A stretch of 64,000 nt of DNA from Isurus oxyrinchus (lineage: Eukaryota), in NCBI GenBank assembly GCA_026770705.1, contig JANJGN010000021.1:117986001-118050000 (forward strand). The letters are read 5' to 3'. Each line of letters starts with the position of its first letter. The first letter of the stretch is position 1. The notes beneath the pieces are model-generated. The model did not search any database, was not told the DNA's origin, and was given only the letters and a program-made list of their open reading frames with translations. Position numbers and translations under genes: made by a program. This document shows, piece after piece, positions 1-64,000 of this stretch.

Positions 1-3000
1 AGAGACCGGTCCACAATGAGTCTGGTTCTAGTTTAGAGACCGGTCCACAAAGAGTCTGGTTCTAGTTTAGAGACCGGTTCTCAGTGATTCCGGTTCTAGT
101 ATAGAGACCAGTGCACAGTGAGTCTGGTTCTAGTATAGAGACCAGTCCACAGTGAGTCTTGTTCTAATATAAAGACCAGTGCACAGTGAGTATAGTTCTA
201 GTATACAGACCGGTCCACAGTGAGCCTGGTTCTAGCATAGAGACCTGTCCACAGTGCTTATGGTTCTAGTATGGAGACTGGTCCACAGTGTCTGGTTCTA
301 GTATAGAGACTGGTCCACAGTGAGTTTGGTTCTAGTACAGAGACCTGTCCACAGTGAGTCTGGTTCCCTAGTATAGAGACCAATGCACAGTGAGTCTAGT
401 TCTAGTATAGAGACCGATCCACAGTGAGTCTGTTCTAGTATAGAGACCGGTCCACAATGAGTCTGGTTCTAGTTTAGAGACCGGTTCTCAGTGATTCCGG
501 TTCTAGTATAGAGACCAGTGCACAGTGAGTCTGGTTCTAATATAAAGACCAGTGCACAGTAAGTCTGGTTCTAGTATAGAGACCGATCCACAGTGAGTCC
601 GGTTCTAGTATAGAGACCGCTCCACAGTGAGTCTGGTTCTAATGTGGAAACTGGTCCACATTGATTCTGGTTCTAGTATACAGGCCGGTCCACAGTAAGT
701 CTGGCTCTAGTATAGAGACCAATACACAATGTGTCAGTTCTAGTATAGAGACCAGTCCACAGCGAGTCTGGTTATAGTATAGAGACCGGTCCACAGTGAT
801 TCTGGTTCTAGTATAGGAACCGGCCCACAGTGAGTCTGGTTCTAATGTAGAGACCGGTCCACAGTGAGTCTGGTTCTAGTATAGAGACCAGTCCACAGTG
901 AGTCTGGTTCTAGTATAGAGACCAGTCCACAGTGAGTCTGGTTCTAGTATAGAGAACAGTCCACAGCGATTCTGGTTGTAGTATAGAGACCGGTCCACAG
1001 AGAGTCTGGTTCTAGTATAGAGACCCAGTCCACAGTGATTCTGGTTCTGGTATAGAGACCAGTCCACAGCAAGTCTGGTTCTGGTATAGAGACCGGTCCA
1101 CAGCAAGTCTGGTTCTAGTATAGGAACCAGTCCACAGTGAGTCTGCTTCTAGTATAGAGACAGGTCCGTAGTGAGTCTGTTCTAGTATAGAGACCGGTCC
1201 ACAGTGAGTCTAGTTCTAGTATAGAAACCAGTCCATACTAAATCTTGTTCTAGTACAGAGACCTGTCCACAATGATTATGGTTCTAGTATAGAGACCGGC
1301 CCACAGTGAGTGTGGTTCTCTAGTATAGAGGCCGGTCCACAATGAGTCTGGTTCTAGTATAGAGACTGGTCCACAGTAGGTCTGGTTCTAGTCTAGAGAC
1401 CGGTCCACCGTGAGTCTGGTTCTAGTATAGAGACCGGTCCACAGTGAGTCTGGTTCTAGTATAGAGACCGGTCCACAGTGAGTCTGGTTCTAATGTGGAA
1501 ACCGGTCCACATTGAGTCTGGTTCTAGTATAGAGACCAGTACACAGTGAGTCGGTTCTAGTATAATGACCAGTCCACAGCAAGTCTGGTTATAGTATAGA
1601 GACCAGTACACAGTGATTCTGGTTCTAGTATAGGAACTGGCCCACAGTAAGTCTGGTTCCAATGTAGAGACCGATCCACAGTGAGTCTGATTCTAGTATA
1701 GAGACCAGTCCACAGTGAGTCTGGTTCTAGTATAGAGACCGGTCCACAGTGATTCCGGTTCTAGTATAGAGACCAGTCCACAGTGAGTCTAGTTCTAACA
1801 TAGAGACCGGTCCACAGTGAGTCTTGTTCTATTATAGAGACCAGTCCACTGTGAGTCTGGTTCTAGTACAGAGACCGGTCCACAATGAGTCTGGTTCTAG
1901 CATAGAGACCTGTCCACAGTGATTATGGTTCTAGTATAGAGACCGGTCCACAGTGAGTTTGGTTCTAGTAGAGAGATCGGTCCACAGTGAGTCTGGTTCT
2001 AGTATAGAGACCGGTCGACAATGAGTCTGGTTCTAGTATAGAGACCGGTCCACAGTGAGTCTGGTTCTAGTATAGAGACCAGTCCACAGTGAGTCTTGTT
2101 CTAGTATAAAGACCAGTGCACAGTGAGTATAGTTCTAGTATACAGACCGGTCCACAGTGAGCCTGGTTCTAGCATAGAGACCTGTCCACAGTGCTTATGG
2201 TTCTAGTATGGAGACTGGTCCACAGTGTCTGGTTCTAGTATAGAGACTGGTCCACAGTGAGTTTGGTTCTAGTACAGAGACCTGTCCACAGTGAGTCTGG
2301 TTCCCTAGTATAGAGACCAATGCACAGTGAGTCTAGTTCTAGTATAGAGACCGATCCACAGTGAGTCTGTTCTAGTATAGAGACCGGTCCACAATGAGTC
2401 TGGTTCTAGTTTAGAGACCGGTTCTCAGTGATTCCGGTTCTAGTATAGAGACCAGTGCACAGTGAGTCTGGTTCTAATATAAAGACCAGTGCACAGTAAG
2501 TCTGGTTCTAGTATAGAGACCGATCCACAGTGAGTCCGGTTCTAGTATAGAGACCGCTCCACAGTGAGTCTGGTTCTAATGTGGAAACTGGTCCACATTG
2601 ATTCTGGTTCTAGTATACAGGCCGGTCCACAGTAAGTCTGGCTCTAGTATAGAGACCAATACACAATGTGTCAGTTCTAGTATAGAGACCAGTCCACAGC
2701 GAGTCTGGTTATAGTATAGAGACCGGTCCACAGTGATTCTGGTTCTAGTATAGGAACCGGCCCACAGTGAGTCTGGTTCTAATGTAGAGACCGGTCCACA
2801 GTGAGTCTGGTTCTAGTATAGAGACCAGTCCACAGTGAGTCTGGTTCTAGTATAGAGACCAGTCCACAGTGAGTCTGGTTCTAGTATAGAGAACAGTCCA
2901 CAGCGATTCTGGTTGTAGTATAGAGACCGGTCCACAGAGAGTCTGGTTCTAGTATAGAGACCCAGTCCACAGTGATTCTGGTTCTGGTATAGAGACCAGT

Positions 3001-6000
3001 CCACAGCAAGTCTGGTTCTGGTATAGAGACCGGTCCACAGCAAGTCTGGTTCTAGTATAGGAACCAGTCCACAGTGAGTCTGCTTCTAGTATAGAGACAG
3101 GTCCGTAGTGAGTCTGGTTCTAGTATAGCGACTAGTCCACAGTGATTATGGTTCTAGGATAGAGACCTGTCCACCGTGAGTCTAGTTCTAGTATAGAAAC
3201 CGGTTCATAGTGAATCTTGTTCCAGTACAGAGACCGGTCCACAGTGATTATGGTTCTAGTATGGAGACCAGTACACAGTGAGTCTGGTTCCAGTATAGAG
3301 ACCGGTCCACAATGTGTCTGGTTCTAGTTTAGAGACCGGTTCTCAGTGATTCCGGTTCTAGTATAGAGACCAGTGCACAGTGAGTCTGGTTCTAGTATAG
3401 AGACCAGTCCACAGTGAGTCTGGTTCTAGTATAAAGACCAGTGCACAGTGAGTCTGGTTCTATTATAGAGACCGGTCCATAGTGAGTCTGGTTCTAGTAT
3501 AGAGACCAGTCCACAGTGAGTCTGGTTCTAGTCTAGAGACCGGTCCACTGTGAGTCTGGTTCTAGTATAGAGACCGGTCCACAGTGAGTCTGGTTCTAGT
3601 ATAGAGACCGGTCCACAGTGAGTCTGGTTCTAATGTGGAAACCGGTCCACATTGAGTCTGGTTCTAGTATAGAGACCAGTACACAGTGAGTCGGTTCTAG
3701 TATAATGACCAGTCCACAGCAAGTCTGGTTATAGTATAGAGACCAGTACACAGTGATTCTGGTTCTAGTATAGGAACTGGCCCACAGTAAGTCTGGTTCC
3801 AATGTAGAGACCGATCCACAGTGAGTCTGGTTCTAGTATAGAGACCAGTCCACAGTGAGTCTGGTTCTAGTATAGAGACCGGTCCACAGTGATTCCGGTT
3901 CTAGTATAGAGACCAGTCCACAGTGAGTCTAGTTCTAGCATAGAGACCGGTCCACAGTGAGTCTTGTTCTATTATAGAGACCAGTCCACTGTGAGTCTGG
4001 TTCTAGTACAGAGACTGGTCCACAATGAGTCTGGTTCTAGCATAGAGACCTGTCCACAGTGATTATGGTTCTAGTATAGAGACCGGTCCACAGTGAGTTT
4101 GGTTCTAGTAGAGAGATCGGTCCACAGTGAGTCTGGTTCTAGTATAGAGACCGGTCGACAATGAGTCTGGTTCTAGTATAGAGACCGGTCCACAGTGAGT
4201 CTGGTTCTAGTATAGAGACCAGTCCACAATGAGTCTGGTTCTAGTTTAGAGACCGGTCCACAATGAGTCCGGTTCTAGTTTAGAGACCGGTTCTCAGTGA
4301 TTCCGGTTCTAGTATAGAGACCAGTGCACAGTGAGTCTGGTTCTAGTATAGAGACCAGTCCACAGTGAGTCTTGTTCTAGTATAAAGACCAGTGCAGTGA
4401 GTATAGTTCTAGTATACAGACCGGTCCACAGTGAGCCTGGTTCTAGCATAGAGACCTCTCCACAGTGCTTATGGTTCTAGTATGGAGACTGGTCCACAGT
4501 GTCTGGTTCTAGTATAGAGACTGGTCCACAGTGAGTCTGGTTCTAGTACAGAGACCTGTCCACAGTGAGTCTGGTTCCCTAGTATAGAGACCAATGCACA
4601 GTGAGTCTAGTTCTAGTATAGAGACCGATCCACAGTGAGTCTGTACTAGTATAGAGACCGGTCAACAGTGATTATGGTTCTAGTATAGAGACCGGTCCAC
4701 AGTGAGTCTAGTTCTAGTATAGAAACCAGTCCATACTAAATCTTGTTCTAGTACAGAGACCTGTCCACAATGATTATGGTTCTAGTATAGAGACCGGCCC
4801 ACAGTGAGTGTGGTTCTCTAGTATAGAGGCCGGTCCACAATGAGTCTGGTTCTAGTTTAGAGACCGGTCCACAATGAGTCTGGTTCTAGTTTAGAGACCG
4901 GTTCTCAGTGATTCCGGTTCTAGTATAGAGACCAGTGCACAGTGAGTCTGGTTTTAGTATAGGAACTGGCCCACAGTAAGTCTGGTTCCAATGTAGAGAC
5001 CGATCCACAGTGAGTCTGGTTCTAGTATAGAGACCAGTCCACAGTGAGTCTGGTTCTAGTATAGAGACCGGTCCACAGTGATTCCGGTTCTAGTATAGAG
5101 ACCAGTCCACAGTGAGTCTAGTTCTAGCATAGAGACCGGTCCACAGTGAGTCTTGTTCTATTATAGAGACCAGTCCACTGTGAGTCTGGTTCTAGTACAG
5201 AGACTGGTCCACAATGAGTCTGGTTCTAGCATAGAGACCTGTCCACAGTGATTATGGTTCTAGTATAGAGACCGGTCCACAGTGAGTTTGGTTCTAGTAG
5301 AGAGATCGGTCCACAGTGAGTCTGGTTCTAGTATAGAGACCGGTCGACAATGAGTCTGGTTCTAGTATAGAGACCGGTCCACAGTGAGTCTGGTTCTAGT
5401 ATAGAGACCAGTCCACAATGAGTCTGGTTCTAGTTTAGAGACCGGTCCACAATGAGTCCGGTTCTAGTTTAGAGACCGGTTCTCAGTGATTCCGGTTCTA
5501 GTATAGAGACCAGTGCACAGTGAGTCTGGTTCTAGTATAGAGACCAGTCCACAGTGAGTCTTGTTCTAGTATAAAGACCAGTGCAGTGAGTATAGTTCTA
5601 GTATACAGACCGGTCCACAGTGAGCCTGGTTCTAGCATAGAGACCTCTCCACAGTGCTTATGGTTCTAGTATGGAGACTGGTCCACAGTGTCTGGTTCTA
5701 GTATAGAGACTGGTCCACAGTGAGTCTGGTTCTAGTACAGAGACCTGTCCACAGTGAGTCTGGTTCCCTAGTATAGAGACCAATGCACAGTGAGTCTAGT
5801 TCTAGTATAGAGACCGATCCACAGTGAGTCTGTACTAGTATAGAGACCGGTCAACAGTGATTATGGTTCTAGTATAGAGACCGGTCCACAGTGAGTCTAG
5901 TTCTAGTATAGAAACCAGTCCATACTAAATCTTGTTCTAGTACAGAGACCTGTCCACAATGATTATGGTTCTAGTATAGAGACCGGCCCACAGTGAGTGT

Positions 6001-9000
6001 GGTTCTCTAGTATAGAGGCCGGTCCACAATGAGTCTGGTTCTAGTTTAGAGACCGGTCCACAATGAGTCTGGTTCTAGTTTAGAGACCGGTTCTCAGTGA
6101 TTCCGGTTCTAGTATAGAGACCAGTGCACAGTGAGTCTGGTTTTAGTATAGGAACTGGCCCACAGTAAGTCTGGTTCCAATGTAGAGACCGATCCACAGT
6201 GAGTCTGGTTCTAGTATAGAGACCAGTCCACAGTGAGTCTGGTTCTAGTATAGAGACCGGTCCACAGTGATTCCGGTTCTAGTATAGAGACCAGTCCACA
6301 GTGAGTCTAGTTCTAGCATAGAGACCGGTCCACAGTGAGTCTTGTTCTATTATAGAGACCAGTCCACTGTGAGTCTGGTTCTAGTACAGAGACTGGTCCA
6401 CAATGAGTCTGGTTCTAGCATAGAGACCTGTCCACAGTGATTATGGTTCTAGTATAGAGACCGGTCCACAGTGAGTTTGGTTCTAGTAGAGAGATCGGTC
6501 CACAGTGAGTCTGGTTCTAGTATAGAGACCGGTCGACAATGAGTCTGGTTCTAGTATAGAGACCGGTCCACAGTGAGTCTGGTTCTAGTATAGAGACCAG
6601 TCCACAATGAGTCTGGTTCTAGTTTAGAGACCGGTCCACAATGAGTCCGGTTCTAGTTTAGAGACCGGTTCTCAGTGATTCCGGTTCTAGTATAGAGACC
6701 AGTGCACAGTGAGTCTGGTTCTAGTATAGAGACCAGTCCACAGTGAGTCTTGTTCTAGTATAAAGACCAGTGCAGTGAGTATAGTTCTAGTATACAGACC
6801 GGTCCACAGTGAGCCTGGTTCTAGCATAGAGACCTCTCCACAGTGCTTATGGTTCTAGTATGGAGACTGGTCCACAGTGTCTGGTTCTAGTATAGAGACT
6901 GGTCCACAGTGAGTCTGGTTCTAGTACAGAGACCTGTCCACAGTGAGTCTGGTTCCCTAGTATAGAGACCAATGCACAGTGAGTCTAGTTCTAGTATAGA
7001 GACCGATCCACAGTGAGTCTGTACTAGTATAGAGACCGGTCAACAGTGATTATGGTTCTAGTATAGAGACCGGTCCACAGTGAGTCTAGTTCTAGTATAG
7101 AAACCAGTCCATACTAAATCTTGTTCTAGTACAGAGACCTGTCCACAATGATTATGGTTCTAGTATAGAGACCGGCCCACAGTGAGTGTGGTTCTCTAGT
7201 ATAGAGGCCGGTCCACAATGAGTCTGGTTCTAGTTTAGAGACCGGTCCACAATGAGTCTGGTTCTAGTTTAGAGACCGGTTCTCAGTGATTCCGGTTCTA
7301 GTATAGAGACCAGTGCACAGTGAGTCTGGTTTTAGTATAGAGACCAGTCCACAGTGAGTCTTGTTCTATTATAGAGACCGGTCCACTGTGAGTCTGGTTC
7401 TAGTATAGACACAAGTTCACTGTCAGTCTGGTTCTTGTACAGCGACCGGTTCTCAGTGATTGCGGTTCTAGTATAGAGACCAGTGCACAGTGAGTCTGGT
7501 TCTAGTATAGAGACCAGTCCACAGTGAGTCTGGTTCTAGTATAGAGACCAGTCCACAGTGAGTCTGGTTCTAGTATAGAGACCAGTCATAACCGAGTCTG
7601 GTTCTAGTGTAGAGACAGGTCCAGAGTGATTATGGTTCTAGTATAGAGACTGGTCCGCAGTGAGTCTGGTTCTAGTATAGAGACCTGTTCACAGTGATAT
7701 GGTTCCAGTATAGAGACCAGTCCACAGTGATTCTAGTTCTAGTATAGAGACCAGTTCAGAGTGATTATGGTTCTAGTATAGAGACCAGTACACAGTGAGT
7801 CCAGTTCTAGTATAGAGACCGGTCCACAGAGAGTCTGGTTCAGTATAGAGACCTGTCCTCAGTAACCCTGGTTCTAGTATAGAGACCAGTCCACAGTGAT
7901 TCTTGTTCTAGTATAAAGACCAGTGCACAGTGAGTATAGTTCTAGTATACAGACCGGTCCACAGTGAGCCTGGTTCTAGCATAGAGACCTGTCCACAGTG
8001 CTTATGGTTCTAGTATGGAGACTGGTCCACAGTGTCTGGTTCTAGTATAGAGACTGGTCCACAGTGAGTCTGGTTCTAGTACAGAGACCTGTCCACAGTG
8101 AGTCTGGTTCCCTAGTATAGAGACCAATGCACAGTGAGTCTAGTTCTAGTATAAAGACCGATCCACAGTGAGTCTGTTCTAGTATAGAGACCGGTCCACA
8201 ATGAGTCTGGTTCTAGTTTAGAGACCGGTTCTCAGTGATTCCGGTTCTAGTATAGAGACCAGTGCACAGTGAGTCTGGTTTTAGTATAGAGACCAGTCCA
8301 CAGTGAGTCTGGTTCTAATATAAAGACCAGTGCACAGTAAGTCTGGTTCTAGTATAGAGACCGATCCACAGTGAGTCTGGTTCTAGTATAGAGACCGGTC
8401 CACAGAGAGTCTGGTTCTAATGTGGAAACCGGTCCACATTGAGTCTGGTTCTAGTATAGAGGCCGGTCCACAGTAAGTCTGGCTCTAGTATAGAGACCAA
8501 TACACAATGTGTCAGTTCTAGTATAGAGACCAGTCCACAGCGAGTCTGGTTATAGTATAGAGACCGGTCCACAGTGATTCTGGTTCTAGTATAGGAACCG
8601 GCCCACAGTGAGTCTGGTTCTAATGTAGAGACCGGTCCACAGTGAGTCTGGTTCTAGTATAGAGACCAGTCCACAGTGAGTCTGGTTCTAGTATAGAGAA
8701 CAGTCCACAGCGATTCTGGTTGTAGTATAGAGACCGGTCCACAGAGAGTCTGGTTCTAGTATAGAGACCCAGTCCACAGTGATTCTGGTTCTGGTATAGA
8801 GACCAGTCCACAGCAAGTCTGGTTCTGGTATAGAGACCGGTCCACAGCAAGTCTGGTTCTAGTATAGGAACCAGTCCACAGTGAGTCTGCTTCTAGTATA
8901 GAGACAGGTCCGTAGTGAGTCTGGTTCTAGTATAGAGACTAGTCCACAGTGATTATGGTTCTAGGATAGAGACCTGTCCACAGTGAGTCTAGTTCTAGTA

Positions 9001-12000
9001 TAGAAACCGGTTCATAGTGAATCTTGTTCCAGTACAGAGACCGGTCCACAGTGATTATGGTTCTAGTATGGAGACCAGTACACAGTGAGTCTGGTTCCAG
9101 TATAGAGACCAGTCCACAATGAGTCTGGTTCCAGTTTAGAGACCGGTTCTCAGTGATTCCGGTTCTAGTATAGAGACCAGTGCACAGTGAGTCTGGTTCT
9201 AGTATAGAGACCAGTCCACAGTGAGTCTGGTTCTAGTATGAAGACCAGTGCACAGTGAGTCTGGTTCTATTATAGAGACCGGTCCATAGTGAGTCTGGTT
9301 CTAGTATAGAGACTGGTCCACAGTGAGTCTGGTTCTAGTCTAGAGACCGGTCCACCGTGAGTCTGGTTCTAGTATAGAGACCGGTCCACAGTGAGTCTGG
9401 TTCTAGTATAGAGACCGGTCCACAGTGAGTCTGGTTCTAATGTGGAAACCGGTCCACATTGAGTCTGGTTCTAGTATAGAGACCAGTACACAGTGAGTCG
9501 GTTCTAGTATAATGACCAGTCCACAGCGAGTCTGGTTATAGTATAGAGACCAGTACACAGTGATTCTGGTTCTAGTATAGGAACTGGCCTACAGTAAGTC
9601 TGGTTCCAATGTAGAGACCGATCCACAGTGAGTCTGGTTCTAGTATAGAGACCAGTCCACAGTGAGTCTGGTTCTAGTATAGAGACCGGTCCACAGTGAG
9701 TCTGGTTCTAGTATAGAGACCGGTCCACAGTGAGTCTGGTTCTAATGTGGAAACCGGTCCACATTGAGTCTGGTTCTAGTATAGAGACCAGTACACAGTG
9801 AGTCGGTTCTAGTATAATGACCAGTCCACAGCAAGTCTGGTTATAGTATAGAGACCAGTACACAGTGATTCTGGTTCTAGTATAGGAACTGGCCCACAGT
9901 AAGTCTGGTTCCAATGTAGAGACCGATCCACAGTGAGTCTGGTTCTAGTATAGAGACCAGTCCACAGTGAGTCTGGTTCTAGTATAGAGACCGATCCACA
10001 GTGATTCCGGTTCTAGTATAGAGACCAGTCCACAGTGAGTCTAGTTCTAGCATAGAGACCGGTCCACAGTGAGTCTTGTTCTATTATAGAGACCAGTCCA
10101 CTGTGAGTCTGGTTCTAGTACAGAGACCGGTCCACAATGAGTCTGGTTCTAGCATAGAGACCTGTCCACAGTGATTATGGTTCTAGTATAGAGACCGGTC
10201 CACAGTGAGTTTGGTTCTAGTAGAGAGATCGGTCCACAGTGAGTCTGGTTCTAGTATAGAGACCGGTCGACAATGAGTCTGGTTCTAGTATAGAGACCGG
10301 TCCACAGTGAGTCTGGTTCTAGTATAGAGACCAGTCCACAGTGAGTCTTGTTCTAGTATAAAGACCAGTGCACAGTGAGTATAGTTCTAGTATACAGACC
10401 GGTCCACAGTGAGCCTGGTTCTAGCATAGAGACCTGTCCACAGTGCTTATGGTTCTAGTATGGAGACTGGTCCACAGTGTCTGGTTCTAGTATAGAGACT
10501 GGTCCACAGTGAGTTTGGTTCTAGTACAGAGACCTGTCCACAGTGAGTCTGGTTCCCTAGTATAGAGACCAATGCACAGTGAGTCTAGTTCTAGTATAAA
10601 GACCGATCCACAGTGAGTCTGTTCTAGTATAGAGACCGGTCCACAATGAGTCTGGTTCTAGTTTAGAGACCGGTTCTCAGTGATTCCGGTTCTAGTATAG
10701 AGACCAGTGCACAGTGAGTCTGGTTTTAGTATAGAGACCAGTCCACAGTGAGTCTGGTTCTAATATAAAGACCAGTGCACAGTAAGTCTGGTTCTAGTAT
10801 AGAGACCGATCCACAGTGAGTCTGGTTCTAGTATAGAGACCGGTCCACAGAGAGTCTGGTTCTAATGTGGAAACCGGTCCACATTGAGTCTGGTTCTAGT
10901 ATAGAGGCCGGTCCACAGTAAGTCTGGCTCTAGTATAGAGACCAATACACAATGTGTCAGTTCTAGTATAGAGACCAGTCCACAGCGAGTCTGGTTATAG
11001 TATAGAGACCGGTCCACAGTGATTCTGGTTCTAGTATAGGAACCGGCCCACAGTGAGTCTGGTTCTAATGTAGAGACCGGTCCACAGTGAGTCTGGTTCT
11101 AGTATAGAGACCAGTCCACAGTGAGTCTGGTTCTAGTATAGAGAACAGTCCACAGCGATTCTGGTTGTAGTATAGAGACCGGTCCACAGAGAGTCTGGTT
11201 CTAGTATAGAGACCCAGTCCACAGTGATTCTGGTTCTGGTATAGAGACCAGTCCACAGCAAGTCTGGTTCTGGTATAGAGACCGGTCCACAGCAAGTCTG
11301 GTTCTAGTATAGGAACCAGTCCACAGTGAGTCTGCTTCTAGTATAGAGACAGGTCCGTAGTGAGTCTGGTTCTAGTATAGAGACTAGTCCACAGTGATTA
11401 TGGTTCTAGGATAGAGACCTGTCCACAGTGAGTCTAGTTCTAGTATAGAAACCGGTTCATAGTGAATCTTGTTCCAGTACAGAGACCGGTCCACAGTGAT
11501 TATGGTTCTAGTATGGAGACCAGTACACAGTGAGTCTGGTTCCAGTATAGAGACCAGTCCACAATGAGTCTGGTTCCAGTTTAGAGACCGGTTCTCAGTG
11601 ATTCCGGTTCTAGTATAGAGACCAGTGCACAGTGAGTCTGGTTCTAGTATAGAGACCAGTCCACAGTGAGTCTGGTTCTAGTATGAAGACCAGTGCACAG
11701 TGAGTCTGGTTCTATTATAGAGACCGGTCCATAGTGAGTCTGGTTCTAGTATAGAGACTGGTCCACAGTGAGTCTGGTTCTAGTCTAGAGACCGGTCCAC
11801 CGTGAGTCTGGTTCTAGTATAGAGACCGGTCCACAGTGAATCTGGTTCTAGTATAGAGACCGGTCCACAGTGAGTCTGGTTCTAATGTGGAAACCGGTCC
11901 ACATTGAGTCTGGTTCTAGTATAGAGACCAGTACACAGTGAGTCGGTTCTAGTATAGGAACTGGCCTACAGTAAGTCTGGTTCCAATGTAGAGACCGATC

Positions 12001-15000
12001 CACAGTGAGTCTGGTTCTAGTATAGAGACCAGTCCACAGTGAGTCTGGTTCTAGTATAGAGACCGGTCCACAGTGATTCCGGTTCTAGTATAGAGACCAG
12101 TCCACAGTGAGTCTAGTTCTAGCATAGAGACCGGTCCACAGTGAGTCTTGTTCTATTATAGAGACCAGTCCACTGTGAGTCTGGTTCTAGTACAGAGACT
12201 GGTCCACAATGAGTCTGGTTCTAGCATAGAGACCTGTCCACAGTGATTATGGTTCTAGTATAGAGACCGGTCCACAGTGAGTTTGGTTCTAGTAGAGAGA
12301 TCGGTCCACAATGAGTCTGGTTCTAGCATACAGACCGGTCCACAGTGAGTCTGGTTCTAGTATAGAGACCGGTCCACAGTGAGTCTGGTTCTAGTATAGA
12401 GACCGGTCCACAATGAGTCTGGTTCTAGCTTAGAGACCGGTTCTCAGTGATTCCGGTTCTAGTATAGAGACCAGTGCACAGTGAGTCTGGTTCTAGTATA
12501 GAGACCAGTCCACAGTGAGTCTTGTTCTAGTATAAAGACCAGTGCTGTGAGTATAGTTCTAGTATACAGTCCGGTCCACAGTGAGCCTGGTTCTAGCATA
12601 GAGACCTCTCCACAGTGCTTATGGTTCTAGTATGGAGACTGGTCCACAGTGTCTGGTTCTAGTATAGAGACTGGTCCACAGTGAGTCTGGGTCTAGTACA
12701 GAGACCTGTCCACAGTGAGTCTGGTTCCCTAGTATAGAGACCAATGCACAGTGAGTCTGTACTAGTATAGAGACCGGTCCACAGTGATTATGGTTCTAGT
12801 ATAGAGACCGGTCCACAGTGAGTCTAGTTCTAGTATAGAAACCAGTCCATAGTAAATCTTGTTCTAGTACAGAGACCTGTCCACAATGATTATGGTTCTA
12901 GTATAGAGACCGGCCCACAGTGAGTGTGGTTCTCTAGTATAGAGACCGGTCCACAATGAGTCTGGTTCTAGTTTAGAGACCGGTCCACAACGAGTCTGGT
13001 TCTAGTTTAGAGACCGGTTCTCAGTGATTCCGGTTCTAGTATAGAGACCAGTGCACAGTGAGTCTGGTTTTAGTATAGAGACCAGTCCACAGTGAGTCTT
13101 GTTCTATTATAGAGACCGGTCCACTGTGAGTCTGGTTCTAGTATAGACACAAGTTCACTGTCAGTCTGGTTCTTGTACAGCGACCGGTTCTCAGTGATTG
13201 CGGTTCTAGTATAGAGACCAGTGCACAGTGAGTCTGGTTCTAGTATAGAGACCAGTCCACAGTGAGTCTGGTTCTATTATAGAGACCGGTCCACTGTGAG
13301 TCTGGTTCTAGTATAGACACAAGTTCACTGTCAGTCTGGTTCTTGTACAGCGACCGGTTCTCAGTGATTGCGGTTCTAGTATAGAGACCAGTGCACAGTG
13401 AGTCTGGTTCTAGTATAGAGACCAGTCCACAGTGAGTCTGGTTCTAGTATAGAGACCAGTGCACAGTGAGTCTGGTTCTAGTATAGAGACCAGTCCACAG
13501 TGAGTCTGGTTCTAGTACAGAGACCAGTCCACAGTGAGTCTGGTTCTAGTATAGAGACCAATCATAACCAAGTCTGGTTCTAGTGTAGAGACAGGTCCAG
13601 AGTGATTATGGTTCTAGTATAGAGACTGGTCCACAGTGAGTCTGGTTCTAGTATAGAGACCTGTTCACAGTGATATGGTTCCAGTATAGAGACCAGTCCA
13701 CAGTGATTCTAGTTCTAGTATAGAGGCCAGTTCAGAGTGATTATGGTTCTAGTATAGAGACCAGTACACAGTGAGTCCAGTTCTAGTATAGAGACCGGTC
13801 CACAGTGATTCTGGTTCAGTATAGAGACCTGTCCTCAGTAATCCTGGTTCTAGTATAGAGACCAGTCCTCAGTGAGTCTGGTTCTAGTATAGAGACCAGT
13901 CCACAGTGAGTCTTGTTCTAGTATAAAGACCAGTGCACAGTGAGTATAGTTCTACTATACAGACCAGTCCACAGTGAGTCTGGTTCTAGTATAGAGACCA
14001 GTCCTCAGTAAGCCTGGTTCTAGTATAGACGCCAGTCCTCAGTGAGTCTGGTTCTAATATAGAGACCAGTCCACAATGAATCTGCATCTAGTATAGAGAC
14101 CGGTCCACAGTGAGCCCGGGTCCAGTATAGTGACCGGTCCACAGTGAGCCCGGGTCTAGTATAGAGACCAGTCCACAGCGAGTCTGGTTCTAGTATAGAG
14201 ACCAGTCCACAATGAGAATGCTTCTAGTATATAGACCGGTCCACAGTGAGTCCGGGTCTAGTATAGAGGCCGCTCCACAGTGAGCCCAGTCTAGTATAGA
14301 GCCTGGTCCACAGTGAGTCCGGGTCTAGTACAGAGACCGGTCCACGGTGAGCCCAGGACTAGTATAGAGACCGGTCCACAATGAGCCCTGGTCCAGTATA
14401 GAGACCGGTCCACAGTGAGCCCGGGTCTAGTATAGAGACCAGTCCACAGCGAGTCTGGTTCTAGTATAGAGACCAGTCCACAATGAGAATGCTTCTAGTA
14501 TATAGACCAGTCCACAGCAAGTCTGGTTCTAGTATACAGACCAGTCCACAGTGAGTCTGGATCTAGTATAGAAAACAGTCCACAATGAGTCTGGTTCTAG
14601 TATAGAGACCGGTCCACAGTGAGTCTGGTTCTAACGTAGGAACCGGTCCACAGTGAGTCTGCTTCTAGTATAGAAAACAGTGCACAATAAGTCTGGTTCT
14701 ATTATAGAGACCGGTCCACTGTGAGTCTGATTCTTGTATAGAGACCAGTTCTCAGTGATTCTGGTTCTAGTATAGAAACCAATGCACAGTGAGTCTGGTT
14801 CTAGTATACAGACCAGTCCACAGTGAGTCTGGTTCTAGTATAGAGACCAGTGCACAGTGAGTCTAATTGTAGTATAGCTCCGGTCCACAGTGAGTCTGGT
14901 TCTAGTATAGAGACCGGTCCACATGAGTCTGGTTCTGTATAGGAACCGGTCCACAGTGAGTCTGGTTCTCTAGTATAGAGACCAGTCCACAATGAGTCTG

Positions 15001-15315
15001 GTTCTAATATAGAGACCTGTCCACAGTGAGTCTGGTTCTAGTATAGAGACCAGTCCTCAGAGTCTGGCTCTAGTATAGAGACCAGTCCACAATGAGTCTG
15101 CTTCTAGTATAGAGACTGGTCCACAGTGAGCCCAGGTCTAGTATAGACACCGGTCCACAGTGAACCCGTGTCTAGTATAGAGACCGGTCCACAGTGAACC
15201 CGGGTCTAGTATAGAGACCAGACCACCATGAGTCTGGTTCTAGTATAAAGACCGGTCCACAGTGAGTCTGGTTCTAGTATAGAGACCGGTCCACAGTGAC
15301 TCCGAGCCTGATATA
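1..15315. repeat. 34-bp satellite (consensus AGAGACCGGTCCACAGTGAGTCTGGTTCTAGTAT), roughly 450 monomers, with higher-order repeats; continues off the left edge
   Basis: Direct tandem periodicity of 34; diagnostic variant blocks recur at offsets 1189, 1937, 2140 and 2445 bp. Confidence 0.98.
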
Positions 15316-15613
15316 AATCCTGGTCCATAATGAGTCTCTGACTATATCATGGAGCTCTGTTTGCTTGTGTGTTTGTGTATTTGTGAAAGTCGATGTGGTT
15401 ATCTATAGGACTGATTGGCTGGGCACCTGTCCAATGTGGTTGCTCCTCCAAATTTGGTGTCCTCATGAGGTGAAGATCAGTGTTCACCTCACGAGCATTT
15501 AGTCAATGTGGAAAGCCATGTCTGATGGTAACAGGGGCTGATGCCAGGCAGTGGTTACAATTCCAGTTTATACGTACCAACAATGAGCTCTTCACTGACA
15601 GCACTCCATCCAT

Positions 15614-15628
15614 TTAGTTTATTTTCTC
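15614..15628 (-). CDS. TAPBP: Tapasin exon 8 coding part (EKIN*), completing a KxKxx ER-retrieval motif
   Basis: Branch-like ctgac plus cttctcttacag|GAG AAA ATA AAC TAA; joined to exon 7 it gives ...GK-EKIN*, with Lys at -5 and -3. Confidence 0.8.
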   Translation of the reverse strand, partial: EKIN

Positions 15629-18600
15629 CTGTAAGAGAAGGTCACGTCAGTCCTGAATGTAACAACATGTGAGAGAGAATGTCCCTCCACTCCCTGACTC
15701 TCCGTGTTCGTGACCAATCATTCGACCTCAGTCAGAGGGTAAAGCAATCCCGGAAAGCTTTTGCTCATTCCATTTCTCCCTTTCTCTCTGGCTGACAATC
15801 CCACATGGGCACCCTTAGCCCATTACCTACATGACCATTATTCTTGTTGGTGCCCCAGTAGTGAGAGCTATCCAACCATGGGCATGGGGACAAGAACAGT
15901 CAAAAAGTGGCAGAGGACAGGCAGCGCGTAAGCATCATCAGCAGGAATCTTGTTCTAATGTTCTCTCTGAACCGAGGGACTCAGACAGAACGTGTTTCAG
16001 AGCCTCCCAGTTGTATGGGAAGGGGAGGAGTGCAGGAACGGTGAGAGTGGGGGGAGGGAATGGGTGGCACTACCTCAGTGCTGCACCGAAGTGTTGGCTC
16101 AGATTCCATGCTCTTGTCTCCGGGGCAGGACTTAAACCCCTTGAATACATCCAACACCCCAGGATGCTCCAAACTGGTGTCCTGACTCTATGAATTACTA
16201 GGTTCATTGCTGGAAGGGGTTCTAACCCTGGGGCCCTGTAGTGAAGGGGCCATCACCTTCAGGACTGCCCCAAAACAGCAGGAATGTCCACATCAGCGGC
16301 AACACCCTCCCTTCCGACAGGTAGATGTTACTTTGAGCTGTGACTGCAAGACTTGCGGGCTCAGTGAATGTAAATATTGTAGCTGTCTTTTTACCTTGCC
16401 TTCTTCTGTCAAATTAAGCACGAGAGGATAAACTGAAAGACAAAGGTAAAATACAGTCATAGAACCATAGAACACTACAGCACAGAAAGCAGGCCATTCG
16501 GCCCTTCTAGTCTGTGCCGAAATATTATTCCGCTAGTCCCATTGACCTGCAACTAGTCCATAACCCTCCAGACCTCTCCCATCCATGTATCTCTCCAATT
16601 TATTCTTAAAACCAAGAGTGAGCCCGCATTTACCACATCAGATGGCAGCTTGTTCCACACTCTCACCACTCTCTGAGTGAAGAATTTCCCCCTAATGTTC
16701 CTCCTAAACCTTTCCCCTTTCCCCCTAAAGCCATGTCCTCTCGTGTTTATCTCTCCTAATCTAAGTGGAAAGAGCCTACTCGCAGTTACTCTGTCTATAC
16801 CCCTCATAATTTTGTAAACTTCTATCAAATCTCCCCTCGTTCTTCTACGCTCCAAGGAATAAAGTCCTAACCTGTTTAATCTTTCCCTGTAACTCAACTC
16901 CTTAAGACCCGGCAACATCCTAGTAAATCTTCTCTGCACTCTCTCAATCTTACTGATATCCTTCCTGTAGTTAGGCGACCAGAACTGCACACAACACTCC
17001 AAAGTTGGCCTCACCAATGTCTTATACAACCTCACCATAACATCCCAACTCCTATATTCAATAACTTGATTTATGCCAAAAGCTTTCTTTACAACCCTGT
17101 CTACCTGTGACGCCTCTTTCAGTCCATGTGTGATCTTTCGTTCCTTCTGTCAACATGCTTCCAATGCAGATCTTTTAACAACAGACAAACTCTCCAGGCA
17201 TTCCACAGGAGAGGAATTTAGGCAGAAATTGACACATATTGGGACAGGTGACCATAAGCTTGGAAAAAGGGTCAATTGAAGAAGGAGAGAAGGGAGACAG
17301 AGAGAGAGGTAGGGCTGTCGGGAATGGAGGAGGTTGCAGAGAGAGGTAGGGTTGTCGGGAATGGAGGAGGTTGCAGAGAAAGGGAGGGCTCTAGGGGCTG
17401 GGAGGAGGTTGCAGAGATAGGGAGGGTTGTAGGGGCTGGGAGGAGGTTGCAGAGTTAGGGAGGGATGTAGGGGCTGGAGGAGGTTACAGAGTTAGGGAGG
17501 AATCTAGGGGCTGGAAGAAGCTACAGCGATAGAGAGGGTTGTATGGGCTGGAGGATGTTACAGAGAAAGGGAGGGTTGTCAGGGATGGAGGAGGTTATAG
17601 AGATAGGGAGGGTTGTCGGGGATGAAGGAGGTTATAGAAATAGGGAGGGTTGTCAGGGATGGAGGATGTTACAGAGAAAGGGAGGGTTGTCAGGGATGGA
17701 GGAGGTTATAGAGATAGGGAGGGTTGTCGGGGATGAAGGAGGTTATAGAAATAGGGAGGATTCTAGGGCTGGGGGAGGTTACAGAGATAAGGAGGGTTGT
17801 AGGGGCTGGAGGATGTTACAGAGATAGGGAGGGTTGTCGGGGATGGATGAGGCTATAGAGATAGGGAGGGTCCTAGGGGCTGGAGGAGGTTACAGAGATA
17901 AGGAGGGATGTAGGGGCTGAAGGAGGTTACAGCGATAGGGAGAGTTGTCAGGGCTGGAGGAGGTTCCAGAGATAGGGAGGGTTGTAGGGGTTGGAGAAGT
18001 TTACAGAGATAGGGAGGGGTGTAGGGGATGGAGGAGGTTCCAGAGATAGGGAGAGTTGTAGGGGTCAGAGAAGTTTACAGAGATAGGGAGGGTTGTAGGG
18101 GCTGGAGGAGGTTTCAGAGATAGGGAGGTTGTAGGAGCAGGAGGAGGTTACAAAGATAGGGAGGGATATTGGGGGTGGAGGAGGTTACAGCCATAGGGAG
18201 GGTTGTCAGGGATGGAGGAGGTTATAGAGATAGGGAGGGTTATAGGGGCTGGAGGAGGTTACAGTGATAGGGAGGGTTGTAGGGGCTGAAGGAGGTTACA
18301 GAGATAGGGAAGGTTATAGGAGTGACAGGAGGTTACAAAGATAGGGAGAGATATCGGGAGTGGAGGAGATTACTTACAGACATAGGGAGTGTTATAGGGG
18401 CTGGAGGAGGTTACAGAGATATGGAGGGTTATAGGAGCTGGAGAAGGTTACAGAGATAGGGAGGGATATCGGGGGTGGAGCAGGTTACAGACATAGGGAG
18501 GGATATCGGGGGTGGAGCAGGTTACAGACATAGGGAGGGTTATAGGGGCTGTAGGAGGTTACAGAGATAGGGAGGGTTATAGGGGCAGGGGGAGGTTTCA

Positions 18601-21600
18601 GAGATAGGGGGTAGTGGGACCATTGATGAATTGACCAATTCTCTTCGTGCTTTCTGCTCTTAGATAACATAAGAACGTAAGACCTAGGAGCAGGAATAGG
18701 TGATTCAGCCCCTCGAATCTGCCCTGCCATTCATTACGATCAAGGCTAATCTCATTTCAGCCTCAACTCCAATTTCCTGCCCTCTCCCCATAACCTTTCA
18801 ACCCATTCCTGATTAAAAATCTGTCTATCTCCTCCTTAAATTTATTCAGCGTCCCGGCATCCACTGCATTCTGAGGTAGTGAATTCCACAGATTCACAAC
18901 CCTTTGAGAAAAGTAATTCATCCTCATCTTTGATTTAAATCCATCACCCCTTAGCCTAAAACTATGGCCGATAACCAAGCAATGGAACCCTCTGTGAAGA
19001 CCTCATTTCCTCACCACTCTGCGATCATCCAATCCAAACTGGTACAGAAGGTAAAGTCGCACAGGATCAGAGGTGAGCTGGCAGGATGGATACAGAATTG
19101 GCTTGGTCACAGAAGACAGAGGGTAGCAGTGGAAGGATGCTTTCTGAATGGAGAGCTGTGACTAGTGGAGTTCCGCAGGGATCAGTGCTGGGACCTTTGC
19201 TGTTTGTAGTATACATAAATGATTTGGAGGAAAATGTAACTGGGCTAATTAGTAAGTTTGCAGACGACACTAAGGTTGGAGGAGTTGCAGATAGTGAAGA
19301 GGATTGTCAAAGGATACAACGGGATATAGATCGGTTGGAGACTTAGGCGGAGAAATGGCAGATGGAGTTTAATCCGGACAAATGCGAGGTCATGCATTTT
19401 GGAAGGTCTAATACAGGCAGGAATTATACAGTAAATGGCAGAACTCTTAAGTGCGTTGACGGGCAGAGGGATCTGGGTGTACAGGTCCACAGGTCACTGA
19501 AAGTGGTAACGCAGGTGGATAAGGTAGTCAGGAAGGCATATGGCATGCTTGCCTTCATTGGCAGGGGTATTGAGTATAAAAGCTGGGAAGTCATGCTGCA
19601 GCTGTATAGAACCTTGGTTAGGCCACACTTGGAATATTGCGTGCAATTCTGGTCACCACATTATCAGAAGGATATGAAGGCATTGGAGAGGGTGCAGAGG
19701 AGGTTTACCAGGATGCTGCCTGGTCTGGAGGTTATTAGCTATGAGGAGAGGTTGGAGAAACTCGGATTGTTCCCACTGGAGCGACGGAGATTGAGGGGCG
19801 ACTTGATAGAAGTTTACAAAATTATGAGTGGCATGGACAGAGTAGATAGTCAGACGCTTTTTCCCAGGGTGGAAGAGTCAATTACTGGGGGACATAGATT
19901 TAAGGTGAGAGGAGAAAACTACAGAGGAGATGTGCAGGGCAAGTTTTTTACACAGAGGGTAGTGAGTGTCTGGAATTCGCTGCCAGAGGAGGTGGTGGAA
20001 GCAGGTATGATAGTGGTGTTTAAGAGGCAGCTTGACAAATACATGAATAGGATGGGAATAGAGGGATACGGACCCCGGAAGTGCAAAATGTTTTAGTTCA
20101 CGGGCAATATGATGGGCGCAGGTTTGGAGGGCCGAAGGGCCTGTTCCTGTGCTGTACTTTTCCTTGTTCTTTGTTCAAACAGGGGGACAGATTCCGCAAC
20201 TGGAGTTGGAAAAGCTGTGACCTGGCTGAGAGGCTGCAGCCTCCACTGTGATAGGGGGACTACAGGCTAGCTGAAGATCATCTGATCAGCAAAACAGTTT
20301 AAAATATCCACATCATGGCAATTACCTTTCACAGTAAATATCCAGTAGAAAAATTTCAATGTGGTATATAGAATGATAGCACAAACGAACAACCCAATCA
20401 CATCATCGATGGAAGGACCAGCAGCTCCTGCAGGGAGACAGAGAGAACCTGTTAACGACCTCTCGGTACCATCGCTCTCACTCAGCAGGCAGATCCTCAA
20501 CGTGCACCTTCAGAGTAAACCCTCCCCATTTCCCTTCTCACCTTGCACAGCAGGATCCCCTCTAAAGGTCAAAAGGTCATGACAGGGATCAGCCTCTGAA
20601 TTCAGCAAGAACTGTAAAGCGAAGTTATAGAGGCGGCTCGAGCTGACTGCTTGTTAAAGCGAGCAGATCAAGGGACACGGGCGTGTTGAACCTGTGGATA
20701 GCAGCACTGAGGTGGAACTGGACCCCCACCCCTCCCCACCCCCATCTCCCCACCCCACCTCCCCAATACCACCCCGCCCCCCCCCCTCCCCCCTCCCCCA
20801 AACCATGACAATCTGAGCCGTTCAGCCATCCTGTGGACATATCGGACCCAGTTTTAAGGCTGTCTCCATCCGCTGGGGAGGACTGCCTGCTCTTTACCGA
20901 ACCAGTTGCTTTTTAAGGGAATGCAGATCAGGGCACCTGATCCTCCCCGCCAGATTACCACCAAGTCCAAAACGCGCCCCGTCCATCAGTTTCCATCCAG
21001 TGCCCAAGGCTGCAGTGAGGCTGGAGAGTGCTGCATCCTCTCTGATGCTGAGCAAAGGCAGCAGATGCAGCAGACCAGGGCATGAGTATTGGATCGACTC
21101 TCAAAACTGACTCTTACCTGAACGTCGTCCAGAATATCCCCCCTCAAACCAGTGTTCAAAAAAAACCTCCCAAAACCAGGCCATTTTAATCTTCCGATGC
21201 CAATCTCGAAAAGGGATCACTTTTAACCAACAACAAGAGCCTGCCTTTCACTGGCCCCACTAACATACAAAAAACCATCGGGAGGCACTTCACAAAGGTG
21301 CAATCAGACAAGAACTGACACCGAGTCAGAGAACATAGGAAAGGTGCAGGCGTTAGGAGGTGCAACCAAAAACCTTGGCCAAAGAAGTGGGTTTAAAAAA
21401 AAAATGGTCTTTGAGGGAGGAGAGAGAGGGAGGTAGAGAGGCAGAAAGGGTTAATGAGGGGATTGGAGAGAGTGCGGTGGAGAAAGGGGGCTGTGGAATG
21501 TGGGATAGACCAGGTTCGAGGAGGGCGGAGTTCTTGGAGGGTAGGGCTGCGAGGAGTTACTGAGACCAGGACAAAGTATTCCAGACGGAAGGTTTATATA

Positions 21601-24600
21601 GTATGGGGCTGGACTCTACGCAGATGATCGCAATGAGAACAGCGTGAACCCTTCCTTAATAAGGGATCCTGGCTCTCTGTAAAGGGGCTACCTACGGCAA
21701 GCCTTGCTATTTAAACAGGTGAAGAATGTTGGTGACTAGCGTGGGTCACAGGCTGGGATGGGAACTAACCTCACGCGGATCATGGTACTGGTTCAGAGAC
21801 TCTCGGGCCAGGCGTGTGTGTACTGGACTATCAAAGTATGAGGGCTAACAACGAGCTACACTCAAACTGGGAAGCATGGTTCTCATGCATTGACCCTGGT
21901 CCCCGGGGTGGTAGAAGAGTCGGGGTCTGGGACTACTTCAAACACCGACTGTATTAGCCCCGAGTTTGCGTTGCCTTTACCTGCTACCTTCAGGGTTATA
22001 CTCTTCCGGACTGCAGACCCAGCAGACACATGGTCAACGTAGCAGGTGTAGACAGTGTCGTGGTCGCCCGAGGTGGGCTTGATGCTGACGTAACTCGTCA
22101 CGTTGAATGTACCATCCGGGTTCTTGCGGTGGCCACTCATCCAGCTCTGGGTGATGTGCTCAGCAGTGCTGTTACCAGCAGGTCTCTTCATCCAGCTTAC
22201 ACTCACATCCAGGGGGTAGTAGGAGCTGATCTCACACAGCACGTTGTGGTCCTGGCCAGGAGCCAGATACAAAGGATCCGGGCTCAGTGCAAGTTTTGGA
22301 GGCTCTGGCAACAAAAATGGAAAGAAATAGTGACCGGCACTCGGACGTCCATCACCACACCCCCCCCCCGCCACGCTCCCTACCACACCCCCCCCTCCCC
22401 AACTCACCACACCCCCCCTCCCCAACTCACCACACCCCCCCCTCCCCAACTCACCACACCCCCCCCTCCCCAACTCACCACACCCCCCCCTCCCCAACTC
22501 ACCACACCCCCCCCTCCCCAACTCACCACACTCCCCTCCCCAACTCACCACACCCCCCCCTTCCCAACTCACCACACCCCCCCCGCCACGCTCCCTGCCA
22601 CACCCCCCTCCCCCCCCTCACCACACCCCCCTCCCCAACTCACCACACTCCCCTCCCCAACTCACCACACCCCCCCTCCCCAACTCACCACACCCCCCCC
22701 TTCCCAACTCACCACACCCCCCCGCCACGCTCCCTGCCACACCCCCCCTCCCCCCTCACCACACCCCCCCCCACCACACTCCCTTCCACACCCCCCCATC
22801 CCCAACTCACAACACCCCCCCTCCCTCCACCTCACCTCACCGCCCCTCCCCAACTCACCACACCCCCCTCCCACCTCACCACACCCCCCCTCCCCCCCCT
22901 CACCACACCCCCCCACCACACTCCCTTCCACACACCCCTCCCCCCCCCTCACCACACCCACCCCCGCCACGCTCCCTACCACACCCCCCCTCCCCAACTC
23001 ACCACAACCCCCTCCCCAACTCACCACAACCCCCTCCCCAACTCACCACACCCCCCCCTCCCCAACTCACTACACCCCTCCCCAACTCATCACACCCCCC
23101 CGCCACACTCCCTGCCACACCCCCCCTCACCAAATCACCACACCCCCCCCCGCCACACTCCCTTCCACACCCCCCTCCCCCCCTCACCACAACCCCCCCG
23201 CCACACTCCCTTCTACACCCCCCCATCCCCAACTCACCACACCCCCTCCCTCCCCTCACCTCACCGCCCCTCCCCCCCTCACCACACCCCCCTCCCCCCT
23301 CACCACACCCCCCCGCCACACTCCCTTCCACACCCCCCCATCCCCAACTCACCACACCCCCCCTCCCTCCCCTCACCGCCCCTCCCCCCTCACCACACCC
23401 CCCTCCCCCCCTCACCACACCCCCCTCCCCCCTCACCACACCCCCTCCCCCCCTCACCACACCCTCCCACCACACTCCCTCCCACACCCCCCTCCCCCAC
23501 CTCACCACACCCCCCCCACCACACTCCCTTCCACACCCCCCTCCCCCACCTCACCACACCCCCCCCCACCACACTCCCTTCCACACTGCTCCTCCCCCCC
23601 TCACCACACCCCCCCTCTCCCCCTCACCACACCCCCCCTCACCTCGCCCCCCCTCTCTCCCCTCATCACACCCGCCCTCCCCCCCTCACCACACCGCCCC
23701 TCCATCCCCTCACCACACGCCCCCTCCCTCCCCTCACCACGCCCCCCCTCCCCCCTCTCAACACGCCCCCCCCTCCCCCCCCTCACCACGCCGCCCCTCC
23801 CTCCCACCAGCAATGAGAAGGGGCAATGGGACTGAGGGGAGCCCTATCTCAGGGAGAGGGGCAATGGGGACTGGGAATGAGGGGATACCTCTCTCAGGGA
23901 GAGGAGGCCATAGGGACTGGGAATGAGGGGATCCCTCTCTCAGGGTGAGGAGGCAATAGGGATTGGGACTGAGGGGTACCTCTCTCAGGGAGAGAGGCAA
24001 TGGGGACAGGGACTGAGGGGTATGCTCTCTCAGGGAGGGGAGGCAATAAGGAATGGGACTGAGGGGAACCCTCTCTCAGGGAGAGGGGCAATACAGACTG
24101 GGACTGAGGGGTATGTTCTCTCAAGGCAATAGGGACTGGGACTGAGGGGATCCCTCTCTCAGGGAGAGGGGCAATAGGGATTGGGACTGAGGGGATCCCT
24201 CTCTCAGGGAGAGGGGCAATAGGGATTGGGACTGAGGGGATCCCTCTCTCAGGGAGAGGGGCAATAGGGATTGGGACTGAGGGGATCCCTCTCTCAGGGA
24301 GAGGGGCAATAGGGATTGGGACTGAGGGGATCCCTCTCTCAGGGAGAGGGGCAATAGGGATTGGGACTGAGGGGATCCCTCTCTCAGGGAGAGGGGCAAT
24401 AGGGATTGGGACTGAGGGGATCCCACTCTCAGAGACAGGAGGCAATAGGAACTGGGACTGAGGGGATCCCTCTCTCAGGGAGAGGGGCAATTGGGACTGC
24501 GACTGAGGGCAGCTCTGATTCAGGGAGAGGGGGATTGGGACTGAGGGGATTCGATAGCCCCGCTGCCTCCTCTTCCTGAGAGAGGGCTCCCCTCAGGCCT

Positions 24601-27600
24601 GTAGTAAGTATCTCCCTCTGTCTAGTTTGGGCTGCTCTTGGTGAGAGCTGGCACAGACATGATAGGCCAAATGGCCTCCGCGTGTGCTATGAACATCTTT
24701 TGTTCTACTGCCTGTTATGCATTTCTTGTCAGATTTTGCTTGTCCACATCTCGGAGAGCATCTTGTTATCCACATTCCACCTTCAGTACTGGAGATCTAA
24801 CAGGATCTATTCACAATCGGACTGTTGACTATACCTGTGACATGCAGGTCAATGGTCTGCTGAGCGTGTAGGTTGGGCATATAAACGGTACAGATGTAGC
24901 TTCCTTCGTGCCTCATGTCAACATTGCGAATCAGGAGTGAGGCATTTCCGTGACTGTGGAGCTCGTAGAAGAACATTTCAGTCCCCTCCTCAGCCAAGTC
25001 CACCCGGTCTTGGGCCCCATTGTACGCGTACACCAGGTGCCCGCTGCCCTTAAACTGGTAGCGCCACTCCACCGCAAAGCCAGTCTTCCTGTCCATGGCA
25101 AAGCCACAATCAAGCAGGACATCCCGTTTCAGTTCCGTCTTCAGAGACGATGTGCGGGTGAACACATTCAGGACAACTGAGAAAGAAAGGCCAGAGCTAG
25201 AAGCATGGAAATCATGGAGAGAAAGACTTACGTTTAGTTGGCGTCTTCCGCGACCTCAGCATGGCCCAAATCGCTTTACAGCCAATGGGGTCCTTTGAAA
25301 ATATAGTCACTATTTTGGCTCACTGGCTGGCATTCTCGCCTTTGAATTGGAAGGTTGTATTTCAAACCCTGCTCCAGGACTTGAGCACAGTAACCAAGTG
25401 CAGCGCTGATGGAGTGCTGTACTGTTGGAGGTGCCATCTTTCAATGGGATTAAGGCCCTGTCTGACCTCTCAGATAGGCACACACACAATCCCACAGCCA
25501 CTATTTCGAAAGAGATCGGCGGGGAGCCTGTGCCCTGGATGATCTTTATCCCTCAATCAACGTCACAAAAACCAGATTATCTATTATTATCACGCTGCTG
25601 TTTGTTTATTCACACTCTCCTTCTCTTTCTCCAGCACTTTTTTTTTGCTTTCAAGTGTTTATCCCATTCCCTTAGGAAAATTACTATTGAATCTGCATCC
25701 AGCACCCTTTCAGACAGCTCGCTGTGTTTAAAAATAAACTTAACATTCCTCCTCCCCGCTCTGGTTCTTTTGACAAGGCAACAGTGGCATAGACCAGAGG
25801 TCCAGAATAACGCAGAGACATGAGTTCAAAACCCCTCCAATTAATTAACAAATATCTGGAACAAAATGCTAGTCTCAGTCATAATGAATGTTGTAAACAC
25901 CCATCAGGTTCATGAATGTCCTTTAGGGAAGAAAATCTGTCATTGTTACCAGGTCTGGCCTACATGTCACTCCAGACCCACAGCAATGTCCCTTAATTGC
26001 TCCTCTGAAATGCCCCAGCAGGTCACTCAGTTCAAGGGCAATTAGGGATGGGCAATGAATGGCGTTGACGTTTCGAGTCCTCATGACCCTTCAACAGATC
26101 TGTCGAAGGGTCATGAGGACTCGAAACGTCAACTCTTCTCTTCTCCGCCGATGCTGCCAGACCTGCTGAGTTTTTCCAGGTAATTCTGTTCTTGTTTTGG
26201 ATTTCCAGCATCCGCAGTTTTTTGTTTTTATGGGCAATGAATGTTGGTCACATCCCAGGAATGAATAAAAAAATTATAAGAACATAAGAATTAGGAGCAC
26301 GAGTAGGCCATTTGGCCCCTCGAGCCTGCTCCACAATTCTACGAGATCATAGCTGATCTGACTGTGGTCTTAACTCCTTTCCTGTCTGCTCCCCATAACC
26401 CTCCACTCCCTTGTCGATCAAAATTCTGTCCAAATCAGCCTTGAATATATTCAATGAGGCAGTCTCCACTGCTCGATGGGGGAGAGAAGTCCAAACAGCA
26501 ACGACTCCTTGAGAGAAAAGATTTCTCCTTACTGCCACCTTAAATGGGAAGACCTCATATTTTTAAACTGTGCCCCCTAGTGCAGATTCCACCCCCACAA
26601 GGGGAAACATCCTCTCAGCACTGCCCTGTCAAACCTCCTCAAATCCTTATGTTTCAATACGATCACCTCTTAGTTGTTTAGTATTAAAGAACTTCAGTAT
26701 TGCTGAAAAAAGGGACAGTTTTTGTTGAAGCTTTTAGTCTTGCACTCATCAGGACAATTCGCAAGAAATGCCAATGTCACCATCAACTGGGTGCATTCTC
26801 CATGGCAATGCCTCTACCAATCAGAATCCACTTACCAACCAATCAGCATTCTCTTTTCATGCAGTATAAATTTGTTGTTTTCTCCTGACTTTGGCATTTT
26901 CTTGCAAATTGTCCTGATGAGTGCAACATGAGAAGCTTCGACAAATAAAATGTCTGTTTTCAGCAATACTCAAGATCACCTCTCTTTCTTCTAAACTCCA
27001 TTGAGTAGAGGCCCAAACTACTCAATCTTTCTTCAAAGGACAACCCCTTCAACCCAGGAATCAGCCTGGTTAACCTTCTCTGAAGTGCCTCCAAAGCAAG
27101 GGTTTTTAAGTCAGAAGGCCAAAATTGCAGGCAGTACTCTAGGTGCAGTCTCAGCCAATGTACTGTAAAGTTGTGGCAAGACTTCCCTACTTTCATATCA
27201 TAAAAACGGAAAGTGAGGAAAAACTCAGCAGGTCTGGCAGCATCAGTGGAGACAGAGACAGAGTTAAGAACATAAGACCTAGGAGCAGGAATAGGCGATT
27301 CAGCCCCTCGAGCCTGCCCCGCCATTCATTACGATCAAGGCTGATCTCATTTCGGCCTCAACTCCAATTTCCCGCCCTCTCCCCGTAACCTTTCAACCCA
27401 TTCCTGATTAAAAATCTGTCTATCTCCTCCTTAAATTTATTCAGCATCCCGGCATCCACTGCACTCTGAGGTAGTGAATTCCACAGATTCACGACCCTTT
27501 GAGAAAAGTAATTCCTCCTCATCTCTGATTTAAATCTACCACCCCTTAGCCTAAAACTATAGCCTCTCGTTCTAGAATGCCCCACAAGGGGAAACATCTA

Positions 27601-30600
27601 CTCCACGTCTACATTGTCTATCCCCTTTAGCATCGTATATACCTCAATTAGATCTCCTCTCATCCTTCTAAACTCTAGCGAGTATAGGCCTAAACTGCTC
27701 AATCTCTCCTCATAAGACAAGCCCCACATCTCTGGAATCAATCTAGTGAACCTCCTCTGAACCGCCTCCAATGCAACCACACCCTTGACATCAAGGCAGC
27801 ATTTGACCGAGTGTGACATCAAGGAGCCCTAGCAAAACTGGAGTCAATGGGAATCAGGGGGAAAACTCTCCACAGGTTGGAGTCATACCCAGCACAAAGG
27901 AAGATGGTTGTGGTTGTTGGAGGTCAGTCATCTCAGCTCCAGGACATCACTGGAGTTCATGAGGGGAGTGTCCTCGGCCCAACCATCTTCAGCTGCTTCA
28001 TCAATGACCTTCCTTCCATCATAAGGTCAGAAGTGGGGATGTTCGCTGATGATTGCACAATGCTCAGCACCATTCACGGCTCCTCAGATACTGAAGCAGT
28101 CCATGTCCAAATGCAGCAAGACCTGGACAATATCCAGGCTTGGGCTGGCAAGTGGTAAGTGACATTTGCGCCACCATCTCCAACAAGAGAGAATCTAGCT
28201 ATCGCCCCTTGACAGTCAATGGCATTCCCATCACTGAATCCCCCACTGTCAACATCCTGGGGGTTACCATTGACCAGAAACTGAACTGGACCAGCCATAT
28301 AAATAGAGTGGCTACAAGAACAGGTCAGAGCTGGGAATCCTGTGATGAGTAACTCACGTCCTGACTCCCCAAAGCCTGTCCACCATCTATAGGCACAAGT
28401 CAGGAGTGTGATGGAATACTCTCCACTTGCCTGGATGAATGCAGCTCCAACAGCACTCAAGAAGTTTGACACTGTCCAGGACAAAGCAGCCCCGCTTGAT
28501 TGGCACCCCATCCACAAACATTCACTCCCTCCACCACCGACACACAGTGACAGCAGTGTGTGTACCACCTACAAGATGCACTGCAGGAATTCACCAAGGC
28601 TGCCTCAACAGCACCTTTCAAACCCATGACTGCTACTATCTAGAAGGACAAGGACAGCAGACACATGGGAACACCACCACCTGGAAGTTCCCCTCTAAGT
28701 CACTTACCATCCTGACTTGGAAATATATCACCGTTCCTTCACTGTCGCTGGGTCAAAATCATGGAACTCCCTCCCTAACAGCACTGTGGGTGTACCTACA
28801 CCACATGGACAAAATCCTGGAACTCCCTCCCTAAAAGCACTGTGGGTGCACCTACACCACACGGACAAAATCCTGGAACTCCCTCCCTAACAGCACTGTG
28901 GGTGTACCTACACCACACGGACAAAATCCTGGAACTCCCTCCCCAACAGCACTGTGGGTGTACCTACACCACACGGACAAAATCCTGGAACTCCGTCCCT
29001 AATAGCACTGTGGGTGTACCTACACCACATGGACAAAATCCTGGAACTTCCTCCCTAACAGCACTGTGGGTGTACCTACACCACATGGACAAAATCCTGG
29101 AACTCCCTCCCTAACAGCACTGTGGGTGTACCTACACCACATGGACAAAATCCTGGAACTCCCTCCCTAACAGCACTGTGGGTGTACCTACACCACATGG
29201 ACAAAATCCTGGAACTCCCTCCCTAACAGCACTGTGGGTGTACCTACACCACACAGACAAAATCCTGGAACTCCCTCCCTAACAGCACTGTGGGTGTACC
29301 TACACCACATGGACAAAATCCTGGAACTCCGTCCCTAACAGCACTGTGGGTGTACCTACACCACATGGACAAAATCCTGGAACTCCCTCCCTAACAGCAC
29401 TGTGGGTGTACCTACACCACATGGACAAAATCCTGGAACTCCCTCCTTAACAGCACTGTGGGTGTACCTACCCCACATGGACAAACTCCTGGAACTCCCT
29501 CCCTAACAGCACTGTGGGTGTACCTACACCACATGGACAAAATCCTGGAACTCCCTCCCTAACAGCGCTGTGGGTGTACCTACACCACATGGACAAAATC
29601 CTGGAACTCCCTCCCTAACAGCACTGTGGGTGTACCTACACCACACGGACAAAATCCTGGAACTCCCTCCCTAACAGCGCTGTGGGTGTACCTACACCAC
29701 ACGGACAAAATCCTGGAACTCCCTCCCTAACAGCACAGTGGGTGTACCTATACCACACAGACAAAATCCTGGAACTCCCTCCCTAACAGCGCTGTGGGTG
29801 TACCTACACCACACGGACAAAATCCTGGAACTCCCTCCCTAACAGCGCTGTGGGTGTACCTACACCACACAGACAAAATCCTGGAACTCCCTCCCTAACA
29901 GCACTGTGGGTGTACCTACACCACATGGACAAAATCCTGGAACTCCCTCCCTAACAGCACTGTGGGTGTACCTACACCACATGGGACAAAATCCTGGAAC
30001 TCCCTCCCTAACAACACTGTGGGTGTACCTACACCACACGGACAAAATCCTGGAACTCCCTCCCTAACAGCACTGTGGGTGTACCTACACCACATGGACA
30101 AAATCCTGGAACTCCCTCCCTAACAGCACTGTGGGTGTACCTACACCACATGGACAAAATCCTGGAACTCCCTCCCTAACAGCACTGTGGGTGTACCTAC
30201 ACCACATGGACAAAATCCTGGAACTCCCTCCCTAACAGCACTGTGGGTGGACCTACACCACACGGACAAAATCCTGGAACTCCCTCCCTAACAACACTGT
30301 GGGTGTACCTACACCACACGGACAAAATCCTGGAACTCCCTCCCTAACAGCACTGTGGGTGTACCTACACCACATGGACAAAATCCTGGAACTCCCTCCC
30401 TAACAGCACTGTGGGTGTACCTACACCACATGGACAAAATCCTGGAGCTCCCTCCCTAACAGCACTGTGGGTGTACCTACACCACATGGACAAAATCCTG
30501 GAACTCCCTCCCTAACAGCACTGTGGGTGTACCTACACCACATGGACAAAATCCTGGAACTCCCTCCCTAACAGCACTGTGGGTGGACCTACACCACATG

Positions 30601-33600
30601 GGACAAAATCCTGGAACTCCCTCCCTAACAGCACTGTGGGTGTACCTACACCACATGGACAAAATCCTGGAATTCCCTCCCTAACAGCACTGTGGGTGGA
30701 CCTACACCACACGGACAAAATCCTGGAACTCCCTCCCTAACAACACTGTGGGTGTACCTACACCACATGGACAAAATCCTGGAACTCCCTCCCTAACAGC
30801 ACTGTGGTTGTACCTACAGCACACGGACAAAATCCTGGAACTCCCTCCCTAACAGCACTGTGGGTGTACCTACACCACATGGACTGCAGCGGTTCAAGAA
30901 GGCAGCTCACCACCACCTTCTCAAGGATAACTAGGGATAGGCATTAAATGCTGGCCCAGCCAGCGATGTTACATGAATTTTACAAAATGCAGTCCATCAG
31001 GTCCAGGGACCTTGTCAGTGTCTCATAATCTCGATTATTTTATGTTGTTCATTCCCCTTTGCCCCTTAATTTTCTGTTGTTATTATGAGGTCCTTTTAGT
31101 GTCTTCTATCATGAAGGCAGATACAAAGACTCTGCTACATCCTTGTTGGCAATTATTAATTCCCCAGTCTCATCCCCTAAGGAAGCAATACTCACTTCAG
31201 CTACTCTCTTCGTTTTTATATCCTTGTAGAAGCTCCTACTGTCTGATTTTATATTTCTTGCTAATTACTGGCTAATCTGCGCTCTCTGATTATAAATCCT
31301 CTTGCCACTAGAAATATCTATTCTTTAAACTCCTCACAAAATCATAAAACGGAATAATTGAAGGGAGGGAATGACATAGCATCAGGTTACTACAGAACGT
31401 AGGAATTGCTGGATACGGACAAGGAAGGCTCATCTCGTTCACCTTCTATCAGGATTGTCGCATGTTACAATGAGAATGGAATTGCTAATTAATCATAGCA
31501 ATCGACCTCTATCAATTAATCTACAACAGGCCCGAACAGTGATGGACAGCTTGAGGAACTCTTAAGTTCAATGTCACTGTTCCTGCTACTTACGATGTAT
31601 GCCAAGTAAGAGCAGGACATTGAAGGGAGTTGGGCCATGGGTTAGATATAGGAGGCTCAGTCAGCGGGAACCCTCGGTTCATGATACCTGATGTCTGGTG
31701 TGGGGAGGTGTCCTCTGCTCCTCTGGGGCCCGAGGTGACCCGATGGACACTGGCCACATTGAATGAATAATCAAAAGTCTGAAGGTGGCTGCAAAACCAG
31801 GTGCTGGAGTGGTAGGCGGGTGTCCTTTCATCCTCAGTCAGGTGAGTGGCCCAGATCACACTGGACTCTTGCGGGGAGTACTTATTAATCTCACAGTGCG
31901 GCTTTTTACTTGAATTTCGAGGCTGTTTGAAACCGGGGTGAGCAGTAATTCTTGAATAATCTGTTGAGTGAAAAAGAGGTAGAGAAGAGGAAAACAAGTA
32001 TATGAATTAATTGGGTAATTGTACATTTCACTCCAAGAAGCATTCCGTGTCAGATGGGACGGTCAAACACTGGTGCACTAAAGCATTCTTCTGAGGCCAG
32101 GAATTACACTGAATGGCTGTTGCACAGAAGAGGAAGGGAAGATACTCCATACTTAACCCATGCTAGGAGAGACAAGCGAGGAGATAGCAGGGGCGCTGGC
32201 AATCATTTTCAATACCTCTCTGGCCACAGGAGAGGTGCTAGTGGACTAGAGGACAGCCAATGTGGTACCGTTATTCAAGAAGGGAGGAAGGGATAAACCA
32301 GGGAACTACAGGCCAGTCAGTCTAACCTCAGTGGTGGGGAAACTATTGGAAGCAATTCTGAGGGACAGAATTAATCTACACTTGGAGAGGCAGGGGTTAA
32401 TCAAGGACAGTCAGCATGGTTTTGTTAAGGGGAGGTCATGTCTGACCAATTTGATTGAATTTTTTGAAGAGGTGACCAGGCGTGTAGATGAGGGCAATGC
32501 ATTTGATGTAGTCTGCTTGGACATCAGCAAGGCTTTTGATAAAGTCCCACATGGGAGACTGATAACGAAGGTAAGAGCCCATGGGATCCAAGGCAATTTG
32601 GCAAATTGGATCTGGAATTGGCTGAGTGGCAGGAAGCAGAGGGTGATGGTCGAGGGGTGTTTTTGTGACTGGATGCCTGTGTCCAGTGGAGTTCCACAGG
32701 GATCGGTGTTGGGTCCCTCGCTGTTTGTGGTATATATAAACGATTTAGACTTGAATGTAGGAGGGTTGATCAGTAAGTTCACGGATGACCCGAAAATTGT
32801 TGGGGTGGTAAATAGTGAGGAGGATAGCCTTAGATTACAGGAGGATATAGACGGGCTGGTCAGTGGCAAATGGAATTTAATCCGGATAAGTGTGAGGTGA
32901 TGCACTTGGGCAGGACAAACAAGGCACGGGAATACACGATGAACGGTAGGACCCTGGGAAGTACCAAGGATCAGAGGGACCTTGGTGTGCATGTCCACCA
33001 GTCCCTTAAGGTAGCAGGACAGGTAGATAAGGTGGTTAAGAAGACATATGGGATACTTGCCTTTATTACCTGAGGCATAGAATACAAGAGCAGGGAGGTT
33101 ATGCTGGAACTGTATAAAACACTGGTTAGGCCACAGCTGGAGTATTGTGTGCAGTTCTGGAATCCGCATTATAGGAAGGATGTGATTGCTCTAGAGACAG
33201 AGCAGAGGAGATTTACCAGGATGTTGCCTGAGCTGGAGAGTTTGAGTTATGAGGAGAGATTGGATAGACTGGGGTTATTTTCCTTGGAGCAGAGGAGATT
33301 GAGGGGGGACATGATTGAGGTGTATAACATTATGAGGGGCATAGATAGGGTAGAGAGGAAGGAACTTTTCCCCTTGGTGGAGGGATCAATAACCAGGGGG
33401 AATAGATTTAAGGTAAGGGGTAGGGGGTTTAGAGGGGATGTGAGGAAGAATTTTTTTCACCCAGAGGGTGGTGGGAATCTGGAACTCACTGCCTGAAAGG
33501 GTGGTAGAGGCAGAAACCCTCATAACACTTAATAAGTTTTTGGATGGGCAATGCCATTGCATACAAGGCTATGGACCTAGTGCTGGAAAATGGGATTAGA

Positions 33601-34409
33601 ATAGTTGGGTACTTGTTTTGACCGGTACAGACTCGATGGGCCGAAGGGCCTTTTTCTGTGCTGTAGACCTCTATGACTCTATAACCAAGTGAAGGAATCT
33701 CAAACTGNNNNNNNNNNNNNNNNNNNNNNNNNNNNNNNNNNNNNNNNNNNNNNNNNNNNNNNNNNNNNNNNNNNNNNNNNNNNNNNNNNNNNNNNNNNNN
33801 NNNNNNNNNNNNNNNNNNNNNNNNNNNNNNNNNNNNNNNNNNNNNNNNNNNNNNNNNNNNNNNNNNNNNNGTGTGAGTGTGTGTCAGTGTGAGTACATGT
33901 GTGAGTGTGTCAGTGTGAGTGTGTGTGTGTGAGAGTGTGTGTGTGTGTGATTGTGTGTGAGTGTGTGAGAGTGTCAGTGTGAGTGTGNNNNNNNNNNNNN
34001 NNNNNNNNNNNNNNNNNNNNNNNNNNNNNNNNNNNNNNNNNNNNNNNNNNNNNNNNNNNNNNNNNNNNNNNNNNNNNNNNNNNNNNNNNNNNNNNNNNNN
34101 NNNNNNNNNNNNNNNNNNNNNNNNNNNNNNNNNNNNNNNNNNNNNNNNNNNNNNNNNNNNNNNNNNNNNNNNNNNNNNNNNNNNNNNNNNNNNNNNNNNN
34201 NNNNNNNNNNNNNNNNNNNNNNNNNNNNNNNNNNNNNNNNNNNNNNNNNNNNNNNNNNNNNNNNNNNNNNNNNNNNNNNNNNNNNNNNNNNNNNNNNNNN
34301 NNNNNNNNNNNNNNNNNNNNNNNNNNNNNNNNNNNNNNNNNNNNNNNNNNNNNNNNNNNNNNNNNNNNNNTGAGTGTGTGTGAGAGCGTGTGTGCGTGTG
34401 TGTGGGGGG

Positions 34410-34446
<37 letters not shown>

Positions 34447-37400
34447 AGAGAGAGTGTCAGTGCGAGTGTNNNNNNNNNNNNNNNNNNNNNNNNNNNNNNN
34501 NNNNNNNNNNNNNNNNNNNNNNNNNNNNNNNNNNNNNNNNNNNNNNNNNNNNNNNNNNNNNNNNNNNNNNNNNNNNNNNNNNNNNNNNNNNNNNNNNNNN
34601 NNNNNNNNNNNNNNNNNNNNNNNNNNNNNNNNNNNNNNNNNNNNNNNNNNNNNNNNNNNNNNNNNNNNNNNNNNNNNNNNNNNNNNNNNNNNNNNNNNNN
34701 NNNNNNNNNNNNNNNNNNNNNNNNNNNNNNNNNNNNNNNNNNNNNNNNNNNNNNNNNNNNNNNNNNNNNNNNNNNNNNNNNNNNNNNNNNNNNNNNNNNN
34801 NNNNNNNNNNNNNNNNNNNNNNNNNNNNNNNNNNNNNNNNNNNNNNNNNNNNNNNNNNNNNNNNNNNNNNNNNNNNNNNNNNNNNNNNNNNNNNNNNNNN
34901 NNNNNNNNNNNNNNNNNNNNNNNNNNNNNNNNNNNNNNNNNNNNNNNNNNNNNTGTGAGAGAGTGTCAGTGTGAGCGTGTGTGTCAGTGTGAGTGTATGT
35001 GTAAGTGTGAGTGTGTGTGTGTGTGTGTCAGTGTGAGTGTGTGTGTGAGAGAGTGTGAGTGTGAGTGTGTGTGTGTCAGTGTGAGCGTGTGTGCGAGTGT
35101 GTTTGTGTGTGAGAATACGTGCGTGTGTGAGTGTGTGAGAGTGTGTGTGAAAGAGAGAGAAGAAGAGAGATCATGGCTGATTCTATCAAGCTTGCTTCAC
35201 AGGTGTGCAGAAGATGTGCGAAATATTTACAAAATTCTTTACTTGAGGAGAGACGTATTAGCATTGGAGGCATTTCAGAGAAGATTCACTAGATTGATTC
35301 TTTGGATGAATGAGTTTGTCTTACCAGGAAACGTTGAGCAGGTCATTGGAGTTTCGAAGAATGAAAGATTCTGAGGGGATTGACAGGGTGGGTGACAAGA
35401 GGAAGGCTTCCTCTTGTGGGGGATTCTAGGACTAGGGGCACAGTTTCAAAATAAGAGATCTCCCATAGAAGACGGAGATGAGGAGGAATCTTTTCTTTCA
35501 AAGGATCATTAATCTTGAGCATTCTCTTTCACAGAGAGCAGTGGAGGTCGGGACATTGAACATATTCGAGGCTCAGTTAGGGAGATTTTTGATCGACAAG
35601 GGAGTTGAGGGTTATGAGTGGGAGGCAGCCAAGAATTAGGAGTTAAAGCCACAATGAGATTGAAAGGTGGAGCAGGCTCAAGGGGCTGAATGGCCACCTT
35701 CTGCTTCTGGTTCTGATGGTCAGTGGCTCAGTGTCACCTCACTCTGATGAAGCAAGAAACTATATTCTCTGAACAGGGAGGATTGCTTTTTTCATTATGT
35801 TTAAACATTGTTTTACTGTCCGATTCTGGAGAAGGAATACATTGAGATGATAAGGAGGCAATAATCCCTCAGTTAGGTAGAGGGCCTTTAGCTTACTCCA
35901 ATTGTATTAGACACTTGAGGTTGCTTGTCGTCTCTGAGGAACTCTCCACTGGTACAATGATTTAATTGGAAGCTGTGACAAGAGTCATACAGTTTGTAGT
36001 TTCAGGTTCAGGGAGGAACCAACTAAAGTGTGTACAACTCTTAGCAGTTCATACTGAGGGAAGATACAGACTGTCTAGTGCCCTGGGACAAGAGGGCTTA
36101 AAAATACTGTCAAGATCAGGCGTGGTCTCGTGTGTCCCAACATGATAATTATCAGCTTGCTCAGTCCACGGACACAGTTAGTGAGATAGGAACCTTGTGG
36201 GACAAGTGTGGGACAAACGATTACTTAATCCAGTCACTTCTACGTAACAAGCGTTTAGCACTCGACTGGCATTTTGGAATCTGCTGTCTTACCTCTCACA
36301 TCGAAGAACATGCCAGGCTTCAGCTCCGAGGCCAGGCCCAAATCCAAGGGCAGTTCTCGCTCCTCCCCATTTTGGTAGGGGACTTGGCGAAGGAGCAGGA
36401 GAGCTGGATCCTGGGTAATGGAGTTGGGGAAGCTGCCCTTTCCACCGCCTTCCTCCACAAACCAGCACTCCACCAGCGTGCCAAGCTCCAACAAACTGTC
36501 GCGGCTCATCACTGTGAAGAGAAAGAGGTGGCGCTTGTCAACGTTAGTGAACAGGGTGGCAGTACCTGGAGGACTGTGTACAATTTTGGCCTCTCTATTT
36601 AAGGGGGTATTTGCATTGGAAGCAGTTCAGAGAAGGTTCACTCGGCTGATTCCTGGGATGACAGAGGTTGAGTAGGTTGGGCCAATACTCATTGGAGTTC
36701 AACAGAATGAGAGGGGATCTTATTGAAACACAGAAGGCCCTGGGGGGGGTTCACAGGGTTGGTGCTGAGAGGGTGTTTCCCCCCATGGGGAGGGGGGGAT
36801 TCTAGAACAAGGGGTACAGTTTCAGAATAAGAGGCCTCCCATTTAAGAGGGAAATGAGGAGGAATCTCTCTTCTCAGGGGGCTGTTAGTGTCTGGAATTC
36901 TCTCCCTCAGGGAACAGTGGAGACTGGGTCACTGAATATATTCAAGGCCGAGTTAGATAGATTTTTGATCGACGAGGGACTCGAGGGTTATGAGGGGCGG
37001 TGCAGACAGGAAAGTGGAGTTAAGGCCACAGTCAGATCAGCCATTATCTTAGTGAATGGAGGAGCAGACCCAAGGGGCCTACTCCTGCTCCTATCTTATG
37101 ATCATTGTACCAATTCTAATCTCGATTCAAAACGATTCCCTTCCTCATCTCCAAAGTGCAGTTTAAGCTGAAATGTGGTGCTTCCTCCCCATTGCCAGTG
37201 ATGGCTACACTCCCAGTGTCCAGTCCCGCAACCCTCCGAGATACCTGCGCTCCTCGAATTCTGGCCTATTGTACATCCTGCTTTAATCACTCCTCTGTGG
37301 GTGGCCACGCCTTCAGTTCCCTGGGCTCCAAGCTCTGGAATTCCCTCTCTAAACCTCTCTGCCTCTCTACCTCACTCTTTTAAAACTCTCCGGAAAACCA

Positions 37401-40400
37401 CCCTATTTCACCAGGCTTTTGGTCAGCTCACATAACATAGCCTCATGGGTCTCGGTGTCAGGTTATGTTTTATAAAGTCCCTGTGAAAAGCCTTGAGATG
37501 TTTTGATATGTTAAAGGCACTGTATATAACGCATATAAGATGTTAGTGATGTTATCGTCTAGTCAAACACCACCTGTACACATATTTCTGAAGAGAGACA
37601 TGTTGCAAAAGCCTCACAAGGTTGCCAGGTTTCAAACGATCACAACAGCTGGTACCACTGGGGAAGAGGCTGCTGATTGGTTAACATCAAGTCCAATCCC
37701 GCACTCTCGAGATTGTCCCGATACGTGTGAGGTGAGAAAGCTTTGGCAGCATGTTCTCCTTTCAGCAATATTCAAGATTGGTACTGTTTCTGCACAAGCA
37801 GATTAAACATGTTTCACACTGGAAACCCCATGTCCATTTTATAACGCTAATTCTCCATGTAATCATGTCACGCTTGAACCACGCCTTAATAGTTAAGGAC
37901 CAGCACTGCCACCACCGGTCAGACGGTCTCATTACAGGCTGACATGTGAAACACATCCAGAACTGTGAGTAACACTGTGGAATGCTGTCATAGGGCATGT
38001 TCATCACTTCAATGTGGCCAGAGGATGCCAAAAATAACTAGAACGAAATTGTGTGCATTAAGAGGTCATTGCTTACATCAGGAGTCTGCCGATGGCTCAA
38101 TATGGAGAGCAGGTCCAAGGAAGTGTGTCAGTATTTACAGGGGAGTCCCTGGGGAGTGTGTCAATATTTACAGGGGGTCCCCGGGGAGTGTGTCAGTATT
38201 TACAGGGGTCCCCCGGGAGTGTGTCAGTATTTACAGGGGGTCCCCGGGGAGTGTGTCAGTATTTACAGGGGAGTCCCCGGGGATTGTGTCAGTATTTACA
38301 GGGGAGTCCCCGGGGAGTGTGTCAGTATTTACAGGGTATCCCCGGGGAGTGTGTCAGTATTTACAGGGGTTCCCCGGGGAGTGTGTCAGTATTTACAGGG
38401 GGGTCCCCGGGGAGTGTGTCAGTATTTACAGGGGGTCCCCAGGGAGTGTGTATTTACAGGGGTCCCCGGGGAGTGTGTCAGTATTTACAGGGTATCCCCG
38501 GGGAGTGTGTCATTATTTACAGGGGTTCCCTGGGGAGTGTGTCAGTATTTACAGGGGGGTCGCCGGGAAGTGTGTCAGTATTTACAGGGGGTCCCCAGGG
38601 AGTGTGTCAGTATTTACAGGGGGTCCCCGGGGAGTGTGTCAGTATTTACATGGGGTCCCCAGGGAGTGTGTCAGTATTTACAGGGGGTCCCCGGGGAGTG
38701 GTCAGTATTTACAGGGGTTCCCCGGGGAGTGTGTCAATATTTACAGGGGAGTCCACGGGAAGTGTGTCAGTATTTACAGGGTGTCCCCGGGGAGTGTGTC
38801 AATATTTACAGGGGAGTCCCCGGGGAGTGTGTCAGTATTTACAGGGGGTCCCCAGGGAGTGTGTCAGTGTTTACAGGGGGTCCCTGGGGAGTGTGTCAGT
38901 ATTTACAGGGGGTCCCCGGGGAGTGTGTCAGTATTTACAGGAGGCCCCCAGGGAGTGTGTCAGTATTTACAGCGGGTCCCCGGGGAGTGTGTCAGTATTT
39001 ACAGGGGGTTCCTGGGCAGTGTGTCAGTATTTACAGCGGGTCCCCAGGGAGTGTGTCAGTATTTACAGGGGGTCCCCGGGGAGTGTGTCAGTATTTACAG
39101 GGGGTCCCCGGGGAGTGTGTCAGTATTTACAGGGGGTCCCCGGGCAGTGTGTCAGTACTTAGAGGGGTCCCGGGGAATGTGTCTGTATTTACAGGGGGTC
39201 CCGGGGAGTGTGTCAGTATTTACAGGGGGGACCACAGAGAATGTGTGAGTATTTACAGGGGGGTCCCCAGGGAGTGTGTCAGTGTTTACAGGGGGCCCCG
39301 GGGAGTGTCTCAGTATTTACAGGGCTCCCCGGGGAGTGTGTCAGTATTTAAATGGGGTCCCAGGGGAGTGTGTCAGTACTTACAGGGGGTCCCGGTGAGT
39401 GTGTCAGTATTTACAGGGGGTCCCAGGGGAGTGTGTCAGTATTTACAGGGGGGACCGCGGAGAATGAGTGAGTATTTACAGGGGGGTCCCCAGGGGGTAT
39501 GTCAGTTTTTACAGGGAGCCCCGGAGAGTGTCTGAGTAATTTACAGGGCTCCCCAGGGAGTGTGTCAGTATTTACATGGGGTCCCCGGGAAGTGTGTCAG
39601 TATTTACAGGGAGCCCCCGGGGAGTGTGTCAGTATGTACAGGGCGTTCCCGGGGAGTATATCAGTGTTTACAGGGGGCCCCCGGGGAGTGTGTCAGTATT
39701 TACAAGGGGTTCCCGGGGAGTGTGTCAGTATTTACAGGGGGGACCGCGGAAAATGTGTCAGTATTTACGGGGGGACCGCGGAGAATGTGTCAGTAATTAC
39801 AGGGGGGTCCCCGGGGTGTGTGTCAGTATTTATAGGGGGTCCTCGGGGAGTGTGTCAGTATTTACAGGGGGGGTCTCTGGGGAGTGTGTCAGTATTTACA
39901 GGGGGTCCCCGGGGAGTGTGTCAGTATTTACAGGGGGTCCCCGGGGAGTGTGTCAGTATCTACAGGGGGTCTCCGGGGAGTGTGTCAGTATTTACAGGGG
40001 GTCTCCGGGGAGTGTGTCAGTATTTACAGGGGATCCCTGCGGAGTGTGACAGTATTTACAGGGTATCCCCGGGGAGTGTGTCAGTAATTACATGGGGTCC
40101 GGGTGAGTGTGTCAATATTTACAGGGGCTTCCCCGGGGAGTGTGTCAGTATTTACAAAGGTTCCCAAGGAGTGTCTCGGTATTTTCACCGGTCTGCGGAG
40201 AGTCTCAGTATTTACAGGGGTCCCAGGGGAGTGTGTCAGTATTTACAGGGTGTTCCCGGGGTGTGTGTCAGTATTTACAGGGGGGTCCCCGGGGAGTGTG
40301 TCAGTGTTTACAGGGGGTCTCCGGCGAGTGTGTCAGTATTTACAGGGGGTCCCAGGGGAGAGTGTCAGTATTTACAGGGGGTCCCCGGGGAGTGTGTCAG

Positions 40401-43400
40401 TATTTACAGGGGGTCCCCGGGGAGCGTGTCAGTGTTTACAGGGGGTCTCCGGCGAGTGTGTCAGTATTTACAGGGGGTCCCAGGGGAGTGTGTCAGTATT
40501 TACAGGGGGGTCCCCGGGAAGTGTGTCAGTATTTACAGGGGGTCCCTGGGGAGTGTGTCAGTATTTACAGGGGGTCCCCAGGAAGTGTGTCAGTATTTAC
40601 AGGGGGTCCCAGGGGGTGTCTCGGTATTTACAGGGGGTCCCCAGGGAGTGTGTCAGTATTTACAGGGTGTCGCCGGGGAGTGTGTCAGTATTTACAGGGG
40701 GTCCCCGGGGCGTCTCAGTGTTGACAAACGTCCCGGGGAGTGTGTCAGTATTTAAAGGGGGTCCCCGAGGAGTGGGTCAGTACTTACAGGGGGTCCCGGT
40801 GAGTGTGTCAGTATTTACAGGGGGTCCCCAGGGAGTGTGTCAGTATTTACAGGGGGGTCCCTGGGGAGTGTGTCAGTATTTACAGGTGTCCCCGGGGCGT
40901 CTCAGTGTTGACACATGTCCCGGGGAGTGTGTCAGTATTTAAAGGGGGTCCCCGGGGAGTGTGTCAGTACTTACAGGGGGTCCCGGTGAGTGTGTCAGTA
41001 TTTACAGGGGGTCCCAGGGGAGTGTGTCAGTATTTACAGGGGGGACCGCGGAGAATGAGTGAGTATTTGCAGGGGGGTCCCCAGGGAGTATGTCAGTTTT
41101 TACAGGGGGCCCCGGGGAGTGTCTGAGTAATTTACAGGGCTCCCCAGGGAGTGTGTCAGTATTTACATGGGGTCCCCAGGAAGTGTGTCAGTATTTACAG
41201 GGAGCCCCCGGGGAGTCTGTCAGTATTTACAGGGCGTTCCCGGGGAGTATATCAGTGTTTACAGGGGGCCCCCGGGGAGTGTGTCAGTATTTACAGGGGG
41301 GTCCCCGGGGAGTGTGTCAGTATTTACAGGGGGTTCCTGGGGAGTGTGTCAGTATTTACAGGGGGGACCGCGGAAAATGTGTCAGTACTTATGGGGGGAC
41401 CGCGGAGAATGTGTCAGTAATTACAGGGGGGTCCCCAGGGAGTGTGTCAGTATTTATAGGGGGTCCTCGGGGAGTGTGTCAGTATTTACAGGGGGGGTCT
41501 CAGGGGAGTGTGTCAGTATTTACAGGGGGTCTCCGGGGAGTGTGTCAGTATTTAAAGGGGGTCCCCGGGGAGTGTGTCAGTATTTACAGGGGGTCTCCGT
41601 GGAGTGTGTCAGTATTTACAGGGGGTCCCCGGGGATTGTGTCATTATTTACAGGAGGTCCCCGGGGAGTGTGTCAGTATTTACAGGGGGGGCATCCCCGT
41701 GGAATGTGTCAGCATCTACGTGGGGTCCCCGGGAAGTGTGTCAGTATTAACAGGTGTCCCCGGGGATTGTGTCAGTATTTAGAGGGGGTCCCCGGGGAGT
41801 GTGTCAGTATTTACAGTGGGTCCCCGGGGAGTGTGTCAGTATTTACAGGGGGGTCCCCGGGAAGTGTGTCAGTATTTACAGGGCGTCCCCGGGGAGTGTG
41901 TCAGTATTTACAGGGGAGTCCCCGGGGAGTGTGTCAGTATTTACAGGGGGTCCCCCGGGAGTGTGTCAGTATTTACAGGGGGTCCCCGGGGAGTGTGTCA
42001 GTATTTACAGGGGGTCCCCGGGGAGTGTGTCAGTATTTACAGGGGGTCCCCGGGGAGTGTGTCAGTATTTACAGGGGGGGTCTCCGGGGAGTGTGTCAGT
42101 ATTTACAGGGGGAACCCGGGGAGTGTGTCAGTATTTACAGGGGGACCCCGGGGAGTGTGTCAGTATTTACAGGGGGTCCCCGGGGAGTGTGTCAGTATTT
42201 ACAGGGGGTCTCCAGGGAGTGTGTCAGTATTTACAGGTGGTCTCCGGGGAGTGTGTCAGTATTTAAATGGGGTCCCAGGGGAGTGTGTCAGTACGTACAG
42301 GGGCCCCAGGGGAGTGTGTCAGTGTTTACAGGGGGTCCCAGGGGAGTGTGTCAGTATTTAAATGGGGTCCCAGGGGAGTGTGTCAGTACGTACAGGGGGT
42401 CCCGGTGAGTGTGTCAGTATTTACAGGGTGTTCCCGGGGAGTGTGTCAGTATTTACAGGGTGTCCCCGGGGAGTGTGTCAATATTTACAGGGGAGTCCCC
42501 GGGGAGCGTGTCAGTGTTTACAGGGGGTCCCCGGAGAGTGTGTCAGTATTTACAGGGGGTCCCCGAGGAGTGTGTCAGTATTTACAGGGGGCCCCCAGGG
42601 AGTGTGTCAGTATTTACAGGGGGTCCCCAGGGAGTGTGTCAGTATTTACAGGGGTTTCCAGGGCAGTGTGTCAGTATTTACAGTGGGTCCCCAGGGAGTG
42701 TGTCAGTATTTACAGGGGGTCCCCGGAGAGTGTGTCAGTATTTACAGGGGGTCCCCGGGGAGTGTGTCAGTATTTACAGGGGGTCCCCGGGCAGTGTGTC
42801 AGTACTTAGAGGGGATCCCGGGGAATGTGACTGTATTTACAGGGGGACCCGGGGATTGTGTCAGTATTTACATGGGGGTCCCCGGGGAGTGTGTCAGTAT
42901 TTACAGGGGGTCCCGGGGAGTGTGTCAGTATTTACAGGGGGGACCGCAGAGAATGTGTGAGTATTTACAGGGGGGTCCCCAGGGAGTGTGTCAGTGTTTA
43001 CAGGGGGCCCCGGGGAGTGTCTCAGTATTTACAGGGCTCCCCGGGGAGTGTGTCAGTATTTAAATGGGGTCCCAGGGGAGTGTGTCAGTACTTACAGGGG
43101 GTCCCGGTGAGTGTGTCAGTATTTACAGGGGGTCCCATGGGAGTGTGTCAGTATTTACAGGGGGGACCGCGGAGAATGAGTGAGTATTTGCAGGGGGGTC
43201 CCCAGGGAGTATGTCAGTTTTTACAGGGGGCCCCGGGGAGTGTCTGAGTAATTTACAGGGCTCCCCAGGGAGTGTGTCAGTATTTACATGGGGTCCCCGG
43301 GAAGTGTGTCAGTATTTACAGGGTGTCCCCGGGGAGTGTGTCAGTATTTACAGGGCGTTCCCGGGGAGTATATCAGTGTTTACAGGGGGCCCCCGGGGAG

Positions 43401-46400
43401 TGTGTCAGTATTTACAGGGGGTTCCCGGGGAGTGTGTCAGTATTTACAGGGGGTCCCCGGGGAGTGTGTCAGTATTTACAGGGGGGACCGCGGAAAATGT
43501 GTCAGTATTTACGGGGGGACTGCGGAGAATGTGTCAGTAATTACAGGGGGGTCCCCGGGGAGTGTGTCAGTATTTATAGGGGGTCCTCGGGGAGTGTGTC
43601 AGTATTTACAGGGGGGGTCTCCGGGGAGTGTGTCAGTATTTACAGGGGGTCCTCGGGGAGTGTGTCAGTATTTACAGGGGGTCCCCGGGGAGTGTGTCAG
43701 TATTTACAGGGGGTCCCCGGGGAGTGTGTCAGTATTTACAGGGGGTCTCCGGGGAGTGTGTCAGTATTTACAGGGGGTCTCCGGGGAGTGTGTCAGTATT
43801 TACAGGGGGTCCCCGGGGAGTGTGTCAGTATTTAAATGGGGTCCCCGGGGAGTGTGTCAGTATTTACAGGGGGTCTCCGTGGAGTGTGTCAGTATTTACA
43901 GGGGGTCCCCGGGGATTGTGTCATTATTTACAGGGGGTCCCCGGGAAGTGTGTCAGTATTTACAGGGGGGGCATCCCCGTGGGGTGTGTCAGCATCTACA
44001 GGGGGTCCCCGGGAAGTGTGTCAGTATTAACAGGTGTCCCCGGGGATTGTGTCAGTATTTACAGGGGTCCCCGGGGAGTGTGTCAGTATTTGCAGGGTGT
44101 CCCCGGGGAGTGTGTCAGTATTTACAGGGGGTCCCCGGGGAGTGTGTCAGTAATTACAGGGGGTCCCCGGGGAGTGTGTCAGTATTTACAGGGTATCCCC
44201 GGGGAGTGTGTCAGTAATTACATGGGGTCCGGGTGAGTGTGTCAGTATTTACAAAGGCTCCCAAGGAGTGTCTCGGTATTTTCACGGGTCTGCGGAGAGT
44301 CTCAGTATTTACAGGGGGGTCCCCGGGGAGTGTGTCAGTATTTACAGGGCGTCCCTGGGGAGTGTGTCAGTATTTACAGGGGGTCCCCGGGGGAGTGTGT
44401 CAGTATTTACAGGGCGTCCCTGGGGAGTGTGTCAGTATTTACAGGGGGTCCCCGGGGGAGTGTGTCAGTATTTACAGGGGGTCCCGGGGGAGTGTGTCAG
44501 TATTTACAGGGGGTCCCCAGGAAGTGTGTCAGTATTTACAGGGGGTCCCAGGGGGTGTCTCGGTATTTACAGGGGGTCCCCAGGAAGTGTGTCAGTATTT
44601 ACAGGGGGTCCCAGGGGGTGTCTCGGTATTTACAGGGGGTCCCCAGGAAGTGTGTCAGTATTTACAGGGGGTCCCAGGGGGTGTCTCGGTATTTACAGGG
44701 GGTCCCCAGGAAGTGTGTCAGTATTTACAGGGGGTCCCAGGGGGTGTCTCGGTATTTACAGGGGGTCCCCAGGGAGTGTGTCAGTATTTACAAGGGGGTC
44801 CCTGGGGAGTGTGTCAGTATTTACAGGGGGGTCCCCGGGGCGTCTCAGTGTTGACACACGTCCCGGGGAGTGTGTCAGTATTTACAGGGGGTCCCCGGGG
44901 AGTGTGTCAGTGTTTACCGGTGTCCCTGGGCTGTGTCACATTCTTGTTCTAGCCATCAGAATGAGCTGTGTAATCAGTGTTTATCTGAGGACTGGGGTTG
45001 AAAGTGAAGGTCGATGATGAATGTTCAGCTCCCACTGCTTTATATTTCTGCCTGCCTTCTAATCTGCTCATTTTTAAAATAAAGTTGCCCATCTGGTACT
45101 TCAGGAGTTGTTAGCACACTTACTGTTCAAGATTGTAGCTCATGCCCGCACATTTTTCAACTGAATATGTTGTATATCAATTTGGGGGAGCCCAGTGAAT
45201 TTGTTGCTGTGCTATACCTTGATCTGACCTCCATTATTGTGTCCTGTCACATGGAGGATGTTATCTGGCAATGGCACAGAGGAGTTTCACTGGGTTAAGT
45301 CATAGTTTAAAATGTCTTATCAAGGAGCTGGGACTGTCTTCTCTGCAGGAGCGCAGACTATGGGGTAGTCTGACTGAGGGTTATAAAGATGTTGAAGGGA
45401 ATATATTGTGTCTGAGCTGACAGTATACTCCAATTAATTAGTTTCCGGGTTACAATTATAAATGATCAGATCGATGTCGCCATCCCCTTTAACTGTCTGT
45501 GTGAGGCATGTAACTCACCCTCCCCTTTAACAAGCTGTTTGCACCGGTTGTTTCCTTTCACCCTCCCCTTTAAGCAGAATGCTGTTAGTTGCAGCTCTGG
45601 TACGCGCCCGCTGATGGGCTGCACACTGTTGCAGCCTTTTTGTTTAATCCCAGCCTCACCACACTGAAGGAAAGCTCTCGCCAGGCCCTTTGCAGTGTTG
45701 CGCTTGCAGCCTGACAATATCTCAGCCTCTGCCTCTCACAAGGGCAGCCGGCTTTGATCAACAACGCTTGAGGTGACTAACCTATGGCGGGCGGGGTTAG
45801 AAGGTTTCTCTTTCAGATCAGGGAAGCAGCTAAAAATCAGCAGCGAGACTGGTTAGGAGTGAAAACAGGAAGCAGTTTTATTTGCACAAAGGCCACTTTC
45901 GAAATCTGAATCTTTCTCTCTCTCTCTCTTCCCACAAAAGACTGTGGATGCTGGGAAGTCAAATATGACTGAGATCGATAGATCTCTTTGTGAGGTCAAG
46001 GTTTTAAACAGAGTTGCCAACTCCGGCTGGATGAATTTCTGGAGGGTTTATCACATGACTTCCTCCCTCCAATAGCCTCACCCACCTCCCCCAACCCCCC
46101 CCCCCCCCCCCCCCAAACTACTGTCATTGGTCACACAACATGCCGATCATTGATGTCCTGCCCTCCACTGGTCAATTGGAAAGCCAATTGCAAAAGCTCG
46201 TCCTCAGTCATCCTGGGCGACTCAAACTGTGGGTCAAAAAGCCTTTTCTTTCCTGTCAGCAGCAGTTTTATAATTAATACACAAAACAGTAGAAAGAACT
46301 TTTACTTTTTTCTAAATGTCCCCATGAACTTTCTCCCTGGAAATGTATTCATGGTGACTCCAGGGCAATCCTGGAGGGTTGGCAACCCTATAATATCGAG

Positions 46401-48840
46401 GGATATGATGCCAAGGCAGGCGAAATGGAGTAAAGTTACAGGCCGTCCATGTTTTAACTGAGTGACACAACGGTTGAATGGCCCTCTCCTGTTCCTACAT
46501 AGTGCTCACAGGATTTAAATTGGTTCAATAAATAAAAGTTACAGGTTTTCATTATGTGTCCTTGGATCTGTGCTGCGTCAGTCTGAAGTTAGAGGTTATA
46601 TCATCACCAGTACTATAAATACAATCCAAGGACAAGCCAGGTTATACTGCAGACTGATCAAAATACATGTCCTAACATAACCCTGCCTCAAGACTGGAAC
46701 CTGGAATATACCACCCAGAAAAAAGGCCATTCAGCCCATCTAGACCCTGCCAGCGAGTAAGCTGTCTCTGTGCTCTCAGCTACGCAACTAAAATTAAACT
46801 GCACCTTTCAGGAGTGTTACTGAAACCACATCTCCACACGTGGTACTATCAGAGGCTAACATGGGGGCCTCTTCAGTAAACAGTGAGGCTCAGGGCACTT
46901 TTCAAAAAACAATTTCAGAGGATATGTGGGCTTCACGTTTATAAGAACATAAGAAATAGGGGCAGGAGTAGGCCATTCGGCCCCTCAAGCCTGCCCTGCT
47001 ATTCAATAAGATCATGGCTGATCTGCTCCAGGCCTCAACTCCTCTTTCGTGTCAGCTCCTCACAGCCCTCCGCTCCTCACAGCCCTCCGCTCCTCACAGC
47101 CCTCCGCTCCTCACAGACCTCAGCTCCTCACAGCCCTCCGCTCCTCACAGCCCTCCGCTCCTCACAGCCCTCCGCTCCTCACAGCCCTCCGCTCCTCACA
47201 GCCCTCCGCTCCTCACAGCCCTCCGCTCCTCACAGCCCTCAGCTCCTCACAGCCCTCAGCTCCTCACAGACCTCAGCTCCTCACAGCCCTCCGCTCCTCA
47301 CAGCCCTCCGCTCCTCACAGCCCTCCGCTCCTCACAGCCCTCCGCTCCTCACAGCCCTCAGCTCCTCACAGCCCTCCGCTCCTCACAGCCCTCCGCTCCT
47401 CACAGCCCTCCGCTCCTCACAGCCCTCCGCTCCTCACAGCCCTCCGCTCCTCACAGCCCTCAGCTCCTCACAGCCCTCAACTCCTCACAGCCCTCAACTC
47501 CTCACAGCCCTCCGCTCCTCACAGCCCTCCGCTCCTCACAGCCCTCAGCTCCTCACAGCCCTCAACTCCTCACAGCCCTCAACTCCTCACAGCCCTCCGC
47601 TCCTCACAGCCCTCCGCTCCTCACAGCCCCCCGCTCCTCACAGCCCTCCGCTCCTCACAGCCCTCAACTCCTCACAGCCCTCCGCTCCTCACAGACCTCA
47701 GCTCCTCACAGCCCTCAGCTCCTCACAGCCCTCCGCTCCTCACAGCCCTCCGCTCCTCACAGCCCTCAGCTCCTCACAGCCCTCAGCTCCTCACAGCCCT
47801 CAGCTCCTCACAGCCCTCAACTCCTCACAGCCCTCAACTCCTCACAGCCCTCCGCTCCTCACAGCCCTCCGCTCCTCACAGCCCCCCGCTCCTCACAGCC
47901 CTCCGCTCCTCACAGCCCTCAACTCCTCACAGCCCTCCGCTCCTCACAGACCTCAGCTCCTCACAGCCCTCAGCTCCTCACAGCCCTCCGCTCCTCACAG
48001 CCCTCCGCTCCTCACAGCCCTCAGCTCCTCACAGCCCTCCGCTCCTCACAGCCTTCAACTCCTCACAGCCCTCCGCTCCTCACAGCCCTCTGCTCCTCAT
48101 AGCCCTCAGCTCCTCACAGCCCTCCGCTCCTCATAGCCCTCCACTCCCCAGTATTTCAAAATTATATAAGACCATAAGACATAGGAGCAGAAATTAGGCC
48201 ATTCGGCCCAACGAGTCTGCTCCACCATTCAATCATGGCTGATAAGTTTCTCAACCCCATTCGCCCGCCTTCTCCCCGTAACTTTTGATCCCCTTACCAA
48301 TCAAGAGTCACGTGTAGGCCAGACCGGGGTAAGGAGGGCAGATTCCCCCTAAAGGGGCATCAGTGAACCGGATGGGTTTTTAACAGCAATCCACAGTTTA
48401 CCTGATCACCGTTACCGACACAGGCTCAGGCATCATTACATTACTGCAGGAGGGTCACAGGGGGCTCGAAACGTTAAGTCTGTCTTTCCCTCCACAGTCT
48501 CTGTGCCGGACCTGCTCAATTCCCCCTGCAATTTCCTGCTTTTGCATTATTTCAGCAAATTCGCTTGAAGATTTCCCCCATCCCCTTGGTGTTGGGATTT
48601 TAATAAAAAGACATATTTTTATGTCCCCCACCCCCCAGGATCACTCATCCAGTAACAGAAGCAGCTACAGACAGTAACAAGGAGGAAGCAGCTGGGCTGT
48701 ACACAGTCTCTGCCCACAGACAGACCCCTCTACACCTGCCCATACAGAGAGGGTGAAGAGTAGTTTAGAGGGTGCTTACCAGGAAGGGAGCAGAGGCTGA
48801 TGATCAGACACAGCCTGTACACACTGCTGACTGCGTCCAT
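15614..48840 (-). CDS. TAPBP: Tapasin (TAP-binding protein), complete spliced CDS, 8 exons: 48780-48840, 36293-36511, 31688-31960, 24835-25176, 21981-22304, 20326-20427, 16395-16432, 15614-15628; 1374 nt, 457 aa
   Basis: Exons joined by hand; every intron is GT-AG with matching phase (1,1,1,1,1,1,0). The protein has a signal peptide, ECWFVEE N-terminal motif, CEI, an IgV-like domain (LDC...EWRYQ...GNASL...EGSYIC), an IgC1 domain ([11 protein letters not shown]...DGTF...YTCYVDH), a TM segment [11 protein letters not shown]...LKFFYW with intramembrane Lys, and a KEKIN* end. The 8-exon layout matches mammalian TAPBP as recalled. Confidence 0.95.
16395..16432 (-). CDS. TAPBP: Tapasin exon 7 (cytoplasmic tail [13 protein letters not shown])
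   Basis: Acceptor cctttgtctttcag|TT, donor AAG|gtaaaa; 38 nt, phase 1 to phase 0. Confidence 0.8.
16456..17070 (-). mobile_element. CR1 LINE 3' fragment
   Basis: [28 protein letters not shown]...[10 protein letters not shown]...[14 protein letters not shown] (CR1 ORF2 C-terminus) plus a short tandem 3' tail. Confidence 0.93.
17320..18610. repeat. 37-bp minisatellite (GGAGGAGGTTACAGAGATAGGGAGGGTTGTAGGGGCT), diverged, in tapasin intron 6
   Basis: Tandem periodicity of about 37; the left flank resembles decayed L2-type sequence. Confidence 0.9.
18665..18965 (-). mobile_element. CR1 LINE 3' end
   Basis: [15 protein letters not shown]...[10 protein letters not shown] plus TTCTTATG-type tail; nearly identical to 27265-27560. 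Confidence 0.9.
19035..20178 (+). mobile_element. CR1 LINE 3' fragment (RT and C-terminus)
   Basis: [16 protein letters not shown]...SKFADDTK...[12 protein letters not shown]...[13 protein letters not shown]...; one premature stop; TTGTTCT tail. Confidence 0.95.
20326..20427 (-). CDS. TAPBP: Tapasin exon 6 (connecting peptide and transmembrane helix)
   Basis: Acceptor tctgtctccctgcag|GA, donor G|gtaatt, 102 nt; [34 protein letters not shown], with the acidic pair and intramembrane Lys typical of tapasin. Confidence 0.93.
21230..21565 (-). mobile_element. Degenerate L2-type LINE 3' remnant
   Basis: Reverse-complement similarity to the L2-like tail at 37180-37540. Confidence 0.5.
21981..22304 (-). 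CDS. TAPBP: Tapasin exon 5 (IgC1 domain)
   Basis: Acceptor tttttgttgccag|AG, donor G|gtaaag, 324 nt; EPPK...[15 protein letters not shown]...[11 protein letters not shown]...YTCYVDH. Confidence 0.96.
22352..23810. repeat. C-rich minisatellite, about 24 bp (CCCCCCTCCCCAACTCACCACAC), in tapasin intron 4
   Basis: Tandem repeats that decay rightwards; source of the spurious Pro-rich ORFs. Confidence 0.93.
23815..24550. repeat. 45-bp minisatellite (GGGGATCCCTCTCTCAGGGAGAGGGGCAATAGGGATTGGGACTGA)
   Basis: Tandem copies, near-perfect in 24140-24425; internal hairpin CCCTCTC...GAGAGGG. Confidence 0.95.
24835..25176 (-). CDS. TAPBP: Tapasin exon 4 (IgV-like domain)
   Basis: Acceptor cctttctttctcag|TT, donor G|gtatag, 342 nt; VLNVFTRT...LLDCGF...[11 protein letters not shown]...GNASL...EGSYICTV. 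Confidence 0.96.
25310..25600 (+). mobile_element. Degenerate SINE (DeuSINE/SacSINE-like)
   Basis: tRNA-like head and central GGAGTGCTG...GGAGGTGCC core; a related copy lies at 50610-51045 on the minus strand. Confidence 0.55.
25780..26275 (+). mobile_element. Shark SINE (HE1-like, LINE-derived tail) interrupted by a Penelope-end insertion
   Basis: Similar to the copy at 62785-63265; the tail CAAGGGCAATTAGGGATGGGCAAT is shared with the LINE end at 30900-30960. Confidence 0.7.
26062..26229 (+). mobile_element. Penelope-like element terminal fragment with inverted 5' part and a 14-bp target-site duplication
   Basis: 70-bp palindrome at 26064-26133; ATGGGCAATGAATG at both 26048-26061 and 26230-26243; same sequence family as 49952-50150 and 55165-55305. 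Confidence 0.75.
26696..26970. mobile_element. Short Penelope-derived/MITE-like element with about 80-bp inverted ends, each carrying a hammerhead-like motif
   Basis: AGTATTGCTGAAAA...CTTGCACTCATCAGGACAA...GCAAGAAATGCCAA mirrored by TTGGCATTTTCTTGC...TTGTCCTGATGAGTGCAA...TTTTCAGCAATACT. Confidence 0.75.
26909..26944 (+). ncRNA. Degenerate minimal type I hammerhead ribozyme-like motif
   Basis: TTGTC-CTGATGA-GTGCAACAT-GAGA-AGCT-TC-GACAA: stem I TTGTC/GACAA, CUGAUGA core, palindromic stem III; the GAAA box is mutated to GAGA. Confidence 0.5.
27265..27785 (-). mobile_element. CR1 LINE 3' fragment
   Basis: [16 protein letters not shown]...RGDLIEVY...[17 protein letters not shown]. Confidence 0.92.
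27787..30972 (+). mobile_element. LINE (CR1/L2 superfamily, HER1-like) 3' portion with an internal 56-bp VNTR
   Basis: [17 protein letters not shown]...GMFADDCT...MEYSPLAW...; after the VNTR it resumes GGACTGCAGCGGTTCAAGAAGGCAGCTCACCACCACCTTCTCAAGG. Confidence 0.9.
28755..30883 (+). repeat. 56-bp minisatellite (GGACAAAATCCTGGAACTCCCTCCCTAACAGCACTGTGGGTGTACCTACACCACAT), about 38 copies
   Basis: Highly homogeneous tandem repeat lying inside the LINE. Confidence 0.97.
31688..31960 (-). CDS. TAPBP: Tapasin exon 3 (DYSRIT...PHCEINKY...WATHLT...TWFCSH...HQTS)
   Basis: Acceptor tttttcactcaacag|AT, donor G|gtatca, 273 nt; CEI and W..LT...P......W motifs of tapasin. Confidence 0.93.
32165..33685 (+). 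mobile_element. CR1 LINE, 5'-truncated (RT domain to 3' tail)
   Basis: VPLFKKG...[18 protein letters not shown]...[19 protein letters not shown]...KAFDKVPH...[10 protein letters not shown]; frameshifts and stops; CTCTATGA tail. Confidence 0.96.
33708..35160. repeat. (GT)n/(GA)n-rich low-complexity tract with three N runs (undetermined or masked sequence)
   Basis: TG microsatellite between the runs of n. Confidence 0.95.
35240..35715 (+). mobile_element. Degenerate CR1 3' fragment
   Basis: [19 protein letters not shown] followed by a decayed CR1 3' end. Confidence 0.75.
36293..36511 (-). CDS. TAPBP: Tapasin exon 2 (N-terminal domain, ...[14 protein letters not shown]...DPALLLLRQ...FFDVR)
   Basis: Acceptor ctctttctcttcacag|TG, donor G|gtaaga, 219 nt; contains the tapasin ECWFVE signature. 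Confidence 0.95.
36560..37105 (+). mobile_element. Degenerate CR1 3' fragment
   Basis: [16 protein letters not shown]...[18 protein letters not shown]. Confidence 0.8.
37180..37540 (+). mobile_element. L2-type LINE 3' end
   Basis: [16 protein letters not shown] (L2 ORF2 terminus) followed by a TGTTAAAGGCACTGTATATAA tail. Confidence 0.7.
38120..44930. repeat. Satellite of about 32 bp (GGGGAGTGTGTCAGTATTTACAGGGGGTCCCC), about 210 copies, in tapasin intron 1
   Basis: Tandem periodicity of 30-33 with recurring variant blocks; source of the many spurious GSVSVFTG ORFs. Confidence 0.97.
46009..46390. mobile_element. Putative non-autonomous DNA transposon (MITE)
   Basis: Imperfect terminal inverted repeats CAGAGTTGCCAAC ... 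GTTGGCAACCCTA; interrupts a decayed CR1 tail; no clear target-site duplication. Confidence 0.5.
47053..48145. repeat. 17-bp minisatellite (CCTCACAGCCCTCCGCT) expanded inside a CR1 3' end (46940-48160, minus strand)
   Basis: Tandem 17-mers flanked by CR1 tail sequence; a second CR1 tail follows at 48165-48305. Confidence 0.93.
48780..48840 (-). CDS. TAPBP: Tapasin exon 1 (signal peptide [20 protein letters not shown])
   Basis: ATG at 48840 in GAGATGG context; hydrophobic leader; G|GTAAGC donor in phase 1, matching exon 2; ISRE/GAS immediately upstream. Confidence 0.85.
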
Positions 48841-48954
48841 CTCCAGGAAAGACTGAAACCACCACAAGCCCAACTCGATCCCCTCAGCACAGCCCAGCCC
48901 AGCCCAGCCCACGAAGCGCTGCTGCCTGCACAGAGACGCCTTTTACTCGCTTTT

Positions 48955-48978
48955 ACTTTCATTTCTGTTTCCCGGAAA
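48955..48978 (-). promoter_or_regulatory. Composite ISRE/IRF-E plus GAS (STAT) element of the tapasin promoter
   Basis: Minus strand reads TTTCCGGGAAACAGAAATGAAAGT: GAS TTCCCGGAA (48969-48977) overlapping tandem GAAA repeats (GAAACAGAAATGAAAGT), 115-138 bp upstream of the ATG. Confidence 0.8.
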
Positions 48979-49538
48979 ACGCTGAAGCGAGTGGGAGGCA
49001 GCAGAGACAGACACATGGGGTGGCTGGGTTTGCTGGGGCTGGGAAGAGACGAGCAGAGTCCGACCTGGTACCTCCCCACACCCCACACCCTGGAAAAGGA
49101 CCCTCCTCTGCACCTTCTACCCCTTCTCCAGGCAAGACCCCCGCGTCCAGGGCACGGAGGCGTTGGAAAGAGACTTGTTTCAAAGAGCTCTCCTTCCCCC
49201 CCCACCTCGACAGGATGGCTTCTCCTGGGGATTCTGCAGCGGAATTACCCCCCCACCCCTCCCCCCCACCACCTAACCCTGGTCTGCACACAACTGAGAC
49301 ACAACTGAGACAGGGAATCAGGGCAGAGAGGCTGCTGAGTAACTCCTCCACAATCAGGAGAGGCACTGGGCCAGTACGCATGTAAGGGGTCGAATGGCCC
49401 CCTTGCTGTAACTGTCATTTCTATGGCTCTCTCATGACAGAAATCAGACCACAGGGAGCTGCCTTTTATTTTTTTTTTGGCACTTTTTTTTTAAAAAAAA
49501 AATTCAATTGCCGAGAAGTGGAAAAGAAGGTGAACATC

Positions 49539-49555
49539 GAAATGGAAATGAAATT
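49539..49555 (+). promoter_or_regulatory. Second ISRE/IRF-like motif upstream of tapasin
   Basis: GAAATGGAAATGAAATT, about 700 bp upstream of the ATG; motif match only. Confidence 0.35.
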
Positions 49556-49951
49556 GTTCAAATAAAATTAAATGCAATTAGCATCTCGCTGGGTGGACGC
49601 TGAGAGTTTGTTCACACTGCTCGGGGAATCGGAAAAACGTGGGGGCAGGGGGGGCTAAGTCTCAGGATAAGGGGCCGATCGTTTCGGAGCAAGATGTGCA
49701 GAAACTGCTTCACTCAAAGGGGTTGTGACTATCTGAAATTCTCTACCCCAGAGGGGCTGTGGACGTCCCATGATTGTACTGAATGTCAGAGCGGGCTCAA
49801 TGGGCCATACGGTCTATTCCTGCTCCTACTTTTTGGGTTCTTGACATCTACCCCTATCTAAATCTATCAGTGGGTGCAAGTGTTCCTTTAGTACTGGCAG
49901 CCACTGGCTGATTTGTTTTGTAGATTTACTGAAGCAGGGAGAGCGTCTCTG

Positions 49952-50150
49952 AAACAAAAACAGAATTACCTGGAAAAACTCAGCAGGTCTGGCAGCATCG
50001 GCGGAGAAGAAAAGAGTTGACGTTTCGAGTCCTCATGAGGACTCGAAACGTCAACTCTTTTCTTCTCCGCCGATGCTGCCAGACCTGCTGAGTTTTTCCA
50101 GGTAATTCTGTTTTTGTTTTGGATTTCCAGCATCCGCAGTTTTCTTTGTT
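49952..50150. mobile_element. Penelope-like terminal fragment forming a perfect 168-bp palindrome
   Basis: 49952-50119 is self-complementary around CCTCA|TGAGG; same family as 26062-26229. Confidence 0.8.
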
Positions 50151-50159
50151 TTTATCTCG

Positions 50160-50330
50160 AGTGTCTCTGTGTATGACTGTATGTTGCTTCTAGCAAGCAT
50201 AAATGAGCCACATTACGAGCTGGACTGATTATCTTAAATCGGCTGTTAGTGCAGCTATTGGCGCAGTCGGGATTGCTCAGCAAGTGCTGTCTGATTGTCG
50301 AAGCACATCTAATCCGGTTGAGTACAGTCC
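50160..50330 (-). mobile_element. Penelope-like GIY-YIG endonuclease C-terminal fragment
   Basis: STIRQHLLSNPDCA...FKIISPARNVAHLCLLEATY resembles the GIY-YIG C-terminus of Penelope-like elements (SAI..H...F.I......L..LEA). Confidence 0.7.
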
Positions 50331-50609
50331 GTAGACTGCTCGCCACAGGAACCTGCTTTCCTGTTATTCATATTAGGCAGGGTACCTGTGCGATTCTTAG
50401 GGACCCTCAGTTAAGTGTGCTCACATATAAAACCATCAGTGAGAAGCAGTCGGGCACAGGACAATCTGTATATGAAATCTCTCTTTTCAGTGACAGCACC
50501 AAGGTTCCATTTCAGTGGCCATAGGAATCGGGATTTGGAGCCATTAGCGCTCATTGGGTCAATGCAGAGGCAGTTCTGTGGACTGTGGCTGCTTCAGTGA
50601 GCTGCAGTC

Positions 50610-51045
50610 CTTAAGAAAGAACTTGCATTTACATAGCGCACTTCACAGCCAATGGAGCACTATGGAACAATAGTCACTGCCGTAATTAGGGAAACAGGGC
50701 AGCCAGTTTATGCACAGCAGGATCTCACAAATAGCCATGTGATAAACAAGCTGAGAATCTGGCTCAGGCGTTGGTTGAAGGGTAAATATTGGCCAGGACA
50801 TACCAAGAGAATTTCCCTGCTCCTCGTTCCACAGTGGCTTTGGGATCTTGTCCATCCATTTCAGGGGCAGCTGCCAAAAGGCAGCACCTCTAACAGTGCA
50901 GCACTCCCCTCAGTACAGTACCGCACTGCAGGTACAGAGTCGACCTGGATGAGGAGCTCAAGTCTCCGAAGTGCATCTTGAACTTACGACCTTTTGACCC
51001 AGAGGTGGGAGTGCTGCTTACCAACTGAGCATGACTGACGCCTGA
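50610..51045 (-). mobile_element. SINE (DeuSINE/SacSINE-like)
   Basis: tRNA-like head (GCTCAGTTGGTAAGCAGCACTC...TCGTAAGTTCAAG on the minus strand), GGGAGTGCTGCACTG core, L2-like tail. Confidence 0.6.
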
Positions 51046-51229
51046 AACCATGGAATCGAAGAAGATGCTACTATAGATCCCTATTATCAGCTAACACACA
51101 CACACACACACACACACACAGGGAGATGTAACTCTTCCTGGGCATTTAGAGGCTCGTTAACCGGGTTGAAACAATTTATGCCAATGAGCAATGGTCTGCC
51201 ATTGTTTTTAATCTATCGTGGGCAGCTCA

Positions 51230-53200
51230 TCCCTAATTACCCCTTCAGAAGGTGGTGGTGAGCTGCCTTCTCAAACCGCTGCAGTCCATGTGGTGTAGGT
51301 ACACCCACAGTGCTGTTAGGGAGGGAGTTCCAGGATTTTGTGTATGTGGTGTAGGTACACCCACAGTGCTGTTCGGGAGGGAGTTCCAGGATTTTGTCCA
51401 TGTGGTGTAGGTACACCCACAGTGCTGTTAGGGAGGGAGTTCCAGGATTTTGTCCATGTGGTATAGGTACACCCACAGTGCTGTTAGGGAGGGAGTTCCA
51501 GGATTTTGTCCATGTGGTGTAGGTACACCCACAGTGCTGTTTGGGAGGGAGTTCCAGGATTTTGTCCGTGTGCTGTAGGTACACCCACAGTGCTGTTAGG
51601 GAGGGAGTTCCAGGATTTTGTCCATGTGGTGTAGGTACACCCACAGTGCTGTTAGGGAGGGAGTTCCAGGATTTTGTCAGTGTGGTGTAGGTACACCCAC
51701 AGTGCTGTTAGGGAGCGAGTTGCAGGATTTTGTCCATGTGGTGTAGGTACACCCACAGTGCTGTTAGGGAGGGAGTTCCAGGATTTTGTCCATGTGGTGT
51801 AGGTACACCCACAGTGCTGTTAGGGAGGGAGTTCCAGGATTTTGTCCATGTGGTGTAGGTACACCCACAGAGTTGTTAGGGAGGGAGTTCCAGGATTTTG
51901 TCCGTGTGGTGTAGGTACACCCACAGTGCTGTTAGGGAGGGAGTTCCAGGATTTTGTCCGTGTGGTGTAGGTACACCTACAGTGCTGTTAGGGAGGGAGT
52001 TCCAGGATTTTGTCCGTGTGGTGTAGGTACACCCACAGCGCTGTTAGGGAGGGAGTTCCAGGATTTTGTCCGTGTGGTGTAGGTACACCCATAGTGCTGT
52101 TAGGGAGGGAGTTCCAGGATTTTGTCCATGCGGAGTAGGTACACTCACAGTGCTGTTAGGGAGGGAGTTCCAGGATTTTGTCCGTGTGGTGTAGGTACAC
52201 CCACAGTGCTGTTAGGGAGGGAGTTCCAGGATTTTGTCCATGTGGTGTAGGTACACCCACAGTGCTGTTAGGGAGGGAGTTCCAGGATTTTGTCTGTGTG
52301 GTGTAGGTACACCCACAGTTGCTGTTAGGGAGGGAGTTCCAGGATTTTGTCTGTGTGCTGTAGGTACACCCACAGTGCTGTTAGGGAGGGTGTTCCAGGA
52401 TTTTGTCCATGTGGTGTAGGTCCACCCACAGCGCTGTTAGGGAGGGAGTTCCAGGATTTTGTCCATGTGGTGTAGGTACACCCACAGTGCTGTTAGGGAG
52501 GGACTTCCAGGATTTTGTCCGTGTGGTGTAGGTACACCCACAGTGCTGTTAGGGAGGGAGTTCCAGGATTTTGTCCATGTGGTGTAGGTACACCCACAGT
52601 GCTGTTAGGGAGGGACTTCCAGGATTTTGTCCATGTGGTGTAGGTACACCCACAGTGCTGTTAGGGAGGGAGATCCAGGATTTTGTCCATGTGGTGTAGG
52701 TACACCCACAGTGCTGTTAGGGAGGGAGTTCCAGGATTTTGTCCATGTGGTGTAGGTACACCCACAGTGCTGTTAGGGAGGGAGTTCCAGGATTTTGACC
52801 TAGTGACAGTGAAGGAACGGTGATATATTTCCAAGTCAGGATGGTGAGTGACTTGGAGGGAACGTCCAGGTGGTGATGTTCCCATGTGTCTGCTGCCCTT
52901 GTCCTTCTAGATGGTAGAGGTCACAGGTTTGGAAGGTGCTGTCGAAGGAGCCTTGGTGAGTTGCTGCAGTGCATCTTGTAGATGGTACACACACTGCTGC
53001 TACTGTGTGTCAGTGGTGGAGGGAGTGAATGTTTGTGGATGTGGTGCCAATCAAGCGGGGCTGCTTTGTCCTGGATCGTGTCGAGTTTCTTGAGTGTTGT
53101 GGGAGCTGCATTCATCCAGGCAAGTGGGGAGTATTCCATCTCACTCCTGACTTGTGCCTTGTAGATGGTGGACAGGCTTTGGGGAGTCAGGAGGTGACTC
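51230..53200 (-). mobile_element. LINE (HER1-like) 3' portion with the same internal 56-bp VNTR (51285-52797, about 27 copies)
   Basis: Reverse complement of roughly 28350-30950; [18 protein letters not shown]...; ends [14 protein letters not shown]. Confidence 0.92.
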
Positions 53201-53761
53201 ACCACTGGATTCTCAGCCTCGGAGCTGCTCTTGTATTTTAATGAAGGGTAATTGGCCAGCTTCTAACCCTAGAGGTTGTAACAAGTGTTCCTGACCTATT
53301 GAGCTGTGATGCCTGGTCAGGGAGGGGAATATGCTTCTGCCTGTCTGATGAAGTAAGTATTATGGGTCAGGCAACACATTATCACAGAGTTTGCCTACTT
53401 CTCCTGACTTGATCCCTGTGAGTTAAAGACTCCCCTGGAGTCTGCACACGCACAAATCTCTGATAATTTTACCCCTGGTGCCTCTGATCTGTGCTGGGAC
53501 TGGGCAGGAGGGGGGTGGTGCTGTATGTGGGGGAGAGAGATCTACAATGAGTTAGCAGCTCCCAGCTCGGGATCTGGTATCTTCAATTAGCCTGACTGTC
53601 TTGGGGTAGAGATGAAATAAAATAATCAGTTCGGGTTCCCACTCCTGATCACTGTCCTTGGGAGTGTGAGGATTCTGGGAGCAGGCGGTGGCTGTAGAGT
53701 TAGTACTGGACGAAGCCACTGTCACTCACTGTCGAGGCTTGGACAGGATTAATGACCCCGT

Positions 53762-54450
53762 ACATAAAAAGAGAAAGTGCCGGAAATACTCGACAGGCCT
53801 GGCATTATCGGTGGAGAGAGGAACGGAATAACATTTCCAGTTGATATTTACACTTCTTGGGAACTGAAGGAAGGTAGAAACTCTCCTGCACAGCCACACC
53901 TCCTTCTCCGGCTCTGGCCGATTCCACATGGATTCCAACTGAAGTTCCATCCTTCGTGTTTCGAATCCACCCAGGATTACTGCCACCTCCGAGACATACA
54001 GTGTTCCTCGGGCTGCAGTTCCCTCTGCATCCTGAGACCCACACTCAGCGCCATGTACCACCTCATGTACACACTCAACCTCTCTCTCCAGCAGCACCGA
54101 CTCACCCTATCCCAAAGCTGTGCTAGTCCCCACTTCCATTTCCATTGCTTCACTAAAAAAACATAATCTCTTCCCTTAAGGGTGTTAAGGAATGCAAGCT
54201 CCGACAACTCATCAGTACCAACGTCCCTCTGGATCTTTATTCCCCTTCACTTCTCCCTGACCCCATCCCTTTCTCCTGATCCCACCTCATCACATTTCTA
54301 CCTTCCTTCAGTTCCGAAGAAGAGTTATGTTGGACTTGAAGCATGAACTCAGTTTCTGTCCCCAGCGATACTGCTAGGGCCTGCTGAGATTTTTCCAGCA
54401 CTTTGTTTTTTATTTCAGATTTCCAGCATTCGTGGTATTTTGCTTTTATA
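53762..54450 (+). mobile_element. Penelope-like element remnant with inverted termini
   Basis: Internal peptide IPHGFQLKFHPSCF...ILRPTLSAM...LSLQQHRLTLSQSC; GAACTGAAGGAAGGTAGAAA mirrored by TTTCTACCTTCCTTCAGTTC; right end resembles the GATGCTGC...CCTGCTGAG...TTTCCAGCA terminal family. Confidence 0.65.
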
Positions 54451-54553
54451 ACAATGATTCCCTTCTCCAACAAGGTACACAGAGCAACAACCTTAGGAGA
54501 CACCGGGAGAAAGTGAACAACTGAACTAGAGAAAGCAGGCTTGCAACAAAGAG

Positions 54554-54594
<41 letters not shown>

Positions 54595-54679
54595 TTTAAC
54601 AAAGTAATCGGACAGATAACTGTTGACGTTGCGGGAGGCTCTCCTGTCGCTGGTGTCCTGGATCAGCGACATCACCTTG

Positions 54680-54770
54680 CTACCGTAACTGCCTGTTCCT
54701 GGCTGTACACCTGGGCGGTCCGAGGCTCAGGTACCAGATCTCGTTGTGGCGGTTGAACAATGTCAGAGGC
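54680..54770 (-). CDS. SOUL/HEBP2-like last coding exon (PLTLFNRHNEIWYL...QLR*)
   Basis: Acceptor gtcctgcgtacag|G; contains the NRHNEIW SOUL C-terminal signature; TAG at 54680-54682. Confidence 0.88.
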
Positions 54771-57700
54771 CTGTACGCAGGACATTGCCATCCCGAATAA
54801 ACAAACAAAAGATCAAATAGAATTATTAGTCAGCAGCCTAGACTCCCTCTTCAATTAGTTCAGCAACTTTCCTATCAACCGTGATCTGAGTTCAGAGAAG
54901 TGAGTGGGGAGAGGGATCAGAAATCGACAGCCCTAAGATGGGGTAAGAGCAGGGAATTACCTATACTGTGGACTGGGTGACACCTTCGGTCTGTCTGCAA
55001 GAATGATCCAAACCTCCCTGTCGCTTGCCATTTTAACACTCCACCCTGCTCTCTTGCCCACATGTCTGTCCTTGGCTTGCTGCATTGTTCCAGTGAAGCC
55101 CAACGCAAACTGGAGGAACAACACCTCATCTTCCGACTAGGCACTTTACAGCCTTCCGGACTGAAATAAAAGCAAAAAACTGCGGATGCTGGAAATCCAA
55201 AACAAAAAAAACAGAATTACCTGGAAAAACTCAGCAGGTCTGGCAGCATCGGCGGAGAAGAAAAGAGTTGACGTTTCGAGTCCTCATGACCCTTCAACAG
55301 AACTTTTTCCATCCATTGTTTTATCTCTACCTTTTAGCTTATTTTGATCCCTTCACCCCACACCACCCCCACTAGGGCTATCTGTACCTTCACCCCCACC
55401 CCACCCCCACTAGGGCTATCTGTACCTTCACCCCACCCCACCCCCACTAGGGCTATCTGTACCTTCACCCCACACCACCCCCACTAGGGCTATCTGTACC
55501 TTCACCCCACCCCACCCCCAGTAGGGCTATCTGTACCTTCACCCCCACCCCACCCCCACTAGGGCTACCTGTACCTTCCCCCCACCCCACCCCCACTAGG
55601 ACTATCTGTACCTTCACCCCCACCCCACCCCCACTAGGGCTATCTGTACCTTCACCCCACCCCACCCCCACTAGGGCTATCTGTACCTTCACCCCACCCC
55701 ACCCCCACTAGGGCTATCTGTACCTTCACCCCACCCCACCCCCACCCCCACTAGGGCTATCTGTACCTTCACCCCACCCCACCCCCACTAGGGCTATCTG
55801 TACCTTCACCCCACCCCCACCCACACTAGGTCTATCTGTACCTTGCTCGTCCTGCTTTCTACCCTTAATTAGCACATTCCTTAGATAATATCACCACCTT
55901 CAACACCTCTTTGTCCTTTGTCTGTGACATCTTTTGGTTATCTCCACCAATCACTGGCCCTCCATCCAGTTCTACCTGTTCCACCCCCTTAAACCAGCTT
56001 ATATTTCACCCCTCTTCTATTTTTACTTAGTTCTGTTAAAGGATCATTTGGACTCGAAACGTTAACTGTGTCCCTCTCCGCAGATGCTGCCAGACCTGCT
56101 GAGTTTTTCCAGGTAGTTTTATTTTTCTTCTGGACTGAATATTGAGTTCAACAACTTTAGATCGTGAACTCTCTTCTCCACCATCACCCCCTTTTTTATG
56201 CCCTTTTTTCTAATAATTTATATATTTTTAAATAAATTTTTCTTTTCCCACCTATTTCTATTATTATTTTTAAATGTATTTCCATCCATTGTTTTATCTC
56301 CACCTTTTAGCCGTTTTCAATTCCTTCCCCCTACCCCACCCCCACTAGGGCTATCTGTACCTTCACCCCACCCCACCCCCACTAGGGCTATCTGTACCTT
56401 CACCCCACCCCACCCCCACTAGGGCTATCTGTACCTTCACCCTACCCCACCCCCACTAGGGCTTTCTGTACCTTCCCCCTACCCCACCCCCACTAGGGCT
56501 ATCTGTACCTTCACCCCACCCCACCCCCACTAGGGCTATCTGTACCTTCACCCCACCCCACCCCCACTAGGGCTATCTGTACCTTCACCCCACCCCACCC
56601 CCACTAGGGCTATCTGTACCTTCACCCCACCCCCACTCGGGCTATCTGTACCTTCCCCCTACCCCACCCCCACTAGGGCTATCTGTACCTTCCACCCACC
56701 CCACCCCCACTAGGGCTATCTGTACCTTCACCCCACCCCACCCTCACTAGGGCTATCTGTACCTTCACCCCACCCCACCCCCACTAGGGCTATCTGTACC
56801 TTCACCCCACCCCCACTCGGGCTATCTGTACCTTCCCCCTACCCCACCCCCACTAGGACTATCTGTACCTTCCCCCCACCCCACCCCCACTTGGGCTATC
56901 TGTACCTTCACCCCACCCCACCCCCACTAGGGCTATCTGTACCTTCCCCCCACCCCACCCCCACTAGGGCTATCTGTACCTTCACCCCACCCCACCCCCA
57001 CTAGGGCTATCTGTACCTTCACCCCACCCCACCCCCACTAGGGCTATCTGTACCTTCACCCCACCCCACCCCCACTAGGGCTATCTGTACCTTCACCCCA
57101 CCCCCACTCGGGCTATCTGTACCTTCCCCCTACCCCACCCCCACTAGGGCTATCTGTACCTTCCACCCACCCCACCCCCACTAGGGCTATCTGTACCTTC
57201 ACCCCACCCCCACTCGGGCTATCTGTACCTTCCCCCTACCCCACGCCCACTAGGGCTATCTGTACCTTCCACCCACCCCACCCCCACTAGGGCTATCTGT
57301 ACCTTCACCCCACCCCCACTCGGGCTATCTGTACCTTCCCCCTACCCCACCCCCACTAGGACTATCTGTACCTTCCCCCCACCCCACCCCCACTTGGGCT
57401 ATCTGTACCTTCACCCCACCCCACCCCCACTAGGGCTATCTGTACCTTCCCCCTACCCCACCCCCACTAGGGCTATCTGTACCTTCCACCCACCCCACCC
57501 CCACTAGGGCTATCTGTACCTTCACCCCACCCCCACTCGGGCTATCTGTACCTTCCCCCTACCCCACCCCCACTAGGGCTATCTGTACCTTCCACCCACC
57601 CCACCCCCACTAGGGCTATCTGTACCTTCACCCCACCCCCACTCGGGCTATCTGTACCTTCCCCCTACCCCACCCCCACTAGGACTATCTGTACCTTCCC

Positions 57701-60700
57701 CCCACCCCACCCCCACTTGGGCTATCTGTACCTTCACCCCACCCCACCCCCACTAGGGCTATCTGTACCTTCCCCCCACCCCACCCCCACTAGGGCTATC
57801 TGTACCTTCACCCCACCCCACCCCCACTAGGGCTATCTGTACCTTCACCCCACCCCACCCCCACTAGGGCTATCTGTACCTTCACCCCCACCTCACCCCC
57901 ACTAGGGCTATCTGTACCTTCACCCTACCCCACTCCCACTAGGGCTATCTGTACCTTCACCCCACTCCCACCCCCACTAGGGCTATCTGTACCTTCACCC
58001 CACCCCACCCCCACTAGGGCTATCTGTACATTCACCACACCCCACCCCCACTAGGGCTATCTGTACCTTCCCCCCACCCCACCCTCACTAGGGCTATCTG
58101 TACCTTCACCCCACCCCACCCCCACTAGGGCTATCTGTACCTTCCCCCCACACCACCCCCACTAGGGCTATCTGTAACTTCACCCCACCCCACCCCCACT
58201 AGGTCTATCTGTACCTTCACCCCACCCCACCCCCACTAGGGCTATCTGTACCTTCACCCCACCCCACCCCCACTAGGTCTATCTGTACCTTGCTCATCCT
58301 GCTTTCCACCCTTAATGTCACCACTAGCACATCCTTTAGCTGATATCGCCACCGTCAACACCCCTTGGTCTTTTCGTCTAGTTTTTCCAGCAGTTTTATG
58401 TTTTTGTTTCAGATCCCCAGCGCCCGCAGTATTTGGCTTCTAGCTGTAATGTGGGTAAGGTTGTGCTGCGGTTACAGACTGGATCCAAACGGAACATGAG
58501 CTCAAATCCCACCGGGGCAGTTTGAGAATTTGAAATCAAGATTTTTGTCAAAAAAACAGTAGGAAAATGGCGATTGATGAAAGTGATTTTGTTGAAAGTG
58601 ATTGTGGGATCGTCATTAAAAACCCAGGAGAAAGGAAACTCACCATTCCTCACCCTGGTTGTGTATATAGGTCCTTCCAGCCCCACACAGCCAGCAGGCT
58701 CATCAGCACTCTCCCAGGGTAACTGGGGATGGACAAGTAATGCCAGGCAGTCAGTATCAACCCACCACCCCCCCACCACAAGCCCAGGAACCGATCCTCA
58801 AAGAAATGGTGTTTGACGGTAGTGAGTCTGAACATCCGGGGTGCACCCCCCAACCTGTAATTCATTAGGGTAACTATTTTCTTTTAGGGAGGCTGGGGCG
58901 TGGGGTTATTCGGGAGGTGGGGGGGTTGTCTGGGGGAGGGTTGGGGAAGGGGGCTAGCACCAGGCTATGCCTGAATTAGTCTGTCTACAGAGGGACAGTG
59001 AGAGGGTGTTCACACAGTATGTGTTCCAATATCCTGGCCTGCGCCCCAGATCATGTTCCCATACCCTGTACCCAATCTATTTCCCCATACCCTGTACCCC
59101 AATCTATTTCCCCATACCCTGTACCCCGATCTATTTCCCCATACCCTGTACCCCGATCTATTTCCCCATACCCTGTACCCCGATCTATTTCCCCATACCC
59201 TGTACCCCGATCTATGTCCCCATACCCTGTACCCCGATCTATGTCCCCATACCCTGTACCCCGATCTATGTCCCCATACCCTGTACCCCGATCTATCTCC
59301 TCATACCCTGTACGCCGATCTATGTCCCCATACCCTGTACCCTGATCTATGTCCCCATACCCTGTACCCTGATCTATGTCCCCATACCCTGTACCCTGAT
59401 CCATGTCCCCATACCCTGTACCCTGATCCATGTCCCCATACCCTGTACCCCAATCTATGTCCCCATACCCTGTACCCCAATCTATGTCCCCATACCCTGT
59501 ACCCCGATCTATGTCCCCATACCCTGTACCCCAATCTAAGTCCCCATACCCTGTACCCCGATCTATGTCCCCATACCCTGTACCCCAATCTAAGTCCCCA
59601 TACCCTGTATCCCAATCTAAGTCCCCATACCCTGTACCCCGATCTATGTCCCCATACCCTGTACCCCAATCTAAGTCCCCATACTCTGTACCCCGATCTA
59701 TGTCCCCACAGCCTGTACCCCGATCTATGTCCTCATACCCTGTACCCCGATCTATGTCCCCATGCCCTGTACACCGATCTAAGTCCCCATACACTGTACC
59801 CCGATCTATCTCCTCATACCCTGTACCCCAATCTATCTCCTCATACCCTGTACCCCGATCTATGTCCCCATACCCTGTACCCCGATCTATCTCCTCATAC
59901 CCTGTACCCCGATCTATGTCCCCATACCCTGTACCCCGATCTATGTCCTCATACCCTATACCCCGATCCATGTCCCCATACCCTGTACCCTGATCTATGT
60001 CCCCATACCCTGTACCCCGATCTATGTCCCCATACCCTGTACCCTGATCTATGTCCCCATACCCTGTACCCCGATCTATGTCCCCATACCCTGTACCCCG
60101 ATCTATATCCCCATACCCTGTACCCCAATCTAAGTCCCCATACCCTGTACCCCGATCTATGTCCTCATACCCTGTACCCCGATCTATGTCCCCATACCCT
60201 TTACCCCGATCTATGTCCCCATACCCTGTACCCCGATCTATGTCCCCATACCCATTGTATTCTGCACTGTAGAAGCGATCCTGCAGAAACACATCCCTTT
60301 TACGAAGCAGGTCCTCAAACATGTCCTGTGATTTTTGCCGCAGAGATGTGATCCAGCCTCCAAACGACTTCACGAAGATGGTCATTGGGGGCATCCTTCT
60401 TAAGAATAACTGTAACGGAAAACATAGGGTTTCTTGAACTCTGTCTCTCCCAGGAAGATGTGACCCTACACTGTATCGCTTCTATTTTGGGAGTGTGAAA
60501 AGCTTTGCTCTTCACAGACACCCTTCAAATAAGAACCATTCCCGGCAGCCTGGTCTCTGTCCCAGCACCGGGAATCTAATGACTGCATCTTGGATGAGTA
60601 AGTGTCAACCAAAAGGTGTGGCCTTTCCTGGTGTGTGTGAGAGCCCAGCACAATAGGCCAAGCACTGGGGCTGCCGGGCAGGTAACTGTACCCTCGGAGG

Positions 60701-62619
60701 GACAGCACATCCATAATAGAGGGAATATCCTGGGGAACAGAGGGATGGGAATGTCCCTATGTGTGGGGTGTGTGGGGGAGGGGAATGTCCCTATGTGTGG
60801 GGGAGGGGAATGTCCCTATGTGTGGGGGAAGGGAATGTCCCTATGTGTGGGGTGTGTGGGGGAGGGGAATGTCCCTATGTGCGGGGTGTGTGGGGGAGGG
60901 GAATGTCCCTGTGTGTGGGGTGTGTGGGGGAGGGGAATGTCCCTGTGTGTGGGGTGTGTGGGGGAGGGGAATGTCCCTGTGTGTGGGGGAGGAGAATGTC
61001 CCTATGTGTGGGGTGTATGGGGGAGGGGAATGTCCCTGTGTGTGGGGGAGGGGAATGTCCCTGTGTGTGGGGGAGGAGAATGTCCCTGTGTGTGGGGGAG
61101 GGGAATGTCCCTATGTGTGGGGTGTGTGGGGGAGGGGAACGTCCCTATGTGTGGGGGAGGGGAATGTCCCTGTGTGTGGGGTGTGTGGGGGAGGGGAATG
61201 TCCCTATGTGTGGGGTGTGTGGAGGAGGGGAATGTCCCTATGTGTGGGGGAGGGGAACGTCCCTGTGTGTGGGGGAGGAGAATGTCCCTGTGTGTGGGGG
61301 AGGGGAATGTCCCTATGTGTGGGGTGTGTGGGGGAGGGGAACGTCCCTATGTGTGGGGGAGGGGAATGTCCCTGTGTGTGGGGTGTGTGGGGGAGGGGAA
61401 TGTCCCTATGTGTGGGGTGTGTGGAGGAGGGGAATGTCCCTATGTGTGGGGGAGGGGAACGTCCCTATGTGTGGGGGAGGGGAATGTCCCTGTGTGTGGG
61501 GTGTGTGGGGGAGGGGAATGTCCCTGTGTGTGGGGTGTGTGGGGGGGGGAATGTCCCTATGTGTGGGGTGTGTGGGGGAGGAGAATGTCCCTGTGTGTGG
61601 GGTGTGTGGGGGAGGGGAACGTCCCTGTGGGTAGTGGGTGTATATGGGAGGGGAATGTTCTGAATAGATGGAATGGGATTTGGAAGGACTGAAAGTTCCC
61701 TTTGGGTGTTCCGCTTTAGGATGGAGTCCTTTAATTCTGCGACACCGGGGATCAATGAGAATGGTCCTTATTCTTGGTGTGCTTATAGATCTGGGAAGTG
61801 ATTAGCAGTGTGGATAGGAGATGGAGAGGGAGACGGAGAGGGAGAAAGAGCAAGTCGGAGAGGGAGAAAGAGAGGGATAAAGGGGGACAGAGATGGCGAG
61901 AGGGGACAGAGTTGTGGAGGGGGGACAGAAAGCAGACAGAGAGGGAGATGGAGATGGAAAGGGAGACAGAGGGCGAGCGGGACAGGGAGGGACAGCAGGA
62001 CAGAGAGGGATATGGAGATGTAGGGGTGAAAGAGAAGGAAAGGAAGAGGGAAGGCTTGACGTTTGGATTCCCACAGACCCTTCACAGGGTCTGCAGGTGG
62101 TTAGTATGAAGACAGAGCACTCCTTGTGAGGTCTGAGGGGCACAGAGAAATACTTGCTGGGTCCAGGGGGAGGGGGGAGGGCAGAGTCCAGGTCGTAGGA
62201 CATCATTGCTGCATTCAGACGTGGGTGGATAAAAGTCCAAGCCTATTCAGGTTCCACTATTACCTCGACTTGCCCCATCCAGCCCAACGCCCCAGGGGAT
62301 TCACTGTGAACACCCTCTAAACTAATCATCAGGAGCACATTGGACACTTGTCAGTCAATGTCACCAATAAAGATCTTCAGTTGCCTGGTGTGGACACCAG
62401 TTCATGTGCGGAGAGGATACAGGCAGTAAGTAACCCCCAGAAGCTGATGAACAGGGGGATCAGTTACTGGAGAACCCATACTCACCATTATATCTCTGGG
62501 ATATGGGGGATTGGTGAAAAATCTTCTGGGAAGCACCAAATATACATTTGTTGCTTTGAGCTCCCCATTGATGTCCATGTAGGTGGTGATGAGAGGGGCA
62601 GTTCTCTCAATCTGTATTC
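54680..62619 (-). CDS. SOUL/HEBP family heme-binding protein (HEBP2-like), 3' part: exons 62486-62619, 60252-60409, 54680-54770; 5' exons lie beyond the window
   Basis: Spliced peptide GIQIERTAPLIT...NVYLVLPRRFFTNPPYPRDIM|LFLRRMPPMTIFVKSFGGW...RFYSAEYNG|PLTLFNRHNEIWYLSLGPPRCTARNRQLR* carries SOUL motifs (TAP, PPxP, FGGW, Y-x-x-P, NRHNEIW); GT-AG introns in phases 0 and 2. Confidence 0.88.
55340..55845. repeat. 37-bp minisatellite (TAGGGCTATCTGTACCTTCACCCCACCCCACCCCCAC), first array
   Basis: Tandem repeats inside the inserted Penelope-like pLTR. Confidence 0.95.
56325..58290. repeat. 37-bp minisatellite with the same unit, second array
   Basis: Tandem repeats inside the host Penelope-like pLTR, with 32/37-bp variants. 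Confidence 0.95.
59055..60253 (-). repeat. 27-bp minisatellite (GGGTATGGGGACATAGATCGGGGTACA), about 44 copies, starting at the SOUL exon donor
   Basis: Tandem 27-mers that read (GYGDIDRGT)n in the SOUL frame. Confidence 0.97.
60252..60409 (-). CDS. SOUL/HEBP2-like penultimate exon (LFLRRMPPMTIFVKSFGGW...YSAEYNG)
   Basis: Acceptor ttttccgttacag|TTA, donor GG|gtatgg, 158 nt. Confidence 0.88.
60745..61660. repeat. 25/35-bp G-rich minisatellite (GGGGAATGTCCCTATGTGTGGGG[TGTGTGGGGG]AG) in a SOUL intron
   Basis: Tandem repeats with two interspersed unit lengths. Confidence 0.93.
62486..62619 (-). CDS. SOUL/HEBP2-like internal exon (GIQIERTAP...PPYPRDIM)
   Basis: Acceptor cttcctgtttctgcag|GA, donor ATG|gtgagt, 134 nt. 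Confidence 0.88.
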
Positions 62620-62784
62620 CTGCAGAAACAGGAAGAAAAGTTATCAGCTCCATGTAAACTAGCTCCATGTGGACCCCAGCAGACCCAGCCACAAAGAGAT
62701 AGAATTAGGACGTTTTAAACTGTTTGCATCTTGTTTGTAAAGAGAATACTACCAAAAAAATCCACTCATTTGGCTTAGTTTGTT

Positions 62785-63265
62785 GTGGAGAGATGGTAGT
62801 GTGGTGGTAATGTCACTGGGCTAGTAATCCAGAGGCCCAGGCTCTGGGGACATGGGTTCAAATCCCAGCACGGCAGCAGATGGAATTTAAATTCACTTAA
62901 TAAATCTGGAATTGAAAGCTAGTCTTAGTAATGGACCATGAAGCTATCACTGATCGTCATAAATACCCATTGTGTTCACTAATGTTCTTCAGGGCCATAT
63001 CCCTGGTCTGGTCTGGCCTATATATGAATCCAGATCCACAGCAATGTGGTTGACTCTTAACTGTCCTCTGAAATGGCTGAACAAGTCACTCAGTTGTATC
63101 AAAGCACCACAGATTTCCCTCCCTAACAGCAGTGTGGGTGTACCTACACCCGATAAACTGCAGCAGTTCAAGAAGGCAGCTCACCACTGCCTTCTCAGGG
63201 GAGATTAGGGATGGGTAAGAAATGCTGGCCCACCCAGAGATGGCCACAAGCCATGAAAGAATAGA
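62785..63265 (+). mobile_element. Shark tRNA-derived SINE (HE1-like) with LINE-derived 3' tail
   Basis: A/B-box-like TGGTAGTGTGGTGG...GGGTTCAAATCCC; the tail CCCTAACAGCAGTGTGGGTGTACCTACACC...TTCAAGAAGGCAGCTCACCAC is shared with the HER1-like LINE. Confidence 0.75.
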
Positions 63266-63284
63266 TTATTTGGTTTAGGAACAT

Positions 63285-64000
63285 TGGAATTAGGAGCAGG
63301 AGTAGGCCATTCAGCCCCTCGAGCCTGCTCCGCTGTTCAATAAGATCACGGCTGATCATCTACCTCAATACCACATTATTCCCATAACCTTCGATATCTT
63401 TACTATCCAGAGATCTATTGATCTCTGTCATGAACATACTCAATGACTGAGCTTCTACAGCCCCCTGGGGTAGAGAATTCCAAAGATTTTTCCTCATCTC
63501 AGTTTTGAATGGCCTACCCCTTATTCTGAGACTCTGCAACATGCTTCCTGCATCTACCCTGTCACGGCCTATAAGAATTCTGTATGTTTCAATCAGATCT
63601 CCTCTCATTCTTCTAAACTCTAGAAAATACAGGCTCAGTCTCCTCAATCTCTTCTCCTAGGACAATCTCACCATCCCAGGAATCAATCAGGTGAACCTTT
63701 GTTACACTCCCTCTGTGGCAAAGTAAGTAGATCAAAACTGTACACAGTACACCAGGTGTGGTCTCACCAAGGCCCTGTACAACTGCCTCTCTATTCATCT
63801 CTACTCCTGTACTCAAATCCTCTTGCAATAAAGGCGAACATACCATTTGCCTTCCTAATTGCTTGCTGTACTTGCATGTTAGTTTTAAGTGACTTATGAA
63901 CAATAACACCCAGGTCCCTTTTGGACATCAACACATCCCAATCTCCCACACTTAAGAAGTACTCTGCATTTGTTTTTCCTACCAAAGCGGATGCTTCACA
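63285..64000 (-). mobile_element. CR1 LINE 3' fragment, degenerate, runs off the right edge
   Basis: KRDLGVIVHKSLK...QQAIRKANGMFAFIARGFEY...[14 protein letters not shown]. Confidence 0.9.

What the first reader, a model, noticed from the sequence alone, without database searches (positions are those of the whole stretch)
59051..60253. A minisatellite that is an in-frame tandem amplification of a 5' splice site in the SOUL/HEBP gene
Seen: the penultimate SOUL exon ends AAT GG|gtatggggacatagatcggggtaca, and the intron begins with about 44 copies of a 27-nt unit. Most copies regenerate the donor (ACAGG|GTATGG or GTATGA). The unit length is a multiple of 3, each donor copy sits in the same phase (2) as the first, and the frame is stop-free for about 400 codons ((GYGDIDRGT)n). 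Inference: splicing from any downstream donor to the last exon would give an in-frame SOUL protein with n x 9 extra residues before PLTLFNRHNEIW, i.e. a ladder of up to about 44 isoforms whose range depends on VNTR allele length. Intron retention would instead replace the C-terminus with a Gly/Tyr/Asp-rich low-complexity tail. If only the first donor is used, strong suppression of dozens of equivalent sites needs explaining.
Basis: partly seen in the sequence, partly recalled or inferred. Interest (0 to 1): 0.8.

Follow-up and report, generated by a model that had tools for sequence, protein, structure and literature searches.

The report
Splice-donor minisatellite in shark HEBP2-like intron
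The last intron of a shark heme-binding-protein gene starts with about 44 tandem copies of its own splice-donor sequence, a repeat type already known from several human genes, and the transcripts available here use only the first copy.

Summary
A 27-nt minisatellite (window 59045-60253, 44.9 copies, 93% matches, no indels) begins 2 nt inside the penultimate exon of a HEBP2-like (SOUL) gene on the minus strand. It repeats the donor in the same phase: 39 of the 43 downstream in-register sites keep AGG|GTATG[G/A].

The proposed ladder of isoforms is not supported. In 3 of 4 runs laid (3 studies, 2 coded organisms), one contig per run covers the exon and continues directly into the last exon from the first donor. 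No contig crosses into the array or joins a repeat to the last exon. Contigs drop rare variants, so low-level use is not excluded.

None of 8 annotated elasmobranch orthologues has an insert at AEYNG|PLT. Variants among the copies show no coding constraint: 2 synonymous and 16 nonsynonymous types, with CpG decay commonest.

The arrangement is a known class. Human F7 IVS7, 6-16, CBS, LMNB2 and PDGF have boundary-spanning minisatellites in which only the first donor, or the first three, are used (PMC1557585). Tandem arrays fill 55% of this window. The scan has already noted three junction-derived donor arrays elsewhere in this genome, which I did not check.

Verdict: a new member of a known kind, of low interest.

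The parts
59045..60253 (-). 27-nt minisatellite, about 44.9 copies. The minus-strand unit reads G Y G D I D R G T in the gene frame. The first unit spans the exon-intron boundary.
   Evidence: TRF; 43 in-register matches against 0 in shuffles; per-copy table.
60252..60409 (-). Penultimate exon (exon 3) of the HEBP2-like/SOUL gene: 158 nt, starts in phase 0 and ends in phase 2.
   Evidence: Pfam SOUL positions 104-158, E 7.4e-4, 20 bits, below the 27-bit cut-off for this 52-aa piece alone. 100% identical to the Carcharodon carcharias HEBP2-like protein over this exon. Contigs in X1, X6 and X7 end exactly at both exon edges.
60246..60254 (-). Authentic 5' splice site TGG|GTATGG (positions -3 to +6), the only donor seen in use.
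   Evidence: Loose ends before 60251 in X1, X6 and X7 read as the reverse complement of the start of the last exon.
54771..60251 (-). Last intron, 5481 nt. It holds the 27-nt array and two 37-nt arrays. On the transcribed strand it has 342 G runs of 3 or more against 83 such C runs.
54680..54770 (-). Coding part of the last exon: the third base of the Gly codon, then PLTLFNRHNEIWYLSLGPPRCTARNRQLR and the stop TAG. The acceptor is ...gcgtacag|G.
   Evidence: Sequence; tblastn with P0001-P0003; loose-end letters of the spliced contigs.
62483..62620 (-). Exon 2 of the same gene (tblastn range; the true edges are a few bases inside). Exon 1 is not in the window.
   Evidence: tblastn. The loose end behind 60410 in X1 and X7 reads as the end of this exon...NPPYPRDIM.
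55350..58291 (-). Two arrays of a 37-nt unit in the same intron, at 55350-55844 and 56323-58291. They are G-rich on the transcribed strand. Context only; they are not at an exon edge.
   Evidence: TRF.

Best explanation
This is a boundary-spanning intronic minisatellite. A 27-bp segment, made of the last 2 bases of exon 3 and the first 25 bases of the last intron of a shark HEBP2-like gene, was duplicated. Slippage or unequal exchange then amplified it to about 44 copies, so the donor is reiterated in phase.

The splicing machinery uses only the most upstream donor, the one that directly follows the exon. The downstream copies are silent pseudo-sites that drift as non-coding DNA. The in-frame period (27 = 9 x 3) and the open frame are by-products of the unit's sequence, not signs of coding use.

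By analogy with human F7 IVS7, the pseudo-sites are probably functional but never compete, because selection runs 5' to 3' from the exon (oriented scanning or exon definition). The three G runs in each unit may add to this, since they lie downstream of the first donor but upstream of every later one.

Shown here: the anatomy, the use of the first donor in the contigs, and the lack of coding constraint in the copies. Inferred: the origin by duplication and the mechanism of silencing.
For: Anatomy. The exon-side edge is sharp at 60253, and the distal edge has two decayed copies with three 1-nt indels.

Usage. X1 has an 889-nt contig, X6 a 180-nt contig and X7 a 1082-nt contig. Each covers 60251-60410, and its loose end before 60251 reads as the start of the last exon. 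X1 and X7 also continue upstream into exon 2. The bins 60173-60226 have depth 0 in X1, X6 and X7, so no contig crosses the first donor into the array.

Orthologues: 8 of 8 annotated elasmobranch proteins align without a gap across AEYNG|PLT.

No constraint in the copies: of 18 variant types in 43 copies, 2 are synonymous and 16 nonsynonymous, against 26% synonymous expected. Types are spread 5/8/5 over the three codon positions. The commonest are the CpG transitions R>W (9 copies) and R>Q (6 copies). 6 of the 18 types fall in unit positions 1-8, which hold donor positions -2 to +6.

Precedent: PMC1557585. PMC1326234 passages state that GGG motifs downstream of a 5' splice site aid intron definition, and that hnRNP F/H sites promoted use of the distal 5' splice site.

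Background: 35,327 of the window's 64,000 bases lie in 16 tandem arrays.
Against: All RNA evidence comes from assembled contigs, which drop rare variants and cannot show absence (the tool's own warning).

The runs are only guessed to be RNA. The spliced contigs argue for RNA, but a processed copy in DNA is not formally excluded.

Short repeat-only contigs (57 and 84 nt, depths 15.6 and 7.2) are present in X7, so some array sequence is in that run. They could come from pre-mRNA, DNA carry-over or a rare isoform.

The downstream donors are not intrinsically weaker. They differ from the first only at -3 (A instead of T) within the 9-mer, and their predicted U1 duplex energies are within 0.3-0.8 kcal/mol.

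In human 6-16 and CBS, two pseudo-sites are used besides the authentic donor (PMC1557585 introduction), so some use here would not be unprecedented.

Copy number and polymorphism of the array were not verified independently.
Confidence: 0.75

Rival explanations
1. A low-level ladder. The first one or two pseudo-donors are used constitutively at a low rate, as in human 6-16 and CBS. This would give HEBP2-like proteins with 9 or 18 extra residues (GYGDIDRGT) before PLTLFNRHNEIW. These isoforms are in frame and so would not be removed by nonsense-mediated decay.
For: The pseudo-donors match the authentic site at positions -2 to +6 and have the better base at -3. All are in phase. PMC1557585's introduction reports such use in 6-16 and CBS. 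Contigs cannot exclude rare forms.
Against: None of the 3 spliced contigs uses a downstream donor, and no loose end in the array reads into the last exon. None of 8 annotated orthologues has an insert. The first downstream copies show no extra conservation, and the array as a whole shows no coding constraint.
Confidence: 0.17
2. Intron retention. A share of transcripts reads through the first donor and replaces the C-terminal strand with a roughly 400-residue Gly/Tyr/Asp-rich tail.
For: The frame is open through the array to 59051. Repeat-only contigs exist in X7 at low depth.
Against: No contig crosses 60252/60251 into the array in X1, X6 or X7 (bins 60173-60226 have depth 0). The open frame is trivial, since 5 of 6 frames of the unit lack stops. 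No database protein of 83-264 aa carries the repeat: only 3 hits among 3859 candidates, all canonical. R>W and R>Q variants are common.
Confidence: 0.03
3. Assembly artefact. The array, or its length, results from mis-assembly of a repeat-rich region.
For: 55% of the window is tandem repeat, and such regions are hard to assemble. The copy number was not checked against reads.
Against: Independent runs X2 and X7 hold contigs of 34-84 nt made of the same unit, with 1-5 differences. The array has an ordered map of interspersed variants and a decayed distal edge, as natural minisatellites do. The exon, the donor and the first unit are intact.
Confidence: 0.05

Closest known systems
Human F7 intron 7 minisatellite (37 bp, 5-9 copies), per Borensztajn et al. 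2006, PLoS Genet, PMC1557585
   Same: The first monomer spans the exon-intron boundary: 4 exon bases in F7, 2 here. The authentic donor is a moderate TGG|gt... site followed by identical pseudo-sites. Only the most upstream site is seen in use.
   Different: About 44 copies here against 5-9. The 27-nt unit is a multiple of 3, so every pseudo-site is in frame, whereas 37 is not. The gene and the lineage differ (shark). The functionality of the pseudo-sites and the scanning mechanism were shown by mutagenesis in F7 and are only inferred here.
[quoted passage not shown] 1995, Nucleic Acids Res), as described in the introduction of PMC1557585. The paper itself is not held.
   Same: A minisatellite at an exon-intron boundary reiterates the donor many times (25 pseudo-sites).
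   Different: [quoted passage not shown] Here no such use was seen at contig level. I recall the 6-16 unit length as 12 nt; I did not see it in any call.
Human CBS intron 13, LMNB2 and PDGF intron 4 boundary minisatellites, as listed in the introduction of PMC1557585
   Same: The same architecture. In LMNB2 (100 bp, 10-15 copies) and PDGF (81 bp, 16-18 copies) only the authentic donor is used, as seen here.
   Different: In CBS two pseudo-sites are used. Unit lengths and copy numbers differ. All these examples are mammalian.
Junction-derived donor arrays noted earlier by this scan in MHC class I genes of the same genome (s1-864008, s1-869914, s1-868611)
   Same: Tandem arrays built from an exon end plus its 5' splice site, on the same genome piece.
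   Different: They lie in other genes (class I), with other units (for example 26 nt) and much larger copy numbers (66 to about 1,200). These are AI notes that I did not check.

Membership tests
Boundary-spanning minisatellite with reiterated 5' splice sites (F7 IVS7 type) | A tandem array whose first monomer contains the exon-intron junction | tested here: met
   The array starts at 60253 and the exon ends at 60252, so the first unit holds 2 exon and 25 intron bases. The 27 nt upstream match the unit at 6 of 27 positions.
Boundary-spanning minisatellite with reiterated 5' splice sites (F7 IVS7 type) | The authentic donor sequence is repeated in the following monomers (pseudo-sites) | tested here: met
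   39 of 43 downstream in-register sites read AGG|GTATG[G/A], against TGG|GTATGG for the authentic site.
Boundary-spanning minisatellite with reiterated 5' splice sites (F7 IVS7 type) | Only the most upstream donor (or the first two or three) is used in mature transcripts | tested here: met
   All 3 contigs that reach the exon's 3' end (X1, X6, X7; 3 studies) continue from the first donor into the last exon. The fourth run, X2, had no exon contig. This is contig level only, so rare use is not excluded.
Boundary-spanning minisatellite with reiterated 5' splice sites (F7 IVS7 type) | Pseudo-sites are functional when the upstream site is inactivated | not testable with these tools
   This needs a minigene with the first donor mutated.
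Boundary-spanning minisatellite with reiterated 5' splice sites (F7 IVS7 type) | Copy number is polymorphic (VNTR) | not tested
   Read laying has one counted call, and short contigs cannot span 1.2 kb of repeat. Only a base variant inside the array (G>T at 60053 in X2 and X7) was seen.
SOUL / heme-binding protein family (Pfam PF04832), HEBP2-like | Sequence match to the SOUL domain and to annotated orthologues | tested here: met
   Exon 3 alone matches SOUL profile positions 104-158 with E 7.4e-4 and 20 bits, below the 27-bit cut-off for this short piece. The three exons are 96-100% identical to C. carcharias 'heme-binding protein 2-like' (P0001, precomputed PF04832). Heme binding was not tested.

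The most novel reading that the evidence does not exclude
The array may not be fully silent. As in human 6-16 and CBS, the first pseudo-donors could be used at a low or tissue-specific rate. That would give in-frame HEBP2-like isoforms with 9 or 18 extra residues before the last strand, with VNTR allele structure setting which sites are available.

More broadly, this scan has now noted four arrays built on a splice junction on this one genome piece. Donor-proximal G-rich intron starts might therefore be preferred seeds of minisatellites in this shark, which would be a mutational bias rather than chance in a repeat-rich region.
Probability: 0.15. Interest if true: 0.45.

Novelty: new member of a known kind. 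Interest (0 to 1): 0.22.

Why it matters
It matters little on its own. It extends to a cartilaginous fish a curiosity known from a handful of human genes, and it has many in-frame pseudo-donors (39 intact). [quoted passage not shown] For annotation, it warns that gene predictors and readers may over-call isoforms or coding repeats in the minisatellite-rich MHC-linked regions of shark genomes.

Tried and rejected
Junctions were therefore read from loose ends on the donor side only.

Only protein-level comparison was done.

3. Donor strength. No MaxEnt tables were at hand. ViennaRNA duplex energies against the U1 5' end gave -5.9 kcal/mol for the authentic site and -5.6 or -6.2 for most copies. 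These values do not discriminate, and the duplex register was not constrained, so the measure is weak.

4. RNA accessibility. In exon 3 plus 9 units, the mean unpaired probability of positions -3 to +6 was 0.41 for the first donor and 0.46-0.58 for the next seven. This gives no structural explanation for the first-donor preference. The run with G-quadruplexes allowed is not interpretable as accessibility.

5. G-quadruplex motifs. There are 23 with loops of 1-9 nt and 0 with loops of 1-7 nt. This is suggestive only.

6. The open reading frame as evidence of coding was rejected. 5 of 6 frames of the unit lack stops, and synonymous changes show no excess.

7. I looked for further boundary arrays at the neighbouring tapasin region using an ORF list. 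Nothing clear came of it and I dropped it.

8. Literature. One search found PMC1557585, and one search found nothing closer. One search, on shark tandem repeats, gave only general context. In passages of the preprint 10.1101/2025.06.08.657570, elasmobranch genomes are described as having regions 50-100% occupied by simple tandem repeats. I found no paper on this shark gene's array in these four searches; supplementary files were not consulted.

9. A third word search with the 447-aa read-through ORF and the large representative search were not run. The word database returned only NCBI models for this gene and no transcriptome fragments, so a blank would say little.

Exons were searched separately. 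The other queries were a contiguous genomic read-through and natural database proteins.

Full report
**What is there**

On the minus strand, window 60252-60409 is a 158-nt exon. It reads LFLRRMPPMTIFVKSFGGWITSLRQKSQDMFEDLLRKRDVFLQDRFYSAEYN plus two bases of a Gly codon. On its own it matches Pfam SOUL positions 104-158 with E 7.4e-4 and 20 bits, below the 27-bit cut-off for such a short piece. It is 100% identical to the corresponding part of 'heme-binding protein 2-like' of Carcharodon carcharias (P0001, 210 aa).

A tblastn of P0001-P0003 places exon 2 at about 62483-62620 and the last coding exon at 54683-54769. Exon 1 is not in the window. The window differs from P0001 by one residue in exon 2 and by several at the C-terminus. 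It is therefore a close relative or another individual, and I did not resolve which.

The last exon starts at 54770, after ...gcgtacag|G. It reads PLTLFNRHNEIWYLSLGPPRCTARNRQLR and then a stop. The intron between the two exons is 5481 nt.

**The array**

Tandem Repeats Finder reports one array at 59045-60253 with period 27, 44.9 copies, 93% matches and no indels. The consensus unit matches 43 times with up to 3 mismatches. All matches are head to tail, and 100 shuffles gave none.

The array starts at 60253, two bases inside the exon. The 27 nt before that match the unit at 6 of 27 positions, which is chance level. The far end has two decayed copies with three 1-nt indels, after which similarity ends.

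There are 44 in-phase donor positions. One is the authentic TGG|GTATGG. Then come 32 AGG|GTATGG, 7 AGG|GTATGA and 4 damaged sites (copies 17, 18, 20, 21). A 45th copy is out of register. Exon lengths of 158+27k are all 2 mod 3.

The 447-aa open frame is not evidence of coding. Read directly, five of the six frames of the unit have no stop, and a 432-aa ORF runs through the array on the opposite strand.

**Is the ladder made?**

The look-up of sequencing runs gave only runs kept as Logan contigs.

In X1 and X6 (coded organism A) and X7 (coded organism B), one contig each covers 60251-60410. The contigs are 889, 180 and 1082 nt long. Beyond 60251 each continues with letters that are the reverse complement of the first bases of the last exon (compare). 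In X1 and X7 the contig also continues upstream with the end of exon 2.

No contig in these runs crosses from the exon into the array: bins 60173-60226 have depth 0. No loose end inside the array reads into the last exon.

X2 had no exon contig. It held only short repeat contigs and, with 2.9 million records for 150 million letters, looks like low-coverage DNA. X7 also holds two repeat-only contigs (57 and 84 nt; depths 15.6 and 7.2, against 1491 for the exon contig). The tool warns that these depths are poor measures.

In summary, all three spliced contigs use the first donor. Because contigs drop rare variants, this shows what the main form is. It does not show that minor forms are absent.

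**Independent lines**

A word search with the contiguous read-through (exon 3 plus 11 units, 151 aa) found 3 proteins among 3859 candidates. All were canonical HEBP2-like proteins aligned over the exon part only, and none carried the repeat.

A search with P0001 found 8 elasmobranch proteins. They come from Carcharodon, Scyliorhinus, Mustelus, Heterodontus, Stegostoma, Hemiscyllium, Narcine and Pristis. All align without a gap across AEYNG|PLT. The junction is therefore old, and no annotated model uses an extra unit. The database returned only NCBI models, so it is no test for rare transcript forms.

Within the array, the 43 in-register copies carry 50 mismatches of 18 types. Of these types, 2 are synonymous and 16 nonsynonymous in the gene frame, against 26% synonymous expected. 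They are spread 5/8/5 over the codon positions. The most frequent are the two CpG transitions of the CGG codon: R>W in 9 copies and R>Q in 6. Six of the 18 types fall in unit positions 1-8, which hold donor positions -2 to +6, close to the 5.3 expected. The copies therefore drift as methylated non-coding DNA, with no protection of either the peptide or the pseudo-donors.

**Why only the first donor?**

The pseudo-sites are not weaker. Within the 9-mer they differ only at -3 (A instead of T), and their duplex energies with the U1 5' end are about equal (a weak measure that uses a recalled motif). Predicted RNA accessibility does not favour the first site.

The situation is a published one. Borensztajn et al. 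[quoted passage not shown] The examples are:

- Human F7 IVS7: 37 bp, 5-9 copies, with 4 exon and 33 intron bases in the first monomer.
- 6-16: 25 pseudo-sites, with the authentic donor plus two pseudo-sites in use.
- CBS IVS13: 15-20 repeats, with two pseudo-sites in use.
- LMNB2: 100 bp, 10-15 copies, with only the authentic donor in use.
- PDGF intron 4: 81 bp, 16-18 copies, with only the authentic donor in use.

With 50 constructs they showed that the F7 pseudo-sites are functional but never compete. [quoted passage not shown] Use falls and exon skipping rises as the first usable site moves away from the exon. They call this 5'-3' oriented scanning and note an overlap with exon definition. 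F7's donor TGG|gtgggt is of the same moderate type as TGG|GTATGG here.

I take this as the most likely mechanism in the shark, by analogy. A possible contributor is the G-run content. Each unit has three runs of G3 or longer: 123 in the array, 15 in the first 150 intron bases and 1 in the exon. Passages of PMC1326234 state that GGG motifs downstream of a 5' splice site aid intron definition, and that hnRNP F/H sites promoted use of the distal 5' splice site. Only the first donor has all the G runs downstream of it and none upstream. This is inference, not tested.

**How surprising is it?**

The window is a thicket of minisatellites. 35,327 of its 64,000 bases lie in 16 arrays with period of at least 10 and at least 4 copies. 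The same intron has two further arrays (37-nt unit) and the previous intron has another. Passages of a Squalomix preprint describe elasmobranch genome regions that are 50-100% simple tandem repeat (10.1101/2025.06.08.657570). In such DNA, a duplication that happens to include an exon end is not unexpected.

The scan's own notes list three more junction-derived donor arrays in MHC class I genes on the same genome piece (s1-864008, s1-869914, s1-868611). They have 66 to about 1,200 copies. I did not check these notes. They make this case less singular, and they raise the open question of whether donors are preferred seeds.

**Verdict**

The structural reading, an in-frame amplification of the donor, is right. 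The functional reading, a ladder of isoforms or retention, is not supported by the evidence obtainable here, and the apparent paradox has a known answer.

This is a new member of a known kind. It is notable only for its number of intact in-frame pseudo-donors (39) and for being in a shark. Read-level junction counts, a minigene and the orthologous introns would settle what remains open.

Noticed in passing
window 1-64000: 35,327 of 64,000 bases (55%) lie in 16 tandem arrays with period of at least 10 and at least 4 copies. They include a 15.3-kb array at 1-15299, a 6.8-kb array of a 32-nt unit at 38122-44917, and two arrays of the same 56-nt unit in opposite orientation at 28754-30884 and 51284-52797.
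   Followed up: partly
window 54771-60251 (minus strand): The last intron is strongly G-rich on the transcribed strand: 342 runs of G3 or longer against 83 of C3 or longer. Its two 37-nt arrays also carry G4-G5 runs. The 27-nt array holds 23 G-quadruplex-type motifs if loops up to 9 nt are allowed.
   Followed up: partly
window 59045-60253 and 54771-54777 (minus strand): Each array unit also contains GTACAG|G, the same 7 letters as the true acceptor of this intron (gcgtacag|G), directly overlapping the pseudo-donor (read). The units lack a pyrimidine tract, so use as acceptors seems unlikely.
   Followed up: no
P0001-P0008 (orthologues of the window's gene): These HEBP2-like proteins start with a hydrophobic leader (MLLVLVVTLHLLSQSVLAQ in P0001) and have four invariant cysteines: C27, C33, C40 and C202. 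This looks like a secreted, disulfide-bonded SOUL protein, encoded next to tapasin according to the scan's note on this window. The signal-peptide reading is my impression and was not tested.
   Followed up: no
window 60053 and 60347: Runs of coded organism B differ from the window at two places: G>T inside the array (X2 and X7) and T>C in exon 3 (X7). Coded organism A (X1, X6) is identical over exon 3. The window's exons 2 and 4 differ from the C. carcharias protein P0001, so the window's exact species or individual is unresolved.
   Followed up: partly
window 33871-33987 and 34963-35149: Short arrays of GT-rich units containing GTGAGT lie directly beside the masked N stretches at 33708-34953. 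I did not fill or look up the masked parts.
   Followed up: no
window 60742-61658: Intron 2 of the same gene holds a 0.9-kb array of 25/34-nt units that is C-rich on the transcribed strand. It lies 330 nt upstream of exon 3's acceptor and is not at an exon edge.
   Followed up: no
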